Assembly (NCBI GenBank): GCA_017996395.1
Contig: JAGOHA010000003.1
Coordinates: forward strand, 20,427 to 84,426
DNA from: Acidobacteriota bacterium
GTDB taxonomy: Bacteria; Acidobacteriota; JAAYUB01
Reading direction: 5' to 3'
Length of the DNA stretch: 64,000 nt
In this document: positions 1-64,000 of the stretch, one piece after another
Position numbering within the stretch: the first letter of the stretch is position 1
Layout: the number at the start of each line of letters is the position of its first letter
Program-made: the position numbers and the translations under genes
The notes under the pieces: generated by a model
The model's database searches: none
Told to the model about the DNA's origin: nothing
The model's input: the letters and a program-made list of their open reading frames with translations, nothing else

Positions 1-853
1 GAATGCCGGCCCCCTCATCCTCGACCGCAAACCGGATTCCGTCCGGTTGTTGACTCATTTCCACGCAGACGCGGCCGTTTGCGGGCGACGCCTGGATTGC
101 GTTCTGCACCAGGTTGACCAACGCCTGACGGAGGCGATCCGGATCAAAACGTGCCCGCAGCTGCTCCGGCGCCGCATAGTCCAGCCGGACACCGCGCTCC
201 GCGGCTTGTGCCGCCAGCACGCCCATTGTCTCGCGAACCACCTCCGTGAGATCTGAGGAGAGTGGCGCCAGGTTGAGCGGACGGTGAAGGTCCAGGAAGT
301 CTTCCATCACGCGAGCCAGACGACGGATCTCGCGGTTGAGTATGTCGAAGAAAGGCCGCCGGGGATGATCGACCGGATAATCCTCCGCCAGGATTTCCGC
401 GGCACCCTGGATCGAGCCGAGCGGGGTCCTCACCTCATGGGCAATCCCGGCCGCCGTGCGACCGGCGGTGGCGAGCCGCTCCGCTGTCACCAATTCCTTC
501 TCCAGCGCTTCCTTGTGACGGCGCTGCCGCTCCCCCTGGGTGACGATGAATCCCATCAGCGTGCCGATGCCGAAATAAAACACGATTTCAACGACTTCCG
601 GATTTTCCCAGAGCGAACATTCCATTCCGAAGACCAGCGGGAGAACAGCCAGCGAAATGGCCGCTGCGGTCAGCACCCCACCCCACAGGCCGAACCAGAG
701 CGCGCCTAGGATCACGGGGATATAGCACAGGCGCCGGTGAATCAGATGCATGGCATGGAAAAAGCCGGCATGCGGCAGCAGATAATGGATGGAAACGGTC
801 GTGGCCAGAACGCCCAGCACGATGATCAGTCGGATTGCTTTGCCTGACATCAT
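1..853 (-). CDS. Sensor histidine kinase; the C-terminus runs off the window edge
   Basis: Minus-strand translation from the tandem ATG-ATG at 853..848 gives MMSGKAIRLI..., about 3 TM helices, an H-box 'AHEVRTPLGSIQGAAEIL', then an HATPase region (LVNLVQNAIQASP...GIRFAVEDEGAGI). The ORF is open to position 1. Confidence 0.8.
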   Translation of the reverse strand, partial: MMSGKAIRLIIVLGVLATTVSIHYLLPHAGFFHAMHLIHRRLCYIPVILGALWFGLWGGVLTAAAISLAVLPLVFGMECSLWENPEVVEIVFYFGIGTLMGFIVTQGERQRRHKEALEKELVTAERLATAGRTAAGIAHEVRTPLGSIQGAAEILAEDYPVDHPRRPFFDILNREIRRLARVMEDFLDLHRPLNLAPLSSDLTEVVRETMGVLAAQAAERGVRLDYAAPEQLRARFDPDRLRQALVNLVQNAIQASPANGRVCVEMSQQPDGIRFAVEDEGAGI

Positions 854-1041
854 GTCGCCTCACACCGAGTTGATCTCAAATACCGCAATAACGTCAGATG
901 ATGAATATTATTGATCAGATTGAAGAATAGTCTACACATTTCGTCAGGTAGCCGCACATGCAAATCAGACATGATTACCGTATTCCATTATTAATAAAAG
1001 CGTTATCGTTGTTTAAATAGCAAACTGGCCTTTTCGCTGTG

Positions 1042-1062
1042 TTTGGCACGGTGCGTGCCAAA
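1042..1062. promoter_or_regulatory. Perfect inverted repeat TTTGGCACG-GTG-CGTGCCAAA; candidate operator in the divergent HK / Cys-rich-protein intergenic region
   Basis: A 9-3-9 perfect palindrome read directly in an unusually AT-rich 290-bp intergenic region (854..1143), about 80 bp upstream of the 1144 start codon. Confidence 0.45.
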
Positions 1063-1143
1063 TGGATGATGTCTGCAGTTTGATGCCGACAGATTAGATT
1101 CGAAGAGCATGAGTCCAAGTTAAATTTATAGGAGGATATCTCA

Positions 1144-1632
1144 ATGCGTAAAAATCTCATCGTGCTCGGTCTGACCATCGCCGTAGCTGCATGGCTGACC
1201 GGTGGCCTGCTGGCTCAGGAAACAGCTACCCAAGGTGTGAGCACATCAGGCGATGCCGTCAAGACCGATGTCAAGTGCAAGTGTCCCGATTGCAAGTGCA
1301 CGGATTGCACGTGCGATAAGTGCAAGTGCGTGGAGTGCAAGTGCCACCCCTGCAAATGCGCCGACTGCAAGTGTGAGAAATGCAAAAGCGGTGACGGCAA
1401 ATGCGAACACGCCAAGACCGCCTGCTGCATGACCGCCAACGCCCAGTGCGCCCAGGACAAGGCCGCGTGCGGTAAGGCTGCCGTTGCCAAGTGTGCGATC
1501 GACAAGGCCGCCTGCTGCAAGACTGACGCTGGCAAGTGCGCGCACGACAAGGTCGCCTGCAAAGCCGGCGAGTGCAAGTGCGCCAAGGACAAAACAAAAC
1601 CAGCCGCACCTCAGGCGGAACCCCTGAAGTAG
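1144..1632 (+). CDS. Secreted Cys/Lys-rich tandem-repeat protein, metallothionein-like (signal peptide + CKC hexapeptide repeats + 15-aa DKAAC repeats)
   Basis: GGAGGA RBS 7 nt upstream. N-terminal signal peptide MRKNLIVLGLTIAVAAWLTGGLLAQE. 29 Cys in 162 aa: KCKCPDCKCTDCTCDKCKCVECKCHPCKCADCKCEKCK, then CCMTANAQCAQDKAACGK...DKAACCK...DKVACKAGECKCAK. Rho-independent terminator downstream. Confidence 0.7.
   Translation: MRKNLIVLGLTIAVAAWLTGGLLAQETATQGVSTSGDAVKTDVKCKCPDCKCTDCTCDKCKCVECKCHPCKCADCKCEKCKSGDGKCEHAKTACCMTANAQCAQDKAACGKAAVAKCAIDKAACCKTDAGKCAHDKVACKAGECKCAKDKTKPAAPQAEPLK
1271..1600 (+). repeat. Intragenic tandem DNA repeats (about 18-bp 'tgcaagtgc'-type units at 1271..1390; three 45-bp units at about 1453..1590)
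   Basis: 'tgcaagtgc' and 'tgcaaatgc' recur with 18-nt periodicity. 'gacaaggccgc(g/c)tgc' recurs with 45-nt periodicity. Confidence 0.6.
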
Positions 1633-1670
1633 CGTTTAACTGAAATCCCATCCTGTCGACGAATCCGATC

Positions 1671-1704
1671 GGGCACTCCATTGCGGAGTGCCTGATTTAT
1701 TTTG
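1671..1704 (+). terminator. Rho-independent terminator after the Cys-rich protein gene
   Basis: GGGCACTCC-attgc-GGAGTGCC hairpin followed by TGATTTATTTT. Confidence 0.6.
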
Positions 1705-1792
1705 GGGAGCCGGTGACTGTCCGGATCAAAAGGATGTGAATCGTCCACAGACTGGTGCCCCGGCTGCGTCCCCCCAGCCTGGGTAGTTGCGA

Positions 1793-2608
1793 CTATTTCT
1801 TATGCAGCGACCGGAATACACCGCTGAATGAAGGGAAATCGTAATACAAGGCTCCGCCCGATTCGATGGTGAGCCAATGGAGGGCGGTCAGGCCGAGACT
1901 GTCCAGCATCAGATCCCGGTTGATCTGGCGGTTTTGGAAGTAGCGCATGTCACCGGTGAAAAACGAGGAACCGGTTCGGTCGTCTTCGGCGAAGAGGTCC
2001 TTCTCGGTGTTTTTCCGCACGTAAAAACCATACAATCGGATCTTGTTTTCCTTCAGATATCTGGTCAGCTTGGCTAACGGTTCGTATCGCTTGGGGTCGA
2101 AATCCTGCTGGTCCATGATCACCGGTTTCTCCACCGCCGTGATGACGGACGGTTTGATGTTCACGTGTTTATCCACGTTGGAACCTTCGAGCTGCATGCT
2201 CTGAAACATGGCCAAACAGCGGCAGTTGCTGATGAAAAAGACCGGCTGATCCTGGATCCGCCAATGCGCGAGGATGGCCAGCAGATCCTTGAACGGCACC
2301 GCATTCTGGTTGGCGGCCAGGAAATCCATTCCCTTTGCCGGCCAGTCCAGTTCCCCGGCCTTCCCGTGCCGCACCGGGTAGACCGTGTTACCGAAGAATC
2401 CGAAGATGCTCACCTGGCAATCCGAAGGCAGTCGCTTGAGCAGTTCCGCAAACCCCTTGTTGAAATTCAACGAGGTCATCGCGGGATCCGCATCCTGTTG
2501 GATGACAAAAGTGAGGCGTTTGGGTGCGGTCAGATCCCCGGCCGCCGCCCACCCGGCACAAACCGCCAGAGCCAGCATGACGCAACATGTCCATCGGTGC
2601 ATAGCCAA
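1793..2608 (-). CDS. Hypothetical secreted protein (signal peptide); lower GC than surroundings
   Basis: N-terminus MAMHRWTCCVMLALAVCAGWAAAG is signal-peptide-like. Coherent 271-aa ORF with no recognisable catalytic motif. Confidence 0.5.
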   Translation of the reverse strand: MAMHRWTCCVMLALAVCAGWAAAGDLTAPKRLTFVIQQDADPAMTSLNFNKGFAELLKRLPSDCQVSIFGFFGNTVYPVRHGKAGELDWPAKGMDFLAANQNAVPFKDLLAILAHWRIQDQPVFFISNCRCLAMFQSMQLEGSNVDKHVNIKPSVITAVEKPVIMDQQDFDPKRYEPLAKLTRYLKENKIRLYGFYVRKNTEKDLFAEDDRTGSSFFTGDMRYFQNRQINRDLMLDSLGLTALHWLTIESGGALYYDFPSFSGVFRSLHKK

Positions 2609-2722
2609 ACCCCCATACAGTGTCTCTCGATATTAAACGAGATCGGACAGCCAGTTGTTTAAACCGAATGGTCGATTTTTCCCAATTCGAGCACCTACTG
2701 GGTAAATGTGATGGCGGAAAGG

Positions 2723-3616
2723 TCATGCCGGTTGGGCGGAAGCCAGGCTGCGCTGCCACACGACGCCGGCCATGATAAATACTAATCCCACCACGGTGGA
2801 GCCGAGGATGGGTTCGCCCACCACAAAATGAATCAGGGCCAGGGAGATGAACGGGCACAGGAGAATGAGATTGGATACACGGGCCGTGTTTTCGGATAGC
2901 TGCAGCGCCTTCATCCAGCATACATAGGCCACGCCCATCTCGAACAGACCCAGATAAATAGCGCCGGCCCACCCGGTCCAAGATCCGTTCACGGTTTGGG
3001 GAAACAGCAGAACGGCCGCCAGGCAATACCCGGTGCCGCAGATGAAATTCGCGGCAAGCTTGATGAGCTCGTCACGCGTATCTTTTACATTGTAGATCCA
3101 GTACAGGGCCCACACCACGGTGCTGGCCAGAGCCAGGAAGACTCCGAACGGATCAGACAACCGCACCTGGTGCCACTGCCCGTGGGTGGCGATGATCGTC
3201 ACGCCCAGGTAACTGACCAGGATCGCTCCGAGACTGGCCCAGCGCAGGCGCTGGCCCAGCAGCGGAACGGATAAAATGACGATGGCGATGGTCCAGGTCT
3301 GGTTGAGTGGCTGAGCTTCCTGGGCGGGAAGCAGTTCGTAGGATTTGAGCACCACCGCGTAGTAGAGGAACGGATTCAGGAAACCGAGGGTAGCGGCGCG
3401 CAGCCAATTTCGCCCCGAAATTCGGCCCAACTCGCCCAGGCGTCCCTGAAACGCCAGCGCAGCCAGAAGGAAAACCGTGGATGTGAGGGCGGCCCCGAGC
3501 AGCATCGGGTAGATCCCGAGGCTGCGCAAGGTCAGCTTGAATACGGTCGCCACTGTGGACCACATGAGGACGGTGGCTGAGGCGAACATATAGGCGCGCT
3601 GTTGATTGTTCATCAC
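2723..3616 (-). CDS. EamA/DMT-family transporter (10 TM, two EamA halves)
   Basis: Polytopic hydrophobic profile; paired-repeat architecture typical of DMT permeases. Confidence 0.6.
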   Translation of the reverse strand: MMNNQQRAYMFASATVLMWSTVATVFKLTLRSLGIYPMLLGAALTSTVFLLAALAFQGRLGELGRISGRNWLRAATLGFLNPFLYYAVVLKSYELLPAQEAQPLNQTWTIAIVILSVPLLGQRLRWASLGAILVSYLGVTIIATHGQWHQVRLSDPFGVFLALASTVVWALYWIYNVKDTRDELIKLAANFICGTGYCLAAVLLFPQTVNGSWTGWAGAIYLGLFEMGVAYVCWMKALQLSENTARVSNLILLCPFISLALIHFVVGEPILGSTVVGLVFIMAGVVWQRSLASAQPA

Positions 3617-3853
3617 TCTCCGGACGGCGATCCCGGCATGGCGTCCAGAACGCGTGTCCCCGGTTCATTTCGAATGAAAACCGCTGCGGGACTTTTAGCT
3701 GTCGGGCACCATGTGAATAGTATCCCCGTCAAGGCCCGCAGGTTCTTATATCACACACCGAACGTTTGAAAGCAAAACACTCGGACCTAGGATTCCACAG
3801 GGTTCAACGTGCCGTTGAGCGGATCTTGGATACAGATGGGTTTCTGGTGTACC

Positions 3854-5590
3854 ATGCAATCCGTGGCAAACAGGGTCCGAATTTCCACTATACCAATCAG
3901 ATGGAGCATCACCCTGCCCCTGGCGGCGGGCATCCTGCTGATGGTGCCCCTCCTGCAGGGCATTCCGTTGTCCCATGATCTGCATATCCACCTGGCCATG
4001 GTGGATCAATTCCAGGAGAGTCTGGCCGAAGGTAATGTGTATCCTCGCTGGCTGGCCGATTTCAACGAGGGCTATGGCGCCCCCACCATGATTTTCTATC
4101 CCCCCGGTTTGTTCTACTGCGCCAGCTTTGCGGCGGGATTATGCGGTGGTAACATCTTGGTCGGCCTCTATCTGATCCTGACACTCCTGACAATCGTCGG
4201 ATTCGCCGGGGTGTACCGGCTGCTGTCGGAACCGGCCGGGCCGTGGGCGGCGGCCGGCGTCGCATTCGCCTTGGTGGCTCCATTCCGCGTATTTGAGCTT
4301 CATGCTGCCGGTTTGTTCCCCGCTTACGCGGCCGGCTGTATGTTTCCCTGGTCCCTGGATTCTCTTCGGCGCATTGCGGCTGAACCTACCGGCGGAGGCT
4401 GGCTGAGCCGGCCCGTTCAGGGTTGGGCGGTTTCCGTAGCAGTTATGCTGCTCCTGAACCTGCCGTTCACCGTGTTGGCGATGACGCTGGTGTCTGCTTG
4501 GCTCGTTTTCGAGACCGTGAGAAGCCGCCGGTTGGACACGCTGATCCGGGTGACCGCCGGAGCCGCGGTAGCCCTGGCAATCTCGGCCGTTTATCTGTTG
4601 CCCGCGCTGGCTGAACGGCACCTCGTGACGCTGCCACAGGCCGGGCAAAACGTCTATGCGGGCAATTTTCTCTTCATGCCACCCGGCACGTGGGCGGATC
4701 CCGCACTCCAGCACCTGTTCCAACGCATGGCGCTGTTTCCTCTGGCGTTGGCAGTCGTGGGATTGGTGGTGATACTGGCGATGAAACGGGGTTTCACCGA
4801 ATCGGTCCAATCGCCGTTCAGCGGCCTCCTCCAGCTCGCCTCGTTGATCGCCGTCGGGGCGGTTTTCCTGTCCTCGCCCGCATCCGGGTGGCTGTGGGCG
4901 GGGATTCCCGCCCTGGCAACCCTCCAGCTCCCGTGGCGGTTGCTGGACCATCTCGCCGCGCCCTGCAGCATCATCACCACTATGGCGATGGCTGCGGTGT
5001 GGCGGTCCAGGGTCCGTTACGGCTGGGTGCGGTATGCTTTTGCCGGCTTATGCCTGGTTCTGACCCTGCTGATGAGCATGCTCAGTTTGTCTTGCATCCG
5101 AATGAACGGGTTTGCGCCACCTCACGATATCCTCGAGCAAGTTGCCGCATTCCGGCGGCTGCCGGGCGATTATCCACCCCAAGGTTCCGAGCTCACACCG
5201 CAGCGCGCGGATGACGCCCTGGTGACCGTGGCTCGCGGGCTGATCAGCGGGAAAGTCATCGCATGGGAAGCCGAGCGCCGACGAATCGACATCCAGGCGG
5301 AGACACCCGGCGCCATCGCGTTGCGCACCTGGTACTATCCCGGCTGGTCCGCCCGCGACGAACGGAATGTGACGCTCCCGGTGACCGCGGAGCCGGGCAC
5401 GGGGAAACTCCTCATCGCCGTCCCCGCCGGACGTCATACTTTGGAGATCCGCTTCGGTTCCACACCACTGCGCCTTGCCGCGGTGTGGTTGAGTCTGTTC
5501 GCGGCCCTGGGGTTTGCTGCTGCCTGCATCTGTCCGCATATCTTTCGAAATCAGAAAAAATCCAACTCCGCCCCGCATCCCGGCATCTGA
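3854..5590 (+). CDS. Polytopic membrane protein; YfhO-like / GT-C-superfamily putative glycosyltransferase
   Basis: N-terminal loop motif HDLHIHLAMVDQFQESLAEGNVYPRWLADFNEGYGAPTMIFYPP resembles the YfhO/GT-C first-loop signature. More than 10 TM helices and a C-terminal soluble domain. The track ORF starts at 3809; a likely internal start is M at 3854. Confidence 0.4.
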   Translation: MQSVANRVRISTIPIRWSITLPLAAGILLMVPLLQGIPLSHDLHIHLAMVDQFQESLAEGNVYPRWLADFNEGYGAPTMIFYPPGLFYCASFAAGLCGGNILVGLYLILTLLTIVGFAGVYRLLSEPAGPWAAAGVAFALVAPFRVFELHAAGLFPAYAAGCMFPWSLDSLRRIAAEPTGGGWLSRPVQGWAVSVAVMLLLNLPFTVLAMTLVSAWLVFETVRSRRLDTLIRVTAGAAVALAISAVYLLPALAERHLVTLPQAGQNVYAGNFLFMPPGTWADPALQHLFQRMALFPLALAVVGLVVILAMKRGFTESVQSPFSGLLQLASLIAVGAVFLSSPASGWLWAGIPALATLQLPWRLLDHLAAPCSIITTMAMAAVWRSRVRYGWVRYAFAGLCLVLTLLMSMLSLSCIRMNGFAPPHDILEQVAAFRRLPGDYPPQGSELTPQRADDALVTVARGLISGKVIAWEAERRRIDIQAETPGAIALRTWYYPGWSARDERNVTLPVTAEPGTGKLLIAVPAGRHTLEIRFGSTPLRLAAVWLSLFAALGFAAACICPHIFRNQKKSNSAPHPGI

Positions 5591-5665
5591 TGAGCGGAGA
5601 GTCTGAGCTCACATCCACGGCATCCTAATGAGTGCCGGCTTAGAATGGAACCAGGTGTCGGTGTC

Positions 5666-6355
5666 ATGAAAGCGTGTATGCTGCTCCGAATCGTCGCCAT
5701 CATCTCGGCAGGTTGCCTGTCGATACCTTGGCTTCCAGCGGATCCGCCTGCCGAGGGCACGGCGCCATTGGCCGTGCGCCGGACCGGAGCCTCGGAGTTG
5801 CAGATCCAGCGTGCGGACGGCACCGCGTTCACGATCCGCTTCATGGAGACGGTGATGACCGTGGTCACCAATCCGATCTACCCGCTGGCGGCGGTGTTCA
5901 CGACCGATGAGCCGCCCGGCAGTCCGCTGGTGGTGCCGCCCCAGCCGGTGGCCACTTGTTCGGCATACATCCTGCACACAGTCACCGGTGAATTCGAGCG
6001 GATACCCACAGATGAGACCATGCTGGGCAGCTGGTTTTTCCAGGTGTGGTCACCCGACGGCCACTACGCGGTCATTCTGACCAGTCAATGGGGCGGTTTC
6101 AAGTTATTCCGCGCCGCCGACTGGATCAACAGCGGCGGGCACCTTTGGATCGACTGGCGGAAACCGTGGCGGAGCATGGGCGCCCGCGACACCCCGCCCC
6201 GCGCCGGTGACCCGGCCAAGATCCACCGGTTTATCTCCTGGGAAGGCCCGGCCACGTTTTCCTTCAGCGGATCCTGCTGCGGGACCGAGTTCAGGTACCG
6301 GTTCGATATCGAGCAGGACCGGTTGACGCGCACCGGCCAGCGCGAGCTGCCTTGA
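5666..6355 (+). CDS. Hypothetical lipoprotein
   Basis: MKACMLLRIVAIISAGC has a lipobox-like SAGC. No recognisable domain. Confidence 0.4.
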   Translation: MKACMLLRIVAIISAGCLSIPWLPADPPAEGTAPLAVRRTGASELQIQRADGTAFTIRFMETVMTVVTNPIYPLAAVFTTDEPPGSPLVVPPQPVATCSAYILHTVTGEFERIPTDETMLGSWFFQVWSPDGHYAVILTSQWGGFKLFRAADWINSGGHLWIDWRKPWRSMGARDTPPRAGDPAKIHRFISWEGPATFSFSGSCCGTEFRYRFDIEQDRLTRTGQRELP

Positions 6356-6436
6356 TTTGAGGCCGGGGTGCAGTATTTCGAACGGAAGGCGAGAAACAAA
6401 GCTCCATCCCGGGAAGTATAAAGATCGATAGTCGCT

Positions 6437-7249
6437 ATGAAACCGCGGAGCATCATCCAGATCATCAGCGTCATACTCCTGGCGACACCCGCGCTTCAGG
6501 GGAGCCGTCCGCCCAGCATGATGCTGCATCTGGATGTCGCCCGGATCGAATTGGAAGTCTTCCGGCTGGTGAATTGGGCCCGGGCGGAACGCGGCCTCGA
6601 CCCCTACCGCTACGACGACGGGCTGGCCGACCTGGCCCGGCGGCACTCCGGCAATATGCGGGACTTTCGGTTCTTTTCCCACACCGATCATGAGGCGCGC
6701 ACTCCGGACCAGCGACGCCTGAAGTATTATCCAGAACTCCTGGCCGTCCGCTTCGCTGAGAACATCGCCACCGGATTCGGCACCACCGAGTCCGAAATCG
6801 CGGCCAATCTCATGGAGTCCTGGATGAATTCACCCGGCCACCGGGCGAACATCCTCAGCTCCGACTTCACCCACATCGGCGTCGGGATCGTCCACGCCGC
6901 CGCCACCAAATATTTCGGCACGCAGAATTTCGCCTTCCCCCTCGGCAAACTCACGTCGCCTCTCAAGGCTGATATCCGCTACGGCCAGCGAGTGGAACTT
7001 GAATTTGAATCCATGGGCAATCTGCCCAAGGACAAACTCCGCGTGATCGTCCTGTACCCGGACGCGAACGTAAAAATCGTCCAGGGTGACGGGTCGTACT
7101 ACCTGGGCAAATCGTTCCTGCGCCCCAAGTGGCGGGACGATGTGTTCCGGGCGAGTATCCGCTGCGTGGGCGGCCGGGGCACGTACAAAATCGCCCTGGG
7201 GTCCGACGGAGAATACTACCCGATCTTTATCGAATTCCAGGTGTATTGA
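6437..7249 (+). CDS. Secreted CAP/SCP (PR-1-like) domain protein
   Basis: Signal peptide; motifs MESWMNSPGHRANIL and FTHIGVGIV are typical of the CAP superfamily. Confidence 0.65.
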   Translation: MKPRSIIQIISVILLATPALQGSRPPSMMLHLDVARIELEVFRLVNWARAERGLDPYRYDDGLADLARRHSGNMRDFRFFSHTDHEARTPDQRRLKYYPELLAVRFAENIATGFGTTESEIAANLMESWMNSPGHRANILSSDFTHIGVGIVHAAATKYFGTQNFAFPLGKLTSPLKADIRYGQRVELEFESMGNLPKDKLRVIVLYPDANVKIVQGDGSYYLGKSFLRPKWRDDVFRASIRCVGGRGTYKIALGSDGEYYPIFIEFQVY

Positions 7250-7354
7250 TCCGATGTGATCCGCCGCACACTCCCGCTTGATCACCGTGCTACACTGCTG
7301 CGTTTCGCCGGTTCCTCAGCCGGCCTTGCCTGATTGCATCCTGCTGGAGTGACC

Positions 7355-8986
7355 ATGCTACCGCTGATTTTCCTGAGCAGCCTGCTGCTGTTCGGTCTGG
7401 CTTACCACATTTACGGACGCTGGCTGGAGCGCCGCTTCGATGTGGACAACCGGCGCCCCACCCCCGCCCACACCGACTCCGATGGTGTGGATCGCGTGCC
7501 GGCACCCAGCCCGGTTCTGCTGGGACATCATTTTTCTTCCATCGCCGGCGCCGGCCCCATCGTGGGCCCCATCATCGCCGCGACTGCGTTCGGGTGGTTA
7601 CCGGCCATCCTGTGGGTGGTGATTGGCTCCATTTTCATCGGCGGGGTCCATGATTTTTCTGCGCTCATGGCTTCGGTGCGCCACAAGGCTCGCTCCGTGG
7701 CTGAAATTGCCAGGGAGTACATGTCGCCCCTGGCCTATCGGCTCATGCTGATCTTCATCTGGCTCTGCCTGGTGTATGTGCTGGTCGTGTTCGCCGATTT
7801 GACCGCGGCCACTTTTGTGGAAAGCGGTCCCGTCGCGACCGCCTCGGTGATGTACATCCTCTTGGCCATCGGTTTTGGCCTGTGCCTTTATCGACTCAAA
7901 CTCAGAATCTGGCTGGCATCCCTGATCTTCGTCCCCGCGATTTTCGCCGGGATCTGGGTCGGCCATGAACTTCCGCTGGATGCCAGCCGCCTGGCCCAGT
8001 CCATCGGGCTGGATCAGGCGGCGTTATGGGGCATCGCCCTGCTGGTTTACTGCTTTATCGCCTCCACCACACCGGTTTGGATTCTGCTCCAACCGCGTGA
8101 TTACCTGTCGTCCTACCTGTTGTATGCCTCAGTGGCCGCCGGGGTCGTGGGAATTCTCTTCGGGGGATTGCAATCCACCTGGCCGGCCCATCTCGGCTGG
8201 TCCAGCCCCCAGCTCGGCAACCTGTTTCCCGTTCTCTTCATCACCATCGCCTGCGGTGCGTGTTCCGGATTCCACTCGCTGGTGGCCTCGGGCACTTCGT
8301 CCAAGCAGTTGAACAAGGAGTCGGATGCGCGTGTCGTGGGTTATGGCGCGATGCTCATCGAAGGGCTGGTGGCCGTCATCGCCTTGAGTACGGTGATGAT
8401 GCTGGCGCCGGGCGACGAACTGGCCGGCAAGCCGCCGCTCATCATTTACGGCAACGGGATCGCCCGCTTTCTATCCCTGTTCGGCGTCCCCCACGCCATC
8501 GGCGTAAGTGTCGGCCTCCTCGCTCTGTCCACGTTCATTCTGACGTCCCTGGATACCGGCACCCGGCTGGCCCGGTATATCGTGGAGGAGTTCTTCAATC
8601 TTTCCGGAACCATCGCTCGTTACCTGGCGACCCTGGCGTGTCTCGTACTGCCCGCCTTGTTCATCCTGATGCCGCTTCATGATGCCCAGGGGAATACCCT
8701 GCCCGCCTGGAAAGCAATCTGGCCCGTGTTCGGTGCCACGAACCAGCTCCTGGCCGGAGTGGCGCTGCTGGTGGTGGTGGTCTGGCTGAAGCGACGCGGA
8801 CGGAGCAACCTGTTCGTGTTTCTCCCCATGGTGTTCATGACGGCGATGACCGTCTGGTCGCTGTGCCTGCTCGTGGGCCAGTACGGGCTTTCGTCCATCG
8901 GACTGATCGCCTGGGCGTTGCTGGCGCTGGCCGCGGTCCTGATCTGGGAGGCCAGCCGGGTGCTCTTGGGCGGAGTGCCCGCCTGA
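7355..8986 (+). CDS. cstA: Carbon starvation protein CstA family transporter
   Basis: GHHFSSIAGAGPIVGPIIAA motif and polytopic profile. The track ORF starts at 7334; start chosen at MLPLIF. Confidence 0.75.
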   Translation: MLPLIFLSSLLLFGLAYHIYGRWLERRFDVDNRRPTPAHTDSDGVDRVPAPSPVLLGHHFSSIAGAGPIVGPIIAATAFGWLPAILWVVIGSIFIGGVHDFSALMASVRHKARSVAEIAREYMSPLAYRLMLIFIWLCLVYVLVVFADLTAATFVESGPVATASVMYILLAIGFGLCLYRLKLRIWLASLIFVPAIFAGIWVGHELPLDASRLAQSIGLDQAALWGIALLVYCFIASTTPVWILLQPRDYLSSYLLYASVAAGVVGILFGGLQSTWPAHLGWSSPQLGNLFPVLFITIACGACSGFHSLVASGTSSKQLNKESDARVVGYGAMLIEGLVAVIALSTVMMLAPGDELAGKPPLIIYGNGIARFLSLFGVPHAIGVSVGLLALSTFILTSLDTGTRLARYIVEEFFNLSGTIARYLATLACLVLPALFILMPLHDAQGNTLPAWKAIWPVFGATNQLLAGVALLVVVVWLKRRGRSNLFVFLPMVFMTAMTVWSLCLLVGQYGLSSIGLIAWALLALAAVLIWEASRVLLGGVPA

Positions 8987-8991
8987 ACGGT

Positions 8992-11109
<2,118 letters not shown>

Positions 11110-11254
11110 ATTCGGGACTCCTTGTCTCGACGGTTGCCGCAGGCAGTCCTTAGATCGATTCTCGGCGCCTGTCGATTCAGGTCGCCTGCCGGGCAGGTGA
11201 CGATGTCTTTCAGGGATGGATCAGTCGATCCGGCGGCGGGCAGACCGGGCGGAC

Positions 11255-11755
11255 TCACATCTTGTACTGACCGAGATCCTCCGGAGAGAGTCCCTCGAGC
11301 CATTTCTTCAGGTCGTCCTCCGACCATTGCTGCTTGTCGGCGATGGAGAAGCTCCTGGACTTCCGGATGACATCCTCGGCGACATACACCGGCGCCCCGA
11401 CCCGGATGGCGACGGCCAGTGCATCGCTGGGCCGGGAGTCCACGACCTGGAGCTGGTTGTTGAACCGAATGTGAAGCTCGGCATAGTAGGTGCTGTCCAC
11501 CAGGTCCGTGATCACCACCTTTTCGAGCACGGCGGAGAGCTTCGACAGAATGGAGCGGATCAGGTCGTGGGTCATGGGGCGCGGGGCTTCGATATGCTCC
11601 ATCTCCAGGGCGATGGCATTGGCTTCGAAAACGCCGATCCAGATCGGCAGCACCGTGGTTTCGGCGGTGTCCTGCAGGATCACCACCGGCGAGTTGTTCA
11701 CCGGATCCAGGATCAGCCCTTTGATGAAGAATTCGATTTGCCGGATCTTGTCCAT
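11255..11755 (-). CDS. Bifunctional nuclease (BFN/DUF151) domain protein
   Basis: ILDPVNNSPVVILQD...LPIWIGVFEANAIALEM is typical of the DUF151 family. Confidence 0.55.
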   Translation of the reverse strand: MDKIRQIEFFIKGLILDPVNNSPVVILQDTAETTVLPIWIGVFEANAIALEMEHIEAPRPMTHDLIRSILSKLSAVLEKVVITDLVDSTYYAELHIRFNNQLQVVDSRPSDALAVAIRVGAPVYVAEDVIRKSRSFSIADKQQWSEDDLKKWLEGLSPEDLGQYKM

Positions 11756-11800
11756 GGCGTCCGCCTATGACTGGTTTGATGATAGCACACCGGGGGTGAT

Positions 11801-13141
11801 TCAGCCATCCGCCGGATCCGGCACCCATTCGCCTCGCAGCGAGTGGGCGCTGGCGTCGGTGATGCGCACCCGGCAGAAAGAACCCATGAGGTTCGCGTCG
11901 CCTAAAAAATGGACGATCTTGTTTTCCGTGGTCCGAGAGGCAAGCTGCCCCGGCTCGCGGCCCCGTCCATCCACCAACACCTCCCGGATCGAGCCGATTT
12001 CGGCGCGATTGTTCTCCAGCTGAATCGCCTCCTGCGCCGCCTGCAGCCGGACAAGGCGTGTCTGCTTGACCGGCCGCGGGATTGAATCCGGCTGCTCGAA
12101 AGCGGGCGTCCCCGGGCGCGGGGAATACATGAACGAGAAGATCGAGTCGTAGCGGACGAACCGCAGCAGGGCCAGGGTCTCTTCGAAATCCCGCTCCGAC
12201 TCTCCCGGAAAGCCGACGATGAAATCGGACGACAGACTCATGTAGCGCTCCGCTTGCCGGATCTTGGCCACATGGGCGAGGTAGTCATCGGCGGTGTACT
12301 TGCGGTTCATCGCCATCAAGATACGGTTGGATCCGGATTGCGCCGGCAGATGGAGCTGGTTGCAAATGACCGGATTCGCTTCCATGACCTGGAGCAGCCG
12401 TGGGTTGAAATCCTTGGGGTGCGAGGTCGTGAACCGAAGCCGTCTCAGGCCGGGGACGGCAGCGACCGCCGCGAGGAGATCGGCGAACTCATGCACCTCC
12501 CCGGCCGGATCGCGGTAGGAGTTGACGTTCTGTCCCAGCAGCATGATTTCCACCGCCCCGTCAGCCACGAGGCGGCGGATCTCTTCGAGGATCCGACCGG
12601 ATGGCCGGCTCCGCTCCCGCCCCCGGGTATGCGGCACCACGCAGTAGGCGCAAAAATTGTCGCACCCCTCCATGATGGTCACGAACGCACGAAACGTCGT
12701 CTCGCGCAGGATCGTGTCCGTCTCGACGGGCATGGGATCGTCGTCCATGTCCACATCCACGCAACGCTCGATCCGGCCGGCGTCCAGGTCGTCCAGATGG
12801 CGGGTTAAACGGTGGATCTTGCGCGTGCCGAGGACCAGGTCCAATCCGGCGAACTGCTTCATCATCTCCCAACCCTGCTGCTGCGCCACGCAGCCCAGGA
12901 CACCCACCCGCAGCTTCGGTCGCCCCGCCTTGAGCGCCAGTGTCTGTCCGAGGTAAGAGAACACTTTCTGCACCGGCTTTTCCCGAACACAGCAGGTGTT
13001 GTAGAGGATGAGGTCGGCATCGTGCGGCCGGGCGGCTTTCCGCCACCCGGCGGAAACGAGCAGGCCGGCCGCCTTTTCCGAGTCGAGGACGTTCATCTGG
13101 CAACCGAACGTGTGGATGAAGAATGTCTTGCTAGCAGCCAT
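11801..13141 (-). CDS. miaB: tRNA-i6A37 methylthiotransferase MiaB
   Basis: N-terminal FFIHTFGCQMNVLDSE (MTTase domain), radical SAM core CDNFCAYCVVP, C-terminal TRAM. Confidence 0.85.
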   Translation of the reverse strand: MAASKTFFIHTFGCQMNVLDSEKAAGLLVSAGWRKAARPHDADLILYNTCCVREKPVQKVFSYLGQTLALKAGRPKLRVGVLGCVAQQQGWEMMKQFAGLDLVLGTRKIHRLTRHLDDLDAGRIERCVDVDMDDDPMPVETDTILRETTFRAFVTIMEGCDNFCAYCVVPHTRGRERSRPSGRILEEIRRLVADGAVEIMLLGQNVNSYRDPAGEVHEFADLLAAVAAVPGLRRLRFTTSHPKDFNPRLLQVMEANPVICNQLHLPAQSGSNRILMAMNRKYTADDYLAHVAKIRQAERYMSLSSDFIVGFPGESERDFEETLALLRFVRYDSIFSFMYSPRPGTPAFEQPDSIPRPVKQTRLVRLQAAQEAIQLENNRAEIGSIREVLVDGRGREPGQLASRTTENKIVHFLGDANLMGSFCRVRITDASAHSLRGEWVPDPADG

Positions 13142-13165
13142 CGGCGAGCCTGGTGACCGGCGGGT

Positions 13166-14869
13166 TCACGCTTTCCCCAGGAGCTGGCGGGCATGCTTTC
13201 GGGTGATCTCGGTGATCTGGACGCCGCCCAGCATCCGGGCCAGCTCGTCAACTTTTTCCGCCTGGCTGAGTCGTTGGATGGCGGTGAAGGTCCGTCCGCC
13301 GGCGACCGTCTTCTCCACTCGAAGATGATGGTCGGACTGGGCGGCGATGTGGGGCGAGTGGGTGACACAGAAGCACTGGTTGCTCGCAGCCACCCGGCTC
13401 AGCTTTCGGCCGACGACCTCGGTGGTGCCGCCGCCGATGCCGGCATCGATCTCGTCGAAGATGAGCACCGCGTCGGGCTCCGAACGCAGGATCAATTTGA
13501 TGGCCAGGGCCAGCCGCGAAAGCTCACCGCCGGACGCGATCTTGTGCAGCGGCCGCAGCTCCTCGCCGACGTTGGGGCTGGCGAGGAATTCCACATCGTC
13601 CAGTCCGGTGGCGGGCGGCGCATCCCCCGCCTCAATCGGCAGGATGCGCACCTGGAACCGGGTGCCTTTCATGTCCAGCTCGTCGAGATGCTTTTTCATT
13701 TCCCGTTCCACGCTCCGGGCGGCCTTCTGGCGTGCCTGGCTCAGGGTATCGGCGGCCTGCCGATACCGCCCGACCAGCTCGCCCACTTCCTGCTGCAGCT
13801 GGGTCGTGCGCGCGTCCGAATCGCGCAATCGGTCGCGTTCCGCCAGAACGCCCTGGTTGTATTCCAGGACTGCCTCGATGGTGGGCCCATATTTGCGTTT
13901 GAGCCGATCCAACTGCAGCAACCGGGATTCGATTTCATTCAGCCGGTTCTCGTTGTACTCGACGGTGGCCGCATGGTCCCGCGCGGCGAAGGCGGCATCC
14001 TCGAGCTGGAAGATCACGTTCTGGAGAGTTTCGGCGGTCCGGGCCAGGCGCGAATCGATGGCGGCCATCTCCTGGTGCCGGTGGAGAAGCCGCCCCAACT
14101 GGCGCAGCACCGCTCCCTCGTTCTCATAGAGCAAATCGTGGGTTTCAGTGGAGAGCTGGAACAGCTTCTCCGCGTTGACGAGAATCCGCCGCTCGTCGTT
14201 CAGCTGGTTCTCCTCGCCATGAACGGGATGAACGGCGTCGATCTCCGTCGCCTGGAAGTCCAGCAGATCCAGCCGCTGCAGCCGGGTCTGCTCGTCGTGG
14301 ACCAGCCGGTCCAGCTCGGCACGAGTCGCGGCAATCTGGCGCGCCAGCTCCTGAACCGTCCGCAGCGTGTCCCGCTGGCCGTGGTAATTGTCGAGCAGCT
14401 GGAGGTGGTAGCGAGGCTGCAGCAGCAGGCGGCAATCGTGCTGGCCGTGAATCTCCAGCAGTTCATCACCCAGACGCCGCAGGAACGCCGTGGCGACAAG
14501 CCGGCCGGCCACCTGGGCGCGCCCGCCGCTGCCGGCCGCCAGTTCCCGCCGAACCTGGAGGCCGTCTTCCAGATCGTCCCGCTCGATGCCCTCGGCTTCA
14601 AGCAACGGCCAGACTGGACTGCCTTCCGGCAGGTCAAAGATGCCTTCCACCATGGCCCGGTTCTCACCGCTGCGGATGAGATCCGATGAGCCTCGGGCGC
14701 CGGCCAGGAGCCCCACGGCATCGATCAGGATCGATTTGCCGGAACCCGTTTCCCCCGTGATCACATTGAGGCCGGGCCCGAATTCGATCTCGAGATCCTC
14801 GATCACGGCGATATTGCGGATGTGCAGATATCGGAGCACAAAAACCGTCCTTTTCTCCAGACGAATCAT
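13166..14869 (-). CDS. recN: DNA repair protein RecN
   Basis: LHIRNIAVIEDLEIEFGPGLNVITGETGSGKSILIDA (Walker A), long coiled coil, C-terminal ABC signature. The true start may be the internal GTG near 14839. Confidence 0.85.
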   Translation of the reverse strand: MIRLEKRTVFVLRYLHIRNIAVIEDLEIEFGPGLNVITGETGSGKSILIDAVGLLAGARGSSDLIRSGENRAMVEGIFDLPEGSPVWPLLEAEGIERDDLEDGLQVRRELAAGSGGRAQVAGRLVATAFLRRLGDELLEIHGQHDCRLLLQPRYHLQLLDNYHGQRDTLRTVQELARQIAATRAELDRLVHDEQTRLQRLDLLDFQATEIDAVHPVHGEENQLNDERRILVNAEKLFQLSTETHDLLYENEGAVLRQLGRLLHRHQEMAAIDSRLARTAETLQNVIFQLEDAAFAARDHAATVEYNENRLNEIESRLLQLDRLKRKYGPTIEAVLEYNQGVLAERDRLRDSDARTTQLQQEVGELVGRYRQAADTLSQARQKAARSVEREMKKHLDELDMKGTRFQVRILPIEAGDAPPATGLDDVEFLASPNVGEELRPLHKIASGGELSRLALAIKLILRSEPDAVLIFDEIDAGIGGGTTEVVGRKLSRVAASNQCFCVTHSPHIAAQSDHHLRVEKTVAGGRTFTAIQRLSQAEKVDELARMLGGVQITEITRKHARQLLGKA

Positions 14870-14961
14870 CCGTTTGGTAGGGCATTATATCAAAAGAATC
14901 GTTTGACTTGATAGTGGTTCCATGATATTCATTAACCTTATTTTTTTAAAGGAGATAGGCA

Positions 14962-15681
14962 TTGTTTTCGTTCATAGCCACCGCGGTCTCGAGCGGGTTT
15001 TCGGGTGGGATTTTCGAGCTCATCCGCAGCGCCGGTATCGTGGCCCAGGGCGTCTTTCTGCTTTTGCTGGTCTTTTCGATTTTTTCCTGGGCCATCATTT
15101 TCCAGAAGCTGGTGCTCTTCCGCAAAGTGGAACGCCAATCCCTCAATTTCCTGCAGCTTTTCCATGAGAGCAGCAAGCTTTCCGAAATCTACAAACGGAG
15201 CGGCGATTTCAAGAACAGTCCGCTGACGGGCGTATTCCTGGCCGGCTACAGCGAACTCAACGCGCAACTCACGGCCCGACATGCCCCCGACAGCGATGCC
15301 GCACCCACGCTCCACATCAAGAGCATTTCCAACGTCGAGCGGACACTGCGAAAGGCATCCGCCGTGGAACTCACCCACCTGGAGCGCTCCCTGAACTGGC
15401 TGGCGACCACCGGCTCGGTCACCCCGTTCATCGGGCTGTTCGGGACCGTGGTGGGGATCATCGACGCCTTCCACGGTCTCGGTCAGTTGGAAACCACATC
15501 CATTCAGGCCGTGGCGCCCGGCATCGCCGAGGCCCTCTACGCCACGGCCTTCGGCCTGTTCGCCGCGATCCCGGCAGTGATTTTCTTCAACCATTTCCTG
15601 TCCCGGATCAAACATATGGCGTCGCTGCTGGATGACTTCACAACCGAGCTGACCAACCTGGTGGAACGCAACTTCACGTGA
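14962..15681 (+). CDS. tolQ: Tol-Pal system protein TolQ (MotA/TolQ/ExbB family)
   Basis: 3-TM MotA/TolQ/ExbB profile; AAGGAGATAGG RBS; first gene of the tolQRAB-pal-cpoB cluster. Confidence 0.8.
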   Translation: MFSFIATAVSSGFSGGIFELIRSAGIVAQGVFLLLLVFSIFSWAIIFQKLVLFRKVERQSLNFLQLFHESSKLSEIYKRSGDFKNSPLTGVFLAGYSELNAQLTARHAPDSDAAPTLHIKSISNVERTLRKASAVELTHLERSLNWLATTGSVTPFIGLFGTVVGIIDAFHGLGQLETTSIQAVAPGIAEALYATAFGLFAAIPAVIFFNHFLSRIKHMASLLDDFTTELTNLVERNFT

Positions 15682-15685
15682 GGAG

Positions 15686-16120
15686 TTGGCCATGGCGTTC
15701 ACGAACCCCAACGGCCGGACCATGACGTCGTTGGCCGAGATCAACGTCACCCCCCTGGTGGACGTCATGCTGGTCCTGCTGGTGATTTTCATGGTCACCG
15801 CACCCATCATCCAGGCGGGCATCGAGGTCAACCTGCCCCGCACACGGCATGTCAAGAACTTCAACCCGCACCAGCAGTATGTCGTCTCCATCGATGAACG
15901 GAGCAATCTGTACTTCATGACCCGCCAGATCCACATCAACGATCTGGGACCGGCCCTGCGCCAGCGCCTCGGCCAGGACCTCAATCAACCGATCTATCTG
16001 CAGGCGGACGGCGACGTCCGGTTCGCCGTCGTCGTCAAGGTGATGGATACGCTCCGCGAACACGCCTTCACCAACATCCAGATCGTCACGCGGCCCATGA
16101 TTCAACAACGCAAGCCATGA
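15686..16120 (+). CDS. tolR: Tol-Pal system protein TolR (ExbD/TolR family)
   Basis: LAEINVTPLVDVMLVLLVIFMV is a typical ExbD/TolR N-terminus. Confidence 0.8.
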   Translation: MAMAFTNPNGRTMTSLAEINVTPLVDVMLVLLVIFMVTAPIIQAGIEVNLPRTRHVKNFNPHQQYVVSIDERSNLYFMTRQIHINDLGPALRQRLGQDLNQPIYLQADGDVRFAVVVKVMDTLREHAFTNIQIVTRPMIQQRKP

Positions 16121-16929
16121 CCGTCGATGACCGTCATTATCATTATCAGTCTCTGGTCTCCGAGGGAGACCGACGCAAATTCCTCATCTCCTCCATTGTG
16201 TCGCATTTTTTGCTGGTCACGGTCATTCTGGTCTGGCAATTTGCCGCGCCCAGGGGCCCCACGCTGACTTTAGGCGGAGGCGGCGGAGGCGGCAATCGCG
16301 CGATCGGCGTCGGCCTGGTCGAAGGGCTGCCGGCGGGTCAGGAGTATTTCAAACCACCCGTCACGCTTCCGGAACCCGTCGCCGCGCCGGCGGCAAAGCC
16401 CGCAGATTCGATCGTAGAGACTGATCGCCCGGATGACTTCCTGAAAACCACCCAGCCGGACCGGAAGTCCGCCACCGAAAAGCCCACTCCTCCTGCGCCA
16501 GCCGCAACGCCCGCCCCACCGGGCCCGGTCAGCACCGGGGAACACTCGCCGGGGGTTCGCGGCGGCACCGGCGCCGGCGGGCAGGGCGAGGGCTCCGGTC
16601 ACGGTGTTTCCATCGGCGGCGCGGGCGAAGGCTTCTACGACTCCTGGTACGCCCGCCAGGTGGAACAGCGGGTGGGCAGCAACTGGCTGGAGTCCCGCAT
16701 GGGCATCCAGTTCTCGGGAAAGCACCGGACTCTTATCCAATTTACCGTGAGTCCCGAGGGGCGGATTGAGGACATCCAGATCGTTGAATCCACGGGCCCG
16801 GAAGCCTTTGAACGTTCCGCGCTGCGGGCGGTTCGGGCATCGGACCCCTTGCCTCCCCTGCCCGTTCAATATAGAATGCAGAGGAATCGCGTTCGGTTCG
16901 TGGCCATATTCGAACATCCGACACCTTGA
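16117..16929 (+). CDS. tolA: TolA/TonB-family energy transducer (short form)
   Basis: N-terminal TM helix, Pro/Ala-rich linker, C-terminal TonB_C-like domain. ATGA overlap with tolR. Confidence 0.6.
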   Translation: MTVDDRHYHYQSLVSEGDRRKFLISSIVSHFLLVTVILVWQFAAPRGPTLTLGGGGGGGNRAIGVGLVEGLPAGQEYFKPPVTLPEPVAAPAAKPADSIVETDRPDDFLKTTQPDRKSATEKPTPPAPAATPAPPGPVSTGEHSPGVRGGTGAGGQGEGSGHGVSIGGAGEGFYDSWYARQVEQRVGSNWLESRMGIQFSGKHRTLIQFTVSPEGRIEDIQIVESTGPEAFERSALRAVRASDPLPPLPVQYRMQRNRVRFVAIFEHPTP

Positions 16930-16943
16930 TTTGAGGAGTGTGA

Positions 16944-18277
16944 TGAAGCGCTTCCGTCTACTCCCGCTGTTGGCGCTGGGCTGCATGATCTTTTCCCAAG
17001 CGCAGTCCGACGACGCATCTATCGTGATCAAGCCGCGTCCGGCCAAGACGACCGTGCTGGCGCTCCCCGAGTTCCAGCCCAAGAGCGGCAACCTGGATCC
17101 CGCCGTCGACGAGTATTTGAAAATCGTCAACGAAACGCTCTGGAACGATCTGGAATACTCGGCCTTCTTCAAGCTGCTCTCGCGCTCGTTCTACCCGGCG
17201 CAGCGGATCGACGAACCCGAAGATCTGGTATTCAAGGACTGGCAGGATCAGAACATCGGCGTGGATTTCATCGTCATCGGCAACGCCCGGATCGAGAGCA
17301 ACTACCTGGTGGTCCAGTGCCGGGTTTTCGACCTCAAGACGCAGGAACAGGTGCTGGGCAAGCAATTCCGGACCATTCCCCGCTACACCCGGGCCATCGC
17401 CCACCGGATCGCCGACCATATCGTGAGCCTGCTGTCCGCCAACGCCTCCCAGGGCATCGCGTCCACGCAGATCGTATTCGAGCGCAAGACCCGTACCGGC
17501 AAGGAGATCTATCTGGCGGATTACGACGGCGCCAACCTGCAGCCCATCACGTCGAACGGATCCATCAACGTCACTCCGGCCTGGAATCCATCGAACGAGT
17601 GGATCGCGTTCACTTCTTACTACGAAAGCACGCCGCGGCTCTATCTGGTCTCGCTTTCCAGCGGCCAGCTCCAGGCGTTTCCTCCGAGCGGCGGCCTGCT
17701 CACCACGCCGGCCTTTTCGCCCGACGGCAAGCAACTGGCCTTCTCCGCCCGGCTCAACGACGCGTCGGACACGGATATCTACATCGCCGATATAGACGGC
17801 GGCAACCTGCGCAATATCACCCAGCATCCCGGCATCGACATCAGCCCCTGCTGGAACCCCACGGGCCGGCAACTGGCTTTTGTTTCCAGCCGTGGCGGGG
17901 TGCCGCAGATCCACATCTGCGACACATTCGGCGCCGATCTGACCTGCATCACTCTGGAAAGCGGATACGCCTCGTCACCGGACTGGTCGCCGGACGGCCG
18001 TTACATCGTCTTTTCCTGGAAGCCTTCCCGCATGGCGCATTTCGACCTCTTCATCGCCGAGGTGGCGACCAAACGGATACTTCAGCTCACCCAGGGCCAA
18101 GGCGATAACGAGAACCCGTCATGGGCGCCCGACGGCCGCCATATCGTTTTCCAATCCAACCGTTCGGGTTCGTCGGAGATTTACACGGTATTCGCCGACG
18201 GCAGCGAGCTGCGACAAATCACTAATTTGCAAGGGTGTTCCAATCCGGACTGGTCGTCGTACGCACAGAAAAACTGA
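16944..18277 (+). CDS. tolB: Tol-Pal system beta-propeller protein TolB
   Basis: Signal peptide MKRFRLLPLLALGCMIFS, TolB N-domain, repeated beta-propeller blades (SPDG/APDG). The track ORF begins at 16766, but an RBS plus ATG at 16944 fit better. Confidence 0.85.
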
Positions 18278-18335
18278 ATTTTTTTCGGACACTTCACGAC
18301 TGGATCGTTTATATGAATGAGGATTGGAGGGAGCA

Positions 18336-19103
18336 ATGAAATTGAACAACCGGCTTCTTGTCATCGGCGCGGCCGCGATCCTGCTGTTTCTCGGCGGGGG
18401 TTGTAAAAAGCGTACGCCCGTGGCGGCGCCGCCGTCCACCCAGCCACAGCTGGTGGCGCCGACCATCACGTTGACCGCTCAGCCGTCGATAATCGCCGAG
18501 GGGGCATCCACCACTCTGAACTGGACGACGACCAACGCCACGGGGGTGACGATCGAAACCGTGGGCCAGTTCCCGCCCCAGGGTTCGACGGTGGTTTCAC
18601 CCAGAGCCTCGACGACCTACGTGGCGGTGGCAACGGGCACCGGCGGCACCGTGAGCACCCAGGCGCGCGTAACGGTCACGCCTGCCCCGGTCAGCACCAC
18701 CACCACTGAAACCCCGCAGGTAGATGAGACCGACCAGGGGCTCAACGTCGAGCAGATTTTTAAAAACGAGATCCAGGATATCTTCTTTGATTTCGATCGC
18801 GCCGAAGTCACCGCCGAGTACCGGGATATCCTGCGCCAGAACGCGGAAGTGCTCCTCCGCCGGCTGCCCCGGGTCAGCATGATGATCGAAGGGCACTGCG
18901 ACGAGCGCGGCACCGAGGAGTACAACATCGGGCTCGGCGACAAGCGCGCGAACGCGGCTCGCGATTACCTCGTGTCGCTCGGGGTGAGCGCCACCCGGAT
19001 CAAGACGATCTCTTATGGCGAGGAACGTCCATTCGATCCCGCGCACAATGAGGAAGCCTGGGCCAAGAACCGCCGGGCGCACTTCGTTCTGATCAAACCT
19101 TGA
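18336..19103 (+). CDS. pal: Peptidoglycan-associated lipoprotein Pal (OmpA-like C-domain) with an extra Thr-rich N-terminal beta domain
   Basis: Lipobox LFLGGGC. C-terminal OmpA-like domain FDFDRAEVTAEYRDIL...GHCDERGTEEYNIGLGDKRANAARDYL. GGAGGGAGCA RBS before the ATG at 18336. Confidence 0.85.
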   Translation: MKLNNRLLVIGAAAILLFLGGGCKKRTPVAAPPSTQPQLVAPTITLTAQPSIIAEGASTTLNWTTTNATGVTIETVGQFPPQGSTVVSPRASTTYVAVATGTGGTVSTQARVTVTPAPVSTTTTETPQVDETDQGLNVEQIFKNEIQDIFFDFDRAEVTAEYRDILRQNAEVLLRRLPRVSMMIEGHCDERGTEEYNIGLGDKRANAARDYLVSLGVSATRIKTISYGEERPFDPAHNEEAWAKNRRAHFVLIKP

Positions 19104-19113
19104 GGAGGCCCAA

Positions 19114-19953
19114 ATGAAGCGATGCCTGTCGGTGGGAGTGCTGCTGTTCCTGACGGCCGGCCTGGCCGCGGCCGGAGCGAAGGAGGAGTACATCCGACTG
19201 CAAAACGACATCATGACCGTCCAGAATCAGATTCGCATGCTTCAAAAAAGCGTGGACGAGAGCGGCGCCGTATCCAAAACCCTGATGGAGCAGCTCATCA
19301 ACCAGATGAGTGCGATCACCCGCATCGTCGATCAGCTCAACAGCCGTCAGGAAGAACAGTCCCGCGCCGGCGACGAGAACATCGAGGACCTGATCAATTC
19401 CATCCGGGCACTTGCCTCGAAGATAGACGACCAGAGCGTCAAGATCGCCAACCTGACCCGCAGCCTGGAGGCAACCCAGACATCGCTCGAGGAGATGAAA
19501 TCCCGCCGACCCAAGGCGGAAACCACCCCCGACGGCAAGCCGCTCCCGCTGCCGGCCGACCAGCTGTATTCACTGGCGTACAACGACTACATCCAGGGCA
19601 ATTTCGAACTGGCCGTTCAAGGATTTTTGGATTTTCTTGCGAATTACAAGGAGTCCGAACTCGCCGACAACGCCCAGTATTACATCGGCGACTGTTATTT
19701 CAACCAGGGACGCCACACGGACGCGGTGGAGGCGTTCAATCAGGTGATCAGCCTGTTTCCCAAGGGGGACAAGGCCCCCGCCGCCGTGTTGAAAAGCGGG
19801 CTGGCCCACCTGTCCTTGAACAACAATCCGGCCGCTGTGGATGCTTTTAAAAACGTGATCCTGAAATACCCCGATTCCCCGGAGGCCAACATCGCGATTC
19901 AGCAACTGCAGATTCTCGGCGTGGACCCTCCTGCCCGACCGAAAAAACGCTGA
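19114..19953 (+). CDS. cpoB: Tol-Pal-associated cell-division coordinator CpoB/YbgF (coiled coil + TPR)
   Basis: Signal peptide, coiled coil, C-terminal TPR-like [16 protein letters not shown]...[11 protein letters not shown]. Confidence 0.75.
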
Positions 19954-19967
19954 CAGGAGGCATCGTC

Positions 19968-20408
19968 ATGAAAGGACTGAACAAAGTCATGTTGATCGGC
20001 CGCTTGGGACGTGATCCCGAGTTGCGTTACACCCAGAACGGGCAGACTGTCGCCAAGTTTTCTGTCGCCACCGACGAGGTCTGGGTGGATAAGAGCGGAA
20101 CCAAACAGACCCGGGTCGAGTGGCATAACATCGTCGTCTGGGGCAAGCTGGCGGAAATCTGCAACCAGTATCTCAAGAAGGGCCGCCTGGTTTATGTCGA
20201 GGGCCGCATTCAGACCCGTCAGTGGGAGGACCAGAGCGGCGGCAAGCGGTCCACTACGGAGATTGTCATCTCCGACATGAACATCTTGGAGAGCCGCACC
20301 GCTGCCGCAGCCGAACCGGCGGCGGCCGAATACGGCGATTCCACCGTCTCCCGTGATGAGCCGCCGGTCGTGGACGAGCCCATCACCGATGACGACGTTC
20401 CGTTTTAA
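19968..20408 (+). CDS. ssb: Single-stranded DNA-binding protein SSB
   Basis: OB-fold N-terminus [22 protein letters not shown] and acidic tail ending DDDVPF. Confidence 0.9.
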
Positions 20409-20412
20409 ACAA

Positions 20413-20445
20413 CCCGGAGGCCGCACGGCCTCCGGGTTTTCTTTC
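20413..20445 (+). terminator. Rho-independent terminator after ssb
   Basis: CCCGGAGGCCG-cac-GGCCTCCGGG followed by TTTTCTTTC. Confidence 0.7.
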
Positions 20446-20585
20446 AAACTCCCACCCTGCTCTGCGACCAGCTATGCTGTCGCCATACCCATTCGACCTC
20501 ACCCTTGCAAGAACCGATTCGCCCAGAGACGTGCCAACGTGCGATCTAGGGTGTCGGTTGGCCATCCTGTACGTCTGGAGGTGCC

Positions 20586-22304
20586 ATGTCCGTTTACCTG
20601 TATGTGATCCTGGGATACCTGATTGTGCTGCTGGCGTTCAACTTCTATCGTTCCCGAAAAATCAAGAGCCACGAAGACTTCATGGTCGCCGGACGGTCCT
20701 TGAGTCTCAAGGTGATGGTGTTTACTCTCATCTGCACGTGGATCGGCTCCGGCACATTCATCGCCGGCGCCGAATACGCGGCCAAAGCCGGCTGGAGCAG
20801 CCTGTGGCTGCCGGCCGGGGCCTGGGTGGGCATCGCGGTGATCTTCTTTCTGGCCGGCAAAATCCGAACGTTCGGGCAATACACCATCGGGGACATCCTG
20901 GAGGTGCGCTACGGCAAATTCGCCCGGTTGTTCGGCGCCGTTGCCCTGATCATCGCATTTGTCACCATCGTCAGCTATCAGTTCCGCGCCGGGGGTTACA
21001 TCCTCAACGTGCTGAGCGCCGGGGGCATCAGCGTAGAGACAGGACAAACCCTGACCGCCGCATTCGTCATCCTGTTTACCGCCCTGGGCGGCATGATGGC
21101 CGTGGCCCACACCGACCTGCCCAACGGCATCATCATCGTGCTGGCCTGTCTGGTCGCAGTGCCGCTGGTGATTCTGTTCGCCGGCGGGTGGAACGCCGCG
21201 CCGGCATCGCTGCCAGCCACCCATTTTCAGACCTTCAGCGCCGATTTCGGGGAGCATCCGTGGTTGAAGGGCGGCGCCTATTTTCTGGCCACCATGATGC
21301 TGCTCATGGGTGTGCAGAGCATGTATCAGAAGTTCTACAGCGCCAAAACCCCCCGGGAAGCCAAGACCGCCGTCGGTCTCTGGATCATCGGCACGATCGT
21401 CGTTGAGACGGTGGTGGTGGTCATCGCCATCTACGGTGCATCGGCGAACTGGGTCCAGCTTAAGACGTTCGATATCAGCCGCCAGCTCCAAACCGAGGTG
21501 AGCGCCTCGACAGTGCCGGTGGACCTTGCGGCCCGGGTGGATGCGCTCGTCAGCGAAGGTGAAGCGGCCGGCCAGATCAAACCATCGCAGGCCGTGGAAC
21601 TGCGTGAAACGTTCCAGGCCGAGCTGTATCCGCTGCACGGAGATCGTGAGGCCGTGTTGGCCAAACTCAACCGGATGGGAGACGACCCGGCGTCGATCGT
21701 TCTGGTAGCCGCCCGCAATCTGACCGGCACCGGGTGGCTGGGATTGGTCGCCGGCATGCTCCTGCTGGCCGCCGCCTGCGTGGTGGTGCTCTCCACCGGG
21801 ATGAACTACCTGTTGTCGCCCAGCACGAACATCATGCGCGATATCTACCAGCGCTTTATCCGCCCGGACGCGCCGTCCGAGCGGATGGTGGCGCTGCAGA
21901 AAGTGTTCATCGTGGTGCTGGGAGTCTGCGCCTTCCTGATGATCTTCATCCCCACCGTCCTCAAGCTGAAAATCTCCGTGTTGTCCTACAGCTACTTCGC
22001 CTACACGATGTACGGCGTATCCATCACCCCGGCCTTGTTAGCCGCCTTGAGCTGGAAGCGGGCGACCAAGCTCGGCGGGACGGTGTCCATCATCAGCGGC
22101 GCGTTCGTCGCGTTGCTGCTGGAGATCGTCGTGCCCAATTTTTTCCCTGAAGTGATGCGCGGACCCGTTGGATCCCAGGATCCGTGGGGAATTCCGAGTA
22201 TCTATCCCGCCCTGCTGATCTCGGTGCTCGCCCTGGTGGTGGTCTCTTACCTGACCCCGCCTCCGGATCCGGAGAAGCTGAAAGCCCTTTTTCCCGAGCA
22301 CTGA
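20586..22304 (+). CDS. Sodium:solute symporter (SSF) family transporter
   Basis: SSF-type polytopic profile (FMVAGRSL...WIGSGTFIAGAE); contains an internal hydrophilic insertion of about 90 aa. Confidence 0.65.
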   Translation: MSVYLYVILGYLIVLLAFNFYRSRKIKSHEDFMVAGRSLSLKVMVFTLICTWIGSGTFIAGAEYAAKAGWSSLWLPAGAWVGIAVIFFLAGKIRTFGQYTIGDILEVRYGKFARLFGAVALIIAFVTIVSYQFRAGGYILNVLSAGGISVETGQTLTAAFVILFTALGGMMAVAHTDLPNGIIIVLACLVAVPLVILFAGGWNAAPASLPATHFQTFSADFGEHPWLKGGAYFLATMMLLMGVQSMYQKFYSAKTPREAKTAVGLWIIGTIVVETVVVVIAIYGASANWVQLKTFDISRQLQTEVSASTVPVDLAARVDALVSEGEAAGQIKPSQAVELRETFQAELYPLHGDREAVLAKLNRMGDDPASIVLVAARNLTGTGWLGLVAGMLLLAAACVVVLSTGMNYLLSPSTNIMRDIYQRFIRPDAPSERMVALQKVFIVVLGVCAFLMIFIPTVLKLKISVLSYSYFAYTMYGVSITPALLAALSWKRATKLGGTVSIISGAFVALLLEIVVPNFFPEVMRGPVGSQDPWGIPSIYPALLISVLALVVVSYLTPPPDPEKLKALFPEH

Positions 22305-22343
22305 TTGGGGCAGTCTGGTTGAGGATCTGGCCGGCGATCGGGC

Positions 22344-23465
22344 CTAGATGCCGAATGTGTCGGCCATCTCGGTGAAGTAATTGTCGGTGAAACCGGCGAT
22401 GTAGTACACGATCACGCGATGCATCGGCATCCGTCCGTCGCGGATCATCTCCCGGTAGCGGCTGGGAAGCCGCTCGGGTTGCGCGGCATAAAATTCAAAC
22501 AAACGCCGAATTTTTTCCGTCTCGACCTGCCGACGATCCTGGATCTCCGGGTGCTGGTAGTAATGGACGCGTAGAAACTGCTTCAGTCGGAGCACCCAGC
22601 CGCCCATGTCCGGAGAGTAGCCCACCAGCCGGCGGTCGCACCGGCGAACGTCCGCGACGGTCACTACTCCCGCTTCCGCCAGTTCCCGCTCGATCGTTGC
22701 CGTCATGTCGCGCACCGTCAGGTTCATCATGCGGCGCAGCGTCTCGTTGAAAATCAGGCGGGCATCGGTTCCGGGGTAGCGTTGGTTCAGCTGGGTGTAC
22801 AACTCACGGAAATCGTCCAGTTCCCGCAGGATGACATCCAGGACGACGAATCCCGCTTCCAGCGCGTCATCCAGGTCCGAATAGGAGTAGCAGATCTCGT
22901 CGCAGAAATCCACGATCTGGGACTCGAGCGGCGGCTGACAGGCGAAATCGAACTCAGCCAGGGTGGGATCGTTGCGGTAATGGTCGTTCGTGGAATGCTT
23001 GATGATGCCTTCCCGAACCTCGTAGCTCAAGTTCAAGCCCGGACAGAACGCATATTTCTGTTCGAATTCGTCCACGATGGTGAGCGTGTGCCGGTTATGC
23101 TCGAATGAATCGCTGAAGTGCTGGCAGATCTCGTTCAGGATCTCCTCACCGCAGTGCCCCAGCGGCGGGTGTCCCAGATCGTGGCAGAATCCCAGGCAGG
23201 CGGCCAGATGCGTGTTCAATCCCAGTTTGTCCGCGACGGATCGGCAGAGGGTCGCCACCTCGATGCTGTGGGTCAGACGGGTTCGGTGATGATCGGACCG
23301 CCGGCCCGTGATCACCTGTGTTTTTCCGGCCAACCGCTTGAACGCCCGGGAATGAATGATCCGGTCGGTGTCACGCTCGAAGATCCCGCGGACCTGGTCC
23401 GCGAGTTCTTCTGGAAACCGGCGCCCCCGGGAATCGCATTCGCGCATGGCGTAACTTGACATCAT
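22344..23465 (-). CDS. dgt: dGTPase-like HD-domain triphosphohydrolase
   Basis: HSRAFKRLAGKTQV...RTRLTHSIEVA...HDLGHPPLGH is the HD-domain dGTP triphosphohydrolase signature. Confidence 0.75.
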   Translation of the reverse strand: MMSSYAMRECDSRGRRFPEELADQVRGIFERDTDRIIHSRAFKRLAGKTQVITGRRSDHHRTRLTHSIEVATLCRSVADKLGLNTHLAACLGFCHDLGHPPLGHCGEEILNEICQHFSDSFEHNRHTLTIVDEFEQKYAFCPGLNLSYEVREGIIKHSTNDHYRNDPTLAEFDFACQPPLESQIVDFCDEICYSYSDLDDALEAGFVVLDVILRELDDFRELYTQLNQRYPGTDARLIFNETLRRMMNLTVRDMTATIERELAEAGVVTVADVRRCDRRLVGYSPDMGGWVLRLKQFLRVHYYQHPEIQDRRQVETEKIRRLFEFYAAQPERLPSRYREMIRDGRMPMHRVIVYYIAGFTDNYFTEMADTFGI

Positions 23466-23581
23466 GCCGCTGGTTCTCCCTGCAGACCGCCTGGGTCAGG
23501 GGGCATTGTAGGCCCATCGGGTGCCGTTGGCAAGCCGCTGCACGCTTGATTTTGGATCGGCAAAAAGGTACAATCCGCTCA

Positions 23582-23908
23582 ATGCGAAAACTGATCAGGC
23601 CCACCCGCGAAGAACTCGACCGGCTGAAGAAGCTGTCCAGCCACTCGTCGGTCGTCACCCGCCGCCGTTCGCCGTCGGAGGATACGGGCAGCGAAACACA
23701 CTATCTGCAGCAGCACAGCCAGCATCAGACGCCCATGATCGTCCGGCTGACCTCCGGAGAGGAGATCCGTGGCTGGATCGAGTACTATGATCTGCACTTC
23801 ATCCGGATCACGGTGGAACGGGGACCCAACCGGTTCGTCTTCAAGCGGGACATCCTGTTCATGCACGAGGATCTGGCGGCTCTCAAGCGCCGCCGGCTCA
23901 CCCGTTGA
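23582..23908 (+). CDS. Hfq-like Sm-fold RNA-binding protein with a basic N-terminal extension
   Basis: TPMIVRLTSGEEIRGWIEYYDLHFIRIT...NRFVFKRDILFM aligns by eye to Hfq Sm1/Sm2 ([28 protein letters not shown]...QMVYKHAIST). The track ORF begins at 23456; start chosen at MRKLIRP. Confidence 0.45.
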   Translation: MRKLIRPTREELDRLKKLSSHSSVVTRRRSPSEDTGSETHYLQQHSQHQTPMIVRLTSGEEIRGWIEYYDLHFIRITVERGPNRFVFKRDILFMHEDLAALKRRRLTR

Positions 23909-23923
23909 CCCCCCGCATCGCCA

Positions 23924-24346
23924 TCACCACCAGTGGAAGACGTCGTATCCGAGTTTGAACACCCAGTTCAGCGTCATGGCGGCGATCAGCACGATGCCCC
24001 CGACGATCCGCTCGGTGCGGCTCATTTCCAGCCGGAAGCCCGGCCAGCGCAGCAGCCACTGCCCCGCCACCTGAGTGATCAGGCCGACCAGCACCGCGAA
24101 AACCACCACGCCCAGGGGCGACATGACGACCGCCTCGCTCCACCGACCGTGGGTGAGCAGAACGAACGCGGTGGTCATCCCGCACGTCGGGCACGGCAGG
24201 CCGGTGAATGCGCGGAAGCTGCATAACGGCACCGGGATTCGATCGAACGGGAAGAAGCGGGCGATCAGCAGCGCAATGACGCCGAGAATGCTGATCGCCC
24301 GCGTGTAGTACGAAATCGGGCGGGAGGGGAGAACGATCCACTGCAT
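23924..24346 (-). CDS. DUF2752-family membrane protein
   Basis: CPTCGMTTAF motif and 4-TM profile typical of DUF2752. Confidence 0.5.
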   Translation of the reverse strand: MQWIVLPSRPISYYTRAISILGVIALLIARFFPFDRIPVPLCSFRAFTGLPCPTCGMTTAFVLLTHGRWSEAVVMSPLGVVVFAVLVGLITQVAGQWLLRWPGFRLEMSRTERIVGGIVLIAAMTLNWVFKLGYDVFHWW

Positions 24347-25701
24347 CAGAAAACCTTGAACTGGATCCGCAGGTAGTCCTTTGGATTCTGCCGGACGTCG
24401 TAGATCAGTTTGGCCAGTTCGGCCAGTGCCTGGTTCAGGTTTTCATACAGCTGCCTGTCTTTGAGCAGCTGGCCCATGGTGCCTTCACCCCGGTCGATCT
24501 GTTCCAGAATCTGGCGAATTTTACGAAGCGAATCCCGCGCCTCCTCGAACAGCGTCGGGTCGGTGGACATCCGGCCCAGCGTGCCTTCCCCCTGCTCGAT
24601 CCGCAGGAGCAGGCGATCCACCTTGGCCGACACTTCCCGCAGGTTGTTGTACAGCGCAGGATCATCGACCAGCTTGTTGAGCGTTCCTTGTGACGTGTTG
24701 AGCCGGTTGATGAACTGGTTGAGCTCTTTGGCGGTGGCGGTCAGCTCGTCGTACAGGGCACGGTTATGAACCAGCTGGCCGAAGGTACCCTCGCTGCTGC
24801 GCAGGTCGTCCATGAGCCCGCCCGCCCGCTGAACGGTCACATCCAGGTTCTGGATTGTGGATACCAGCGACCGGTGAAGACTGGTTTCGTTGATGAGCTG
24901 GCCGATGGTGCCTTCGCCGGCGTCCAGCTTGGCCACGATGTTCTTCACGCGGTCCGAGATGTCGCCGAAGTTGGCCATCAGGTCGTTGGCGTTGACCATC
25001 AGCTGCCGGATGGTGGCCTCGTTGACCGCTTCGATGAAGATGTGTCCCTCGGCGGTCCGGCGCGGCTCCTCCGGCAGCCTTCCGATGCTGATATCCACAT
25101 ACTTGTCGCCCAGCAGGCCGATGGAACCGATGCTCACCTCCGAATCGCGCTTGATCCAACCGACGAATTCGTCCTCGATCTGCAGGACCAGTCGGATGCT
25201 CTGGAGATTGCTCCGGGTGGTTTTGAGGTCCTGCCGCGCCGCCGCCTGGTTCTTGCGGAGTCTGGCAAGCCGCTCTTCCTGGAGCAGGATCCCCTCCCGG
25301 ACCTTGTCGGCGTCCGCAGCCTTGGCGGCGGCAAGCGACGCCCGTTCGCGCTCCACCGCCCCTTCCACGTCCCGGACCAGACCGTCGTATCGCTGGACGT
25401 CGGCGATGAGCTGTTGGATCTTTTCGTTCGTGTCCCGGTTGGCTTGCGTGTCCGGCGGGGTCTTCTCCAGTTTAATGTCGTCCACATTGCCGATCTCGAT
25501 GCCGTTGAGCCACACCGGCGCGCCGGCCTTCAAACCGGAGATCTCCGGCAGATAGGTGACCGCATACGATTTGGGGGTGAAGAATCCACGTCCCCCGCTG
25601 ACCCGGACGATCATGAAAATCAGGATGGCGAAGCTGCCGATGACGAAAATGCCGACGCGAAACTCGTGCCAGTTGAATCTCTTCTTGCGCCTTTCCATCA
25701 C
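24346..25701 (-). CDS. mlaD: MCE/MlaD-family protein with five C-terminal helical repeats of about 33 aa
   Basis: N-terminal TM plus MCE domain. Repeating units GEGTIGQL / SEGTFGQL / SQGTLNKL / GEGTLGRM / GEGTMGQL, each followed by xxxLYxxL. Confidence 0.7.
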   Translation of the reverse strand: MMERRKKRFNWHEFRVGIFVIGSFAILIFMIVRVSGGRGFFTPKSYAVTYLPEISGLKAGAPVWLNGIEIGNVDDIKLEKTPPDTQANRDTNEKIQQLIADVQRYDGLVRDVEGAVERERASLAAAKAADADKVREGILLQEERLARLRKNQAAARQDLKTTRSNLQSIRLVLQIEDEFVGWIKRDSEVSIGSIGLLGDKYVDISIGRLPEEPRRTAEGHIFIEAVNEATIRQLMVNANDLMANFGDISDRVKNIVAKLDAGEGTIGQLINETSLHRSLVSTIQNLDVTVQRAGGLMDDLRSSEGTFGQLVHNRALYDELTATAKELNQFINRLNTSQGTLNKLVDDPALYNNLREVSAKVDRLLLRIEQGEGTLGRMSTDPTLFEEARDSLRKIRQILEQIDRGEGTMGQLLKDRQLYENLNQALAELAKLIYDVRQNPKDYLRIQFKVF

Positions 25702-25725
25702 GGTGCCTCTCCTCGATGCGTTCGA

Positions 25726-26517
25726 TTAGGAAATGAACTCCTGGATGTACGAATCGCCGCTGCTGACCAGCTCGTCCATGTTGCCTGAAAACACGATCCG
25801 CCCGTCCCGCAGCACGCTGAACGAGGTGTGGATGAAACACTGGTCGGCAGGCTCCCGCTCCACCCGGATGTCGCCGGGCGACACGACCCGAGCCGTATGT
25901 TCCGCCAGGAAGTACGCGGCATTCAGATCGTGCGTCACCACGACCGAGGACATCCCCTCCATGTCGCGAAGTTTGACCAGCAGGTCGCAGATCGACCGCG
26001 ACGTCACGGGATCGAGCCCCGCGGTCGGCTCGTCGTACAGCATGTACCGTGGCTGTCCCGCCAGAGCACGGGCGATGGCGACCCGGCGGCGCATGCCCCC
26101 CGACAGCTCGGCCGGTTTCATGTCGATGGTGTGGGCCAATTCGACGAAACCGAGCAGCCGGGTCACAATCTCGTCGATCTCGTGCTCTTCCCAGCCGCCT
26201 TCGTCGTAGAGGCGATAACCCACATTCTGACGGATGGTCAGCGAGTCGAACAATGCGCCCTCCTGAAAGACGATCCCCATCTGGTCGCGGATCGCGATCA
26301 GCTCATCCTCTTTCAACCGGGAGATATCCACGTCGCTGATCATCACCTGCCCCGCATCGCATCGCTCGAGGCCGATGAAGAGCCGCAGCAGGGTTGATTT
26401 GCCGGATCCGCTACCCCCCAGAACGATCAGACTTTCCGCCGGCCCCACCCTCAGGCTGATATCCTGCAGCACCGGGGTGCCGGCGTAGGATTTGTCGACG
26501 TGCAGCATCTCCAACAT
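25726..26517 (-). CDS. mlaF: ABC transporter ATP-binding protein MlaF
   Basis: Walker A GGSGSGKST, signature LSGGMRRRVAIARAL, Walker B MLYDEPTAGLD. Confidence 0.85.
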   Translation of the reverse strand: MLEMLHVDKSYAGTPVLQDISLRVGPAESLIVLGGSGSGKSTLLRLFIGLERCDAGQVMISDVDISRLKEDELIAIRDQMGIVFQEGALFDSLTIRQNVGYRLYDEGGWEEHEIDEIVTRLLGFVELAHTIDMKPAELSGGMRRRVAIARALAGQPRYMLYDEPTAGLDPVTSRSICDLLVKLRDMEGMSSVVVTHDLNAAYFLAEHTARVVSPGDIRVEREPADQCFIHTSFSVLRDGRIVFSGNMDELVSSGDSYIQEFIS

Positions 26518-26524
26518 GGCGCGC

Positions 26525-27289
26525 TCAGTGAAAAAATTCGATGATGAGTTTGTTCAGGATGAAATCCGAGATGATCACCAGAATGGATGCGGCGACCACC
26601 GACTTCGTGGTGGCCCGGCCCACCCCCTGGGTGCCGCCCCAGGTCCGCAGTCCGTGATGGCAGCCGATCATCGCCACGATGAAACCGAACACGAGCGGCT
26701 TGCCCAGCCCGCCGATCAGGTCTTCATAGGTCAGCGAGTCGAACGCCACCGACCAGAACAGCGACGTCCGGAGCTTCAGTTCATACAGCGAAACCAGCCA
26801 GCCGCCGATCAAACCGAAAAAGTCACAAACGGCCGTCAACAGCGGCAGCATGGAGACCGTGGCCATCATCCGGGGGGTCACCAGCTTCTTGATAGGATCG
26901 GTGCCTAAAGCCCGCATGGCGTTGATCTGGTCGGTGACAACCATCGAACCTAATTCGGAGGCGATCCCCGATCCGATGCGTCCGGCGATCATGAGCGCCG
27001 ACAAAACCGGCCCCAACTCGCGCACCAGGCTCATCGAAACCAGCTGACCGGTCAGGCCCACGGCTCCGAACGAGCGAAGGGTGCTGGCGGTCTGGAGCGC
27101 TAGAACGCCACCCGTGAAAAATCCGGTCAGGATGATGATGGTCAGCGAGCCGACGCCGATCAGGTCCATCTGCTCGAAGGTTTCGCGGATGTAGCGCGGC
27201 CGGCGGAACAGGTTCAGGATCGCCTTGAACGCCAACAGGCTGAAATCCTGGATTTCCACCAAAGCGCTGATGATCAGGTTCAACAACAT
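26525..27289 (-). CDS. mlaE: ABC transporter permease MlaE
   Basis: MlaE-type permease profile (TDQINAMRALGTDPIKKLV). Confidence 0.8.
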   Translation of the reverse strand: MLLNLIISALVEIQDFSLLAFKAILNLFRRPRYIRETFEQMDLIGVGSLTIIILTGFFTGGVLALQTASTLRSFGAVGLTGQLVSMSLVRELGPVLSALMIAGRIGSGIASELGSMVVTDQINAMRALGTDPIKKLVTPRMMATVSMLPLLTAVCDFFGLIGGWLVSLYELKLRTSLFWSVAFDSLTYEDLIGGLGKPLVFGFIVAMIGCHHGLRTWGGTQGVGRATTKSVVAASILVIISDFILNKLIIEFFH

Positions 27290-27366
27290 GGTACTCGTTC
27301 AGGCACGCGTCGGATTTTCTTTTTATACCATACAACCATGCGGAGGCCAACCGCCGAGGCGGCCTG

Positions 27367-28251
27367 TCAGGAACGCGGATGGTATTTCTTATAGATCTCC
27401 TTCAGGCGCGATTGCGTCACAAAGGTGTAGATCTGGGTGGTGGCGATATCCGCATGCCCCAGCATCAGCTGCAGCGATCGGAGATCGGCCCCGTTCTCCA
27501 GCAGGTGGGTGGCGAACGAATGCCGGAGCAGGTGCGGGGTGATGTTTTTCATGATCCCCGCGTCACGACCGTAGCGTTTGATGTTCTTCCAGAATCCCTG
27601 CCGGGACATCCGCCGGCCGAACCGATTGACGAAGAGGTAGGGCTCCGGCTGCTTCATCAGCAGATTGCGGGCTTCGCGGATGTACCGCTGCACCCAATCC
27701 CGGGCCTGGTCGCCCACCGGGACGATTCGCTCCTTGCTCCCCTTGCCGAGGCAGATGATGTACCCGATCTCCAGGTTGACATCGGGCACCTTGACGTTGA
27801 CCAGTTCCGTCACCCGCAGCCCGGTGGCGTAGAGGAGCTCCAGCATCGCCTTGTCCCGCAGTCCTTCCGGAGACACCGGATCAGGCTGTGACAACAGCGC
27901 ATCCACCTCGGCCGGGCTCAGGTACTTCGGGAGCGTGTGCCACCGCCGCGGCGCCTCCAGCAATTCGGCGGGATCGCCGGCCATGTGCCCGTCCCCGACC
28001 AGGAATCGGAACAATCCCCGCAGACTGGCCACGGCCCGGGCCACCGAAGACGGCTTGTACCCTGCGGTGTACAACTCTTTCAGATACGCAAGGAGGTCCA
28101 CCCGCTCGGTCTGGATCAGCTCCCGGCCGCGCGCCTCCAGGAAGTGCCTGAATCGCCGAAGGTCCGTGCGGTATGCCGCGACTGAGTTCGGCGCCAACCC
28201 TTTTTCAACGGTCAGGTGCTGCAGAAACTCGGCGAAAAGATCCCGGCTCAT
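27367..28251 (-). CDS. xerD: Tyrosine recombinase XerD/XerC
   Basis: SAM-like N-domain plus catalytic HLLRHSFATHLLENGADLRSLQLMLGHADIATTQIYT. Confidence 0.8.
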   Translation of the reverse strand: MSRDLFAEFLQHLTVEKGLAPNSVAAYRTDLRRFRHFLEARGRELIQTERVDLLAYLKELYTAGYKPSSVARAVASLRGLFRFLVGDGHMAGDPAELLEAPRRWHTLPKYLSPAEVDALLSQPDPVSPEGLRDKAMLELLYATGLRVTELVNVKVPDVNLEIGYIICLGKGSKERIVPVGDQARDWVQRYIREARNLLMKQPEPYLFVNRFGRRMSRQGFWKNIKRYGRDAGIMKNITPHLLRHSFATHLLENGADLRSLQLMLGHADIATTQIYTFVTQSRLKEIYKKYHPRS

Positions 28252-28253
28252 GC

Positions 28254-28889
28254 TCAGAGCACAATGTAGGGATTGAAGTGAATTTCGTCTTCCACGGTGC
28301 TTTCCGGACCGTGCCCCGGCAGCAGTCGCGTGGCCGGCGGAAGCGGGAGGATCCGGTCCCGGATGGAACGGAGCAACGCGGCCTCGTCGCCGCCCGGCAG
28401 GTCGGTCCGGCCGATGCCGCCGGCGAACAGCGTGTCACCCGTGAAGCAGGTCGTGTCCAGCAGCAGGCAGCACCCGCCCGGCGTGTGTCCCGGAGTGTGC
28501 AGCACTCGAAAGACCATGCAACCCACCGCCAGGTGCTGGCCGTCCTCCAGCCACGCGCGTGGTTCCGGGCACGGGCGCGCCTGCAGCAGGGGGACCAGAC
28601 CGAAGATGTCCGGCGCGGTGAGGAGATACTCGTCATGGCGATGCAGATGCCCGACCGAGGGAAAGGCGTCCGCCACATCGGCCGCCGCGGCCCAGTGGTC
28701 CAGATGGCCATGCGTGTGGATCATCATGACCGGGCGCCATCCCAGCGCCCGCAGACGGTCCACGATGCGGCCGCCGTCCGCCCCCGGATCGATCACCGCG
28801 GCTTGCCGGGTCTCCATGCAACCGACGAGATAACAGTTCACCTCGAGCGGGCCCACGACGACGGTTTCGATCTGGAAGCGGGCCATCAT
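28254..28889 (-). CDS. MBL-fold metallo-hydrolase (glyoxalase II-like)
   Basis: HTHGHLDH zinc motif; HTPGHTPG. Confidence 0.75.
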   Translation of the reverse strand: MMARFQIETVVVGPLEVNCYLVGCMETRQAAVIDPGADGGRIVDRLRALGWRPVMMIHTHGHLDHWAAAADVADAFPSVGHLHRHDEYLLTAPDIFGLVPLLQARPCPEPRAWLEDGQHLAVGCMVFRVLHTPGHTPGGCCLLLDTTCFTGDTLFAGGIGRTDLPGGDEAALLRSIRDRILPLPPATRLLPGHGPESTVEDEIHFNPYIVL

Positions 28890-30796
28890 TTGTCCTTTGC
28901 CGATGATAGGCCCTCGGGAAAGACGATGCGCAGCAGAAATCCGCCTGCATCCGTCAGTTCGAAATCCAACTGGCCACGCTGCCGGGCGATCAACCGGTTC
29001 AGCAGGACAAAATGGAAATCCCGAGCCACGTCGAAGGCGACGAGTTTGTCCTTGTTGCCCCGGGCGCCCGTCGGAGGATTGAAGCGAATCATGAGTTCCG
29101 GTGCCGCGTTTTCGCGGACGAGGCAGACCGCCTGCAGCTTGCCGCCGGAGACAAAATCCAGCAACCGATCGAGGAACAGTCGAAGTCCCAGCAATGTGAG
29201 TTCCTCATCGAGCATCACCTGCCCCAACCGGGCGTCGAACCGGGCGTCGATCTCGACACTCTTGGCCACGGTTTTAGAACGGATCGCGACGAATACGCTG
29301 TCCAAGGCAGGCATCAAGGCCATCGGCTGGATCTTGAGGGGATAATCCCGATCGGTGATCACCCGGGTGAGTTCCAGTTTCTGCAGGCTGCGTTCGACCT
29401 TTTCGATTTCGACGACGCAGTTGCGGAACAGGAGCGGATCATAGGCGTCGCGTAGGCTCCGCTTCACCCCGTCCTCGAGCATCTGGACAAAACCGCGCAG
29501 GCTGGCCAGGTGCACGCGGATGGACTGTCCCACCGCGTACACCGTGTTGAATTCCGTGGCTTCGCGCAGCGCCATCTCCAGCTCGGACACCTGGATCGCC
29601 TGCCGGCTGCCGGCCTGGTTCAAGCGGTTGATCTCCGCGGTCAGTTTGTCCAACTCACCCTGGTAATACAGGGTTTTCCTCAGCACGAACGATCCCATCT
29701 CCACCAGGCGCAAGAGCGTGCTCAGCGAAGCGGCGTGAAATAACTGCGGTTGGGTGGATTCCAGCACCACATACCCGTAGATATGCTTGAACGTCACCAG
29801 CGGAATCACCAGCACGGACTGCAATTTCTTCGGTGGCGACGGCAGTGGATACTTCTTCATGAGGGCGAAGGCGTCGGGGGCGTACAGCAGCTGCTTGCCT
29901 TTCTCGAGCTCCTGCCGGGCGCTGGGCAGCAATGAGAGAATGAGGGGTTGCTCCAACATGTCACCGTGGCGGACCTCGATTCCACCATCGGGTGTTTCCA
30001 GAAGCAGGGTGACATCAGCGCCTGGGTAGGTCTCCTGAAGATAGCGGTGGAATGCCTCCATCACCTTGTCCAGTGCGGCGAACACTGCAATCTCACTGAG
30101 GAAGGCCGAGACCGTATCGGCTTCTTCCGACCGCCGGGCCAGTTCGTTCTGCAGGGCGCGGTAGGTGAAGAGCGCTTCAACGATTTTCCCGATTCGGGCC
30201 AGGTCCTTCTCCCGGCGATCGGTGTCTTCCGATGGAATAGCCAGCAACACCCCGCCGACCGTCTCGCCGGCATGGACGATGGGACAGAGTGTCACGGACT
30301 GAAGCACGTCTTTCCCCTCTTCGACCGTCATGCCGTTTTCCCAACCGGCTGGCAAGCGCACAGGTTCCGGGGCGGCCTCCGGCGCCGGTCCCGCCTGGCT
30401 CAGGATACGCTCCGCCAGCCGGTCGGGATCCAACCGGGTCGACGGATACTGATGGTTCAGTACCTGTCCGGTCGCCGAATCCCTCAATACGAATGCGGCA
30501 TATGGCAGTCTGAGGATCCGGCCCATCTCATCGAACGCTTCCGGCAGCCGCCGGGAAGCCCGGTCCACGTCGCTGATGATGGCACAGGCCTGATCATAAA
30601 GAGCTTCTCGAAAGCTCAACTCCACCGTCAACTCACTGATCTGCTTTTCCGCCGCCAGTTGCCGCCGTTCGGTTTCGCGACGCTTCCGCTCGAGCCAGCC
30701 GGCGAGGATGGCCAGCGCCACGACGAAGAAAGCGAGGATCCACGGGATCATCCCGGACATGGCCAATATCACCGGGACATTGTGCAGTTCAAGCAT
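28886..30796 (-). CDS. Membrane-anchored GAF-domain sensor with a degenerate histidine-kinase-like C-terminus
   Basis: One N-terminal TM, two GAF-like regions, a DHp-like segment SIRVHLASLRGFVQML. The C-terminal region lacks clear N/G1/G2 ATP-lid boxes. ATGA overlap with the downstream MBL hydrolase gene. Start chosen at MLELHN (30796) rather than the track start at 31090. Confidence 0.5.
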   Translation of the reverse strand: MLELHNVPVILAMSGMIPWILAFFVVALAILAGWLERKRRETERRQLAAEKQISELTVELSFREALYDQACAIISDVDRASRRLPEAFDEMGRILRLPYAAFVLRDSATGQVLNHQYPSTRLDPDRLAERILSQAGPAPEAAPEPVRLPAGWENGMTVEEGKDVLQSVTLCPIVHAGETVGGVLLAIPSEDTDRREKDLARIGKIVEALFTYRALQNELARRSEEADTVSAFLSEIAVFAALDKVMEAFHRYLQETYPGADVTLLLETPDGGIEVRHGDMLEQPLILSLLPSARQELEKGKQLLYAPDAFALMKKYPLPSPPKKLQSVLVIPLVTFKHIYGYVVLESTQPQLFHAASLSTLLRLVEMGSFVLRKTLYYQGELDKLTAEINRLNQAGSRQAIQVSELEMALREATEFNTVYAVGQSIRVHLASLRGFVQMLEDGVKRSLRDAYDPLLFRNCVVEIEKVERSLQKLELTRVITDRDYPLKIQPMALMPALDSVFVAIRSKTVAKSVEIDARFDARLGQVMLDEELTLLGLRLFLDRLLDFVSGGKLQAVCLVRENAAPELMIRFNPPTGARGNKDKLVAFDVARDFHFVLLNRLIARQRGQLDFELTDAGGFLLRIVFPEGLSSAKDK

Positions 30797-30968
30797 GCCG
30801 ACTCCGCATGTTAGCATGTTGATATTCAATAGTTTCTGCATTATCCCATTGTCTGGTGGACCTGTCAAACCCAAAAGACCCTTTATAGACCTGCCCCACC
30901 CGGTCGGCGAACTTTCATGTTGCAATCCATCTGTAATTCCAGTATGTTGGCCACTTGTCGAGGACATC

Positions 30969-31628
30969 ATGCTTTCATTCACGCGAACCATCGGCGCCGG
31001 CGGGCAATTCCTGCTGACCAAACTGACATCCGCTCTCGGGCGAATCAAGGTCAATCCCAACCTGATCACTTTGTTGGGTTTTGTCATCAATATCGTAGCC
31101 GCTTTTTACCTTTCCAAGGGCCAATTCGGCATCGCCGGCACCATCATCTTCATCGCCGGCGCCATGGACATGCTGGACGGCGCGGTGGCCCGTTTGACGG
31201 GGACGGCAACGAAATTCGGCGCATTCTTTGACAGCGTCATCGACCGTTACTCCGATATCGTGCTCTACCTGGGCCTGATCATTTACTTCGGCAAGATGCC
31301 GCGAATGACCTACGTGGTTCTGGTGGGGATCTGCATCATGGGCTCCATGATGACCAGCTACACCCGAGCCCGCGCCGAAAGCCTGATCGATAAGTGCAAG
31401 GTGGGATTTCTGGAACGCCCGGAGCGCGTGGTGCTACTGATCCTGGGCACCTGGTTCTACCGCGTGGAACACGTGCTGTGGGTGATTGCCGTTCTGTCCA
31501 ACTGGACAGTCATCAGTCGCATCATCTTCACCTGGATGGAGCTGTCCAAGGTGAACATCCTGATGCCCATCACTCCGTCATTCCAAACCGAGAACCCCGT
31601 CGAGCAGAAGCATCCCATCGAGTGCTGA
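30969..31628 (+). CDS. CDP-alcohol phosphatidyltransferase family protein
   Basis: DMLDGAVARLTGTATKFGAFFDSVIDRYSD matches D-G-x2-A-R-x8-G-x3-D-x3-D. Confidence 0.7.
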   Translation: MLSFTRTIGAGGQFLLTKLTSALGRIKVNPNLITLLGFVINIVAAFYLSKGQFGIAGTIIFIAGAMDMLDGAVARLTGTATKFGAFFDSVIDRYSDIVLYLGLIIYFGKMPRMTYVVLVGICIMGSMMTSYTRARAESLIDKCKVGFLERPERVVLLILGTWFYRVEHVLWVIAVLSNWTVISRIIFTWMELSKVNILMPITPSFQTENPVEQKHPIEC

Positions 31629-31692
31629 TCGAGCTGGACGCCGGCCCCCTGCCCGCCGACGCACCGACCCCTGAACGGTTGCGTCAGACAGC

Positions 31693-32727
31693 TTACCGCT
31701 GATATCTTCGGACCGCCTGGTTGTGCTTGCGCAAGTTGTCGGAGAAGATGTGTCGCCCATTGTTCATCGACACGAAATAGAGGTATCGACTTTGGGCGGG
31801 CTCAACCGCCGCCAGGATGGCACCCCGCCCCGGATTAGCGATGGGGCCTGGGGGAAGTCCGCTGTACAGGTATGTGTTATACGGCGACGGGCGGGACAGA
31901 TCGCTCCTATTGATCTCGCCGTCCCACTCGCCTTTGGCCAGCCATTCGGCATAGATCAGGGTGGGGTCGCACTGGAGGCGCATTCCCAGGTCCAGCCGGT
32001 TGGCAAAAACCGACGCCACGAGCGGCCGCTCGTCGGGCGCGCCGGCTTCCTTCTCGACCAGTGAAGCCAGCGTCACTAGTTGGTGAACGGTCCGGCGGGT
32101 CCGGGCGCCGCCTTCCTGGATCAGCGGCAGCGCGACGCGTCGAAAGCGCTCCACCATGATCCCTGTCATCGCATCCTCCGACACGCCTTCGGGCACTTCG
32201 TACGTATCGGGAAAAAGATAGCCTTCAAGCGTTGCCGCTTCGGGCGCGATATCGGCCACCCGCCGGGGATCCGTCCACAGTTGCCGATAGACATCGTAGC
32301 GGCCGATTCCGGCCGCTTCCAGCTCCCGGAACATGCGCGATGCGGTCCATCCCTCAGGCAGGGTCACCATCGCTCGCGACACCTCACCCCGCACCACCTT
32401 TCGGGCCACTTCGGGCAGCGTCATCGGATGCTGAAACCGGTAGGTTCCCGCCTGCACTCGATGCGTCCATTCCTGCCATTTCAAGTATCGGACAAAGATC
32501 CGGGCGCTGGCGATGACTCCGGCTGCTTCCAGGCGGTTGGCCGCAGACTCGGCGCTGATGCCGGGATCCAGCCGGACCGTCGCCGCCGGCTCCAGATACC
32601 CCTGATACGTAGTCTGGAACAGAATGGCGTACGCTGCACGCGCCTCGGTGTAAAGCCACAGAGCAGCGGTGAAGCCAATGGCCAGGGCAGCCAACACCAT
32701 CAGTCTTTTACCACCGCGCCAAGACAA
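31693..32727 (-). CDS. mltG: Endolytic murein transglycosylase MltG (YceG)
   Basis: N-terminal TM, YceG-like domain (YLYFVS...NLRKHNQAV). Confidence 0.75.
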   Translation of the reverse strand: MSWRGGKRLMVLAALAIGFTAALWLYTEARAAYAILFQTTYQGYLEPAATVRLDPGISAESAANRLEAAGVIASARIFVRYLKWQEWTHRVQAGTYRFQHPMTLPEVARKVVRGEVSRAMVTLPEGWTASRMFRELEAAGIGRYDVYRQLWTDPRRVADIAPEAATLEGYLFPDTYEVPEGVSEDAMTGIMVERFRRVALPLIQEGGARTRRTVHQLVTLASLVEKEAGAPDERPLVASVFANRLDLGMRLQCDPTLIYAEWLAKGEWDGEINRSDLSRPSPYNTYLYSGLPPGPIANPGRGAILAAVEPAQSRYLYFVSMNNGRHIFSDNLRKHNQAVRRYQR

Positions 32728-33145
32728 CAGTCTCCCCCTCCTCGAGGAATCGTCGCAGGATCATCGCCGCAGCCAGGGCGTGCTCGTCGAACCGCGGTTT
32801 TCGGGATGTCCGGCCGGCGAGCCATTCGGCGGCTTCGAGCGATGAGTAGCGCTCGTCGACTCCCAGCACCGGCAGGGCCAGCCGGCCGCTGAGGCGCCGG
32901 GCGAACCGGTCCATCCGACGGCTGGCTTCCCCGGCTTGCCCGTCGTTTCGGACGGGATAGCCGATCACAATGGTTTCAGCTTCCAGATCGTCGACTGTGC
33001 GCCGGAGTGCGGCGAAATCCGAATCCACATCCGTCCGCTTCAGGGTGCCGACGGGCCGGGCCAGGCACCCGGTGGGGTCTGAAGCCGCCAGGCCGATGGT
33101 TTTTTCACCCACGTCCAGAGCCAGGTATCGCACACCGCCCTCCAA
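32708..33145 (-). CDS. ruvX: Holliday-junction resolvase-like RuvX/YqgF
   Basis: YLALDVGEKTIGLAASDP and overall YqgF architecture. Confidence 0.75.
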   Translation of the reverse strand: MEGGVRYLALDVGEKTIGLAASDPTGCLARPVGTLKRTDVDSDFAALRRTVDDLEAETIVIGYPVRNDGQAGEASRRMDRFARRLSGRLALPVLGVDERYSSLEAAEWLAGRTSRKPRFDEHALAAAMILRRFLEEGETVVLARW

Positions 33146-33248
33146 TTCATCGGCAAGCCATTATACATGGCCCTGTGCGTTTGACAAATTCCCTTTTATC
33201 CATCAACAGCTTCTAGTATAATTCCTGCGCCGGAACTCGGGAGGTTTC

Positions 33249-34502
33249 ATGATCGAACGTGGCAAATTGATGGTGCTGATCCTGTCCGCCGCGGTGGTCA
33301 TCTATGTCGTGGTCGGCGGTTTCCTCGGCCGCGTGGTGGCGAAGGATGAGACGTACCAGAACATCTCCCTGTTCAACGACGTCTTGAAGAAGATTCAGGA
33401 CGAATACGTCGAGAAACCACAGATGAAACCGCTGACGGAGAATGCCTTGAAAGGCCTGGCTGGGGGCGTGGATTCATTCTCGACCTACCTCAATCCCGAC
33501 GAGTTGAGCTTTGTGCGCGCCAGCCAAGACAAGAAAGGCGGACTGGGAATCGTGCTATCCGCCCGGGTCGGGTACTATCGCATTCTTCAGGTGTTGCCCG
33601 GTTCGCCTGCCGAAAAAGCCGGCCTGTTCCCCGGTGACGTCATTGAGGAAATCAATGGCCAGGGAGTCAGCGAGAAGAGTTACCCGGTCACGCAGGCGAT
33701 GCTTCGGGGCGACGCTGGCCAGACGGTCAAACTGGGCGTCGCGCGCGGCCGCGAGGAAGAACTTCACGATGTGGTCGTCCGGCTGGATACGATCCAGCCG
33801 CCCCAGCCCGAAACGCGCATCCTGGAAGCCGGAGTGGGCTACATCCGCCTGGTGGATTTGCATCCGGCGGCCGCGGACGATTTCCAGCGGGCGCTAAACA
33901 CGCTGATCAGCAGCGACGTCAAGCAACTGGTATTGGATGTGCGCGATTGTTGCGGCGGCGACTACGAACCCGCCCTGCGCATCGCCGACATGCTGATGGA
34001 TGAAGGCGTGATCACCCGGCGCCGCGGCAGTTCGGTCGAGGAGACGCAAGTCACCGCGACGAAGGACGACACCCTCTTCCGCGGTTCTCTGGTGGTGATG
34101 GCCAACGGCTTTACCAGCGGACCGGCCGAGGTGCTCGCCGCTGCGATCCAGGACAACGCGCGCGGCACCCTCGTGGGACAGAAAACCAACGGCACCGCGT
34201 CCGAACAGAAATTCATCGATCTGGCCGACGGCTCGGCGCTTTACATCACCCACGTCCGGTACCACACGCCCGCCGGCCGGCCCATCATGAACACGAAGGC
34301 CAATCTGGCGGGTGTCAAGCCCGATATCAAATCGCCTCCCTCGGATTTCGCGGTGTCGCTTTACATCGACTACGAGATGGCCACGGGACAGGAAGCCTAC
34401 CCTCTCTACCGAAAGTACATCGACACCGTGTACGCCAAACAATTGGAAAAAGCGCTCGAGGTCCTCAAGCAGGGAGAAACGGCCGAGCCGGTGGCGGCCT
34501 GA
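33249..34502 (+). CDS. ctpA: S41-family C-terminal processing peptidase
   Basis: N-terminal TM, PDZ (GDVIEEINGQ), S41 catalytic region. Confidence 0.7.
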   Translation: MIERGKLMVLILSAAVVIYVVVGGFLGRVVAKDETYQNISLFNDVLKKIQDEYVEKPQMKPLTENALKGLAGGVDSFSTYLNPDELSFVRASQDKKGGLGIVLSARVGYYRILQVLPGSPAEKAGLFPGDVIEEINGQGVSEKSYPVTQAMLRGDAGQTVKLGVARGREEELHDVVVRLDTIQPPQPETRILEAGVGYIRLVDLHPAAADDFQRALNTLISSDVKQLVLDVRDCCGGDYEPALRIADMLMDEGVITRRRGSSVEETQVTATKDDTLFRGSLVVMANGFTSGPAEVLAAAIQDNARGTLVGQKTNGTASEQKFIDLADGSALYITHVRYHTPAGRPIMNTKANLAGVKPDIKSPPSDFAVSLYIDYEMATGQEAYPLYRKYIDTVYAKQLEKALEVLKQGETAEPVAA

Positions 34503-34537
34503 CCTCCGGCCCTCCCGGCCCACCAATCGGATACAGC

Positions 34538-35329
34538 ATGATCTGGAAATCATTCGAAGGCGTCATGGAACCGGATTCCGCCGAAGCGCGGCTGTTGCAG
34601 TGCATCGACGCAAACTGTCTGCCGGTCCATGTCGCCATCATCATGGACGGCAACGGCCGCTGGGCCAACGCCCGCAACCTGCCCCGCATCGAAGGCCACA
34701 AGGCCGGCACGGACTCCGTCAAGCAGGTTATCGAGACCGCCGCCCGACTGGGCATCCGCTATCTTACTCTCTACGCTTTTTCCGTGGAGAACTGGAAGCG
34801 CCCCAAGACGGAAGTGCAGCAGCTCATGCGCCTGCTCAAGCATTACCTGAGAACCGAGTTGGGCACGCTCCTGAAACACGATATCCGCCTGCGGGCCATC
34901 GGACGGTTGGACGAGATGGAAGGCCCGGTCCGGCATCTGCTCCGTGAGACGGCCGCCCGGACGGCGAACAATCGCGGGCTGCAGCTCAGCCTGGCCCTGA
35001 ACTACGGCGGTCGAACCGAATTGGTGGACGCGGTCCGTGCCATCGCCCGGCAGGTCCAGGCCGGCACAGTGTCTCCCGAGGCCATCGACGTCGAGCACAT
35101 CGCCCGAAGCCTATACACCGATGGACTTCCGGATCCGGACCTGCTGATCCGGACCAGCGGCGAATACCGGCTGAGCAACTTCCTCCTCTGGCAAATCGCC
35201 TACACCGAGTTTTACATCACCCCCACCCTCTGGCCGGATTTCCGCCAGCGCCATTTCCTGGAGGCGGTGCTGGACTTCCAAAAGCGCGAGCGCCGGTTCG
35301 GCGGGCTTGCCGGCGAAACATCGTCCTAG
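34538..35329 (+). CDS. uppS: Isoprenyl transferase / undecaprenyl-diphosphate synthase UppS
   Basis: HVAIIMDGNGRWA...YLTLYAFSVENWKRP. Confidence 0.85.
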   Translation: MIWKSFEGVMEPDSAEARLLQCIDANCLPVHVAIIMDGNGRWANARNLPRIEGHKAGTDSVKQVIETAARLGIRYLTLYAFSVENWKRPKTEVQQLMRLLKHYLRTELGTLLKHDIRLRAIGRLDEMEGPVRHLLRETAARTANNRGLQLSLALNYGGRTELVDAVRAIARQVQAGTVSPEAIDVEHIARSLYTDGLPDPDLLIRTSGEYRLSNFLLWQIAYTEFYITPTLWPDFRQRHFLEAVLDFQKRERRFGGLAGETSS

Positions 35330-35333
35330 TTTC

Positions 35334-36150
35334 ATGATAACGCGCATCCTCTCCGCACTCGTCCTGATTCCCCTGGTCATCGCCGTCGTGTTCTTTGCGC
35401 CGCCCATCGTCTTCAGCGCGGCCGTCACGCTCCTCTGCCTCGTCGCCTTCGGCGAATTCCTGCTATTGCGGGATGGTCGGATGGATCGATCGCCTGGCTT
35501 CTGGCCCACGATGGCCGCCGCCAGTCTCTGCGGATTCGCGGTGGTTCATCCGATGTTCACAGATCATCGCGTGGCCGGTATCGTGGCCTTTTTCATGATT
35601 GCAGGCGTCCTCACCGTCTGGTTCAGCAAACGGAACGAAGAGATCGTCAGCCGGCTGGTTTGGCCGACCGCGGGATTCCTGTACCTGTTCGTGCTTTTCT
35701 CCTTCGTCGTCGACATTCGGTTCGACGTTGATCCCGCCTGCGGCGCCGGCTTGCTCATGGCGTTCCTGCTGATTCAATGGGTGGGCGACACCTTCGCCTA
35801 TTTCACCGGAACCTGGCTGGGCCGCCACCCGCTGGCGCCGCGGATCAGCCCGAAAAAGACCGTCGAAGGCACCATCGGCGGGGTGCTCGGTAGCGCGGGG
35901 GTTGGTTTGGCTGCCTGGTGGTGGCTGCCGCCGTCCCAGCCGCTCTGGCCGCTGCTGCTGCTGGGTGGCGCCGCCGGAGCGTTGGGTCAGGTGGGTGATC
36001 TGCTCGAATCCCAGTTCAAACGCGCGGCGGGAGTCAAGGATTCCTCGCACATTATTCCGGGGCACGGCGGCGTGCTGGACCGGCTGGATTCGTTGATTTT
36101 CACGGCACCGCCCTTTTACTACGCTTTGCAATGGTGCGTCACATCCGGTT

Positions 36151-36167
<17 letters not shown>
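35334..36167 (+). CDS. cdsA: Phosphatidate cytidylyltransferase CdsA
   Basis: C-terminal KRAAGVKDSSHIIPGHGGVLDRLDSL signature. Confidence 0.8.
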
Positions 36168-37344
<1,177 letters not shown>

Positions 37345-37355
37345 GTTGGATATTC

Positions 37356-38675
37356 ATGGATTACTTGATCAACGCCGTCTCCTTCGTCCTGATCCTGGGG
37401 CTCATGATCTTCTTGCACGAGTTGGGTCACTTTGTCGTGGCCCGGCTGTTGGGCATCCGGGTCGAAGTGTTCTCACTCGGTTTCGGCAAGCGGCTCTGTG
37501 GATTCAGCCGCGGCGGCGTGGATTACCGCATCAGCATGATTCCCCTGGGCGGATACGTGAAGATGGCCGGTGAGTATTTCGGCGAGGAATTGTCGGGCGA
37601 CCCGAACGAATTCCTCGCCCGGCCGCGCTACCAGCGGATCATGGTCATGCTGGCCGGTCCCGCGATGAACATCATCCTGGCGGTCGCTCTGGTGGCCGTC
37701 AATTACCAGGTGGGCATTGAGATGCCGACCTTCTATCACGACGATGCGGTGGCGGGTTATATCGTGGACGGTTCACCCGCCCAGTCGGCCGGACTGGTCG
37801 TGGGTGATCGGATCATCTCCCTGGGCGAACACCCGGTAAAAGATTGGGCCGATTTCCAGTTGCTGGCCATCAGTTTCTCCAAGCAGACCGTTCCGCTGCG
37901 TTACCAGCGTGACGGACAGACTCGGAGCACCTCGATCGTCCTGGCGGAAACGCTTCAGGATCCGTCGGAAATCACGGGCATAATGCCCATGATACCCACC
38001 CGGATCGCCACGGTGGCCGATGGATTTCCCGCCCACCGAATCGGCCTGCGGCCGGGTGACGAGATTCTCGAGGCCACCGACGGACAGTACACCGCCAGAG
38101 GGTACATGGACATTTCCCGCCTCATCCAGCGAAGCCTGAACCGCGAGGTGTCTCTGTCGGTGAAGCGCGGTCAGGACCTGCTCACGCTGGCCGGCCAGCC
38201 GGCGTTGTCCAAGGACGAGCCCCGTCGCGGTGTGTTGGGCTTCACCATCGCCATCGACCGCCTGGAGGAGCGCTACGGCCTGATCGAGTCGCTCCGCCGA
38301 TCGCTGCAGGACAACTACAATTTCGTGGTGATGACCTACCGTGTTTTGGGCAAGGTGGTCAGCGGGCGGCTCTCCATGCGCCAGTTGTCCGGCCCCCTGG
38401 GCATCGCCGAAGCCTCCGGCGAGGCGGTGAAGACCCTGAAGCTCACGGTTGTGTTCAGTTTCATCGCGCTGATCAGCGTCAACCTGGCGGTGGTCAACCT
38501 CCTGCCCATCCCGCTCCTGGACGGCGGCATGATTTTCATCCTGCTGATCGAGATGATCCTGCGCCGCGACCTGCCTCTCCGGCTGAAGGAACGAGCTGTC
38601 CAGATCGGATTCCTCCTGCTGGCTGCGCTGATGGGCGTGGTCATCATCCTGGATATCCTGAAAGCGGTGGAATGA
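37356..38675 (+). CDS. rseP: RIP zinc metalloprotease RseP (site-2 protease)
   Basis: HELGHFVVAR zinc motif, PDZ domain, C-terminal LDGG. Confidence 0.85.
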   Translation: MDYLINAVSFVLILGLMIFLHELGHFVVARLLGIRVEVFSLGFGKRLCGFSRGGVDYRISMIPLGGYVKMAGEYFGEELSGDPNEFLARPRYQRIMVMLAGPAMNIILAVALVAVNYQVGIEMPTFYHDDAVAGYIVDGSPAQSAGLVVGDRIISLGEHPVKDWADFQLLAISFSKQTVPLRYQRDGQTRSTSIVLAETLQDPSEITGIMPMIPTRIATVADGFPAHRIGLRPGDEILEATDGQYTARGYMDISRLIQRSLNREVSLSVKRGQDLLTLAGQPALSKDEPRRGVLGFTIAIDRLEERYGLIESLRRSLQDNYNFVVMTYRVLGKVVSGRLSMRQLSGPLGIAEASGEAVKTLKLTVVFSFIALISVNLAVVNLLPIPLLDGGMIFILLIEMILRRDLPLRLKERAVQIGFLLLAALMGVVIILDILKAVE

Positions 38676-38684
38676 GGCGTCACC

Positions 38685-39761
38685 GTGCGTATCCCGCGGC
38701 GACCTTCACGTCCCGTTCGGATCGGCACCGTCGGCGTCGGCGGCGACGCTCCGGTTTCGGTGCAGTCGATGACCAACACCGACACGCGGGATGTCGCCGC
38801 GACGGTGGCCCAGATTCATCGTCTGGAGGCGCGCGGGTGTGACCTGGCCCGCTGCGCGGTGGTCGACGCGCAGGCGGCGGCAGCGCTCGGTGAGATCATC
38901 CGCCAAATCCATATACCCCTGGTGGCGGATATCCACTTCGACCACACCCTGGCCCTGGCGGCGCTCGCCGCCGGCGTCCATAAAATCCGCATTAATCCGG
39001 GGAACATCGGCAGCCGCGAGAAAGCCCGTCGGGTGGTCGAGGAGGCCAAGGCCCGACAGGTGCCCATCCGGATCGGCGTCAATGCCGGTTCCCTGGAACG
39101 GGACATCCTGAAACAGCACGGCCATCCCACGGCGGCAGCGCTGGTGGAAAGCGCCATGCGACACGTGACCTTGCTCGAAGAGTTGGATTTTCACGACATC
39201 GTGATTTCTCTCAAGGCGTCCGATGTCCCGACCACCGTTGCGGCCTACCGGGATATCGCCCGGCGCGTTCCCTACCCCCTTCACCTGGGAGTGACCGAGG
39301 CGGGCACCCAGGCGGCGGGAACGGTGGTTTCAGCCATTGGCATCGGCGCACTGCTGCTGGACGGGATCGGCGACACGCTGCGGGTGTCGCTCACCGCTCC
39401 CCCCGAGAAGGAAATCGATGCCGGCTTTGAGATCCTGAAGGCGCTGGGCATCCGGCAGCGCGGTCCCCGGTTCATCTCGTGCCCCTCGTGCGGCCGAACC
39501 TCCGTTGACCTGATCGCCATCACCGAAGCGGTGGAACGGGAGCTGGCCGATGTGCAAGCGCCCGTCCAGATCGCCGTCATGGGCTGTGAGGTCAACGGGC
39601 CCGGCGAGGCGGCCGAAGCCGACATCGGGCTCGCCTGCGGCCGGGCAGCATCGCTGGTCCTGGAAAAGGGCCGCGTGGTGAAGAAGATTCCCAACGACAA
39701 CCTGGTGACGGCGTTTGTGGCCGAGGTCCGGCGCTTCCTCGCCGAACGCCGGCCGGAATAA
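38685..39761 (+). CDS. ispG: 4-hydroxy-3-methylbut-2-enyl diphosphate synthase IspG
   Basis: VRIGTVGVGGDAPVSVQSMTNTDTRD...CPSCGRT. Confidence 0.9.
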   Translation: MRIPRRPSRPVRIGTVGVGGDAPVSVQSMTNTDTRDVAATVAQIHRLEARGCDLARCAVVDAQAAAALGEIIRQIHIPLVADIHFDHTLALAALAAGVHKIRINPGNIGSREKARRVVEEAKARQVPIRIGVNAGSLERDILKQHGHPTAAALVESAMRHVTLLEELDFHDIVISLKASDVPTTVAAYRDIARRVPYPLHLGVTEAGTQAAGTVVSAIGIGALLLDGIGDTLRVSLTAPPEKEIDAGFEILKALGIRQRGPRFISCPSCGRTSVDLIAITEAVERELADVQAPVQIAVMGCEVNGPGEAAEADIGLACGRAASLVLEKGRVVKKIPNDNLVTAFVAEVRRFLAERRPE

Positions 39762-39786
39762 TATCGACAGAACTGGAGGTATCGTC

Positions 39787-40236
39787 GTGCGTGCGGTGGT
39801 TCAGCGCGTGTCGCGAGCCGCGGTGACCGTGGATGGCCGCTGTGTGGGCCAGATCGGCCGCGGGATTCTCCTCTTAGTTGGCATCGGACAAGGCGACACG
39901 AGGGACGACGCCGAGTACATCCTTAACAAAACACTTGAACTTAGAATCTTCAATGATCCTTCAGATAAGATGAATTTATCCATTCAGGAAACCGGCGGCT
40001 CCTTGTTGATCGTGTCGCAGTTCACCCTTTGGGGCGATTGCCGCAAGGGGCGCCGTCCGTCCTACTCGGATGCCATGGAGCCACGGGCGGCCGCTCAATT
40101 GTACGATGAGCTGATCCGTCTGGCCCGCCAGAGTCCTGTCCCGGTGGCCACGGGCGAGTTCCAGGCCATGATGGACGTGGAACTGGTCAACGACGGCCCC
40201 GTCACCCTGCTGCTGGACAGCCGCAAGCAGTTCTGA
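39787..40236 (+). CDS. dtd: D-aminoacyl-tRNA deacylase Dtd
   Basis: GTG start after a GGAGG RBS; VRAVVQRVSRAAVTVDG...SQFTLWGD is typical of Dtd. Confidence 0.75.
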   Translation: MRAVVQRVSRAAVTVDGRCVGQIGRGILLLVGIGQGDTRDDAEYILNKTLELRIFNDPSDKMNLSIQETGGSLLIVSQFTLWGDCRKGRRPSYSDAMEPRAAAQLYDELIRLARQSPVPVATGEFQAMMDVELVNDGPVTLLLDSRKQF

Positions 40237-40493
40237 AGCATCTTCGAGCCTGTACGCCGGATACTCCACTCGAACGAGATGAAGCATGAATCAGCTCTTA
40301 AAGGCAATCAATCCAATCCTTCCGCATGGCAACCCCCCTTGCTCTCAGGAGCCGGCGACGATCCCGGTGTCCGACTTGAATCTGCTCTGTTTTACCTTGC
40401 TTCTCCATGCCATCCCGGCTATCTTCCTGATAAGTTGACCGTTTTTAGTTGGATAGCCTGTCTACTTGCCGGAAGAACTGCGAAGAGAGTCTC

Positions 40494-42005
40494 ATGCCGT
40501 TCACGCTCCTCCTGGCGATGGTATTAAGCATGTCCGGTCTGTCGGCAGTGAATTCATTCTCCACGGTTTCGCTCTCTGCCATCATTTTCACACAACAGGA
40601 TGCCGGCTGCCTGAGCGGCACGCCGGAGAACATCCCACCCCCCCTCGACAATGGCACCATCCCAGCGGCATGCACGGACAAGCTCGTCCGTCCGAACACA
40701 ACCGGCCATCCGGCAGCCAGAGCTGTTTCGACGCCGGCACCATCTGAAGAGTCGCCAACCCGACCCCAGCCGGACCAGAAGGGCGCCTCCGGACCGGAAA
40801 CCAAGGTTGACGAGAACGACAAGCCTCCCACCATTCCGTTCGATTATTCCGGCGACTTCACCCACCGGCCCGTACTGACCGGTGATTGGGATGGAATCCG
40901 CACGAAACTCCTGCAGCATGGCATCCGCATCGATGTGTTGTTTATGCCGATATTACAGGGCAACCTGTCGGGAGGTCTGGTCCAGAAGCCCATGTTCTAC
41001 GGGTCGCTCCGCTACGGCATCGACGTGGACACAGCCACCGCCGGCCTGTGGCGCGGCGGTTCCTGCAGCTTCAAGATCCAGACGGGCTGTGGCCGAAGCG
41101 CCAACGACCAGACCGGCCAGGGGGTGATTAATCAGGTGGACTGGGCCGCCGTCGATGCCGGTGACGGGGATCCACCCACCACGGTGACCGACGCAATTCT
41201 CTTTCAGAAACTGAACGGGTTGTTTTCCGTCGCCGGGGGACGGATCACTTCACGCGATTCCAACGTCTTCGCATCCGACGAAACAACCCAGTTCCTCAAC
41301 GCCGCGTTCAACAACAATCCAGCGTACAACACCACTTTCCCCCGCCAGACGCTGTTCGCTTCGTTGCTGGCTAATCCCGCCCCGTGGTTCACGCTGATCA
41401 CCGCCGTGCTCGATGCCGGTCCGCCGGCCGCCGAGGACAGGCCCGGCACGGATTTCAACCGGGGGATCACCCTGTTCACCTTAACTTCCTTTTCCGTGAA
41501 GACCGCTGAATTACCCGGACACCACCGCCTCGGCGGAACCTGGAGCAACAAGGTCAAGCCCACGCTGGAGGGACTCATCTCTCCGGATCTATACCCGGAT
41601 ACGGTATCCAGCGACTGGGGGCTCAATTACGACTTCGACCAGTTTCTCATGCAAGACCGGAGTTCGCCCAATCGGGGGTTCGGAGTCTTCGGGCGATTCG
41701 GCCTCGGAAATCCGGTCACGAACAAAACGAGCGCGTTCTACAGTTTCGGGCTGGGAGGACGCGGCATGTGGCCCGGCCGTCCGGCAGATTCTTTCGGCGT
41801 CGGGTATTTTTATGATACGACCAGCAAGCGGGTCCCGCCGGAAATCAGGACCTTGCTGCGCAACGAACGGGGGTTCGAGGCTTACTACAATCTGGGCCTG
41901 AAACCCTGGCTCGAGCTCACCCTGGACCTGCAGGTCGTCACGCCGCCCTTGAAGGAGGATGCGCAGGCGGTGGTGGGAGGGGTCAGACTGCTGATCCGGC
42001 TTTGA
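40494..42005 (+). CDS. OprB-family carbohydrate-selective porin with a long low-complexity N-terminal extension
   Basis: Signal peptide MPFTLLLAMVLSMSGLSA; C-terminal beta-barrel ending in the OprB-like GVGYFYD...FEAYYNLGLKPWLELTLDLQVV. Confidence 0.6.
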   Translation: MPFTLLLAMVLSMSGLSAVNSFSTVSLSAIIFTQQDAGCLSGTPENIPPPLDNGTIPAACTDKLVRPNTTGHPAARAVSTPAPSEESPTRPQPDQKGASGPETKVDENDKPPTIPFDYSGDFTHRPVLTGDWDGIRTKLLQHGIRIDVLFMPILQGNLSGGLVQKPMFYGSLRYGIDVDTATAGLWRGGSCSFKIQTGCGRSANDQTGQGVINQVDWAAVDAGDGDPPTTVTDAILFQKLNGLFSVAGGRITSRDSNVFASDETTQFLNAAFNNNPAYNTTFPRQTLFASLLANPAPWFTLITAVLDAGPPAAEDRPGTDFNRGITLFTLTSFSVKTAELPGHHRLGGTWSNKVKPTLEGLISPDLYPDTVSSDWGLNYDFDQFLMQDRSSPNRGFGVFGRFGLGNPVTNKTSAFYSFGLGGRGMWPGRPADSFGVGYFYDTTSKRVPPEIRTLLRNERGFEAYYNLGLKPWLELTLDLQVVTPPLKEDAQAVVGGVRLLIRL

Positions 42006-42041
42006 GAGCCGCCCGAACGACACACGGCGAGGTGAAAAACA

Positions 42042-43985
42042 ATGTTCGACAGACTGTTTAGCCCGGTGCGCATCGCCGGACTGGAGATCCGGAACCGCGT
42101 GGCGATGACCCCCATGGGCGTGGGCCTCGCCGCGGTGGGCGGCGGGGTCAGCGACGACATCATCGCCTTCTACGAGGCGCGGGCCCGGGGCGGCATCGGG
42201 CTCATCGTCAGCGAGATCTGCCGGGTCATGGACGGCGCCGGCGCGGGCGAGCCCTGCCAGCTTGCGGCGAGAAACGGGGCCGACATCCAAGGGCTCGGCC
42301 GGATGGTGGATGCGGTGCGCAAGTACGGCGCCCGAATGTTCATCCAGTTGCACCATCCCGGCCGACAGGGCCACCACGAGGTTGGCGGCGAGCAGCCCGT
42401 CTCCGCCTCGGCGGTGGCCAATCCCGTCACGGGGGAAGTTCCCCGCGCCCTGACGGTCCCGGAGATCGGGAAAATCCAGCAGGCTTTCGTGGGCGGGGCC
42501 CGCATCGCCCAAATGGCCGGGGCCGATGGCGTCGAGCTGCACGGCGCGCATGGTTATCTGATCAACGGCTTCCTGTCACCCTATCTCAACCGGCGCGACG
42601 ACCAGTACGGCGGCAGTCTCGAGAACCGCCTGCGGTTTCTGCTGGAGATCGTCGCGGGCATCCGAACGGTCTGCGGAAGAGGGTTCCCGCTTGGCGTCCG
42701 CCTCTCGGCCGAGGAGTTTCTGGGCGACCAGGGGAACGACCTCGCCGCAACGTGCCAAATCGCGGCGGAATTGGAGAAGGCCGGCGTCGACTTCCTCGAC
42801 ATCAGCTGCACCATCCCTGACAGCCCGAAGTTCACCGCTTGCATCGAGCCGGGCACGATCGAACAGGGTTGGAAGAGGTACATGGCCGCGGAGATCAAGA
42901 AACATGTGAAGATCCCGGTCATCGCCGTGGCCAACATCAAGGAGCCGGAAGTCGCGGAGGCGATCCTGGCGGAAGGGTGCTGCGACCTGGTGGGCGTGGC
43001 GCGCGGGCACCTCGCCGACCCCGACTGGTGCCACAAGGCCAAGGCCGGCAAACCGGAAACCATCCGCAAGTGCATCGGCTGCCTCGTCTGCTTCGACGAG
43101 ATCGAACATGCCCGCCACGTCAAGTGCTCCGTCAATCCGACCACGGGCCGCGAACGGGAGTTCGCCCGCCCGGCCCGCGACGGAGCGGGGCGGACAGTGG
43201 CTGTTGTGGGCGGAGGGCCCGCAGGGGTCACGGCCGCCCTGGTACTGCAGGAGCGAGGATTCCGCACTGTGCTGTTCGACCCGTCACCGCGTCTCGGCGG
43301 CACGCTGAACGTAGCCGACAAGGGCGTCGACAAGGAGAAGATCACGCGACTGGTCGACTCCCTGATCGCCCAGGTGCTGGACAGCGGCGTGGAGCTGCGC
43401 CTCGGCGAGGAGGCGACGGTGGAGAAGGTCCAGGCCCTATCCCCCTGTGGCGTGTTCGTCGCCTGTGGTGCCCGGCCGATCGTCCCGCCCATCCCGGGGA
43501 TAGACGGCGAGAATGTCGTCCTCGCCGAAGACGTCCTGACGGGAAGGGCCACGGTCGACGGAGACTGCATAGTGATCGGGTCGGGGATGACCGGCCTTGA
43601 GACGGCGGAGGTGGTCCTCCGCGCCGGGCACAAGACGACGGTGGTGGACATGCTGCCGCAGATCGGCGCCGGCGCGGAGATCATCGTGATCCTCGACGCC
43701 AAGCAGCGGATGGCGCCCTACAACCCGGTCTACCTGCCCGGACACAAGTTGTTGAAAATCAATGAGACCGGTGTCGAACTCGAATGCGTGGAAAGCGGCC
43801 GGACCATCTCCGTCCCTGCGCGCACCGTGATTCTGGCCATGGGCGTCCGTCCCAACCGGGAAGTCGTGGACCGCTTCCGGACCGCCTTCCCTGACGCTCG
43901 GGTCGTCGGCGACGCGGCCCGCGGCGGACGGATCCTGGAAGCGACGCAGGACGCCTATGGCCAGGCGTTCGTGTTTGAACCCTAA
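42042..43985 (+). CDS. Old-Yellow-Enzyme-like FMN oxidoreductase fused to an FAD/NAD(P)-binding domain (2,4-dienoyl-CoA-reductase-like)
   Basis: OYE N-domain (HGAHGYLINGFLSP), 4Fe-4S Cys cluster CIGCLVCFDE, C-terminal Rossmann VAVVGGGPAG. Confidence 0.7.
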   Translation: MFDRLFSPVRIAGLEIRNRVAMTPMGVGLAAVGGGVSDDIIAFYEARARGGIGLIVSEICRVMDGAGAGEPCQLAARNGADIQGLGRMVDAVRKYGARMFIQLHHPGRQGHHEVGGEQPVSASAVANPVTGEVPRALTVPEIGKIQQAFVGGARIAQMAGADGVELHGAHGYLINGFLSPYLNRRDDQYGGSLENRLRFLLEIVAGIRTVCGRGFPLGVRLSAEEFLGDQGNDLAATCQIAAELEKAGVDFLDISCTIPDSPKFTACIEPGTIEQGWKRYMAAEIKKHVKIPVIAVANIKEPEVAEAILAEGCCDLVGVARGHLADPDWCHKAKAGKPETIRKCIGCLVCFDEIEHARHVKCSVNPTTGREREFARPARDGAGRTVAVVGGGPAGVTAALVLQERGFRTVLFDPSPRLGGTLNVADKGVDKEKITRLVDSLIAQVLDSGVELRLGEEATVEKVQALSPCGVFVACGARPIVPPIPGIDGENVVLAEDVLTGRATVDGDCIVIGSGMTGLETAEVVLRAGHKTTVVDMLPQIGAGAEIIVILDAKQRMAPYNPVYLPGHKLLKINETGVELECVESGRTISVPARTVILAMGVRPNREVVDRFRTAFPDARVVGDAARGGRILEATQDAYGQAFVFEP

Positions 43986-44011
43986 TTCAATTGACAGGGA
44001 GTACAACAACC

Positions 44012-44830
44012 ATGAGTGAAACGAAAGACTATTATCGCAACAAGGTCGCCGTCGTGACCGGCGGTGCCTCGGGCGTCGGGCTGGCCCTTGCGGAGACAAT
44101 GCTCGGCTACGAAGCGAGGGGAGTCATCCTCGCGGACGTCAACGATGCCAACCTGGCCCGGGAGACCGCACGCCTGAACACGGCCTATCCCGGACGGGCG
44201 TTGGGGGTCCACTGCGACGTGACTCTGGAGGCCGAAGTTCAGGGGATGATCGCCCAGGCGGCGGAGTTCGGCGGCGGGAGAATCGACCTGCTGTTCAACA
44301 ACGCCGGCGCCGGTTTCGCCGGATATTTCGACCAGTTGTCGAACGCCCACTGGGAGAAGGCGTTCGCGCTGAATTTCTACGGGGCGCTGTACGGCATCCG
44401 CGCCGTGCTGCCGGTGATGCGGGCGCAGGGCGGCGGCCACATCGTGGACGTCATCTCCGGGATCGCGTTCAGCCCGATGGCCCTGCAGTCCATGTACGCC
44501 GCCACGAAGGCCGCCCTGAACGCGCTGACCCTCGCCCTGCGCTACGAGTTCTGGGACGAAAACATCCGCCTGACTTCGACCACGCCGGGCACCACGGCTA
44601 CCGCGATCTGGTCCGCCGGCGGCCAAGAGCCGCCCGCGGGAGCGCAGACGCCCGAGCATTCCGCGCAGACGATCCTCGCCGGCGTGGCGAAGAACCAGCG
44701 GCTGGTTTTCGGCGACGCGGACGATGAGAGGGGCGCCCGTAACTGCTTCAATCCCGATATCGCCGACGGGGTGGACGATTACCTGCTGAACGTGGCCCGA
44801 AAGCGCCGCAGCGGTGAATGGGTCGTTTAG
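44012..44830 (+). CDS. SDR-family oxidoreductase
   Basis: VAVVTGGASGVG...NNAG...YAATKAAL. Confidence 0.75.
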   Translation: MSETKDYYRNKVAVVTGGASGVGLALAETMLGYEARGVILADVNDANLARETARLNTAYPGRALGVHCDVTLEAEVQGMIAQAAEFGGGRIDLLFNNAGAGFAGYFDQLSNAHWEKAFALNFYGALYGIRAVLPVMRAQGGGHIVDVISGIAFSPMALQSMYAATKAALNALTLALRYEFWDENIRLTSTTPGTTATAIWSAGGQEPPAGAQTPEHSAQTILAGVAKNQRLVFGDADDERGARNCFNPDIADGVDDYLLNVARKRRSGEWVV

Positions 44831-44866
44831 CTTCCCCCCGAAAAACCGAATGGAGGTCATGATCCC

Positions 44867-45736
44867 ATGAAAAACGGCAGTTATTTCATCCCGCGGGAAC
44901 AGCTTCACGCTTTCATGAACCCCGGCGCCATGAACAACGAGGAGGGCCTGTACATCTTCTGGGAGACCGATCCCGCCGTGGCGAGACGCGTGCTGCCTCC
45001 GATGTTGGAGCTGCTGGATCCCGCCCACCCCATCGCCATGGTCTACGTCGTGAACATCCGCGAACCCACCTTCGCGCCCTGGTACATGGAAGGCGGCCTC
45101 AGCCTGCTCTGCCGGTACGGCGAAACCGTCGGCGCCTACTTCCTGAACCTCCAGCTCAGCGGTCCGGGCGCGCACATGGGCCTGTGCAGCGGGCGCGAGA
45201 CCTCCGGGCTACCGAAGAAGATGTGCGAGCGCATCGTGGTCGAGCGCAAAGGCGACTGGGCGCGCGCCTTCATCGAGCGGCACGGCCGGCGAATATTCTC
45301 GACCGAGGTGGAGTTGGGAGACTACAACGACCCCCTTCTGGGAATCATGCGCCAGGACTACAAGCCGGGGTACCAGGAACGGGGCGCCTGCCTGCTGTTC
45401 CAGTACGAATGCGGCCCGGCTCCGGCTGGCCACATGATCATTCCGCAGGCGCGCCTGCTCCATTACGACAGCGTCATCGATTACACGACCTGGGAACCGG
45501 CGCGCATCCAATCGATTCAAATGGAACACTCACTCGACGACCCGTGGGCGGAATTGTTGGTGGTGAAGCTGCTGGGCGCCGGGTACAGCATCAACTCCAA
45601 TTGGGTCGCGGGTCTTTCGACTCTCGCACAATACGACGGGGCGGAGGCCGACAGCCTCTTCTCGTACCTGTTCTCGGGACGCTGGGACCGATCCACGCTC
45701 GTCACCGGCCGTCACCAGATCTACGGGCAGTTCTGA
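44867..45736 (+). CDS. Acetoacetate-decarboxylase (ADC)-family protein
   Basis: Size, and the pattern around ...GLPKKMCERIV..., resemble the ADC superfamily. A lower-confidence family call. Confidence 0.45.
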   Translation: MKNGSYFIPREQLHAFMNPGAMNNEEGLYIFWETDPAVARRVLPPMLELLDPAHPIAMVYVVNIREPTFAPWYMEGGLSLLCRYGETVGAYFLNLQLSGPGAHMGLCSGRETSGLPKKMCERIVVERKGDWARAFIERHGRRIFSTEVELGDYNDPLLGIMRQDYKPGYQERGACLLFQYECGPAPAGHMIIPQARLLHYDSVIDYTTWEPARIQSIQMEHSLDDPWAELLVVKLLGAGYSINSNWVAGLSTLAQYDGAEADSLFSYLFSGRWDRSTLVTGRHQIYGQF

Positions 45737-45756
45737 ACGCTTCCGGAGGACGCATC

Positions 45757-46671
45757 ATGACCATCGACGACATCCGCAAGATCCTGGTGGTGGGCACGGG
45801 AACCATGGGCCAGAAGATCGCCCTGCAGTGCGCCCGCTACGGCTACGAAGTGGTCGCCTACGACGCCGTCCCGAAGTCCCTGGAGAATGCCAAGGCAAGA
45901 ATTCCCGCCTTCGCTGCCGACCTGGTGGCGCGGGGGACAATGAAACCCGAGGAATCCGAAGCCGCCATCGCCCGGATCCGCTACTCCTCCGATCCCCGGG
46001 ACGGGGCGGATGCGGACCTCGTGAGCGAGTCGATCTTCGAGGATCCCGACCTCAAGGCGAAGGTCTTCGCCCAACTCAACGCGGTCTGCAAACCCCAAAC
46101 GGTCTTCACAACCAACACATCCACGCTGTTGCCGTCCATGTACGCCGAAGCTACCGGCCGGCCGGACCGGTTCGCCGCGTTGCATTTCCTGGGCGTGATC
46201 GACCATCGACTCGTGGACATCATGCCCCATCCGGGGACCGCGCCCGAGATCGTGGAACTGCTGACGGCCTTCGCCCGGCGGATCCGGCAGGTCCCGCTGG
46301 TCCTCAAGAAGGAGAATCCCGGCTACGTGTCCAACGCCATCTGGGGTGCCATGAACTCCGCGGCCATCCGGATCTCGCTGGTGGACAAGGTCGCCTCGGT
46401 TGAGGACGTCGACCGGGCGGTCATGATCCACCTCGGCATGCCCTGCGGCCCGTTCGGCCTGAACGACCAGATCGGGCTGGACACCATCTGGCACGTGATG
46501 CAGAGCAATGCCAAGCTGTCGGGTGACCCAGGCGCCCAGGCCTTCGCCGACGAGTTCAAGCGGGACTACATCGACAAGGGCTGGCTGGGGGCCAAGTCCG
46601 GTCGGGGATTCTACACCTACCCCGACCCGGCCTATCTCCACCCCGGTTTTTTAAGCGGCGATCCCGAGTGA
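45757..46671 (+). CDS. 3-hydroxyacyl-CoA dehydrogenase (NAD-binding)
   Basis: ILVVGTGTMGQKIA (Rossmann), NTSTL, C-terminal dimerisation domain. The track ORF starts at 45184; ATG at 45757. Confidence 0.75.
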   Translation: MTIDDIRKILVVGTGTMGQKIALQCARYGYEVVAYDAVPKSLENAKARIPAFAADLVARGTMKPEESEAAIARIRYSSDPRDGADADLVSESIFEDPDLKAKVFAQLNAVCKPQTVFTTNTSTLLPSMYAEATGRPDRFAALHFLGVIDHRLVDIMPHPGTAPEIVELLTAFARRIRQVPLVLKKENPGYVSNAIWGAMNSAAIRISLVDKVASVEDVDRAVMIHLGMPCGPFGLNDQIGLDTIWHVMQSNAKLSGDPGAQAFADEFKRDYIDKGWLGAKSGRGFYTYPDPAYLHPGFLSGDPE

Positions 46672-46698
46672 TCGTTCCCGCAAGAGGGTCCCTAGCCG

Positions 46699-47985
46699 AT
46701 GATGCCCACCACTCGTCCTCAATTCCCGCTCATGCGAAAGCTGCTGGAGGAGGCCGACCTTTCCCTGGAAGTCGTCGTCCTGCTCATCTTCGGAGCGTTC
46801 TTGCTCCTGTTCGGCATCCTCCTGGCGCCGATACATACGGGGATCGTGCCATATAGCCCGGACGGCACCTACGGGCTTTTCCTGGTGCTCGTCTCCTTTC
46901 AGATGATCGCGATGGGTAAGACGCCTTTCGGCGACCTGCGCCGCTCCTGGGCCGCGGTTGCCGGCGGCATGGCCGTTGCGGTCCTGGGCATGTCCCTCTG
47001 TTTCATCCCGGGTTTCCTTACGGGCTTCGCCCGATGGCTGGTCGGATTCGTGCTAACAGCAGGCGGGTTATCCCTCTTTCTGCAGCTGTTGATGGCCCGC
47101 GAGAAGGGGCGGCGGTGGATGGCCGGGCCCGGGATCCTGAAATCGCTCGCTGTCTGTAGTGGCGCGGTATACCTGCTGTTGGCTGCCCTGGGGCTGATCA
47201 CCTTGTGTCCCGGGGCCGTCTCGGACTACGTGACCGCCGGGACCCTCGTCGCCACCGGACTCGGCCTCCTGTCCCTGGCCGGGATTATTCAGCAGATCAT
47301 CCGACGGTGGCCGGAAGCGGATCAGCATCCGACGTTGAAAGGAGTGGCCGTTGCAGAAGATGCGAGGAAAACCCGGAGAGGGCTGTTCGGGGAAGCCAAC
47401 CTCTCTCTCTCGCTGGCGACACTTCTTCTGATGGGAGTCCTGCTGACTCTCCTTGGATTGGTCCTGATACCCGTCAATCTGGGATGGATCCCCTTCTCGC
47501 CCGATGGCTTGCAGGGTCTCCTGCTCACTCTCTTCGCCATCCAGATGATGTCGCTGGGAGACTCTCCGATCGGCCATTACCGGCGGTCGTGGCTGATGGT
47601 CTCCTACGGCATCGCCTTCGTCGGCCTGGGTGCATTCTCCTGCATCGCGCCGGGGGTGCTCACTAGCGTCCTCCGGGCCCTCCTCGCCGTATTGAACCTC
47701 ACGGCCGGGGGCCTTTACTTCGCCAGGCGGCTCCGCCAGAGGATCAAGGAGAGGAAGACCCCGCCGGCAGATCCTCTCCCGCCCATCGTCACCCGGTTGT
47801 TCCGCACGCAGGCGGCGCTGAACATCGCCGTCATCGCGTTCGGAGTCAACATGCTCGTGCCAGGGCTCCTGCCGGGCTTCGTGAATGCTGTGATTATCGT
47901 CGCCAACGGGTTGCTGCTCTTTCAACTGGCCTTCCTCCTGATGATACTGGAGCAAGAGGCGACGCCACGCGATTGCGGATCATGA
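46699..47985 (+). CDS. Polytopic membrane protein of unknown function with an internal tandem duplication (2 x about 5 TM)
   Basis: Repeat 1 ...LLAPIHTGIVPYSPDGTYGLFLVLVSFQMIAMGKTPFGDLRRSW... versus repeat 2 ...LVLIPVNLGWIPFSPDGLQGLLLTLFAIQMMSLGDSPIGHYRRSW... Confidence 0.5.
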   Translation: MMPTTRPQFPLMRKLLEEADLSLEVVVLLIFGAFLLLFGILLAPIHTGIVPYSPDGTYGLFLVLVSFQMIAMGKTPFGDLRRSWAAVAGGMAVAVLGMSLCFIPGFLTGFARWLVGFVLTAGGLSLFLQLLMAREKGRRWMAGPGILKSLAVCSGAVYLLLAALGLITLCPGAVSDYVTAGTLVATGLGLLSLAGIIQQIIRRWPEADQHPTLKGVAVAEDARKTRRGLFGEANLSLSLATLLLMGVLLTLLGLVLIPVNLGWIPFSPDGLQGLLLTLFAIQMMSLGDSPIGHYRRSWLMVSYGIAFVGLGAFSCIAPGVLTSVLRALLAVLNLTAGGLYFARRLRQRIKERKTPPADPLPPIVTRLFRTQAALNIAVIAFGVNMLVPGLLPGFVNAVIIVANGLLLFQLAFLLMILEQEATPRDCGS

Positions 47986-48149
47986 CGTATTAATTCGTGC
48001 CCGACGGCATTTGATGCCCTTGCCAGAGGTTTTCATCGCCTCTGTCTATGTGCAACTTCTCGCCCCGGACGACCATTTCCGTAGGGTCCTGGACCTGAAG
48101 CTGATCGGAGTAAGCCCGCCACCGCCCTGGACCCAGTCCGACTTCCCGG

Positions 48150-48178
48150 TTGAAAATCCGACCGGCATCCACTATAGT
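48150..48178 (+). promoter_or_regulatory. Near-consensus sigma70-type promoter (TTGAAA-N17-TATAGT) upstream of the radical SAM gene
   Basis: Hexamers read directly with a 17-bp spacer. An AAGGAAG RBS follows before the ATG at 48211. Confidence 0.5.
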
Positions 48179-48210
48179 GACATTTTGTTCGTCAACTGAA
48201 AGGAAGTGTC

Positions 48211-49209
48211 ATGCCCCATATCCCTATGAAATACGCGCCGCAGCTGATCTGGCACGGGACGCGGAACTTTTTTTCGGGCCGCCCGGTGGTCATCTCCTTT
48301 GAGACCACCCTCTCCTGCAACGCCAACTGCCGGCATTGCGACATCGAGGGCCACCGCCCTGACGAGGAACGCATGAAACCGGAGGGCTTCCGGAAATTCA
48401 TCGACCAGTTCCACCCGCCGGTGGTCCAGTTGTCCGGCGGCGAGCCGCTCCTCCGGGACGACCTGCTCGATGTGGTTCGGGCCGTCAAGATCAATCCCTT
48501 CTTTCCCTACACTATCCTGGTTTCCAACGGCTCGCTCATGACGCTGGAGCGCTATCGGGCGTTCCGCGAAGCGGGGGTGAACCAGTTCTCCGTTTCGCTG
48601 GATTTTCCCGATTCCCGCCATGATGACTTCCGCCTGATTCCCGGCTTGTACAACATCTTGAACGAGGTGATCCCGCAACTGGCCGCTGAAGGCCACGGCG
48701 ATGTGGTGCTCAACACCGCCATCACCTCGGCGAATGTCGGCGAGCTTGAACCCATCATCCGGACGGCCGACCGCTGGGGTGTTTGCCTGAGCTTCAGCAT
48801 CTACACGCCGCTCCGCACCCAGAATCCCGAGTACGTCGTGAGCAAAGCCGAAGACCTCGACGCCGTGGAGCAGCTGTTTGCGCGTTGCAAGCGGCGCCAG
48901 GGCGTCTATCGCCGGGTGGTGAACTCCCATTACAACCTGGATGGCATCATGCGATTCATGCGCGAGGGCAACATCCCCAACTGCAGCGCCGGCATCCGGT
49001 TCATGGTGGTCCGACCCGAGGGCAAGCTGAACCCCTGTTCACTCCAGCGGATCAATTTCGATACCCAGGATCAATTGGCCCGGGAATTTTCCGCCCACAA
49101 CACCTGCGGCGGCTGCTATGTGTCGATCCGATCATACGTCGAGATCTCGTTCGCTCAACTGTTGTGGGAAAACATCTCGATGCGGGTTTTTAACAGGAAT
49201 ACTATGTGA
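48211..49209 (+). CDS. Radical SAM enzyme with a C-terminal SPASM/twitch-like Cys cluster
   Basis: CNANCRHC (CxxxCxxC), the GGEPLL motif, C-terminal Cys residues (CSAGI...C...CGGCY). Confidence 0.65.
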   Translation: MPHIPMKYAPQLIWHGTRNFFSGRPVVISFETTLSCNANCRHCDIEGHRPDEERMKPEGFRKFIDQFHPPVVQLSGGEPLLRDDLLDVVRAVKINPFFPYTILVSNGSLMTLERYRAFREAGVNQFSVSLDFPDSRHDDFRLIPGLYNILNEVIPQLAAEGHGDVVLNTAITSANVGELEPIIRTADRWGVCLSFSIYTPLRTQNPEYVVSKAEDLDAVEQLFARCKRRQGVYRRVVNSHYNLDGIMRFMREGNIPNCSAGIRFMVVRPEGKLNPCSLQRINFDTQDQLAREFSAHNTCGGCYVSIRSYVEISFAQLLWENISMRVFNRNTM

Positions 49210-49219
49210 GAGGCCGGCA

Positions 49220-49630
49220 GTGCGCATAACTACAACCTGGGACGGCGGCATGGCATTTGTGGCTACGCAGGACGGCCACACCGTCCGTCTGGACGCGTCC
49301 TCCGAGCATGGCGGCCGCAACTCGGGTCCGAGGCCCAAGGGGCTGGTGTTGACCGGACTGGCGGGTTGCACCGGCATGGACGTGGTGAGCATTCTGAACA
49401 AGATGCGGGTGGCATTCACCCGGTTCTCGGTGGAGGTGTCCGGCGAACTGACCGCCGATCACCCAAAGGTCTTCTCCCGGATCCATATTCGGTACGTCCT
49501 GCATGGCCCGAATATCGCGCGCGACAAGGTCGAGAAGGCCGTCGACTTGTCTCAGGAGAAGTACTGCGGGGTCGCGGCGATGTTGCGCAAGGTGTGTCCC
49601 ATCACCCACGAAATCATCATCCAGGACTGA
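49220..49630 (+). CDS. OsmC/Ohr-family protein
   Basis: GTG start. GPRPKGLVLTGLAGCTGMDV and ...EKYCGVAAML are the two conserved Cys motifs of OsmC/Ohr. Confidence 0.7.
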   Translation: MRITTTWDGGMAFVATQDGHTVRLDASSEHGGRNSGPRPKGLVLTGLAGCTGMDVVSILNKMRVAFTRFSVEVSGELTADHPKVFSRIHIRYVLHGPNIARDKVEKAVDLSQEKYCGVAAMLRKVCPITHEIIIQD

Positions 49631-49740
49631 CTCTCCGGGCATTCTGATCATATCCCTTCCAGAAAAAAATTGGTATCGAAGCTGGAAACTTTAAGCTAAA
49701 ATAACCGTCTTTTTTATCGAACTTGATTCTTCGAGGAGAC

Positions 49741-50202
49741 ATGATGAAGAAACTGATCGCCACCGCCCTGATGCTCGTACTGGCCCTATCCATCGCCCCT
49801 CTGGCAGTTATCGGGAAGACAACTATCGCCTTCACGGAATCCGAGTACGCCAAATCACTGAACTTGAAACTGAACCTGCAGAAACCCGATTTGAACGCCT
49901 ACGTTGGCACCGGTAAGGAAATGATCGTGATCAAGACGAAGAAGGAAATCGTGTACTACGAGCGGTTCACCTGGCTGAGCTCGGCCATGCCGGCCGATGA
50001 GGCCATCCGCCATGCCGCCTATCTCAATTTCCTGTCCCAGGCGGCCGATATTCCCAGCGGCACCCCGGAGTATGATCAATTAGCCGCCGCCGTGAAGTCG
50101 AACACCGCTGAATTCATCCTGCGGGGCCTGTTCCAGGTTCGCGTCCGCGCCGAGAACGGCGACAAAGGCGCCAAGCACTTTGTAGAAATCTACGTCAAGT
50201 AA
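49741..50202 (+). CDS. Small secreted hypothetical protein (low-GC gene)
   Basis: Signal peptide MMKKLIATALMLVLALSIAPLAV; AT-rich upstream region; terminator downstream. Confidence 0.5.
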   Translation: MMKKLIATALMLVLALSIAPLAVIGKTTIAFTESEYAKSLNLKLNLQKPDLNAYVGTGKEMIVIKTKKEIVYYERFTWLSSAMPADEAIRHAAYLNFLSQAADIPSGTPEYDQLAAAVKSNTAEFILRGLFQVRVRAENGDKGAKHFVEIYVK

Positions 50203-50204
50203 GA

Positions 50205-51599
50205 TTAGTCATCTTCACGGAGCCGTTCCTTCGGGACGGCTCTTTTTTTTTGCCAGTCAAGTGTCCACGCTCCGAACACCCCGCCGCCGACACAGCCGAA
50301 CCAGACCGCCAGCAGCCAGTTGACTCCGGTGAGGACCGCCCCGAATCCAACCAGAGCACCAGCCAGGCTCAACCCGGCAGCCAATCGGTTACCGATCCGC
50401 ATACTCTGACCGGCCACTGCCAGCAGGAGCAGCGGACTGACAGCCGCGGCATAAATCTGGTAACCCGCCAGAAGCGCCCCGATGATCGACGGATAGATGA
50501 GCGCGGTGGCCAGCGAAATGAGCAACACCAGGGGAACCGCGACGCGCATCCGTCGTCGAAAAGCGTCCCGATCCGGGTGGGCCGGCTCCGGCTTCAGCTC
50601 CATGACCAGGATCGAGGATGCCGTCAGCAGGCAGGTGTCGGCCGACGAAATGACGGCGGCCAGCAAGCCCGCAAGCACCAGGCCTTGTCCCCACTCGGGC
50701 AGCACGGCGACGGTCAGGGACGGCAACAAGGCGTCCCCTGTGGTCAAGGGCAAGACCGCCGCACCGATCACGCCGATGACGGAGATCCAGATGCTGAACG
50801 GGATCAGCAGCGTGCCGCAGGCGATCGCCGCTCGACGGAATGTCACCGCGGTTCGCGCGCAGAGAAATCTGGAAAAAATGTCCGGTCCCGTGGCGAACAG
50901 GATAAAGGTCACCAGAGCCATGGACAGATAATCGCCACTCCTGACAGGGAGGTCGGCGATGAACTCCGTCCAGCGTGCCTGCAACAGCGCGGCTGGCTCT
51001 CCCGCTGCAAGTGCCCGCCAGGCCGCCACCCCCAGCATGGTGATGCCGATGGTCAGCGCACCCAACTGCAGCAGGTCCGTCCGCAACACCGATTTCTGCC
51101 CGCCGGCCGTCACATAAACGCCGAGGAGAAGGGCGGCAATCGCCATCGCCAACCACGCCGGGCAACCCGCCACAGGCCCGACAATCCAGCCGATGGCCAG
51201 CAGTTGGGCGGCGATCACGCCGATCCAGCCCGTCACGATGAGCAGCCCGGACAAGCGCCGGACCAGCGGCCCGTACTGGCACCCCAGATACTCCGGCACC
51301 GTGTAGACCGTCTCGGTCTGTCGAAGTCGTCGCGCGGCCCAACCGGCGGCGATCAGGCCCAGCGCTCCGCCCCACAGCCACGCCGACGCGCCGAAACCGC
51401 TCGTCGCCGCCAGGCCGCAGATTCCCAGTGTTGCCGAGGCGCCGACGATCGTCGCCCCCAGGCTGCCGAAAACCTGCCAGAATGCACCCCGTCGGCCGGC
51501 CACGAAATAATCGTCCGGTCGACGGGAGGCCCGGGCGTGCCAAAGTCCGGCGCCAGCGACCGCCGCCAGGTAAGCGATGATGATGACTGCGCGGACCAA
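50205..51599 (-). CDS. Sodium:solute symporter-like polytopic transporter
   Basis: About 13 predicted TM segments; the N-terminus resembles SSF (FVAGRRGAFWQVFGSLGATIVGASATLG). Confidence 0.55.
   Translation of the reverse strand: MVRAVIIIAYLAAVAGAGLWHARASRRPDDYFVAGRRGAFWQVFGSLGATIVGASATLGICGLAATSGFGASAWLWGGALGLIAAGWAARRLRQTETVYTVPEYLGCQYGPLVRRLSGLLIVTGWIGVIAAQLLAIGWIVGPVAGCPAWLAMAIAALLLGVYVTAGGQKSVLRTDLLQLGALTIGITMLGVAAWRALAAGEPAALLQARWTEFIADLPVRSGDYLSMALVTFILFATGPDIFSRFLCARTAVTFRRAAIACGTLLIPFSIWISVIGVIGAAVLPLTTGDALLPSLTVAVLPEWGQGLVLAGLLAAVISSADTCLLTASSILVMELKPEPAHPDRDAFRRRMRVAVPLVLLISLATALIYPSIIGALLAGYQIYAAAVSPLLLLAVAGQSMRIGNRLAAGLSLAGALVGFGAVLTGVNWLLAVWFGCVGGGVFGAWTLDWQKKRAVPKERLREDD
50219..50251 (+). 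terminator. Rho-independent terminator for the 49741 gene, embedded in the last codons of the convergent minus-strand gene
   Basis: GGAGCCGTTCC-ttc-GGGACGGCTC followed by TTTTTTTTT. Confidence 0.65.
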
Positions 51600-51606
51600 T
51601 CCGGCC

Positions 51607-52965
51607 TCAGGCGTCGGGTTTGTCGCCGGAGGGAGCGCCCACGCCCCCCTTCCGAAGCAGGATGAACAGCCAGTACCCCAAACCGATCACCAACGCCAGA
51701 ATCACAGCGATGAGCACCGTCCGTTCCACCTGTTCCCGGCGGGAGGCGCCCGCCTGGGGGTCGTAGTCAGGATTGCCGGAGACCGCTCCCATGGTAACCT
51801 GGGTACGGGCCTGATCGGCCCAGGCATCGCTGCCGCCAAAACGATCAATGTCGTAATTGGGGGCGCGGACCGAACGGGCGCCCACCATCAGCCGGTACGG
51901 TTGCCGATCGTTGTCAGCCACGAAGAAAATCTCCCGGGTCGGGCTTTCAAATGACAGGGAACGGATTTCCAGTGGCGGGCTGTCGCCATTTTCTATGGCG
52001 ATCCGGTACTGCGCGATACCGGTACCCGGCAGATCCAGATGCAACCGTCGCTCCGGCCGACCGCCCAGCGGGAATGCGCAGATGGTGCCGCTGGCGAAGG
52101 GTTGCCAGCTCCCATCACGGCCGTTCGGGCTGCTTTCAACGGCCACCGTGCGGTAGAAAACCGGCGTGGTCACGTCGAACTGAATCCGACCGGCGGGAAG
52201 GCGCACGGGAATATCGATCACCGTCTGCCGGCTGGCATTCTGAACGGCCGGCACGGGCCGCAGCGGCCAGCGGTCGATGCGGGGGCCTCCGGGTTCCTCC
52301 TGCACCGATCGTCCATGGACGGCGTCGATTCTAAGCTGCTTCGCCCAGCTTCGACTGAAGATGATCTCCAGCCCCGTGGCGGTCACCTGTACGGTGTCAC
52401 GGTTCTCCGGCGCCGCTTCAGAATCCGTGATCCGCAGAACCAGCGCTCGCGCATCGGTGGCGGGAAAATCCACCCGAGTTCGCCGCAGGTCTACGTGAGA
52501 TGAAAAGTCATAAATTGTGTCCTGGCCGATAACGGGGCCGGCTGGATCGTTCGCGATCACCGTGACCTGTTTCCGGAAGTCTCGTTCCGGGATCGTGAAA
52601 TCGATCCCGCTCACGGCGCCTATCGCCTCAGGCACCGTGACGGTCAGCTGAACACTCCCCCTGCTATTTTCGTAGCTGGTGATTGTGAGGGGGGCTTCGG
52701 TTATCTTGGGCTGCAGACGGCTGAAACGGACGACGAATGGAATTTCGCGCCCGTCGGCGTCATACAGACGCATGTCCGCCAGATTGGATTCGCTGCGGGT
52801 CAACAGCTCCAGCGGGAGCGGGATTCGGCAGATGGCGTGCCGCCGGATTGCGCCCCGGATTTCCGCCTGGTATTTGAACTGCTCCACAGTGGGGCTGTCA
52901 ACCTGGGCCATCGTCGCTCCGGCGGCGATCGCCAGCCACACCCCCAACAGCTGATGCCGGCTCAT
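51607..52965 (-). CDS. DUF3999-like protein (signal peptide, C-terminal TM)
   Basis: Starts MSRHQLLGVWLAIAAGATMA. The 940-aa track ORF extends upstream in an artefactual frame. The start overlaps the DUF2339 stop by ATGA. Confidence 0.5.
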   Translation of the reverse strand: MSRHQLLGVWLAIAAGATMAQVDSPTVEQFKYQAEIRGAIRRHAICRIPLPLELLTRSESNLADMRLYDADGREIPFVVRFSRLQPKITEAPLTITSYENSRGSVQLTVTVPEAIGAVSGIDFTIPERDFRKQVTVIANDPAGPVIGQDTIYDFSSHVDLRRTRVDFPATDARALVLRITDSEAAPENRDTVQVTATGLEIIFSRSWAKQLRIDAVHGRSVQEEPGGPRIDRWPLRPVPAVQNASRQTVIDIPVRLPAGRIQFDVTTPVFYRTVAVESSPNGRDGSWQPFASGTICAFPLGGRPERRLHLDLPGTGIAQYRIAIENGDSPPLEIRSLSFESPTREIFFVADNDRQPYRLMVGARSVRAPNYDIDRFGGSDAWADQARTQVTMGAVSGNPDYDPQAGASRREQVERTVLIAVILALVIGLGYWLFILLRKGGVGAPSGDKPDA

Positions 52966-54935
52966 GGTTGTCCCTCCGGTTTGTCCGCATCCGGCCGAGG
53001 CCCCAGGAGCACTTCCTTGTAGCGGTGGTAAAGGTACGACACGCCGACAAGCAACAACCCCAGGACAAAGCATGAAATGATGCGGTAGGGGGTTTTCACT
53101 TCGGCCATGTCCCAGATGAGCACCTTGAGGATCGTCAGGCTGAACAACGCCAGCGACAGCCGACGCAGCGACGGCCGGTTCCACCGGAAACCCAGCAGCA
53201 TGAGCATCACCGAGTACAAGCTCCAGAGCACCGACACCGCAGCAAACCGCCCGGTGGGCAGATAGTCGTAGAAAAACGCGTTGACTTCCAGGTTCAGCAC
53301 GCCGAACAGCAGCACGCTCCAGCCGATTGCGGCCAGGACGGCCAGCGTGTTGCGCAGCGCCTGATGCTCCGGGCGTGGCAGGTAGTACTTGACCAGCCGG
53401 TAAAACAGGATCGTCAGCCCGATGACCACCGCGGCGGACAGCCAGCGGTCCACGGCGCAGCTCATGTAACCGGCCGGGAAACAGAGGCTGTCCAGATCCA
53501 GATCGAAATTGTCGAGATAATCCCAGAGCAGCAGCTTGCCGCCGGCCAGAGTCAGCACACCCGCGCCGGCGAGCTGCAAGGTGGGGCGTCCCAGCCGCAG
53601 TCCCATCCACAGAAGCGCAACCGCCTGGGCCGCCCAGAACACGGTGATCCAATGTTCCGAGAAAATGATGGGCACGGTGATGAACAGAAACAGCATCGCC
53701 TTGGCCAGCAGCACGACGAACGCGCCCACACTCCGCTGGCCCCGCCGCTCCAGAAAGGCGGCCAGTGCGAGGAAGATGAACGCGTACGTCACCGATACAA
53801 CGCTGGCCCAGATACCGTCCGAACGGTCGGCGATGAGCCCATAGCTCACGCTGAAGGCCAGCAAGGAGTTCGGCGTGATGATCAGGAAGCCCCACAGTCG
53901 ATCGATCCGGCCTCGGAAGCACTGGTAAGCGAAGGGCATCAGGGTGTAGATGAGGTAGAAGATGTTTAGGAAAATGATTGCGGGCCAGAACTTCGACGCA
54001 TTGTAGTGGGTGACACCCCAGGCGAAGTAGGTGATGTACGTGAAGATGAAGCCCAGGGCGTTCAGCAAGGCCCACTGCTTGCGGAAGGCGATGACCAGGA
54101 GGCCCAGGTTCAGGACCGTAAGGTAGGTCATCAGGGCGATCTGGTTGTCCTGGCCGGTGCTGAGCAAGAGTGGGGTCAGAAAACCGCCGATCATCGCCAG
54201 GGCCGCCAGCCACTTGTTGTCGTAGACCACTGCCAGGGCACAGCCCAGCGCCGTGATCAGGACCATCACGCCAAAGGCAAGGGCCTGTCCGAACAGCTGG
54301 TAGATCTGGAAACCGGCGAACGTCGCGAAATAGAGGACCGCCACGCCGCCGCCCGCCAGACAGAGCCCGAAAACCCGGTAGCCCCGACGGCGGAAGAGCT
54401 CTCCCGCTCCGAGCAACCCGATCCCCCACAGAAACGCCAGTGCGACCCGGCCGGCCGGACCGATCCAGGCCCGGTCAAAGGAGTATTTCAGAAAGTACCC
54501 CACCGCCAGCACGATGATGATCACTCCGATGGCCAGGATCCACTTCTGACCCAGGCGAACCTCCATCTCCGGCGCCCGGGCGACGGTGCGCGGCGCCTGT
54601 TGCGGGGGGACGGTTGGCGCCGGAGCCGGCTCTGTTTTCGGCTGCTGCTCCGCTGCGGCGGATCGGACTGCGGCGAGCGTCCCGGCTGCCTGAGATTCGG
54701 GCTGAGGTTCGACCGGCGTGGCCACCAGATGCTCGCTCAAAGCCGTGACGCGACCATCGAGCTGGTCCAGATTCTCCCACAACCCGCGGACCTGCTTTCG
54801 GACGACCTGCAGCTGTTGCCGCAGTTCCTGAAAAGCCCGAGCCCGCTCCAGTTCGTCATCCGAAAACCTGTGGCCGCACTGCATGCAGTGCCGGGCCAAT
54901 TCGGCGATGCTCGCATGACATTGGGGGCACTTCAC
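52962..54935 (-). CDS. DUF2339-like polytopic membrane protein with an N-terminal zinc ribbon
   Basis: MKCPQCHASIAELARHCMQCGHRF (CxxC...CxxC), coiled coil, Pro/Ala linker, then about 20 TM helices. Confidence 0.55.
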   Translation of the reverse strand: MKCPQCHASIAELARHCMQCGHRFSDDELERARAFQELRQQLQVVRKQVRGLWENLDQLDGRVTALSEHLVATPVEPQPESQAAGTLAAVRSAAAEQQPKTEPAPAPTVPPQQAPRTVARAPEMEVRLGQKWILAIGVIIIVLAVGYFLKYSFDRAWIGPAGRVALAFLWGIGLLGAGELFRRRGYRVFGLCLAGGGVAVLYFATFAGFQIYQLFGQALAFGVMVLITALGCALAVVYDNKWLAALAMIGGFLTPLLLSTGQDNQIALMTYLTVLNLGLLVIAFRKQWALLNALGFIFTYITYFAWGVTHYNASKFWPAIIFLNIFYLIYTLMPFAYQCFRGRIDRLWGFLIITPNSLLAFSVSYGLIADRSDGIWASVVSVTYAFIFLALAAFLERRGQRSVGAFVVLLAKAMLFLFITVPIIFSEHWITVFWAAQAVALLWMGLRLGRPTLQLAGAGVLTLAGGKLLLWDYLDNFDLDLDSLCFPAGYMSCAVDRWLSAAVVIGLTILFYRLVKYYLPRPEHQALRNTLAVLAAIGWSVLLFGVLNLEVNAFFYDYLPTGRFAAVSVLWSLYSVMLMLLGFRWNRPSLRRLSLALFSLTILKVLIWDMAEVKTPYRIISCFVLGLLLVGVSYLYHRYKEVLLGPRPDADKPEGQP

Positions 54936-55061
54936 GACGACCTCCTCGGACCGATTCGAATGGTGCGGTGCACGTTGGGGACATTGTCAGCGATACCCCC
55001 ACCGAAGTCAATCGCATCAGGGCCACACCGCGACACTTCCCCGCGGCGGTTTGCATAAAAC

Positions 55062-55100
55062 AAAAAAAGGGCAGCCTGGATTCAGGCATGCCCTGTAAAA
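55062..55100 (-). terminator. Rho-independent terminator downstream of tRNA-Phe (minus strand)
   Basis: Minus-strand read AGGGCA-loop-TGCCCT followed by TTTTTTTG. Confidence 0.55.
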
Positions 55101-55103
55101 GGA

Positions 55104-55179
55104 TGGTGCCGAGGGACGGAATTGAACCGCCGACACAGGGATTTTCAGTCCCCTGCTCTACCGGCTGAGCTACCTCGGC
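55104..55179 (-). tRNA. tRNA-Phe (anticodon GAA), CCA encoded
   Basis: Reverse complement GCCGAGGTAGCTCAGCCGGTAGAGCAGGGGACTGAAAATCCCTGTGTCGGCGGTTCAATTCCGTCCCTCGGCACCA: 7-bp acceptor stem, anticodon loop CTGAAAA, T-loop GGTTCAATTCC. Confidence 0.9.
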
Positions 55180-55398
55180 CACCGCTTCGAAGCGATATCG
55201 CCAAACCCAAAGAACCGAGCGAAGGGCTGGATTATAAAGACGCCTCCGGGCCCTGTCAACTGCTTTTTATCCCGCCGTCATGTTCGGGCGCACATGCAGA
55301 TCACGGCAGGGACGGGATTTACCATCTTCGCCGTCGGCAAAACGGATTGCAATTCGACACCCCATCTGCTAGATTGAACTGCTTGACAGGAAGCGCAC

Positions 55399-56073
55399 AT
55401 GTACAAGGGCAACCGGATCACGGTGGTCATCCCGTGCCTCAATGAAGAGGAAGGGATTCCGCTCGTCCTGAAACAGATTCCCAACTTCGTGGACGAGGTC
55501 CTCGTCGTCGACAACGGTTCCACCGACCGGACCGCCGACATCGCCACCTCCTTTGGCGCCACGGTCATCCAGGAAAGCATCCGCGGGTATGGCCGGGCTT
55601 ACAAGACCGGTCTGGCCAACGCCCAAGGGGATATTATCATCACCCTGGACGGCGACCATTCCTACCCTGTGGACGCCATTTCGTATCTCATCGAGGCCCT
55701 GCTCCACTCCGGCGTCCGCTTCGTCTCGGCCTCACGGTTTCCGGTACAAAATCCCGAAGCCATGTCCTTCAAGCACAAATTCGGCAACATCGTGCTCAGC
55801 CTGTGCCTGTCGCTGCTCTACTTCCGCTGGGTGCGCGATTCGCAGTCGGGCATGTGGATCTTCTACCGGGAAATCCTGAAGCAGTTCCGGCTCCGCAGCG
55901 ACCTGATGGCGTTCTCGGAAGAGATCAAGATCGAGGCCATTCGCAACCGGGAAGTCGGATTTCGGGAGATCCCCATCAACTTCTCGAACCGGATGGGCGA
56001 AATCAAACTCCAACCGTGGCGAGACGGTTTCCGCAACCTGCTGTTCCTGTTCCAGAAGCGGTTCCGGCCGTGA
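55399..56073 (+). CDS. GT2-family glycosyltransferase (polyprenyl-phosphate sugar synthase-like)
   Basis: ITVVIPCLNEEEGI...VLVVDNGSTDRT...TLDGDHSY (GT-A DxD region). Confidence 0.75.
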   Translation: MYKGNRITVVIPCLNEEEGIPLVLKQIPNFVDEVLVVDNGSTDRTADIATSFGATVIQESIRGYGRAYKTGLANAQGDIIITLDGDHSYPVDAISYLIEALLHSGVRFVSASRFPVQNPEAMSFKHKFGNIVLSLCLSLLYFRWVRDSQSGMWIFYREILKQFRLRSDLMAFSEEIKIEAIRNREVGFREIPINFSNRMGEIKLQPWRDGFRNLLFLFQKRFRP

Positions 56074-57044
56074 ACACACCGCCGCCAGCATGCCCGATCT
56101 GCGGGGCCGCGGACTCCTGCCGCTGGCTGGAGAACTCCGATTTCCTGTTTCACACGTCGCCCGTCGTCCACACCCTGCACCGCTGTCTGTCCTGCCGATG
56201 CGCATTTCTGCACCCCATGCCGGAACCCCGGGCGCTCGCGGATGCCTATCCGCGCCCCTACTGGTGGATCGCCCAGGACCGGCCCCGGGGCCTGTCGCAC
56301 AAGCTGGAGACGGTCTACCGGGAGGCGGTGTTGCGCCATCACGTCCACGTGGCTCGACGGCATCTGGCGGGGTCCGCGCCGAAAGTCCTCGATGTGGGCT
56401 GCGGCAGCGGCACCTTTCTCCATGTGCTGCGCCGGGTGACCGGCGTCGCGGGCGAAGGGCTCGACGCCTCGCCCGATGCCGCCCAGGCGGCCCAGGCTGC
56501 TTACGGGCTCCGGGTGCACGTCGGCGACATCGACACCGCCGATCTGCCCGAGCAGGGCTACGACCTTATCACGCTGTTCCATGTGCTGGAGCACCTGCCG
56601 CAACCCGGTGACGCGCTGAGCCGCGTCGGCCGGTGGCTGGCGCCCGGCGGCACCCTGCTGCTGCAGGTCCCCAACCTGGACAGCTGGCAATGCCGCTGGT
56701 TCGGCCGGCGCTGGAGCGGCCTGGACATCCCCCGCCACGTGGTGGGCTTCCAGCCGCACGCCATGGCCGACCTGCTTCGCCGGATCGGTTTCGAGCCCGG
56801 GCCGCCCCGGTTTTTCTCGCTGCGCGACAATGCGGCGGCGATCGCCACGTCGCTGGCCCCCGCCCTGGACCCCGTAGCTATGGCCGTCCGCGGCGACAAC
56901 CGCTTGGCGATTGCACGAAAAGTGTTATACTTCGCCCTGTTGGCGGCCGCGCAGCCACTGGCCCTGCTGGAGGCGATGGCCGCACGCGGCGGCACATTCT
57001 TCCTGCCGGCCCGCCGGATCATGACCCCACGGAGTCACGCATGA
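56070..57044 (+). CDS. Class I SAM-dependent methyltransferase with N-terminal Cys4 zinc-ribbon-like motifs
   Basis: GTG start overlapping the upstream stop. CPICG...C...CLSCRC, then VLDVGCGSGTFL (motif I) and ...LLLQVPN... Confidence 0.65.
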   Translation: MNTPPPACPICGAADSCRWLENSDFLFHTSPVVHTLHRCLSCRCAFLHPMPEPRALADAYPRPYWWIAQDRPRGLSHKLETVYREAVLRHHVHVARRHLAGSAPKVLDVGCGSGTFLHVLRRVTGVAGEGLDASPDAAQAAQAAYGLRVHVGDIDTADLPEQGYDLITLFHVLEHLPQPGDALSRVGRWLAPGGTLLLQVPNLDSWQCRWFGRRWSGLDIPRHVVGFQPHAMADLLRRIGFEPGPPRFFSLRDNAAAIATSLAPALDPVAMAVRGDNRLAIARKVLYFALLAAAQPLALLEAMAARGGTFFLPARRIMTPRSHA

Positions 57045-57568
57045 GCCAGATGCATCACATCAATATCGTTTTCACGGGTGGAACCATCGAAAAAATCTAC
57101 GACGAAGTTCAGGGCGGCATCGACAACATCGAAAGCTGGATCGACCGTGAATTCCCGCCGCTGCGTCTCCCCTATGTCCGGCTGCATTCGCTGCGGCTCA
57201 TGAACATCGACAGCCTCCAGATGACCGACGAGCACCGCCAAGTAATCGCCCAGACCATCCAGCGCCTCCAGGAAGACGGTCGTCCCATCGTCCTCACCCA
57301 TGGCACGGACACCATGGTGGACACCGGACGCTACATCAAGTCGCATCTGTCGCAGATCAAGGTCCCCATCGTCCTGACCGGCGCCATGCTGCCGCTGGTG
57401 GTGCAAAACAGCGACGGCATCCAGAATCTCACCGAAGCGCTCTTCGCCACGAAATTCCTCCCCCCCGGCGTCCACATCGTCTTCCACAATGAGGTCTACG
57501 ACGTGGACCGGGTCCGCAAAAATCGCCAGGCCAAAACCTTCGAACGGATTGAAAACGGCGGGAAGTGA
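57041..57568 (+). CDS. Standalone L-asparaginase N-terminal-domain-like protein (about 175 aa)
   Basis: IVFTGGTIEK (asparaginase GGTI nucleophile motif) and LTHGTDTMVDTG (HGTDTM motif). No asparaginase C-domain follows. Confidence 0.55.
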   Translation: MSQMHHINIVFTGGTIEKIYDEVQGGIDNIESWIDREFPPLRLPYVRLHSLRLMNIDSLQMTDEHRQVIAQTIQRLQEDGRPIVLTHGTDTMVDTGRYIKSHLSQIKVPIVLTGAMLPLVVQNSDGIQNLTEALFATKFLPPGVHIVFHNEVYDVDRVRKNRQAKTFERIENGGK

Positions 57569-57943
57569 TCAGTCCTTGGCCGGCGGCTCCTCGCCTCCTA
57601 AAGGCGATCGGTATTCCAGTCGGGCTTCCAGCAAGGCCAGCCTCTGGGCCAGCACCTGGTTCTGACGGGTCAGCTTGGACATCGCCAGTCCCTGGTGCAG
57701 CATGATCGCGAACAGGAACAGGATCGCCAGATAGAACACGAGCGATGGCGGATAGTAGATGCCCACCAACTGAGCCAGCCGGTTCAGCCAGCCTTCCGAA
57801 AGGATGAGCACCTGGATGCAGACGATGGCCGCCAGCCACAGGAGGGAGTACTTCTCCTTCAGTTTTTCCCGCCGGAGGAAGTGGATGATGGCCAGCAGGA
57901 GCAGGCCGTTGATCACTGTGGTGAAGATCTGGACGAACGTCAT
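57569..57943 (-). CDS. DUF2304-like small membrane protein (partner of GT2 polyprenyl-phosphate sugar synthases)
   Basis: 3 TM and a C-terminal coiled coil; sits immediately downstream of a GT2 gene, as in the known GT2/DUF2304 pairs. Confidence 0.45.
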   Translation of the reverse strand: MTFVQIFTTVINGLLLLAIIHFLRREKLKEKYSLLWLAAIVCIQVLILSEGWLNRLAQLVGIYYPPSLVFYLAILFLFAIMLHQGLAMSKLTRQNQVLAQRLALLEARLEYRSPLGGEEPPAKD

Positions 57944-57957
57944 GCGGCACCTCCGGC

Positions 57958-58668
57958 TCAGTAGCGGATCATATCGATCAAGATGGCCAGCGTTACCTTG
58001 ATCATGTAATACCCGGATCGCAGAAACGTGATCGACGACATGCCGGCGGATCGCTCGCGCATGGTCACCGGCACCTCGTCGACGCACATCTGCCATTTAT
58101 ACAGCATGATGATGACTTCGGGCTCCGGATAGTCGTCGGGGTAAAAGCGGCAGAGGCGCTGCATGGCCCGGCGGCTGTACAGGTGGAACCCTGACGTGGC
58201 GTCGGTCACCCGGAATCCCGTCAGCGCCCGGATCAGGCGGCAGAGGAAACCGATGGCCAGCCGCCGCAGCCAGGAGGATTGGAAACCGGCGCGGGAGAGA
58301 AAGCGGGAACCGACCAATAGGTCCACCGGCTGCCGGCGGATATGATCGAAGAAGCGGTGGATGTCGCTCGGATCATGCTGGCCATCACCGTCCAGGCGGA
58401 GCACCCAGTGGAATCCTTCGGCCAGCGCGTAAGCGATTCCGGTCTGGATGGCGGCGCCGATTCCCATGTTGAACGGCAATGTGACGACGACCGCCTCGTG
58501 GGCACGCGCCACCGCGGCGGTCCGGTCGGCGGATCCGTCGTCGATCACCAGCAGAGTCGCGGCGGGAAACTCGCGGTGGAGTTCGTCCAGGACAGCGCCG
58601 AGATTGCCCTCCTCGTTGTATGCGGGGATCAGAAAGAGCACTTCCCGGAGATCGAACGGCCGGTTCAT
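57958..58668 (-). CDS. GT2-family glycosyltransferase (DPM-synthase-like)
   Basis: VLFLIPAYNEEGNL...LLVIDDGSADRT...LDGDGQHDP. Start chosen at MNRPF (58668) rather than the track start at 58887. Confidence 0.7.
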   Translation of the reverse strand: MNRPFDLREVLFLIPAYNEEGNLGAVLDELHREFPAATLLVIDDGSADRTAAVARAHEAVVVTLPFNMGIGAAIQTGIAYALAEGFHWVLRLDGDGQHDPSDIHRFFDHIRRQPVDLLVGSRFLSRAGFQSSWLRRLAIGFLCRLIRALTGFRVTDATSGFHLYSRRAMQRLCRFYPDDYPEPEVIIMLYKWQMCVDEVPVTMRERSAGMSSITFLRSGYYMIKVTLAILIDMIRY

Positions 58669-59669
58669 CGCCGCATCCTCCCGCGGCTCCCCTGCCCGCC
58701 CCGGAGGCTTGGCGTCAGGAAGCCGAGCACCCACCCTGACATTCGCGCAAACGCCCGGAGCGTGAACACGGTCAGGCCGAGAGGCCACAAACCGAATTCC
58801 CGCGCCTCGCGGGCGACGCCCGTCGCGGCCCACCCTTCGAGCAGCAGGAGGGCGCCGGTGGCGCCACCCGCCGCCCAGCCGGCCCACGGCACGCCGGCCG
58901 CGGCCGACAGGGCGGCTCCGGGGATCACCAGCGCCAGCGCGACGTCCAGCATGTCTCGCGGCCGGGTGTAGTCATCGCCGGACACGAAGGCTGGATGCTT
59001 GCGGTACAGCCGGCTCCGCCAGAAGCCGTGGATGTATTGCGTGCGGAGATACCCCCCGATCCGTTCCGGATGGTGATGAGCCACCCGGCAGCCGGGACGG
59101 AAGGCGATCCGGTAACCGGCGTGACGGATGCGGTACGACAGGTCGTTGTCCTCGGCGCTGGCGGTTGGGAATGACTCGTCGAAGCCGCCTACCTGTTCCA
59201 GCACGGTGCGCCGCACCGCCAGGTTGTAAGTGCCGCCGGCCCTCACGAACGCGGGCATCCGCCGGTGGCGGAAGGCAATCTCGGCCTGGATGAGCCGGGC
59301 CAACGGTCGCTCACCGTTGGCGGCCGCGTAACTGCCGGCCACCGCCCCCACGTCAGCGGCTTCCAGGCCGTCGACCATGCCGGCAACCCATCCGGGCGGC
59401 GGGATGCAGTCGGCATCGGTGAAACAGATCACTTCACCACCAGCCCGGCGCCAGCCGGTGTTCCGGGCGGCGGCGGGGCCGCGGTTCGGCTGCCGGATCA
59501 GCGTGACGCCTCGCCGGCTGATGCGCTCCGCCGTATCGTCGGTGGACCCGTCGTCCACCAGCACGAGCTCCAGTTCGTGCCCGCCCGATTCCAGCCGCTG
59601 GAGTGCATCGAGCGTTCGCTCGATATAGCGGGCGCTGTTGAAACATGGCACCACGACCGAAACGTTCAT
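58665..59669 (-). CDS. GT2-family glycosyltransferase with a C-terminal membrane anchor
   Basis: VSVVVPCFNSARYI...LVDDGSTDDT...FTDADC. Start chosen at MNVSVV, about 59669. The longer 634-aa track ORF overlaps the upstream gene in another frame. Confidence 0.65.
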   Translation of the reverse strand: MNVSVVVPCFNSARYIERTLDALQRLESGGHELELVLVDDGSTDDTAERISRRGVTLIRQPNRGPAAARNTGWRRAGGEVICFTDADCIPPPGWVAGMVDGLEAADVGAVAGSYAAANGERPLARLIQAEIAFRHRRMPAFVRAGGTYNLAVRRTVLEQVGGFDESFPTASAEDNDLSYRIRHAGYRIAFRPGCRVAHHHPERIGGYLRTQYIHGFWRSRLYRKHPAFVSGDDYTRPRDMLDVALALVIPGAALSAAAGVPWAGWAAGGATGALLLLEGWAATGVAREAREFGLWPLGLTVFTLRAFARMSGWVLGFLTPSLRGGQGSRGRMRR

Positions 59670-61105
59670 GGCCGGCGCCTCCCCCGCAGGCGCTCCAGGT
59701 TGTAGCGCAGGTAGCTCCACGCACCGTAGGCCTTGCGCCGGACGTCCCCCCAGGAACGCACCGCCGTGAGCATCCGGAGCAGCTGGCGTGGCCGCAGGTA
59801 GAATTCGCGCAGGCCGCGGTCGATCAACTCGTCGATCTCCGACTTCGACAACTGCGGATAGCTCAGCAGAGTGACCTGTTCGCCGTCGGCGCTGATCCAC
59901 TCCGTCCAATCCTGCGGCACCAGGAAGCCGTTCTCGACAGCCCAACGGTACATCTCGGTGCCCGGATAGACGCAGATTCCCGAAATCTGGATCGTGTCCA
60001 GCGGCAGCCGTTTGGCGAACGCGATGGTCTGGAGGGCAGACTCCCGGGTTTCGCCAGGCGCACCCACCATGAAACAGCCGTGGACGATGAAGCCCAGCTC
60101 GTGCGCCCGGCGCGCGAACGCCTCGCTCTGTTCCAGCGTCACGCCCTTGCGAACGGCGTCCAAAGCGGCCTGGGTGCCGAATTCGAATCCCGTCATGAGC
60201 ATCCGGCAACCGGCGCGCCGCATCAGCGGAAGCAGTTCCAGGTCCATGTCTACCCGGGCATTGCAGCTCCAGGCGATCCGGATGCCGCGACGCAGGATCT
60301 CCTCGCACACGCCGGCGACGTGGGGGCGAGAGGCCACGAAGGTGTCGGTTTCGAACATGATCTCGCGCAGTCCGGGAAACAGCGACAGATCGTGCGCGAT
60401 CTCGTCCACCACCAGTTCCGGCCGGCGCATGCGCAGACGGTGCCCCACCATGAGCTGGGGATCCTGGCAGAAGGTACATCGCGCGAAGCAGCCCCGCCCT
60501 GACAGGAGCGTGAGAAAGGGATACAACTTGCCGGCGTCGCGGTACCACTCCGGTCGCACGTGACGCCACGCCGGAAACGGCAATTCGTCCACGTCCAGCG
60601 GCGGCGGCAGCGGGTTGTGCACCACCCCGCCGTCGCCGGTGAAGGAAATTCCGGCTATGCTCATATCATCCGGCCGGTCGGCCAGTTCGCGCAGGATGAA
60701 ATCGTATTCGCCCCGCACGATTCGGTCCACCGCCCCGGCCGCGATCCGGAAGCTGTCGTCCGGCTCGGCCGAGACGTGGTTGCCCACCAGCACTGTGAAC
60801 GCCCCGGAGCGTTCCTTGATCGACCGGGCCAGGCTGATGTCGCTGTATATGGATGGCGTCGTGGTGTGCAGCACGGCCATATCCGGCCGGAATGCGTCCG
60901 CCGCTTCCCGGATGTCCGCCGGTTTCAGATTGAGGGCAGCTCCGTCTATGAATCTCAGATCGTGTCCCGCCGCCTCCAGGACGGCCGTGGCGACGAGCAG
61001 GTAATCGGGATGGCGCTGGACGCGTCCGCGGGAACGCGCCGCCCAGCGGGCCGAGCGGACGAAATCGTCCATGAACGGAGGATTCAGGATCAGGATTCTG
61101 GCCAT
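59666..61105 (-). CDS. Cobalamin (B12)-binding-domain radical SAM enzyme (class B)
   Basis: N-terminal B12-binding-like Rossmann region (ARILILNPPF...), radical SAM motif GCFARCTFC (CxxxCxxC). Confidence 0.65.
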   Translation of the reverse strand: MARILILNPPFMDDFVRSARWAARSRGRVQRHPDYLLVATAVLEAAGHDLRFIDGAALNLKPADIREAADAFRPDMAVLHTTTPSIYSDISLARSIKERSGAFTVLVGNHVSAEPDDSFRIAAGAVDRIVRGEYDFILRELADRPDDMSIAGISFTGDGGVVHNPLPPPLDVDELPFPAWRHVRPEWYRDAGKLYPFLTLLSGRGCFARCTFCQDPQLMVGHRLRMRRPELVVDEIAHDLSLFPGLREIMFETDTFVASRPHVAGVCEEILRRGIRIAWSCNARVDMDLELLPLMRRAGCRMLMTGFEFGTQAALDAVRKGVTLEQSEAFARRAHELGFIVHGCFMVGAPGETRESALQTIAFAKRLPLDTIQISGICVYPGTEMYRWAVENGFLVPQDWTEWISADGEQVTLLSYPQLSKSEIDELIDRGLREFYLRPRQLLRMLTAVRSWGDVRRKAYGAWSYLRYNLERLRGRRRP

Positions 61106-61176
61106 GCGGTGCCATTATAAACCGGCGCGCCCGCGTCACCCAAGGCCATTCGTCTGCGGCGGCCTGCATTCCGGAC

Positions 61177-61205
61177 TTGACAGGACGACGTCATTTGTAT
61201 ATAAA
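61177..61205 (+). promoter_or_regulatory. Consensus sigma70-type promoter TTGACA-N17-TATAAA upstream of rpmH
   Basis: Read directly; predicts a leader of about 125 nt before the rpmH ATG. Confidence 0.55.
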
Positions 61206-61337
61206 TGAGCCCGTTGCGCTGCCGGCCGGCACTCGGAAACCGCCATTCGCGCGGCTACGCATGCGGACAACCTGCTGATCTGCAGAGAGTAACGATCAAC
61301 TACCGAACACTAACGCGAGCAGAGGAGCCATACATCG

Positions 61338-61475
61338 ATGAAACGGACATTTCAACCCAACAATAGACGCCGCGCCAAAACCCACGGTTTCAGGGCCCGG
61401 ATGGCCACCAAGGGCGGACGGAAGGTGCTGGCCCGACGCCGGGCGAAGGGCCGCCAGCGGCTGGTGTGCAGCTGA
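61338..61475 (+). CDS. rpmH: 50S ribosomal protein L34
   Basis: [45 protein letters not shown]; absent from the ORF track because it is under 60 aa. Confidence 0.9.
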
Positions 61476-61846
61476 CCGTGATTTTCGATCCGGATCACAC
61501 GTTCACCCGATATCATCGGATCCGCAAGCAAACAGAGTTCTTGGCGATATACGAACAGGGTTGCAAACTCGATTCGGCCCTGTTCGTTTTGTATTACACG
61601 ACCAACCCGTTTGCGTACCACCGCCTGGGCACCACGGTATCCCGCAAGATCGGAGGGGCTGTGGTGCGCAACCGGGTGAAGCGACTGTACCGGGAGATGT
61701 TCCGGAAGAACAAACCGTTGGGGGAACCCCACTTCGATCTGGTGCTCAACGCGCGCAAGGCTTCGGCGACGGCCACCTACGCCGCACTGGAGCGTGAGTA
61801 CCGGTTGAAACTGGAGCGGCTGCCCCTGCAGGATGTGCCCAAGTGA
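61466..61846 (+). CDS. rnpA: Ribonuclease P protein component RnpA
   Basis: Follows and overlaps rpm[14 protein letters not shown]...[25 protein letters not shown] is typical of RnpA. GTG start. Confidence 0.8.
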
Positions 61847-62097
61847 TCCGAACCGCGCTCGTCGCCGTGCTGACCGCCTACCAACGGATCGTGTCCCCGC
61901 TGCTGCCGCCCGCTTGCCGGTTTCATCCCACCTGCTCCGAATACTTCCGGCAGGCCGTGCTGGCGCACGGCGCCCTGCGCGGCAGCTGGCTGGGCGTGCG
62001 CCGGCTGGCCAAGTGCCACCCATTCCACCCCGGCGGATTTGATCCCGTGGATCCGGGCGAATTCCGCTCCATGGAGTCCCGATGGAAAAACGTCTGA
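61843..62097 (+). CDS. yidD: Membrane protein insertion efficiency factor YidD
   Basis: [31 protein letters not shown] is the YidD signature. Confidence 0.8.
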
Positions 62098-63815
62098 TTC
62101 TGGCCATCATTCTGTCCGTCGTCATCCTGGTCGCCTATCAGATGATCTTCGTTAAAACGCCGCCGCCGACTCCGGCGATGCCTCCGGCCCAGACAGGCCA
62201 GGCGGGACCATCGAAGCCGGACACACCGCCTCCCGCCGCGGCGTCAGCCCCCCAGCCCGAGGCGCCCGTGATGGACACCGCCCCGGCGGCACCGGCGATT
62301 CCTGAAACTCAGGCGGAACCGCGCACGGTCACCATCGACTCCGACCACTTCACTGCCCGACTGGACAACCGCGGCGCGGTGCTCCGCAGTTTGGTCCTCA
62401 AGAAGTATCACGAGGACGGCGAAGGCGGTGTGGAGCTCATCCCCTCCGTCCTGCCGCCCGATTTCGGCTCCTTTCTCTCGCTGTACCTGCCGTCCCAGCC
62501 AGACCTGGAAACGGAGCTCGCCCGCCTGGTCTACCAAGTCGATGAGGAGACCGTCACGGAGGACCGGCGCAGCATCCGCCAGGTTCGCTTCACCTACCGC
62601 CGGACCAACCTGGAGGTGGAAAAACGCGTCAGTTTCCCCTCGGATTCACCGTATGTCATCGGCGTGCAGTGCCGGGTGGTTTACCGCGGCCAGGCAATAG
62701 CGCCGCTGGTGCAGATCGGTCCCGGGCTGACCGAGCACGACCTGGTGCCCGCCGAACAGTACCAGACGCCGCCGCAGATCATTTATTTCGATGGCGGCAG
62801 CACGTCGACCCTGGACGGGCCGAAGGTCAGCGACGAGAAGGACGGCGAGCAAATGATCCGGGGCAGCCTCAAGTGGGCCGGCGTGCAAACCAAGTTCTTC
62901 GCCGCCCTGGCCATGGGCGCCTTCCCCGAGATCCGAACGACCAACCGCGTGTGGTCCCACACCGCGAAGGACGGCGCAGCCAAGACGGCCCACGTCGTCT
63001 CCGTCTTCTTTCCCGCCGGATCCAACGCAGCCACGATCCCCGTCTACTTCGGCCCCAAGTCATATGACATCATGTCGGGCATCTCGAACGACCTGGCCCA
63101 GGCCATCGATTTCGGCTGGTTCGGCATCATCGTCAAGCCGCTCTACTATGCCCTGCGCTGGCTCAACCAGTACGTGAGCAACTGGGGCTGGTGCATCGTG
63201 ATCCTGACCTTCTTCATCACCCTGGCCCTGTTTCCCATCCGCTTCTTCCAGATGAAGAGCATGAAGCAGATGCAGAGGATCCAGCCGCAGATGAAGGCTA
63301 TCCAGGCCAAGTACAAGGGCTCCAAGTCGGCCGAGGACCGCCAGAAGATGAACATGGAGATGATGCAGCTTTACAAGGAGCACGGCGTCAACCCCATGAG
63401 CGGCTGCCTGCCCATGGTGGTCCAGATCCCCTTCCTCATCGCCTTCTACAACCTGATCGACAAGTCCATCGAGTTCTGGCGGCAACCCTTCGTGTTCTGG
63501 CTCAAGGACCTGTCCGCGCCCGACCCCTACTGGATCACGCCCGTCGTCATGGGCCTGACCATGATCATCCAAATCAAGCAGACTTCGGCCACATCCCCCG
63601 CGCCGGACAGCAAAGTGCAGCAGGCCATGATGACCTACATGATGCCGGCCATGATGACCTTCTTCTTCCTCAACATGTCCAGCGGCCTCGTGGTCTATTT
63701 CCTGTTCAGCAACGTGTTCGCCTGGCTCATGCAGAAGGCCGTGGAGCAATTCCTCCCGTCCGGCGAACCGGTCAAAGGGAAAAAGGCGAAAACCAAAAAA
63801 GCCGTCACGCGGTGA
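62082..63815 (+). CDS. yidC: Membrane protein insertase YidC
   Basis: N-terminal TM, periplasmic domain, conserved C-terminal core (GWFGII...[11 protein letters not shown]...[17 protein letters not shown]). Confidence 0.9.
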
Positions 63816-63824
63816 TCGGGTCAC

Positions 63825-64000
63825 ATGCACCCGCTTCGGCACGATGACACCATCGCCGCAGCGGCCACGCCACCCGGGCGGGGCGCCATCGCCGTCGTCC
63901 GCATCAGCGGCCCGGCGGCCGGCCCCCTGATTCGCAAGCTCTTCCGTCCGGAGGGACGACGGCGCCTCGTTCCCAACCGGGCCGTCTTCGGCCGTCTCAT
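63825..64000 (+). CDS. mnmE: tRNA modification GTPase MnmE (N-terminal fragment; continues beyond the window)
   Basis: DTIAAAATPPGRGAIAVVRISGP. Confidence 0.8.
   Translation, partial: MHPLRHDDTIAAAATPPGRGAIAVVRISGPAAGPLIRKLFRPEGRRRLVPNRAVFGRL

Follow-up and report, generated by a model that had tools for sequence, protein, structure and literature searches.

The closest described counterpart of the locus analyzed here is zraP-zraSR of E. coli and Salmonella, in which an operon for a kinase and an NtrC-type sigma-54 activator is divergent from a single target gene, zraP, whose product is a periplasmic metal-binding protein and whose promoter is of the sigma-54 type. The sensor of ZraS is a periplasmic domain. 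ZraR controls the divergent sigma-54 promoters of both zraP and zraSR (PMC4987338), and the sigma-54 site of E. coli zraP, mapped by ChIP, reads TTGGCACGGAAGATGCA (PMC4591121). Two-component systems divergent from metal-resistance genes are also found with regulators of the OmpR family, e.g. CusRS, CopRS and CzcRS. Metal regulators of this family bind direct or inverted repeats beside a sigma-70 promoter. Enhancer-binding proteins normally bind 80-200 bp upstream of the promoter. The canonical form of the NifA site is TGT-N10-ACA, and NtrC is also known to repress glnAp1 and glnLp.

We examined a 64-kb stretch of DNA (the window) from an uncultured Acidobacteriota bacterium. At its left end a gene for a sensor histidine kinase and a gene for a Cys-rich protein diverge from an AT-rich spacer, as had been described earlier from the sequence (Table 1). 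The original prediction had also reported a perfect 9-3-9 palindrome within the spacer, which is indeed there (TTTGGCACG-GTG-CGTGCCAAA), and had taken it for the operator of a dimeric transcription factor. The reading that we prefer, with a probability of about 0.78, takes the palindrome as the sigma-54 (-24/-12) promoter from which the Cys-rich gene is transcribed, part of a ZraPSR-like switch with activator sites upstream.

Table 1. Position of genes and predicted control elements in the window
Feature	Coordinates	Strand	Basis and remarks
Sensor histidine kinase gene, 5' part	1..853	-	Translation; Pfam HisKA and HATPase_c; ATG at 853 or 850
UAS site 1, weaker candidate, TGATGAATATTATTGA	899..914	.	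11 of 16 positions of TGTAGAATATTCTACA
Sigma-70-like promoter candidate of the kinase/activator operon, TAGACT-16-AATAAT	907..934	-	Consensus scan; speculative
UAS site 2, main candidate activator site, TGAAGAATAGTCTACA	921..936	.	Two mismatches to TGTAGAATATTCTACA
Perfect 9-3-9 palindrome, TTTGGCACG-GTG-CGTGCCAAA	1042..1062	+	Read from the sequence
Predicted sigma-54 promoter, TGGCACG-GTGC-GTGCC	1044..1059	+	GG at 1045-1046, GC at 1057-1058
Shine-Dalgarno sequence AGGAGGA of the Cys-rich gene	1130..1136	+	Sequence; kept in the clade alignment
Cys-rich protein gene	1144..1632	+	ORF; 162 aa; signal-peptide-like N-terminus; CKC/CxxC repeats
Intrinsic-terminator-like hairpin with T-run	1667..1707	+	Terminator scan; hairpin at 1667-1697; after the Cys-rich gene

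Results

The spacer and the Cys-rich gene

The GC content of the spacer (854-1143) is 40.3%, compared with 62.2% for the whole window. The AT-richness of the spacer is thus confirmed; for the surrounding DNA 65% GC had been given previously. The spacer is the lowest-GC 290-bp stretch of the window; six of the 6371 sliding windows are equally low and all six overlap it. At up to three mismatches the palindrome is the sole match to its own sequence in the 64 kb, where 0.03 matches are expected by chance.

The terminator-like hairpin behind the Cys-rich gene suggests that this gene is a single-gene unit. Its product has no match in Pfam, NCBIfam or PDB, and an exhaustive HMMER search among 1.84 billion representatives gave just two related clusters (one by word search). 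Between strains the length of the protein ranges from 147 to 192 aa through gain or loss of C-x-x-DKAAC-like repeats. By analogy with ZraP, and with the metal-related targets of related systems described below, it is probably a secreted or periplasmic metal-binding protein that would act as a metal buffer. It differs from ZraP in that no similarity between the two is detectable, the ZraP/CpxP family being absent from the Pfam and NCBIfam results. The next gene on the right is a 271-aa ORF (1793-2608, minus strand) with a signal-peptide-like start and no Pfam match; in the related species (L011, L012) it likewise adjoins the Cys-rich gene, and an EamA transporter gene is found with it.

The kinase and its response regulator

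The kinase gene extends beyond the left edge, and on the source contigs the full kinase has 353 aa; the start at 850 is the form present in most orthologues, with an alternative ATG at 853. The original prediction had placed the response regulator just outside the window and this is where it is found: on the source contigs its gene comes immediately after that of the kinase. At least 23 metagenome contigs and one NCBI MAG encode the exact Cys-rich protein, and on all contigs with this protein the kinase is followed by a 446-aa protein composed of Response_reg, Sigma54_activat and HTH_8 domains, which carries a Walker A motif and, at residue 217, the GAFTGA motif that contacts sigma-54. Judged by these domains, the response regulator is an NtrC-type bacterial enhancer-binding protein and not a DNA binder of the OmpR or NarL type. 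Its NCBIfam matches are to the models for NtrC, AtoC and ZraR, each under its equivalog cut-off (367 bits for ZraR, where the cut-off is 760). The best NCBIfam match of the kinase is ZraS, also below the cut-off (210 bits vs 479), so in contrast to true ZraPSR systems neither protein reaches the ZraS/ZraR equivalog level. An Acidobacteriota MAG that comes from an anaerobic membrane bioreactor encodes a kinase 91% identical to that of the window.

Residues 1-125 of the kinase (479-853 of the window, minus strand) form a small membrane-embedded sensor domain. Its motif is LSLHY...H..HRRLCYIPIILGALWFGLRGG, and in the alignment of a large, mostly Acidobacteriota family His23, His36, His39 and Cys43 are invariant. 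Unlike ZraS, therefore, the kinase of the window has a small sensor with His and Cys residues embedded in the membrane, and this domain may constitute an intramembrane metal-sensing site.

To the left of the window (L001-L010, locus coordinates 1-7300) the activator gene is adjoined by a YHS-domain gene, a DUF302 gene, a TetR regulator gene and an ABC-2/RND-adaptor/OEP efflux cluster. Neither sigma-54 nor enhancer motifs were found ahead of the YHS, DUF302, TetR and efflux genes of these contigs.

Conservation of the element

Ten metagenome contigs with an identical Cys-rich protein were fetched (L001-L010), but because their intergenic regions are 100% identical they gave no comparative signal. 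Since homologues of the Cys-rich protein are so few, the comparative context was taken from the kinase instead. This gave six diverged lineages that carry an orthologous Cys-rich gene (L012/L011, L016, L020, L021, L022 and L024), L012 being the one useful locus from a scan of reference genomes with the kinase. In L012, L016, L020, L021, L022 and L024 the orthologous gene is preceded by the same element. The intergenic regions of this clade align poorly except for a few islands. The element reads TTTGGCACGGTGCGTGCCAAA in the window and in L021, TTTGGCATGGTGCGTGCCAAA in L012, TTTGGCATCGTGCGTGCCAAT in L022 and L024, TTTGGCATCGTGCATGCTTAA in L020 and ACTGGCATATGATGTGCGAAT in L016. Comparison of the window with the six lineages shows that TGGCA-N7-TGC is invariant and that the outer arm positions vary; the orientation of the element toward the Cys-rich gene is intact in all lineages.

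Three of the nine pairs of the palindrome are inherent to every sigma-54 promoter, as they are made by GCA and TGC in this register. Of the six remaining pairs all are kept in the window and L021, five in L012, and three in each of L022, L020 and L016. In L022 and L024 two bases of the left arm have changed and the right arm has not, which leaves the changes uncompensated; L020 has a single compensatory arm change (C:G to T:A). The GG that the element presents in the reverse orientation is lost in L020 (AAGCA) and L016 (TCGCA). Conservation of the palindrome in orthologous regions had been proposed as a check on the operator, and the outcome speaks against it: the dyad symmetry decays, the arm changes are mostly uncompensated, and the sigma-54 core alone is invariant. 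As far as the aligned sequences go, the pattern agrees with a promoter and disagrees with both a conserved hairpin and an operator bound by a dimer.

The symmetry seen in the window exceeds what promoter function requires: all six of the extra pairs are complementary, where other promoters of the family have about 1-2 on average. GCA (-24) and TGC (-12) are reverse complements when aligned in this way, and this, with the habit of the lineage to carry G at -15, accounts for most of the dyad symmetry; the remaining symmetry appears incidental.

Scoring of the predicted promoter

The sigma-54 consensus is TGGCACG-N4-TTGCW, in which the G at -24 and the C at -12 hardly vary (PMC3538637). The predicted promoter matches 14 of 16 consensus positions and has its GG and GC at the canonical 10-bp spacing. 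Its core, TTGGCACGGTGCGTGCC, and the ChIP-mapped zraP site of E. coli are alike at 13 of 17 positions. The transcription start would be expected near 1070, which would give the Cys-rich gene a 5' UTR of about 74 nt.

Matrix scores are less uniform. A matrix of 42 ChIP-mapped sigma-54 sites, which is derived from E. coli and not from the host, gives the element 7.8 bits in the forward and 9.0 bits in the reverse orientation, values in the bottom 2-5% of true E. coli sites. With this matrix the element ranks about 9th in the window, and within its own upstream region it just reaches the 95th percentile of the shuffled null (about 9 bits). The low score is explained by the G at -15, the C at -11 and the GC-rich spacer between the two boxes. 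A second matrix was made from 11 outward-facing sites of the wider kinase family, all outside the clade of the window; it scores the element at 13.4 and 13.9 bits and ranks it 1st and 3rd among about 128,000 positions of the window, and these values fall within the leave-one-out range of the 11 training sites, a comparison which is partly circular because the training sites had first been chosen by a consensus-based score. G at -15 occurs in four of these 11 outward promoters.

An alternative sigma-54 match at 1063-1077 (TGGATGATGTCTGCA) was discarded, its spacing being one base short and its sequence not conserved. No RpoN box was found in the window or in any fetched locus, and it is from the GAFTGA activator only that the presence of rpoN would be deduced. 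The best match of the E. coli matrix in the whole window, CTGGCACGAGTTTCGCG (25656-25672, minus strand), falls within a 451-aa ORF, at its 5' end, and is probably due to chance, or else an intragenic site of the kind known in E. coli.

The wider kinase family

A scan of metagenomes with the sensor domain of the kinase gave 80 loci. About 15 loci, with kinases 40-55% identical to that of the window, share a common architecture of two sigma-54 motifs and tandem palindromes. One sigma-54 motif faces the kinase gene and lies 22-29 nt upstream of its start, the other faces outward ahead of the divergent gene at a position homologous to that of the element in the window, and the tandem 16-bp TGTAGAATATTCTACA palindromes are 19-23 bp apart. 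The sigma-54 motifs of these relatives score 12-18.6 bits with the E. coli ChIP matrix, where the 95th percentile of shuffled sequences is about 9. Their divergent targets are metal-related: TolC-like OEP efflux genes, HMBD proteins, an HMA P-type ATPase and DUF302. Our literature search met no specific report of a sigma-54/metal-efflux system of this type. With this conserved divergent layout, the earlier proposal that the two-component system controls the Cys-rich gene becomes very likely.

Candidate activator sites

The palindrome common to the family, TGTAGAATATTCTACA, is of the TGT-N10-ACA type. At up to three mismatches it is present in 20 of 22 family loci, whatever the target gene (perfect in L026, with one mismatch in L018), and in the window it is matched at this level only by UAS site 2, with 0.01 matches expected. 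As the motif tracks the kinase/activator pair whatever its target is, it is the best candidate for the enhancer. UAS site 1 is less certain in its register, which may be 902-917 instead of 899-914; 22 bp separate its centre from that of site 2, and an AATATT-centred block in it is kept across the clade. From the sequence it is likely that both sites (~899-914 and 921-936) bind the activator. Site 2 is centred about 141 bp ahead of the expected start of transcription. In the clade of the window, as in L033 and L038, the outward promoter is offset from the UAS by 118-121 bp. By eye, no convincing IHF site was seen between the UAS and the promoter.

Tandem dyads of this kind, 100-170 bp upstream of a -24/-12 promoter, are in accordance with the UAS of NtrC at glnAp2, of NifA and of GlrR. 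The NifA site has been cited as TGT-N10-AGA (PMC3538637) and that of GlrR is TGTC-N10-GACA (PMC4987338), and the sites in the window are similar to both in geometry. They differ in their half-sites (TGTAGAAT/ATTCTACA), in signal and in regulon, and they are predicted ones. As in zraPSR the activator site would lie in the shared intergenic region, although here its position is predicted from sequence (PMC4987338, PMC4591121). We also considered whether the conserved TAGAAT within the UAS is merely a sigma-70 -10 box, and rejected this explanation because the full 16-bp palindrome is also kept where a kinase-proximal sigma-54 promoter exists.

Promoter of the kinase operon

In more distant relatives the kinase operon has a divergent sigma-54 promoter of its own, as zraSR does, but this is missing in the clade of the window. 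No kinase-proximal sigma-54 motif was found in the clade, unlike in L017, L026, L027, L030, L031, L034, L035, L038 and L039, and the clade appears to have lost it. The UAS of the clade is 48-86 nt from the ATG of the kinase, about 30 bp closer to the kinase gene than in the relatives. A speculative sigma-70-like promoter for the kinase/activator operon overlaps both UAS sites (Table 1), and its AATAAT hexamer is kept in six of seven clade members. The possible overlap of enhancer and sigma-70 promoter recalls NtrC at glnAp1 and glnLp; if this promoter is used, it would permit autorepression in the glnAp1 style.

Discussion

The excess symmetry of the element can be accounted for in other ways than as a by-product of a promoter. 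One of them keeps sigma-54 but lets the symmetrised element load the polymerase both ways, rightward for the Cys-rich gene and leftward for the kinase/activator operon, in which case it would replace the kinase-proximal promoter of the relatives after its loss in the clade. The reverse score of the element is higher than or about equal to the forward score in the window, L021, L022, L024 and L012, the C at -11, rare in sigma-54 promoters, is just what creates the reverse GG, and the clade of the window, which lacks the proximal motif, has its UAS as little as 48-86 nt from the kinase ATG. We nevertheless consider such a dual role unlikely. L020 and L016 have the same gene arrangement and no proximal sigma-54 motif, yet they are without the reverse GG, and as both are absent there the kinase operon must have another promoter in the clade, for which the sigma-70-like sequence offers a candidate. 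L033, on the other hand, has a symmetric outward element and still retains the proximal motif. A transcript made leftward from the element would, in addition, cross the enhancer and carry a 5' UTR of some 180 nt. The same loci weaken the idea that a symmetric outward promoter goes together with the absence of a kinase-proximal one, L033 having both promoters and L020 and L016 neither. If the dual role were nevertheless true, one enhancer-dependent promoter would serve both genes with positive autoregulation through a 180-nt leader. In a limited literature check we met no description of a fully overlapping palindromic bidirectional sigma-54 promoter, and this explanation alone would alter the understanding of sigma-54 regulation, which the promoter reading leaves unchanged.

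The operator of a dimeric transcription factor, be it the response regulator or some other repressor or activator, is what an inverted repeat with perfect 9-bp arms around 3 bp, found just once in the window, first calls to mind, and both the symmetry above that of other family promoters and the one compensatory substitution pair in L020 would suit it. The uncompensated left-arm changes of L022 and L024, together with the three of six non-inherent pairs that L020 and L016 hold, are difficult to reconcile with dimer binding, the invariant bases are those of the asymmetric sigma-54 core, and the palindrome that an enhancer-binding regulator would use, far better conserved, is situated at 921-936. 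A motif search over 73 kb of this genome also failed to turn up the element a second time. The response regulator, moreover, is a GAFTGA sigma-54 activator, and the operator proposed originally thus becomes improbable. The same bases can be aligned with a sigma-70 promoter, -35 TTGGCA (1043-1048) and -10 GATGAT (1065-1070), where a consensus scan gives nine of 12 matches for TTGGCA-16-GATGAT; but the 16-bp spacer is suboptimal, three such matches occur in 1.1 kb where 1.0 is expected, the -10 hexamer varies (CATGAA in L012, GATGCC in L016) and the invariant TGC at -12 would be left without explanation, all of which makes this assignment very improbable. The slightest chance we would give to a hairpin in the transcript, i.e. 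an attenuator, a terminator or a protein-binding stem-loop. The element, if transcribed, would have a folding energy of -12 to -14 kcal/mol (z-scores between -2.6 and -4.2), and the C-to-T change in L012 would preserve a G-U pair in the plus-strand RNA. The homologous sequence of L020, however, does not form a hairpin (z = 0.35), there is no T-run after the element and the terminator scan did not report it, Rfam gave no match, and under the sigma-54 model the element is upstream of the start site and hence not transcribed.

The sigma-54 promoter reading, in turn, makes this locus most likely an ordinary ZraPSR-like metal-response switch. It departs from CusRS, CopRS and CzcRS in that its regulator is an AAA+ sigma-54 activator and the repeat that had been noticed is read as the promoter itself. 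From gene content, conservation and motif architecture we infer the following course of events. Sigma-54 RNA polymerase would rest on TGGCACG-N4-GTGC (1044-1059) as a closed complex. The membrane kinase would detect the signal, probably metal, and phosphorylate the NtrC-type activator, which would then assemble on the tandem TGT-N10-ACA sites (~899-914 and 921-936) about 120-165 bp upstream. The intervening AT-rich DNA would loop, ATP hydrolysis would open the promoter, and transcription would begin near 1070 and stop at the terminator (1667-1707).

The promoter reading corrects a plausible annotation, since what looked like a transcription factor operator is reread as a promoter, and it illustrates that a perfect palindrome can stem from the GCA/TGC symmetry built into sigma-54 promoters. 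It also provides a predicted enhancer motif, TGTAGAATATTCTACA, for uncharacterised pairs of membrane-sensor kinases and sigma-54 activators beside metal-efflux genes, and it predicts a regulon member transcribed as a single gene, namely the orphan secreted Cys-rich protein of this Acidobacteriota lineage from anaerobic digesters. The promoter/enhancer pair could act as a metal-responsive reporter.

Among the family loci, one (L018:4889-5000, JGI Ga0071344_1000800) has its kinase divergent from an HMA P-type ATPase gene with 112 bp between them. A near-perfect enhancer palindrome, TGTGGAATATTCTACA, lies there 12 bp from TTGGCAC...GGGC, in which the GC is one base too distant, an arrangement that is atypical for a sigma-54 promoter.

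Follow-up and report, generated by a model that had tools for sequence, protein, structure and literature searches.

To our knowledge, all characterised bacterial metallothioneins are cytoplasmic. SmtA, BmtA, PmtA and MymT are small cysteine-rich metal binders that carry no signal peptide, and SmtA has a zinc-finger-like fold with histidine ligands. The known metal buffers of the periplasm either use methionine and histidine ligands, as do CusF, PcoE/SilE and ZraP, or consist of a Tat-exported, pre-folded helical bundle, as does Csp1. Our literature searches found no published account of a bacterial metallothionein that is secreted or resides in the periplasm; a cell-surface location has been reported for PmtA, a member of the BmtA family (PMC11237414). 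Csp1 of Methylosinus trichosporium is exported and carries its cysteines along helices (PMC7558416). Among eukaryotes, the subfamily 7b metallothioneins of Tetrahymena are built from the elementary motif CKCXXCKC; lysine lies beside cysteine, CC doublets are absent, and induction by Cu is stronger than by Cd (PMC1808422). With respect to regulation, ZraR drives divergent sigma-54 promoters that serve zraSR and zraP, the latter encoding a periplasmic Zn-binding protein (PMC4987338), and ZraP represses ZraSR according to work cited within that article.

The locus compared here with these systems lies in a contig of an Acidobacteriota bacterium, of which a stretch of 64,000 nucleotides, referred to as the window, was analysed as a whole. 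[quoted passage not shown]

A conserved gene for a cysteine- and lysine-rich protein

The open reading frame at 1144–1632 of the plus strand, stop codon included, encodes a Cys/Lys/Ala-rich protein of 162 amino acids. Orthologues, which the initial annotation had proposed to look for in related genomes, were found, the gene being present in 107 blocks of the collection searched, and six orthologous variants were compared with the gene. The dN/dS values of 0.08–0.20 indicate purifying selection, the substitutions cluster at third codon positions, and 100% of the indels are in frame. The open reading frame is therefore a genuine, conserved gene. A ribosome-binding site, AGGAGG, is positioned at 1130–1135 (plus strand), 8 nt upstream of the ATG, and its GGAGGA is invariant across the orthologues. 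Downstream, an intrinsic terminator at 1667–1707 (plus strand) comprises a 13-pair stem and a 5-nt loop followed by the T-run TATTTTGGGG, and the stem is kept in the orthologous locus L008. The gene thus possesses both its own ribosome-binding site and its own terminator, as had been annotated.

Direct reading of the frame agrees with the initial annotation in the coordinates and in the peptide strings quoted there, and corrects the number of cysteines from 29 to 27. The mature protein of 138 amino acids contains these 27 Cys (19.6%), 26 Lys (19%) and 17% Ala, and hardly any hydrophobic core can be expected from a chain with no Phe, Trp or Tyr, three His and nine Leu, Ile, Val or Met residues. 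Eight CxC triplets and two CC doublets occur, and lysine adjoins 20 of the 27 cysteines. Cysteine at about 15–30% in CxC, CxxC or CC motifs, absent or scarce aromatic residues and few histidines are the features by which metallothioneins are operationally recognised in sequence, and the mature protein has them. Against the background of the genes of the window, the probability of at least 27 cysteines in 162 residues is approximately 2e-22; in the 43 other likely genes, Cys averages 1.2%, never exceeding 3.3%, and Lys averages 2.8%. The Cys/Lys composition is far beyond chance, and the extreme richness without aromatics described at the outset is real.

The first 24 residues (1144–1215, plus strand) form a predicted Sec-type signal peptide, a call made from heuristic sequence features. 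MRK is followed by NLIVLGLTIAVAAWL and TGGLLA, after which the mature chain would begin with QE. The N-terminus accordingly offers two K/R residues, a 12-residue hydrophobic stretch with a mean Kyte-Doolittle hydropathy of 2.76, the TGG break, and a cleavage site between LLA and QET. These heuristic features agree with the signal peptide first proposed, and a hydropathy scan of the 162-residue protein found no second hydrophobic segment elsewhere. Residues 1–29 are almost invariant across the orthologues. K/R residues and then a hydrophobic stretch are also found at the start of P0002, a distant homologue, and of two look-alikes, P0005 and L019. Export of the protein, putatively to the periplasm, is supported by these features.

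The mature chain carries two repeat blocks and a tail. Block 1, (CKCxx) × 7.5, covers residues 45–81 (1276–1386, plus strand) with the sequence CKCPDCKCTDCTCDKCKCVECKCHPCKCADCKCEKCK, and its 15 cysteines stand at 45, 47, 50, 52 and so on to 77 and 80. TRF reports a period of 15 nt and 6.5 copies at 1276–1373. Since the period is five amino acids, the unit is the pentapeptide CKCxx and not the hexapeptide initially described. The seven orthologous variants agree in all 15 cysteines and in the number of repeats. Block 2, residues 86–146 (1399–1581, plus strand), contains the other 12 cysteines in 15-residue Ala/Lys-rich units, CAxDKAAC(C)Kxxxxx, and ends with CKAGECKC. Its 15-residue repeats were described correctly from the beginning, as TRF finds a period of 45 nt (15 aa) with 3.4 copies at 1409–1560. 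Here the cysteines occur singly, one in each 7–8 residues of Ala/Lys-rich sequence, instead of in CxC or CxxC clusters, and the CC doublets are confined to this block. The unit copies vary from two to five among the orthologues through in-frame indels. The protein ends with a Cys-free Lys/Pro tail, AKDKTKPAAPQAEPLK (1582–1629, plus strand), in which every orthologue shares KPAAP[PQ]AEPLK without change; P0002 carries a comparable tail, KPAPEKPEKP.

AlphaFold2, run with an alignment of three sequences, returned a mean pLDDT of 39.7 and a pTM of 0.17 for the 162-residue protein. The low-confidence model contains helices in block 2 only, and neither a confident fold nor beta structure was found in it. 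By this modelling the protein has no confident autonomous fold and is probably intrinsically unstructured. Such values are as expected if the protein folds only around metal.

Relationship to metallothioneins and other families

A Pfam scan of the protein produced zero families at E ≤ 10, metallothionein families including Metallothio_Pro (SmtA/BmtA) among those absent, and an NCBIfam scan produced no family, the sole entry, a ValS tail (E 0.86), being spurious. No metallothionein chain was found by phmmer in the PDB, and tblastn against plasmids gave no match to the gene. The searches of Pfam, NCBIfam and the PDB yielded no significant match to a characterised non-metal-binding family either. 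The sole PDB match was a non-significant one to a pentapeptide-repeat (McbG-like) protein at E 0.23, which arises because a period of five is common to both. The identification as a pentapeptide-repeat protein, an A(D/N)LXX beta-helix, was rejected, given this single match, the lack of a Pfam match and the lack of beta structure in the AlphaFold2 model.

Similarity to known metallothioneins was also assessed by Smith-Waterman alignment with reference sequences, in which human MT2A stands at z 2.8–3.2 above composition and SmtA, CUP1 and the Neurospora metallothionein give nil. The proposed likeness of block 1 to the beta-domain of animal metallothioneins survives in part, as a modest z of 2.8 against human MT2A, yet the closer pattern is the CKCXXCKC of Tetrahymena subfamily 7b. 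The sequence hallmarks of that subfamily are found, CKCXXCKC within block 1 and lysine beside most of the cysteines, with CC doublets in block 2 only. The likeness of block 2 to the alpha-domain did not hold, since its z of 1.4 is no better than composition and its cysteines are unclustered. The protein is unrelated to SmtA/BmtA, as had been supposed, with a z of 0.85 over composition besides the empty Pfam scan. Judged by sequence, it lies outside every metallothionein family.

A search of billions of proteins confined the relatives to one genus-level Acidobacteriota clade and one distant homologue, P0002, and returned in addition a few unrelated-looking small exported proteins with CxCxxCxC. 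The design recurs, since P0002, P0005 and L019 likewise consist of a signal peptide and then CxCxxCxC runs. The look-alikes P0005 and P0006 match metallothionein families at sub-threshold level only (E 0.28–0.4). P0002 lies beside MnmE, P0005 beside FlhA and P0006 beside CysS, and no metal-related clue was found in these or further contexts of such proteins. Two more candidates were rejected as family members because their matches are compositional only; P0003 is a Ser/Thr kinase of low complexity, and P0004 is GrpE-like and carries CECDD repeats.

A predicted sigma-54 promoter and the neighbouring two-component system

A sigma-54 (-24/-12) promoter, TGGCACGGTGCGTGCC, is predicted at 1044–1059 of the plus strand, with a predicted transcription start near 1070. 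Of the 16 positions of TGGCACG-N4-TTGCW it agrees with 14, and the GG (1045–1046) and GC (1057–1058) are correctly spaced. The element stands 94–114 nt upstream of the ATG across the orthologues, and in all of them no other part of the intergenic region (293 bp) is so well conserved, the spacer around it having diverged. Matches with two mismatches or fewer number six, against 11 expected in shuffles, so the match level is not rare; the call draws its weight from position, conservation and the neighbouring bEBP rather than from the match score. The palindrome TTTGGCAC-N5-GTGCCAAA was rejected both as an operator and as a sigma-54 promoter working in both directions, since L015 has lost its right arm together with the GG of the minus strand and has kept the plus-strand GG/GC. 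Another imperfect palindrome, TCAGATGATGAATATTATTGATCAGA, forms an inverted repeat at 894–919 (no strand assigned), approximately 125–150 nt upstream of the sigma-54 element. Its conservation among orthologues is limited to the core GAATATTATTG, and a sigma-70-like minus-strand site overlaps it. With low confidence, it may be an enhancer (UAS) on which the response regulator acts, or else belong to the promoter of the kinase operon.

The gene is divergent from that of a sensor histidine kinase, as initially noted. The kinase occupies 1–850 on the minus strand with its start codon at 850, and the N-terminal 283 of its 352 codons lie in the window, the gene running past the left end. The complete gene was read in L003 (8649–9707), where the context is identical. 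A membrane sensor region with four TM segments and no large periplasmic domain precedes HisKA and HATPase_c (Pfam). In NCBIfam, ZraS and AtoS score best, for the kinase core only and below cutoff; residues 10–113 match DUF4118 weakly (E 0.014), and a word-index search for informative homologues of the N-terminal sensor region returned nothing. The adjacent response regulator has Response_reg, Sigma54_activat and HTH_8 domains and a GAFTGA motif. All matches of kinase and regulator to the ZraS/ZraR equivalogs are far below cutoffs, and the pair are therefore not orthologues of these proteins.

The synteny of kinase, regulator and gene holds in all lineages. In four of five lineages the regulator gene adjoins a gene whose exported product carries two copies of the putatively metal-binding YHS domain; one lineage lacks this gene. 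Of the canonical metal-resistance genes (P-type ATPase, Cus/Czc, multicopper oxidase), none adjoins the 1144–1632 gene. A conserved downstream neighbour of 271 aa has no PDB or Pfam match, and single-sequence AlphaFold2 gives it a pLDDT of 42. Given the conserved sigma-54 promoter with a sigma-54-dependent GAFTGA regulator alongside, the 1144–1632 gene is probably an inducible target of this two-component system, and the response regulator would then act on the 1044–1059 promoter.

Proposed function and alternatives

A new periplasmic metal-binding buffer is the most likely function, because one fifth of the mature protein is cysteine, the protein is metallothionein-like but unrelated to metallothioneins, and its gene is apparently switched on by the neighbouring sensor. 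In its full form, as an inducible, exported and unstructured metallothionein-like thiolate buffer of the periplasm, we give this reading about an even chance. The protein would be translocated by Sec in the unfolded state. Its 27 cysteines, 20 of them beside lysine, may then hold soft metal ions in multinuclear metal-thiolate clusters, with Cu(I) as the leading candidate and Zn, Cd or similar ions as alternatives; we infer both the binding and the choice of metal. Periplasmic metal would thereby be buffered or sequestered. The gene would be transcribed from the sigma-54 promoter as a monocistronic unit, with the divergent membrane kinase sensing stress and the NtrC-type GAFTGA regulator turning the gene on, following the logic of zraP and zraSR. 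Exported cysteine-rich proteins are mostly disulfide-bonded, which counts against a metallothionein-like protein at this location. The host is a diderm (Tol-Pal, Mla, OprB and OmpA genes are present), and among named genomes the closest is a MAG of an Acidobacteriota bacterium recovered from an anaerobic membrane bioreactor. A reduced periplasm is plausible in a diderm of anaerobic reactors, and the protein may stay reduced there.

Alternatively, the protein may serve as a periplasmic thiol buffer or sacrificial scavenger of oxidants, electrophiles or reactive sulfur species, for instance upon oxygen exposure, with the two-component system sensing envelope or redox stress in place of metal. 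Although we consider this unlikely, the same composition, disorder, export and inducible sigma-54 control would suit it, and metallothioneins themselves are known as oxidant scavengers. The neighbourhood, free of classical metal-resistance genes, also favours it, as does a kinase whose sensor is membrane-embedded and has no periplasmic metal-binding domain. However, a thiol reservoir has no need of the regular CKCxx, the invariant repeat number and the lysine flanks, which resemble a metal cluster. A recycling thiol-disulfide oxidoreductase is also missing from the adjacent genes; the nearest thioredoxin-domain gene (8992–11109) is some 7 kb distant, in a block that looks unrelated.

The layout itself, divergent and driven by sigma-54 after the manner of zraP and zraSR, raises the question of an accessory or feedback regulator, or a chaperone, of the adjacent two-component system, comparable to ZraP and CpxP. 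Metal or thiol chemistry would in this case serve signalling instead of sequestration in bulk, and the tail KPAAPPAEPLK would dock. A kinase with no periplasmic domain might need such a partner, and the Cys-free C-terminal tail is strictly conserved. Such a role is quite unlikely, as homology to ZraP, CpxP or Spy is absent and 27 cysteines with a variable repeat number resemble capacity instead of a specific interface. It is compatible with a metal buffer and does not exclude one.

We regard as very unlikely a secreted or structural protein that is cross-linked by disulfides and has nothing to do with metals, such as a small beta-solenoid, a knotted repeat or an envelope or matrix component. 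Disulfide stabilisation is usual in exported cysteine-rich proteins, a protein with no hydrophobic core would need some cross-link to have structure, and the period-5 repeat brings the non-significant beta-helix match mentioned above. On the other hand, the cysteine totals of the seven orthologous variants are 27, 24, 23, 28, 30, 24 and 26, and block 1 keeps its 15; single cysteines of the CC doublets are replaced by glycine, so that cysteines are lost one by one and not in pairs. Because the totals vary, are in part odd, and fall through single losses to glycine, plastic thiolate ligands are suggested rather than a fixed disulfide framework. AlphaFold2, fairly good on disulfide-rich repeats, gives nothing here; the habitat is anaerobic, and tight inducible sigma-54 control is atypical of structural proteins.

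A RiPP precursor of the sactipeptide or ranthipeptide type, or an Fe-S or haem protein, is scarcely credible and was rejected, for high cysteine content behind a leader-like N-terminus is the sole support, no radical-SAM, other maturase, protease or exporter gene is adjacent in any lineage (the MiaB-like radical-SAM gene at 11801–13141 is of the tRNA-modification type and 10 kb away), the N-terminus is a classical Sec signal and not a RiPP leader, neither CxxCH nor the ferredoxin motif CxxCxxCxxxC is found in the sequence, and a chain exported unfolded by Sec cannot carry an Fe-S cluster assembled beforehand.

The metal buffer may be carried further. We hold it doubtful, but conceivable, that the protein founds a new class of exported bacterial proteins for metal storage or detoxification, with two chemically different modules and a sigma-54 circuit, in strictly anaerobic Acidobacteriota. 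The first module would be the fixed (CKCxx)7.5, whose 15 invariant cysteines may surround a defined Cu(I)- or Zn/Cd-thiolate cluster. The second would be expandable and helix-prone, with one cysteine per 7–8 residues aligning thiolates along a helix, possibly as an oligomeric Cys-lined coiled coil comparable to Csp1 or to designed tris-cysteine peptides, and its two to five repeat copies in close relatives would tune capacity. Induction by a dedicated sigma-54 two-component circuit would take place where free sulfide and Cu(I) dominate.

Implications and comparison with described systems

If the metal buffer is real, metals in the periplasm would be handled in a different way, by a disordered thiolate-cluster protein that Sec exports and that a sigma-54 sensor circuit of its own controls. 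This would reveal the means by which uncultured Acidobacteriota of anaerobic digesters cope with soft metals, and bioremediation or biosensing could gain a compact metal-binding module that is secretable by nature. A kinase and regulator with one clear target promoter also provide a tractable route to the signal of an orphan membrane-embedded sensor.

With SmtA, BmtA, PmtA and MymT the protein shares the cysteine-rich bacterial character, but no Pfam match, and the similarity is at the level of composition. The beta-domain of vertebrate metallothioneins shares the local CKCxxCKC string with no HMM-level relationship. As in Csp1, an exported bacterial protein is rich in cysteine and offers many thiolates, and the cysteines of block 2 recur each 7–8 residues in helix-prone sequence. 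Csp1, however, folds before its export by Tat, into a four-helix bundle whose core is lined with cysteines, whereas the signal here is of the Sec type (RK in place of a twin-arginine motif); membership of Csp1/Csp3 is also contradicted by the lack of a Pfam match and of a confident AlphaFold2 fold.

The genetic arrangement is that of ZraPSR of Escherichia coli and Salmonella, a gene with its own sigma-54 promoter divergent from an operon for a kinase and a sigma-54-dependent regulator. The products are different. ZraP is a helical, LTxxQ/CpxP-like, His-based Zn binder with no sequence similarity to the present protein, which has no Pfam or NCBIfam match to ZraP, CpxP or Spy, and ZraS has a periplasmic domain that the kinase here lacks.

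The closest pattern is that of the Tetrahymena 7b Cu-metallothioneins, e.g. MTT2 and MTT4, in the tandem CKCXXCKC, the Lys-flanked cysteines and the absence of CC from block 1. These are eukaryotic and cytosolic proteins with no signal peptide, and they have neither the heptad-spaced Cys/Ala/Lys block nor the Pro/Lys tail present here; the likeness is probably convergent, since no homology can be demonstrated. Nevertheless, they too are longer than classical metallothioneins and evolved by modular repeats (PMC1808422). Classical metallothioneins are below 10 kDa; the mature protein of 138 aa is larger and falls within the range of the modular metallothioneins of ciliates.

The Cys-rich gene and its orthologues

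The 162-residue Cys-rich protein is encoded at 1144–1632 on the plus strand, and the RBS and terminator ascribed to its gene in the initial annotation were both located: an AGGAGG (1130–1135, plus strand) 8 nt upstream of the ATG, and a 13-pair stem-loop followed by a T-run (1667–1707, plus strand) 3′ of the stop codon. The product holds 27 Cys, not the 29 counted previously, together with 27 Lys and 28 Ala. The probability of 27 Cys among 162 residues is about 2e-22, and the 43 other likely genes of the window have a mean Cys content of 1.2% and a maximum of 3.3%; a ligand-type composition is established. The first repeat, earlier described as a hexapeptide, is a pentapeptide by both Cys spacing and TRF. 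In this block 1 (residues 45–81), cysteines lie at 45, 47, 50, 52 and so on to 75, 77 and 80, giving CKCxx 7.5 times (tandem repeat at 1276–1373, period 15 nt, 6.5 copies). Block 2 (residues 86–146) consists of 15-residue Cys/Ala/Lys units with a Cys every 7–8 residues (tandem repeat at 1409–1560, period 45 nt, 3.4 copies), and the C-terminus is a tail without Cys, AKDKTKPAAPQAEPLK.

Contigs in 107 assembly-collection blocks encode the exact protein. A search for orthologues had also been proposed, and one genome scan plus one metagenome scan yielded variants of 64–90% identity: 90% at locus L011, about 78% at L012 and L013, 74% at L015, 72% at L014 and 64% in the L008/L016/L017/L001 group. 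With the window gene as reference, dN/dS is 0.08–0.20; third positions dominate the differences, as in the comparison with L008 (23/14/52 by codon position), and all indels are in frame. The ORF is a genuine gene under selection. Block 1 keeps its repeat number and its full set of 15 Cys in every orthologue, and block 2 has 2 to 5 copies of its unit. For instance, the L014 gene (6001–6579; 192-aa product) carries an exact, recent extra copy of CGMTANAKCAHDKAA, and in that of L011 (2970–3416) block 2 stops 14 residues short, CKAGECKC being part of what is missing. Individual Cys of the CC doublets are swapped for Gly, and total Cys among the variants is 27, 24, 23, 28, 30, 24 and 26. The gene evolves fastest at its locus, at 64–90% identity versus 83–99% for its neighbors. 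The tail KPAAP[PQ]AEPLK (1582–1629) is invariant in all orthologues despite this, and may serve for docking or as a spacer.

Export, host and relatives

The N-terminus reads MRK, then NLIVLGLTIAVAAWL, then TGGLLA, with QE after the predicted cleavage site. Heuristic features, namely two positive charges, a hydrophobic run of 12 residues (mean hydropathy 2.76), and a TGG helix breaker followed by a small residue at −1, are established and agree with the Sec-type signal peptide previously proposed, so that export via Sec is predicted. Neither a twin-arginine motif nor a lipobox is present at the N-terminus, no second hydrophobic segment occurs along the protein, and residues 1–29 are nearly invariant among orthologues. 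Left uncleaved, the signal peptide would anchor a periplasmic product by its N-terminus, and the argument is unaffected. AlphaFold2 gave a mean pLDDT of 39.7 and a pTM of 0.17, with short helices only, at residues 90–124 inside block 2. Aromatic residues are absent from the mature chain, which contains only nine L/I/V/M residues; no hydrophobic core is therefore possible, and structure must derive from disulfides or metal ligation.

The window is ordinary chromosomal DNA of a diderm, carrying envelope genes (TolQ-like, TolB-like, Pal/OmpA, YbgF-like, MlaDEF, OprB porin) as well as RseP, Dxr, RecN and MiaB. With this gene set, an exported protein would reach the periplasm or beyond. Among named genomes, only JAXGLX010000002.1, the MAG of an Acidobacteriota bacterium in an anaerobic membrane bioreactor, carries an orthologue. 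In every lineage a gene converging on the Cys-rich one (1793–2608, minus strand, in the window) encodes a conserved 271-aa protein with an N-terminal hydrophobic, Cys-containing leader; the protein has no match in Pfam, NCBIfam or PDB, and its AF2 single-sequence model (pLDDT 42) is unusable. Elsewhere in the window, ORFs of 734 (28886–31090, minus strand), 593 (3809–5590, plus strand) and 236 aa (5645–6355, plus strand) have high GC3 and lack a Pfam match; the first adjoins an XerC/D-type tyrosine recombinase gene (27367–28251). The only Rfam/ARAGORN match is a tRNA-Phe (GAA) at 55104–55179 on the minus strand.

The family-HMM search suggested by the initial annotation gave no metallothionein family: Pfam has no family for the protein at E≤10, and NCBIfam gave a single spurious match (0.86). 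Metallothioneins are likewise absent from the phmmer matches to all PDB chains, where a pentapeptide-repeat protein (E 0.23) was rejected as a match caused by the common period of 5. When 5.8 billion proteins were searched by word index, a single cluster came up, P0001 (L008 type); a profile run against all 1.84 billion representatives gave four proteins at E≤1e-3, P0001 again among them. Another of the four, P0002 (122 aa, E 2.8e-7), shares the entire architecture: seven CxCxx units follow a signal peptide, and after them come a short DKxAC segment and a Pro/Lys tail; its C-terminus, KPAPEKPEKP, is comparable to the invariant tail. The remaining two were dismissed as compositional matches: P0003 is a kinase of low complexity, and P0004 is GrpE-like with CECDD repeats. 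The N-terminal CECDD run of P0004 (133 aa; CECDDCECGDCECDDCECDDCECDNCECDDCE) has a period-5 CxC design like block 1, yet is acidic and apparently cytoplasmic. Short look-alikes (P0005, 82 aa; an ORF at L019, 74 aa; P0006, 71 aa), in which a signal-like N-terminus precedes CxCxxCxC runs, came from a further profile search and from the metagenome scan. These also picked up, at L018:5206–6096, a Sdh/Frd cytochrome-b-like membrane protein (weak match to Pfam Sdh_cyt, E 0.0017) whose C-terminus, ...CKCTDCKCDPCKCAEKEGCTCDPCKCEECNC, is rich in Cys and Lys, so that a respiratory membrane subunit bears a metallothionein-like extension. No name is attached to any of these proteins, and the gene context of none is metal-related. 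Judged by sequence, the family proper is one genus-level clade plus P0002, and the exported CxCxx-run design recurs sporadically.

Sigma-54 promoter and two-component neighbors

As first annotated, the gene is divergent from that of a sensor histidine kinase (352 aa), which starts at 850 on the minus strand and runs off the window (in full at L003:8649–9707, a locus of the same context extending further left). Downstream of the kinase lies a 446-aa response regulator with Response_reg, Sigma54_activat and HTH_8 domains and a GAFTGA loop, the element that makes contact with sigma-54; it is a sigma-54-dependent regulator. The 293-bp spacer contains a sigma-54 promoter, TGGCACGGTGCGTGCC (1044–1059, plus strand), 85 nt upstream of the ATG, matching 14 of 16 positions of TGGCACG-N4-TTGCW with correct GG/GC spacing. 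A match this good is nothing unusual for the window (6 observed versus 11 expected from shuffles), and the call draws its weight from the position upstream of a gene that neighbors the regulator gene, from conservation and from the pattern at L015. The site is the spacer's most conserved block in every orthologue, in the form TTTGGCA[CT]NGTGC[GA]TGC, 94–114 nt upstream of the ATG. L015 keeps the plus-strand GG and GC, and its palindromic right arm and minus-strand GG have decayed, which favors a plus-strand promoter over a symmetric operator; the latter reading was rejected. An imperfect palindrome at 894–919, partly conserved, is a candidate enhancer.

The order of kinase, regulator and Cys-rich gene is constant in all lineages, and in 4/5 of them the regulator has as its other neighbor an exported protein carrying two copies of the putatively metal-binding YHS domain. 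This protein (L003:6799–7296, left of the window past the regulator; 165 aa, with an N-terminal hydrophobic segment) has no counterpart in the L008 lineage; beyond its gene in L003 lie DUF302, TetR and an MFP-ABC2-OEP efflux set. The kinase sensor is 4-TM only and weakly DUF4118-like, with a His-rich loop. Its conserved stretch IHYLLPHAGFFHAMHLIHRRLC has five His and one Cys in 22 residues, and a second loop reads GMECSLWE; both are possible candidates for metal ligands. The arrangement mirrors that in which ZraR drives divergent sigma-54 promoters of the zraSR operon and of zraP, encoding a periplasmic zinc-binding protein (PMC4987338). The kinase (210 bits, cutoff 479) and the regulator (367 bits, cutoff 760) are not ZraS/ZraR orthologues.

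Putative metal binding and comparison with metallothioneins

We propose, at about even confidence, that the Cys-rich protein is a putative inducible periplasmic thiolate metal-binding protein. The signal that activates the kinase would most plausibly be a soft envelope metal, and the phosphorylated regulator would remodel sigma-54 holoenzyme at 1044–1059. The monocistronic mRNA would be translated and the chain exported unfolded by Sec. In an anaerobe's periplasm, presumably reducing, thiolates would cluster the metal and Lys would offset the cluster charge. Metal would so be held off envelope targets, and the signal may fade as free metal drops. By analogy, Cu(I) would be the favored metal because of CKCXXCKC and the YHS neighbor; zinc would be favored on the ZraP analogy only.

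Alternatively, the chain could serve as a periplasmic thiol scavenger, which we consider improbable. Slightly less probable is a ZraP/CpxP-like accessory regulator acting through the invariant KPAAPPAEPLK tail, a role compatible with metal binding. A structural protein locked by disulfides would supply the structure that a hydrophobic core cannot, but Cys numbers are odd and variable, Cys are lost singly, the habitat is anaerobic and control is inducible, leaving it a shade more doubtful still. A RiPP precursor, Fe-S or haem protein is very improbable, there being no maturase, no motif, and export via Sec.

Metallothioneins are a class set by properties, not descent. Smith-Waterman z above composition-preserving shuffles against human MT2A was 2.8 for block 1, 3.2 for the whole mature protein and 1.4 for block 2, and all values against SmtA, CUP1 and Neurospora Cu-MT were ≤1.5; these values count as a lead rather than as the outcome of a database search. 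The likeness of block 2 to the alpha-domain, suggested initially, is therefore compositional. The likeness of block 1 to the beta-domain is modest by its z, and no Pfam or PDB metallothionein matches. A better pattern match, by sequence motif, is Tetrahymena subfamily 7b, Cu-responsive metallothioneins with the elementary motif CKCXXCKC, in which a strong majority of Cys adjoin Lys and CC is essentially absent (PMC1808422). Block 1 is CKCXXCKC exactly, and 20/27 Cys of the protein adjoin Lys. The 7b proteins are eukaryotic and cytosolic, and homology is undetectable. The common motif is best read as probable convergence on one ligand geometry, which argues for metal-thiolate chemistry. Bacterial metallothioneins are reviewed as cytosolic, and Csp1 as a Cys-rich copper store exported by Tat (PMC7558416); no account of a Sec-exported bacterial metallothionein-like protein was found in the literature. 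What appears novel here is putative metallothionein-like chemistry in a new compartment, and a two-module architecture joined to a proposed sigma-54 two-component control circuit.

What the first reader, a model, noticed from the sequence alone, without database searches (positions are those of the whole stretch)
23466..23908. Divergent Hfq-like Sm protein with an N-terminal basic extension, outside the usual miaA-hfq context
Residues about 50-100 of the 108-aa product align to the Hfq Sm1 and Sm2 motifs (IVRLTSGEEIRGWIEYYDLHFIRI ... FVFKRDILFM against [25 protein letters not shown] ... MVYKHAISTV). The extension is N-terminal and Arg/Ser-rich, rather than the usual C-terminal tail. The gene stands alone, divergent from a dGTPase. 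It could be the Hfq of a deep-branching lineage or a distinct Sm-like RNA chaperone.
Basis: partly seen in the sequence, partly recalled or inferred. Interest (0 to 1): 0.5.

Follow-up and report, generated by a model that had tools for sequence, protein, structure and literature searches.

The report
Divergent acidobacterial Hfq with N-terminal arm
This is a real 108-residue gene for a distant relative of the bacterial RNA chaperone Hfq, typical of Acidobacteriota; it is notable for a strictly conserved N-terminal peptide (RKLIRP) and because it lacks most of the RNA-contact residues known from E. coli Hfq.

Summary
Window 23582-23908 (+) encodes a 108-aa protein. The true start is ATG 23582; 23466-23581 is intergenic. 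Residues 36-96 are an Hfq-type Sm domain.

- **Sequence:** Pfam Hfq scores 23.6 bits and Hfq_1 20.5 bits, both below the cut-off of 27.
- **Family profile:** a profile built from relatives hits solved Hfq structures down to E=1e-9.

The organism is an Acidobacteriota bacterium. The protein belongs to a large uncharacterised branch with at least 707 cluster representatives. This branch lies between canonical Hfq and cyanobacterial Hfq, and IMG already labels some members Hfq.

It keeps G34, E37, D40 and K56 (E. coli numbering). It lacks Q8, F42, Y25 and the rim arginines. Its charge layout is inverted: a near-neutral core flanked by basic N- and C-terminal arms.

The N-terminal RKL[IV]RP peptide is invariant across relatives with only 28-59% identity. 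No miaA or hflX neighbour occurs in any lineage examined. The gene has its own promoter and is probably transcribed as a leaderless mRNA.

Verdict: a variant of a known kind, of moderate interest. Whether the genome also carries a canonical hfq could not be tested.

The parts
23466..23581 (.). 116-bp intergenic spacer between the divergent dGTPase and hfq-like genes; it holds both promoters
   Evidence: ORF map and sequence. The promoter scan found 2 sites here against 0.1 expected from shuffles.
23546..23551 (+). -35-like hexamer TTGATT of the hfq-like promoter
   Evidence: TTGATT is identical in the window, L001 and L002 and partly conserved in L017.
23569..23574 (+). -10-like hexamer TACAAT, ending 7 nt before the ATG; this implies a leaderless or near-leaderless mRNA
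   Evidence: TA[CG]AAT lies 6-9 nt upstream of the ATG in the window, L001, L002, L015 and L017. This is an inference from consensus matches; the transcription start site was not measured.
23505..23533 (-). Promoter-like site (TTGCCA, 17 nt, TACAAT) for the divergent dGTPase gene
   Evidence: 10 of 12 consensus matches.
23582..23908 (+). hfq-like coding sequence: 108 codons plus a TGA stop
   Evidence: Thirteen homologues at 52-95% identity have the same length and the same start.
23585..23602 (+). Codons 2-7, the RKLIRP peptide. R2, L4, R6 and P7 are invariant across 15 relatives that share only 28-59% identity with the query
   Evidence: All 77 occurrences of [RK]KL[IV]RP in 735 kb of held DNA lie at the N-terminus of an Hfq-like ORF.
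23606..23638 (+). Codons 9-19, a predicted amphipathic helix (REELDRLKKLS)
   Evidence: Helix 9-19 appears in both AF2 models, with pLDDT 64-66 in the first and 75 in the second over residues 1-20. E10 and E11 are invariant in the clade.
23660..23674 (+). Codons 27-31, the basic segment RRRSP just before the Sm helix. A basic-then-proline segment (K/R ... PP) is shared by the whole branch
   Evidence: Column statistics (P31 72% and the next column 72% Pro; K/R are the most frequent residues in the four columns 20-23 preceding the family's Lys/Arg-rich position (R28); alignment).
23687..23869 (+). Codons 36-96, the Hfq-type Sm domain: alpha1 (36-47) and strands at 51-56, 61-69, 73-77, 84-87 and 91-96
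   Evidence: G64, D70 and K88 are 100% conserved and E67 98% conserved in 162 sequences.
23870..23905 (+). Codons 97-108, a basic C-terminal tail (DLAALKRRRLTR) with a predicted helix at 98-107
   Evidence: pI 12.0, five K+R against one D+E.
22344..23465 (-). Divergent neighbour: an HD-domain dGTPase-like triphosphohydrolase (HD plus HD_assoc domains). Context only
   Evidence: Pfam. The same neighbour is present in L001, L002 and L017/L018.
23924..27289 (-). Convergent neighbour operon: DUF2752 (23924-24346), MlaD-like (24346-25701), ABC ATPase (25726-26517) and MlaE permease (26525-27289). Context only
   Evidence: Pfam. Conserved next to the hfq-like gene in L001, L002, L017/L018 and L019.

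Best explanation
Window 23582-23908 encodes the Hfq-type Sm protein of an Acidobacteriota bacterium. It belongs to a large, experimentally uncharacterised third branch of the Hfq family, which scores weakly on both the canonical (PF17209) and the cyanobacterial (PF21979) models.

Shown here:
- It is a real, conserved gene.
- Residues 36-96 form an Hfq-type Sm fold.
- It keeps the Hfq-invariant G34, E37, D40 and K56 equivalents (G64, E67, D70, K88).
- It has replaced Q8 (E38), F42 (H72), Y25 (R55), I30 (E60) and the rim arginines R16/R17/R19 (S46/Q47/Q49).
- The Sm core is near-neutral (pI 6.6), while a 35-residue N-terminal arm (net +5) and a 12-residue C-terminal tail (net +4) are strongly basic.
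- The N-terminal RKL[IV]RP peptide is conserved more strictly than most of the core.

Inferred:
- The protein assembles into an Sm ring, probably a hexamer.
- It binds RNA, using the retained Sm2 lysine (K88, with R89) around the pore.
- The basic arms stand in for the rim arginine patch that drives annealing in E. coli Hfq.
- The invariant RKLIRP peptide with its helix is a short docking element. It could fold back on the acidic or neutral ring surface, as a mirror image of the acidic C-terminal tip that autoregulates E. coli and Caulobacter Hfq. Alternatively it could recruit a partner protein.

The gene is monocistronic, driven by its own sigma-70-type promoter. The -10 box ends 7 nt before the ATG, so the mRNA is probably leaderless.
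For: Gene and start codon.

Homology to Hfq:
- Pfam Hfq E=3.9e-5 and Hfq_1 E=5.2e-4; TIGR02383 E=1e-4.
- All 72 sampled relatives hit Hfq_1 and 70 hit Hfq.
- The family profile against PDB finds 37 distinct Hfq sequences at E from 1.3e-9 to 7.5e-3, and LSm only at 0.05 or worse.

Fold:
- AF2 mean pLDDT 79 and 85, with the core above 90.
- Foldseek top 50 hits are all Hfq.

Residue pattern and its conservation across 162 sequences.
Charge layout.
N-terminal motif conservation and specificity.
Taxon and synteny.
Promoter and leaderless layout.

Background:
- Rim arginines are needed for annealing (PMC3753642, abstract).
- Acidic C-terminal domains autoregulate Hfq (PMC5606850 and PMC6561178, abstracts).
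Against: - No RNA binding, oligomeric state or partner was or could be measured here.
- The residues that define all three RNA-binding surfaces of E. coli Hfq are mostly replaced, so RNA chaperone activity may be weak or absent, as has been suggested for cyanobacterial Hfq.
- The N-terminal arm is modelled with only moderate confidence (pLDDT 57-75), and no contact with the core could be inspected.
- Single-sequence scores fall below every curated cut-off.
- The leaderless inference rests on consensus matches only. One orthologue, L019, has a GAGGA Shine-Dalgarno sequence instead.
Confidence: 0.65

Rival explanations
1. It is a protein-docking Sm ring rather than an RNA matchmaker. Synechocystis Hfq has a function that depends on binding the pilus ATPase PilB1. 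By analogy, this protein would act mainly through a protein partner recruited by its conserved terminal peptide, with RNA binding weak or secondary.
For: - The branch scores on the cyanobacterial model PF21979 as well as or better than on PF17209.
- The canonical RNA-contact residues Q8, F42, Y25 and R16/R17/R19 are replaced.
- A six-residue peptide that stays invariant while the core drifts to about 30% identity is typical of a partner-binding motif.
- Cyanobacterial Hfq binds PilB1, and mislocalisation abolishes its function (PMC4390875).
Against: - The two strongly basic arms (pI 11.3 and 12.0) and the invariant Sm2 lysine fit nucleic-acid binding.
- No candidate partner gene is conserved next to the gene across clades; the contexts differ in the three lineages examined.
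- Sequence identity to 3hfo is only 17-18%.
Confidence: 0.25
2. It is an ordinary Hfq orthologue that works exactly like E. coli Hfq, with proximal U-binding, distal A-R-N binding and rim-arginine annealing, and that merely looks divergent.
For: - IMG assigns K03666/COG1923-type names to relatives.
- EggNOG COG1923 already contains an Acidobacteria group (PMC7074383, Fig. 3 legend).
- The fold is superimposable on Hfq at about 1 A.
Against: - Q8 is replaced by E (98% of the family).
- F42 is replaced by variable polar residues.
- Y25 is replaced by K/R and I30 by E.
- R16/R17/R19 are replaced by S/G, E/D/Q and Q/K/R.
- TIGR02383 scores 22 bits against a 61.7-bit cut-off.
- There is no acidic C-terminal domain, and no miaA or hflX neighbour in any clade.
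Confidence: 0.08
3. It is a chance ORF or pseudogene with no product.
For: Nothing beyond the sub-threshold single-sequence HMM scores.
Against: - Thirteen homologues at 52-95% identity have the same start and length.
- There are 707 family representatives.
- The fold is predicted with confidence.
- The promoter is conserved.
- The opposite-strand ORFs at the same place are shadows of it.
Confidence: 0.01

Closest known systems
Canonical bacterial Hfq (Pfam PF17209, NCBIfam TIGR02383; E. coli, S. aureus, Caulobacter, Listeria structures)
   Same: - Same invariant G34, E37, D40 and K56 positions.
- An Sm2-like F-K-[HR]-x-I motif.
- Significant profile-level homology, 1.3e-9 to Caulobacter Hfq.
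   Different: - Scores below the curated cut-offs: 23.6 against 27 bits, and 22.1 against 61.7 bits.
- Q8, F42, Y25, I30 and the rim arginines are replaced.
- The Sm core is near-neutral rather than basic.
- The tails are basic rather than acidic.
- It has a 35-residue conserved N-terminal arm.
- It has no miaA or hflX neighbour.
Cyanobacterial Hfq (Pfam PF21979 Hfq_1; Synechocystis Ssr3341 PDB 3hfo, Anabaena Asl2047 PDB 3hfn)
   Same: - Relatives of this protein pass the Hfq_1 cut-off at 29.6-39.8 bits.
- Both have lost the canonical RNA-contact residues.
   Different: - This protein scores 20.5 bits on Hfq_1, against 87 bits for Ssr3341.
- Sequence identity is only 17-18%.
- Cyanobacterial Hfq has no long N-terminal arm and no RKLIRP motif.
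- Its known partner, PilB1, has a cyanobacteria-specific C-terminal domain (PMC4390875).
Archaeal and eukaryotic Sm/LSm proteins (Pfam PF01423)
   Different: LSm structures score clearly lower than Hfq structures. The family profile hits them only at E of 0.05 or worse. The query itself gives no PF01423 hit.

Membership tests
Canonical Hfq (PF17209 / TIGR02383) | Sm fold: an N-terminal alpha-helix followed by five strongly bent beta-strands | tested here: met
   [not shown]
Canonical Hfq (PF17209 / TIGR02383) | Profile score at or above the curated cut-off | tested here: not met
   PF17209 scores 23.6 bits against 27; TIGR02383 22.1 against 61.7; NF001602 11.7 against 95. The E-values (3.9e-5 and 1e-4) are still significant for homology.
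Canonical Hfq (PF17209 / TIGR02383) | Sm2 motif [YF]-K-H-A-[IV] | tested here: inconclusive
   The sequence here is F87-K88-R89-D90-I91. Lys is 100% conserved in the branch. His is present in 48% of the branch but is Arg here. Ala is replaced by D/Q/E.
Canonical Hfq (PF17209 / TIGR02383) | Proximal uridine pocket: Q8, F/Y42, K56, H57 | tested here: not met
   The equivalents are E38 (98% Glu in the branch), H72 (a variable position), K88 and R89. Only the lysine is kept.
Canonical Hfq (PF17209 / TIGR02383) | Basic rim patch R16/R17/R19 (plus K47), needed for annealing | tested here: not met
   The equivalents are S46, Q47, Q49 and T77. In the branch these positions are S/G, E/D/Q, Q/K/R and T (86%).
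Canonical Hfq (PF17209 / TIGR02383) | Distal A-R-N site residues Y25 and I30 | tested here: not met
   The equivalents are R55 (K/R in 76% of the branch) and E60 (E in 77%).
Canonical Hfq (PF17209 / TIGR02383) | Homohexameric ring | not testable with these tools
   Only single-chain prediction was available.
Canonical Hfq (PF17209 / TIGR02383) | miaA-hfq-hflX neighbourhood (typical of Proteobacteria, not strictly defining) | tested here: not met
   The neighbours here are a dGTPase and a DUF2752-Mla operon. Bryobacterales have MoaD/E - VWA - hfq-like - inositol monophosphatase. Clade b has holB - hfq-like - thioesterase.
Canonical Hfq (PF17209 / TIGR02383) | RNA binding and RNA-annealing activity | not testable with these tools
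   This needs biochemistry.
Hfq_1 (PF21979, cyanobacterial Hfq-related) | Profile score at or above the 27-bit gathering cut-off | tested here: not met
   This protein scores 20.5 bits. Relatives reach 29.6-39.8 bits.
Hfq_1 (PF21979, cyanobacterial Hfq-related) | Structural match to the 3hfo / 3hfn type | tested here: met
   [not shown]
Sm/LSm (PF01423) | Profile match to the LSM domain | tested here: not met
   The query gives no hit at E up to 10. Only 6 of 72 relatives hit weakly, best 0.0049.
Acidobacterial Hfq-like branch (no curated model; defined here by profile A2) | Signature T35-x-x-E38, G-W-I-E-Y-Y-D (64-70), R75-x-T77, P82-N83-x-F85 and K88 | tested here: met
   All these residues are present in the window protein. 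The family HMM scores it at 116 bits. Column conservation is 83-100%.

The most novel reading that the evidence does not exclude
The acidobacterial branch is a mechanistically distinct class of Hfq. In it, the RNA-annealing basic patch has moved from the ring's rim to flexible N- and C-terminal arms. The invariant N-terminal RKL[IV]RP peptide would be a new regulatory element: either an autoinhibitory plug that competes with RNA for the ring, a charge-reversed counterpart of the acidic C-terminal tip of proteobacterial Hfq, or a docking motif for an unknown partner such as a ribonuclease or the ribosome. Studying it would open post-transcriptional regulation in Acidobacteriota, one of the most abundant soil phyla, where I found no paper on Hfq.
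Probability: 0.3. Interest if true: 0.6.

Novelty: new variant of a known kind. Interest (0 to 1): 0.4.

Why it matters
Hfq is the central hub of small-RNA regulation in Proteobacteria, yet its role outside them is disputed. This locus represents a very large Hfq branch, abundant in soil and peat: 707 cluster representatives overall, and more than 571 metagenome loci for one sister clade. The branch has no dedicated curated model and no experimental work that I could find. It has also discarded most residues that explain how E. coli Hfq works.

If it is still an RNA chaperone, it shows a second way to build one on the Sm ring, using basic arms instead of a basic rim. If it is not, it warns that 'Hfq' labels in Acidobacteriota genomes do not imply Hfq-dependent sRNA regulation. 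The invariant RKLIRP peptide is a concrete, testable handle.

Identifying the gene as an Hfq homologue is not itself new, since automatic pipelines already make that call for relatives.

Tried and rejected
1. Pairwise comparison with E. coli, S. aureus and B. subtilis Hfq is not significant (E 0.03-0.39 against the window alone).
2. A second hfq in the window: none was found with three canonical Hfq queries or with the family HMM against the six-frame translation.
3. A miaA or hflX neighbour: not found in any clade. The roughly 310-aa gene just upstream in Bryobacterales, which I suspected to be miaA, is a VWA-domain protein.
4. Structured RNA: Rfam at gathering thresholds finds only tRNA-Phe in the window. 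No intrinsic terminator was found after the gene.
5. Literature: no paper in the library treats Hfq of Acidobacteria or Planctomycetes, and 'RKLIRP' occurs in none. The only mention is an 'Acidobacteria' group in an EggNOG COG1923 tree (PMC7074383).
6. A Foldseek search of afdb50, intended to give the taxonomy of structural neighbours, was not possible because the library was unavailable.
A narrower clade-b alignment worked.
8. Comparing core residues between family members with and without the motif shows differences at alpha1 positions 43 and 45 and at position 52. With only 2-3 independent clades this is phylogenetically confounded, and I do not rely on it.
9. The Borrelia 'atypical Hfq', later reassigned as the flagellar protein FlgV (bioRxiv 10.1101/2024.01.09.574855), was considered as a cautionary analogue. 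I rejected it because the Sm fold here is confidently Hfq-type.

Full report
**What is at the locus.**
The window carries a 108-codon ORF at 23582-23908 on the + strand, from ATG to TGA. The mechanical ORF list extends it upstream to a TTG at 23456. However, all 13 close homologues found among 5.8 billion proteins begin MRKLIRP and are 103-120 residues long, so ATG 23582 is the start. The finding's left coordinate, 23466, is simply the first base after the divergent HD-domain dGTPase gene (22344-23465, minus strand; HD plus HD_assoc domains). Bases 23466-23581 are a 116-bp intergenic spacer.

Downstream, 15 bp after the stop, four genes converge on the opposite strand:
- DUF2752 (23924-24346)
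- an MlaD-like protein (24346-25701)
- an ABC ATPase (25726-26517)
- the MlaE permease (26525-27289)

The wider neighbourhood is ordinary chromosomal core: TolB-like, Pal/OmpA, a CpoB-like TPR protein, SSB, a sodium:solute symporter and a XerC/D-type recombinase.

**Is it an Hfq-like Sm protein?**
- *Single-sequence scores.* These are Hfq-specific but below the curated cut-offs. Pfam Hfq gives E=3.9e-5 at 23.6 bits and Hfq_1 gives 20.5 bits, both against a cut-off of 27. TIGR02383 gives 22.1 bits against 61.7.
- *Pairwise similarity.* Similarity to E. coli Hfq is not significant.
- *Family profile.* A profile of the 14 closest sequences, run against 1.84 billion cluster representatives, finds 707 relatives at E up to 1e-3 and 230 at E up to 1e-10. 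All 72 sampled relatives hit Hfq_1 and 70 hit Hfq. A profile of those 72 finds 37 distinct solved Hfq sequences: Caulobacter at 1.3e-9, S. aureus at 8e-8, Anabaena at 1.7e-6 and E. coli at about 1e-5. LSm proteins appear only at E of 0.05 or worse.

The Hfq-type Sm fold is therefore confirmed.

**Whose gene is it?**
A scan of one genome per species found 14 loci, all in Acidobacteriota MAGs.
- L001 (isolate AnMBR.bin219) has a 93%-identical protein and is collinear with the window over the whole 12 kb, with neighbours 81-97% identical.
- The arrangement of dGTPase, hfq-like gene and DUF2752-Mla operon persists in relatives at 70% and 59% identity (L002, L017/L018). The DUF2752-MlaD half persists at 52% identity (L019). 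It is absent in L015.

Because the Mla operon is convergent and the dGTPase divergent, I read this as lineage synteny rather than a functional operon.

**The family and how it differs from known Hfq.**
Canonical Hfq proteins score 90-103 bits on PF17209, and Synechocystis Hfq scores 87 bits on PF21979. Members of this branch score only 17-40 bits on either model. The branch is thus a third lineage with no dedicated Pfam or NCBIfam model. On a neighbour-joining tree of the core it is monophyletic relative to the four canonical Hfqs included (the alignment is short, so resolution is low).

Column statistics over 162 sequences, aligned to E. coli Hfq, give the following.

| Status | E. coli residue | Equivalent here | Notes |
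|---|---|---|---|
| Kept | G34 | G64 | 100% conserved |
| Kept | D40 | D70 | 100% conserved |
| Kept | K56 | K88 | 100% conserved |
| Kept | E37 | E67 | 98% conserved |
| Replaced | Q8 | E38 | 98% Glu in the branch |
| Replaced | F42 | H72 | variable in the branch (N/D/S/R/H) |
| Replaced | Y25 | R55 | K/R in 76% |
| Replaced | I30 | E60 | E in 77% |
| Replaced | R16, R17, R19 (rim) | S46, Q47, Q49 | S/G, E/D/Q and Q/K/R in the branch |
| Replaced | K47 | T77 | T in 86% |
| Replaced | H57 | R89 | His in 48% of the branch |

Branch-specific near-invariant residues are T35, E38, W65, Y68, R75, T77, P82, N83 and E96.

The charge layout is inverted relative to E. coli Hfq.

| Segment | This protein | E. 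coli Hfq |
|---|---|---|
| N-terminal arm | residues 1-35, pI 11.3, net +5 | none of comparable length |
| Sm core | residues 36-96, pI 6.6, net -1 | pI 9.4 |
| C-terminal region | residues 97-108, pI 12.0, net +4 | pI 5.7 |

**The N-terminal arm.**
It is not just Arg/Ser-rich. Within the close clade, I5, R6, P7, E10, E11, R29 and P31 are invariant. Across 15 sequences that share only 28-59% identity with the query, R2, L4, R6 and P7 remain invariant, which is a stricter conservation than in most of the Sm core.
- The motif [RK][RK][LIVM][IVL]R[PAT] occurs in 33 of the 162 sequences examined. These fall in at least two or three separate clades of the tree.
- In 735 kb of held DNA, [RK]KL[IV]RP occurs 77 times, always at the N-terminus of an Hfq-like ORF.
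- The string RKLIRP appears in no paper of the library.

**Gene context across the branch.**
No lineage has miaA or hflX next to the gene.
- Bryobacterales: MoaD/MoaE, then a VWA protein, then the hfq-like gene, then an inositol monophosphatase, all on one strand in 11 loci.
- Clade b: most often a DNA polymerase III delta-prime-like gene upstream and a convergent 4HBT thioesterase downstream.

No neighbour is shared by all three lineages, so context offers no functional partner.

**Expression signals.**
The spacer holds two sigma-70-like sites, against 0.1 expected by chance. One is for the dGTPase gene. The other is TTGATT (23546-23551), 17 nt, then TACAAT (23569-23574) for the hfq-like gene. 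The -10 hexamer ends 7 nt before the ATG, which leaves no room for a Shine-Dalgarno sequence.

The same TA[CG]AAT lies 6-9 nt before the ATG in L001, L002, L015 and L017. L019 instead has a GAGGA Shine-Dalgarno sequence. Independently, 15 family representatives whose ORFs were over-called upstream read Y-N-x-x-M exactly at the likely true start. That is TAYAAY, 6 nt, then ATG. I infer a leaderless mRNA in this clade and in some others. This is not measured, and it is not seen in clade b or the Bryobacterales loci.

**Mechanism.**
*Shown:* homology to Hfq, the fold, the residue pattern, the charge layout, the motif conservation and the monocistronic layout.

*Inferred:*
- The protein forms an Sm ring and binds RNA.
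- The retained Sm2 lysine lines the pore.
- The two basic arms supply the electrostatic RNA contacts and annealing activity that the rim arginines supply in E. coli. Those arginines are required for annealing (PMC3753642).
- The invariant RKLIRP peptide, with its helix, is either an intramolecular regulator or a partner-docking motif. In the first case it would be a charge-reversed analogue of the acidic C-terminal tip that autoregulates E. coli and Caulobacter Hfq (PMC5606850, PMC6561178).

The main rival is the cyanobacterial precedent. There, an Hfq that lacks the canonical RNA-contact residues depends on binding PilB1 at the pilus base (PMC4390875). I give the RNA-binding-ring model about 0.65, the protein-adaptor model about 0.25, and a fully canonical mechanism under 0.1.

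**Novelty and verdict.**
Calling this an Hfq homologue is not new:
- IMG names relatives 'host factor-I protein' or 'sRNA-binding regulator protein Hfq'.
- An EggNOG COG1923 tree already shows an Acidobacteria group (PMC7074383).

As far as the searchable literature goes, three things are undescribed: the recognition that this is a separate branch lacking the defining RNA-contact residues, its inverted charge layout, and its invariant N-terminal peptide. I rate it a new variant of a known kind, with interest 0.4.

Open points:
- Ring stoichiometry.
- RNA binding.
- Whether a canonical hfq coexists in the genome. The window has none, and the genome could not be scanned.

Noticed in passing
window 23546-23584; L001, L002, L015, L017 upstream of the hfq-like ATG: The -10 hexamer TA[CG]AAT ends 6-9 nt before the start codon, with no Shine-Dalgarno sequence, so the mRNA is probably leaderless. 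In addition, 15 family representatives with over-called N-termini read 'Y-N-x-x-M' (TAYAAY, 6 nt, ATG) at the likely true start, so the layout recurs in other clades. It is not seen in clade b or Bryobacterales.
   Followed up: partly
L004-L014 (Bryobacterales / Solibacteraceae MAGs), about 4300-7100 in each locus: The Hfq-like gene sits in a conserved same-strand cluster: a MoaD/MoaE fusion, a VWA-domain protein, the Hfq-like gene, then an inositol monophosphatase family protein (SuhB-like).
   Followed up: partly
It usually lies after a DNA polymerase III delta-prime-like gene and before a convergent 4HBT thioesterase. Its taxonomy was not determined.
   Followed up: partly
window protein residues 49-70; 18 of 72 family members: There are weak hits to Pfam DUF1581 (PF07619), best E=1.2e-4. 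This suggests that this domain of unknown function is itself Sm-like.
   Followed up: no
window 23924-27289 (-): A DUF2752 membrane protein is encoded at the end of an MlaE-MlaF-MlaD-type operon. The MlaD-like protein is long (451 aa), and homologues carry a 'Helical_needle' (PF28544) annotation. The DUF2752-MlaD pairing is conserved in L017, L018 and L019.
   Followed up: no
window 16766-20408 (+): A Tol-Pal-like cluster (PD40/TolB-like, OmpA/Pal-like and a TPR_6/CpoB-like protein) is followed by an SSB gene.
   Followed up: no
window 28886-31090 (-): A 734-aa ORF has no Pfam hit at E up to 1e-5. It is conserved in L001 (86% identity over the part held) and in L002 (41%).
   Followed up: no
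window 55104-55179 (-): This is the only RNA gene detected in the window: tRNA-Phe (GAA).
   Followed up: no
family alignment, alpha1 positions 43 and 45 and beta1 position 52 (window residues Q43, H45, M52): Members that carry the RKLIRP motif have Q/H rather than the otherwise 89%-conserved Leu at position 45, and Met rather than Val at position 52. This may reflect co-variation between the N-terminal peptide and the alpha1/beta1 surface, but it is confounded by phylogeny.
   Followed up: partly

Follow-up and report, generated by a model that had tools for sequence, protein, structure and literature searches.

Radical SAM enzymes with auxiliary iron-sulfur clusters perform chemically difficult steps, and newly assigned families among them tend to reveal new reactions. 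Those that carry a twitch domain, including BtrN, MoaA, SkfB and BlsE, were reportedly classified by Grell, Goldman and Drennan in 2015. In BtrN, anSME and AhbD, the auxiliary cluster is believed to serve as an electron conduit, and a related role has been proposed for Tes, the tetraether synthase (GDGT-MAS). The GMGT synthase Gms is more than 400 aa long, carries a lipid-binding COG4001 extension of about 100 aa at its N-terminus and is 36% identical to AhbD (E about 1e-79; PMC11214058). Tes and PlsAR have been put forward as the brGDGT genes of Solibacter usitatus (PMC10087280).

We analyzed a radical SAM gene in a 64-kb stretch of acidobacterial DNA (the window), for which an earlier note had described a near-consensus promoter of its own and an AAGGAAG site ahead of a 332-aa product. 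The coordinates of these elements were confirmed (Table 1). A single promoter match per se is no excess over chance in 7 kb, where we count 2 promoter-like matches against 1.4 +/- 1.2 in shuffled sequences. Across the subclade of the window protein, a match of at least 9/12 is found in 9 of 10 loci, with the -35 hexamer starting 58-74 nt 5' of the ATG, and this position holds even where the upstream genes differ. For comparison, only 2.8% of 825 random 100-nt windows reach 9/12 and 0.6% reach 10/12. The predicted promoter is phylogenetically conserved in the subclade, and a purine-rich stretch resembling AAGGAAG occupies the ribosome-binding position in the alignment of the closer subclade loci. 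The hairpin that follows the third gene is the first strong terminator-like site 3' of the promoter on the same strand. This third gene, for a protein of about 152 aa, comes after the OsmC-family gene in the window and in loci L093, L009, L010 and L096, and is possibly part of the transcription unit. The locus is best read as a small transcription unit running from the conserved promoter through the radical SAM and OsmC-like genes, and perhaps a secreted 152-aa protein, to the terminator. An Rfam scan of the whole window for riboswitches and leader RNAs returned one tRNA only.

Table 1. Features of the radical SAM locus and its flanks (positions within the window).
Feature	Positions	Strand	Remarks
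Internally duplicated DUF308/HdeD-like polytopic membrane protein gene, 428 aa	46699..47985	+	Neighbor, no demonstrated partnership
3' remnant of vapC (PIN) toxin gene	48011..48130	+	Outside the functional unit
-35/-10 promoter, sigma-70 type	48150..48178	+	TTGAAA 48150-48155, 17-nt spacer, TATAGT 48173-48178; 10/12 match
Ribosome-binding site AAGGAAG	48200..48206	+	4 nt ahead of ATG at 48211
Radical SAM gene, 332 aa, twitch-type C-terminal domain	48211..49209	+	
OsmC-family (YhfA-like) thiol protein gene, 136 aa	49220..49630	+	GTG start 10 nt past the radical SAM stop
Conserved hypothetical protein gene, ~152 aa	49744..50202	+	Apparent N-terminal signal peptide; no Pfam match
Intrinsic-terminator-like hairpin	50219..50253	+	11-bp stem with 7 G-C pairs, then T run

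The protein belongs to the radical SAM superfamily (PF04055, 57.4 bits against a cut-off of 29.5) and would bind its first, SAM-cleaving [4Fe-4S] cluster through the canonical motif C36-N-A-N-C40-R-H-C43 (CX3CX2C). These three cysteines never vary across 35 sequences with 45-100% identity to the window protein, and neither do C258, C276, C299 and C302, which are arranged as C258-X12-G271-X4-C276 followed by C299-G-G-C302-Y (CX17C...CX2C). A twitch domain is a truncated SPASM domain with a CX9-15GX4C beta-hairpin and further cysteines, and this is the arrangement we find; the four C-terminal cysteines form the pattern of a one-cluster twitch and are putative ligands of an auxiliary cluster. A full SPASM domain (PF13186 / TIGR04085) is defined by a profile match and by seven cysteines, CX9-15GX4C ... 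CX2CX5CX3C ... C, that hold two auxiliary clusters. PF13186 and DUF3463 give no match to the protein even at E <= 10, only four C-terminal cysteines are invariant, and the CX5CX3C part is absent, the corresponding sequence being CGGCYVSIRSY. The suggestion that these cysteines are SPASM- or twitch-like thus stands for a cysteine-rich auxiliary-cluster domain of the twitch pattern and falls for a full SPASM domain. An AF2 model of the protein is confident (pLDDT 86.9), with strands at 264-267 followed by a hairpin and a moderately amphipathic N-terminal helix. Its best structural neighbors are the twitch and SPASM enzymes BlsE, SkfB, SuiB, MoaA, CteB, anSME and Tes; BlsE, SkfB and MoaA are the top fold matches, with BlsE the closest at 16% identity. 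A sequence-profile search of solved structures gave only generic matches to the radical SAM core (SkfB at E 3.5e-14, BlsE, Tes and PqqE) and found no orthologue.

Scans against NCBIfam and Pfam assigned the protein to no curated subfamily, and every NCBIfam cut-off was missed. The highest scores come from tetrapyrrole models (AhbD 87.3 bits, NirJ2 73.5, NirJ1 72.0 and NirJ 60.3), and we reject an AhbD or NirJ identity because the equivalog score for AhbD is at least 500 and the match covers only the radical SAM core (residues 28-226). The GTP 3',8-cyclase MoaA is rejected at 54-72 bits on three models with cut-offs of 231-325, and the protein has four auxiliary cysteines, not three. PqqE is likewise far under its cut-off, and the 25 best NCBIfam matches include no QueE model. 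The earlier note had held that confident assignment to a housekeeping subfamily such as MoaA or QueE would speak against its reading; none claims the protein, so that objection falls away. Its own example of a possible class, the adenosylhopane synthase HpnH (TIGR03470), had to be dropped, with 44.5 bits against 225 over the core only, no DUF3463 and no hpn genes seen in the flanks. Tes (NF045702) is excluded by 39.3 bits against 450 and by length, 332 aa compared with about 490-550 aa. Gms is excluded by the same short length, by the weak AhbD match and by the lack of an N-terminal extension, since CX3CX2C starts at residue 36; length, domain content and AhbD similarity also rule out Gms for those relatives that are encoded beside Tes. 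Elsewhere in the 64-kb window we found neither a paralogue of the radical SAM gene nor Tes.

The protein represents a family of radical SAM proteins of about 330 aa with no curated model and no characterized member. The family is present in more than 500 species-level genomes, and among the 80 listed almost every one belongs to the Acidobacteriota, including Terriglobia, Bryobacterales/Solibacteraceae and Vicinamibacterales; branches outside the phylum lie in Calditrichota, Eisenbacteria, KSB1 and Latescibacterota. In a neighbor-joining tree, the window clade groups with the other acidobacterial clades and a flippase-linked clade as one family, apart from the neighboring paralogue. Relatives at a greater distance (27-33% identity) carry a fused glycosyltransferase (GT2) or nucleotidyltransferase (NTP_transferase) domain.

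To find functional partners, we clustered open reading frames all against all around 81 and then 165 loci. There is no universal neighbor, and no neighbor family occurs in more than 17% of the 165 loci. The informative neighbors are of three kinds only: OsmC; PF03706 flippase-like or DedA/VTT proteins; and a cluster of Tes with a Ger/PlsA-like protein.

In the window subclade, OsmC is a real partner of the radical SAM protein. The downstream gene product belongs to the OsmC/Ohr family (PF02566, 73.7 bits against 27.5); its closest model is the YhfA-type NF008009, below cut-off at 86.6 bits against 138, and OsmC proper (TIGR03562) is rejected at 18.8 against 85.8. Two cysteines, one in LAGCTGMD and one in KYCGV, are shared by all 8 partner sequences compared. 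At 8 distinct loci from at least 5 different genomic contexts, the gene sits directly 3' of the radical SAM gene in the same orientation, which, with the 10-nt gap seen here, bears out the earlier proposal that the adjacent OsmC is part of a functional unit. The OsmC-like protein in the subclade probably supplies organic-hydroperoxide or thiol redox protection tied to the radical SAM chemistry. A broader reading would make the pair an oxidative-stress module in which the radical SAM enzyme repairs or matures a redox protein or cofactor and the lipid contexts of relatives are coincidental. Cotranscription with OsmC fits this idea, as does locus L091, where the pair comes after MerR-NifU-NifS genes, and other clades have a convergent glutathione peroxidase (23 loci), a CMD/AhpD-like protein (8 loci) or AhpC/TSA (L005-L008). 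However, these peroxidase-type neighbors are mostly convergent and limited to single clades, such genes are so numerous in acidobacterial genomes that we estimate their enrichment to be not clearly above chance, and OsmC is absent next to the radical SAM gene at about 150 loci outside the subclade. We give this reading little credence.

The membrane protein encoded upstream had also been put forward as a member of the unit. Its halves are 39% identical (E 6e-25), confirming the internal duplication, but of about 9 subclade loci only 3 have it ahead of the radical SAM gene, and it is no specific partner. The protein belongs to a DUF308/HdeD-like family with members of about 50% identity in methanogens and syntrophs. 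A distant relationship to DedA was rejected by a negative BLASTP comparison with the DedA/VTT domain, and one to PF03706 by hhalign against flippase-like proteins (probability 0.5%). Between the two genes, the vapC remnant aligns with the C-terminal end of VapC (E 8e-06), and at the same position L010 has an intact vapB and vapC pair separating the membrane protein gene from the radical SAM gene.

Peptide maturation is the commonest role of SPASM and twitch enzymes, and SkfB, SuiB, CteB, ChlB and EpeE are among the close structural matches of the model. The protein might on these grounds be a SPASM/twitch maturase of a RiPP or protein, forming a thioether or C-C crosslink or catalyzing epimerization, with its precursor encoded elsewhere. 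The two marks of a RiPP maturase, an RRE or leader-binding domain and an adjacent precursor gene, are both missing from the locus. Only 35 residues precede CX3CX2C, which leaves no room for an RRE, and no leader-binding N-terminal domain was found. The earlier note had seen no precursor nearby; with open reading frames down to 20 aa included, the 225-nt upstream gap still holds only the vapC remnant or antisense artefacts, and no small open reading frame is conserved beside the gene in the flanks or among the neighbors of the 165 loci. Protease, transporter and second tailoring genes do not recur at these loci, and the contexts differ greatly over several phyla, as would be unusual for RiPP clusters. 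Peptide maturation, one of the options first listed, is thus quite improbable.

The limited functional clues, flippase-type partners and adjacency to Tes and a Ger/PlsA-like gene, point to membrane lipids. In all five non-acidobacterial contexts, the next gene downstream is flippase-like (PF03706/TIGR00374), the two genes overlapping by 8 nt at the closest and standing 113 nt apart at the widest, amid unrelated flanks; on the GlcN-PG flippase model this partner scores 52.9 bits against a cut-off of 320. The 64-kb window itself contains no PF03706 gene. Two further relatives are tied to DedA/VTT proteins: one (P0124, at 40% identity) carries a DedA/VTT membrane domain as an N-terminal fusion, and in a Latescibacterota locus (L059, at 46% identity) the radical SAM gene is followed after 38 nt by the start of a VTT gene. 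Four acidobacterial loci link the radical SAM gene to Tes. In L031, it lies 67 nt 3' of a cluster encoding Tes, a Ger/PlsA-like protein and a 425-aa protein, and in L023, L036 and L038 it is convergent with the same Tes and Ger/PlsA-like cluster. The Tes proteins of L036 and L031 are genuine (572 and 560 bits against a cut-off of 450). The Ger/PlsA-like protein of L031 combines two PF01869 domains with PF09989, which is the 'BBD' architecture (PMC13159169).

Based on these gene contexts, we tentatively propose, with a probability of roughly 45%, that the family acts on a lipid or a lipid-linked substrate; among the options first listed for this gene, lipid modification is the one that the relatives favor. 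In the mechanism that we envisage, reductive cleavage of SAM would yield a 5'-deoxyadenosyl radical, which would take a hydrogen from the substrate, and the auxiliary [4Fe-4S] cluster, fully ligated by the four cysteines, would then conduct electrons so that the substrate radical is resolved. The likeliest substrate would be a membrane lipid or a lipid-linked head group, and the product may then pass to a flippase-type membrane protein in those lineages that encode one beside the radical SAM gene. Because polyprenyl-phosphate carriers, too, are substrates of flippase-like and DedA proteins, the enzyme might work on a lipid-linked sugar and not on an acyl chain.

Several observations run against a lipid substrate. 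No lipid gene adjoins the radical SAM gene in the window or in most acidobacterial loci, and the Tes association amounts to four loci in only two independent arrangements. The amphipathic character of the N-terminal helix is only moderate. The substrate of BlsE, the enzyme closest in fold, is a soluble sugar nucleoside; distant relatives carry the glycosyltransferase and nucleotidyltransferase fusions; and the weak best profiles, AhbD and NirJ, are tetrapyrrole enzymes.

These last points lead to a second interpretation, that the enzyme acts on a soluble small molecule or cofactor, either a sugar nucleotide or nucleoside (by BlsE-, DesII- or BtrN-like chemistry) or a carboxylate-rich tetrapyrrole in an AhbD/NirJ-like decarboxylation. 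The membrane-protein neighbors in other phyla would then be transporters or unrelated. AhbD, NirJ1/2 and MoaA are indeed the best NCBIfam matches, the NTP_transferase and GT2 fusions suit a soluble substrate, and the gene stands alone in most acidobacterial loci, like many cofactor genes. However, the scores stay far under the cut-offs (87 against 500 for AhbD, and no more than 72 against 231 or higher for MoaA), BlsE shares just 16% identity, and moaC, ahbABC, pqqABCD, mftABC and heme genes do not recur as neighbors in the 165 loci. In addition, the sole strictly conserved non-acidobacterial neighbor is a lipid-flippase-type protein. We regard a soluble substrate as somewhat unlikely.

Acidobacteriota are a dominant soil phylum, and palaeotemperature and pH proxies in wide use depend on bacterial branched tetraethers and iso-diabolic acid. 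To our knowledge, the enzymes that build and tailor these lipids in Acidobacteria are still unknown. Acidobacterial genomes have no homologue of the bacterial membrane-spanning lipid synthase Mss at E <= 1e-50 and at least 30% identity to Tmari_0825 / WP_129545148.1; most acidobacterial makers of iso-diabolic acid are without Mss, and Tes is present in only 3 of 14 (PMC13159169). That our family is the missing enzyme in the biosynthesis of acidobacterial membrane-spanning or branched tetraether lipids is a long shot. Under this reading, it could catalyze Mss-independent tail-to-tail coupling to iso-diabolic acid, or the cyclization or bridging of brGDGTs. If true, such a role would explain why most of these iso-diabolic acid makers are without Mss and so few have Tes. 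Alongside this stand the wide acidobacterial spread of the family, the adjacency to Tes and a Ger/PlsA-like gene in four loci, and the pairing with flippase-type genes elsewhere. The gene is a concrete candidate of about 1 kb, with a defined partner gene, for the acidobacterial lipid question; with a soluble metabolite as its substrate instead, the family would still be a phylum-wide conserved enzyme that awaits assignment.

Compared with known systems, the protein has the build of the twitch enzymes, with a partial TIM-barrel radical SAM core followed by a short C-terminal beta-hairpin/helix domain in about 330 aa. It shares with BtrN the CX12GX4C hairpin motif and a CX2C, that is, four cysteines for one putative auxiliary cluster. 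Identity to these enzymes is only 16-20%, however, none of their curated models is reached, and the OsmC, PF03706 and DedA/VTT neighbors match those of no characterized twitch enzyme. AhbD and NirJ are the best-scoring curated profiles and are similar in length with one auxiliary cluster (putative in our protein), but here there are no heme or siroheme genes nearby and the pattern is a four-cysteine twitch in place of SPASM. Tes, Gms, Mss and HpnH belong to the same branch of the superfamily and also have an auxiliary Fe-S cluster, which is putative here, and some of our relatives adjoin Tes with a Ger/PlsA-like gene; the protein is nevertheless much smaller than Tes and, unlike Gms, has no COG4001 N-terminal lipid-binding domain. 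Lastly, the non-acidobacterial branch resembles the 'modify then flip' lipid modules of the MprF and GlcN-PG type, in which a cytoplasmic modifying enzyme is teamed with a PF03706 flippase, with the difference that the modifier here is a radical SAM enzyme and not an aminoacyl transferase or glycosyltransferase.

The class of the window's radical SAM (rSAM) enzyme is clear, although it has no characterised orthologue. A Pfam scan recognised the radical SAM core alone, and an NCBIfam scan gave 48 weak matches, none close to its curated cut-off: AhbD (87 bits; cut-off 500), NirJ2 (73; 500), three MoaA models (54-72; 231-325), HpnH (44.5; 225), PqqE (44; 381) and Tes (39; 450). Seven cysteines are invariant across 35 homologues whose identity to the window protein is 45-100%. 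The SAM-cluster site accounts for three; the other four, C258-X12-G-X4-C276 and C299-X2-C302, match the first half of a SPASM motif plus CX2C. In the 2015 classification of Grell et al., a twitch domain reportedly carries one auxiliary cluster, with a four-ligand arrangement as in BtrN, and the C-terminal domain is predicted from its cysteines to be of this one-cluster, four-ligand kind. Of the SPASM/twitch resemblance suggested in the earlier note, the twitch half thus stands on the four C-terminal cysteines whereas the SPASM half does not, with no match to PF13186 even at E <= 10. DUF3463, the HpnH C-terminal domain, was likewise unmatched at that threshold and, given the low HpnH score, the HpnH class offered there as an example has to be dropped. 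A confident AlphaFold model built from the 35-homologue alignment (pLDDT 86.9, pTM 0.88) has twitch/SPASM enzymes as its closest solved folds, BlsE nearest, with further matches to SuiB, MoaA, CteB, anSME, Tes and PqqE. A profile search of PDB sequences agrees, yet all matched folds are just 12-20% identical to the protein, hence a clear class without a characterised orthologue.

Scanning one genome per GTDB species, we found at least 536 relatives, confirmed within the first 600 matches to the pattern; among 1.84 billion cluster representatives, 71 clusters matched at E <= 1e-30. The best 80 loci are nearly all from Acidobacteriota (Terriglobia, Bryobacterales/Solibacteraceae and Vicinamibacterales). 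Among the matches listed, the closest genome (87% identity) is a MAG of this phylum whose source was an anaerobic membrane bioreactor. Calditrichota, Candidatus Eisenbacteria, KSB1 and Latescibacterota harbour a second branch with about 43% identity. In a neighbour-joining tree the two branches form one family, well apart from the neighbouring paralogue.

Gene neighbours in relatives suggest a lipid-related role. In 5/5 independent contexts examined outside Acidobacteriota, a PF03706/TIGR00374 flippase-like gene comes next, overlapping by 8 nt at one extreme and separated by 113 nt at the other. At a Latescibacterota locus a DedA/VTT-like membrane protein gene takes its place, and in the family protein P0124 a VTT domain is fused at the N-terminus with every family motif retained. 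The flippase-type partner is therefore conserved but interchangeable. Among loci carrying family members in other genomes (L numbers), L031 has Tes (tetraether synthase), a Ger/PlsA-like protein, an unassigned 425-aa protein and the rSAM gene in this order on one strand, the last gap being 67 nt; in L023, L036 and L038 the rSAM gene and the same cluster are transcribed towards each other. The Ger/PlsA-like protein combines a pair of PF01869 (BcrAD_BadFG) domains with PF09989 (DUF2229), matching the 'BBD' architecture conserved in glycerol ester reductase (PMC13159169), and Tes plus PlsAR have been proposed as brGDGT synthesis genes in Solibacter usitatus (PMC10087280). We regard the cluster as a candidate locus for branched-tetraether lipids in Vicinamibacterales and Solibacter relatives.

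Based on the conserved flippase-type partner and the adjacency to Tes and Ger/PlsA-like genes, a membrane lipid or lipid-linked head group is the best-supported candidate substrate, at a probability of roughly 0.45. The enzyme would hold two [4Fe-4S] clusters; SAM cleavage would yield a 5'-deoxyadenosyl radical that takes a hydrogen from the substrate, and the auxiliary cluster, fully ligated by cysteines, would serve as an electron conduit. A soluble sugar or tetrapyrrole substrate, somewhat less probable, is a serious rival: among solved folds BlsE comes nearest, the top-scoring profiles are those of AhbD and NirJ, and glycosyltransferase or nucleotidyltransferase domains are fused to distant relatives. 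Of the options in the earlier note, peptide or cofactor maturation and lipid modification, the lipid option is thus favoured, and a peptide-maturase role is unlikely because there is no RRE and, on re-inspecting the flanks, no small ORF conserved beside the rSAM gene, in line with the lack of an obvious precursor peptide noted before.

Within the window, the promoter, ribosome-binding site, 332-aa rSAM gene and OsmC gene lie where the earlier note had placed them. Rfam found no leader RNA at the rSAM locus, its sole match in the 64-kb window being a tRNA gene.

Features of the window and of related loci (~, approximate)
Feature	Position	Strand	Remark
Sigma-70-type promoter	TTGAAA 48150-48155, 17-nt spacer, TATAGT 48173-48178	+	10/12 match
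AAGGAAG	48200-48206	+	precedes ATG 48211
rSAM ORF, 332 aa	48211-49209	+	C36-NAN-C40-RH-C43
OsmC-family ORF, 136 aa	GTG 49220 to 49630	+	PF02566, 73.7 bits
ORF, ~152 aa	49744-50202	+	apparent signal peptide; no Pfam match
Terminator-like hairpin	50219-50243 plus T run	+	first strong one on strand
Six-gene block	~40400-47985; L093 2203-9749		between dtd and rSAM
Membrane protein	46699-47985		internal duplication
vapC (PIN) 3' end	~48011-48130		immediately 5' of promoter
tRNA gene	55107-55179	-	Rfam
vapB-vapC	L010 9224-9899		intact
MerR, NifU, cysteine desulfurase, rSAM-OsmC	L091/L092 3245-7441		59%-identical relative
Second rSAM	L026 8618-9649	-	example
Tes, Ger/PlsA-like, 425-aa cluster	L031 3732-11077; L036 10001-18276; also L023, L038

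A lone promoter match is not significant (2 observed in 7 kb versus 1.4 +/- 1.2 in shuffles). Nine of 10 loci with rSAM 59-100% identical, however, match the consensus at 9/12 or better, the -35 starting 58-74 nt 5' of the ATG, against 2.8% (9/12) and 0.6% (10/12) of 825 random 100-nt windows from those loci, and it is kept although the upstream gene varies (dtd, vapC, nifS or a PKD-domain protein gene). Because this recurrence far exceeds the control rate, we conclude that the rSAM gene has its own conserved, predicted promoter, as proposed earlier. At L091/L092 a promoter-like site persists in the 53-nt gap before the rSAM-OsmC pair, and the Fe-S assembly genes nifU and cysteine desulfurase, with merR, lie directly 5'.

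We clustered ORFs around the family gene in 81, then 165 loci, and found no universal neighbour, none exceeding 17% of loci. The OsmC-like gene, whose GTG follows the rSAM stop by 10 nt, lies directly 3' on the same strand in eight distinct loci of the window subclade (window, L093, L009, L010, L096, L012, L089 and L013/L091); subclade locus L011 and all ~150 loci outside lack it. Since the flanks differ completely from locus to locus, the pair is a conserved unit in this subclade, and the OsmC partnership suggested earlier holds. Both OsmC-family cysteines are invariant among the partners. In five subclade loci OsmC is followed by the gene for a conserved, putatively secreted 152-aa protein, which may be a third operon member, as the terminator comes after its ORF. 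Other recurrent neighbours, each restricted to a single clade, were not used as evidence: a convergent glutathione peroxidase gene (23 loci), TrmJ, carbonic anhydrase and CMD/AhpD-like genes (in fewer loci each), and a second, unrelated rSAM gene in 39/165 loci, all acidobacterial, head to head in most (L014, L015, L021, L025-L028, L035 and others). The latter encodes ~343 aa, 21-24% identical, with its own C-terminal cysteine cluster, below all curated models. Near the family gene, various acidobacterial clades repeatedly have one or another gene of thiol-peroxidase type (glutathione peroxidase, CMD/AhpD-like or AhpC/TSA), mostly convergent (L017, L018, L020 and others; L027, L061, L062, L088; L005-L008); these could echo the OsmC pairing or arise by chance.

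The upstream membrane protein, proposed earlier to belong to the same unit, is a neighbour and not a partner. Its internal duplication is real, but among subclade loci it lies upstream solely in the window, L093 and L010, and in L010 an intact vapB-vapC intervenes. The window keeps just the vapC 3' end, with ~180 nt still alignable to L010. The protein closes a six-gene block (OprB porin, old-yellow-enzyme-type FMN reductase, SDR, acetoacetate decarboxylase-like, 3-hydroxyacyl-CoA dehydrogenase, DUF308-like membrane protein) that is an insertion relative to the 87%-identical L009. It resembles neither DedA/VTT domains (BLASTP) nor PF03706 flippase-like proteins (profile comparison) and is DUF308/HdeD-like; homologues ~50% identical in the methanogens Methanobacterium, Methanothermobacter and Methanospirillum and the syntrophic Deltaproteobacteria-type Desulfomonilaceae and Syntrophobacteraceae suggest cross-domain transfer among anaerobic-digester organisms.

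Turning to known systems, the protein falls below the curated cut-offs of Tes, HpnH, MoaA and AhbD and is therefore none of these, so that a housekeeping assignment such as MoaA, the earlier note's alternative, fails. When the literature was searched by text for rSAM enzymes with partners of the PF03706 type, hopanoid papers alone came up, and a review from 2026 on rSAM enzymes that modify lipids names neither Acidobacteria nor such an acidobacterial enzyme (PMC13459092). That the family supplies a missing step in the making of membrane-spanning or branched tetraether lipids by Acidobacteriota is improbable, and would be of high interest if true. Gms is longer (>400 aa), carries a COG4001 domain at its N-terminus and shares 36% identity with AhbD (PMC11214058); on this description, we reject it as the identity of the 332-aa protein. 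We place the protein among the twitch rSAM enzymes, in an unassigned family marked out by its partner set.
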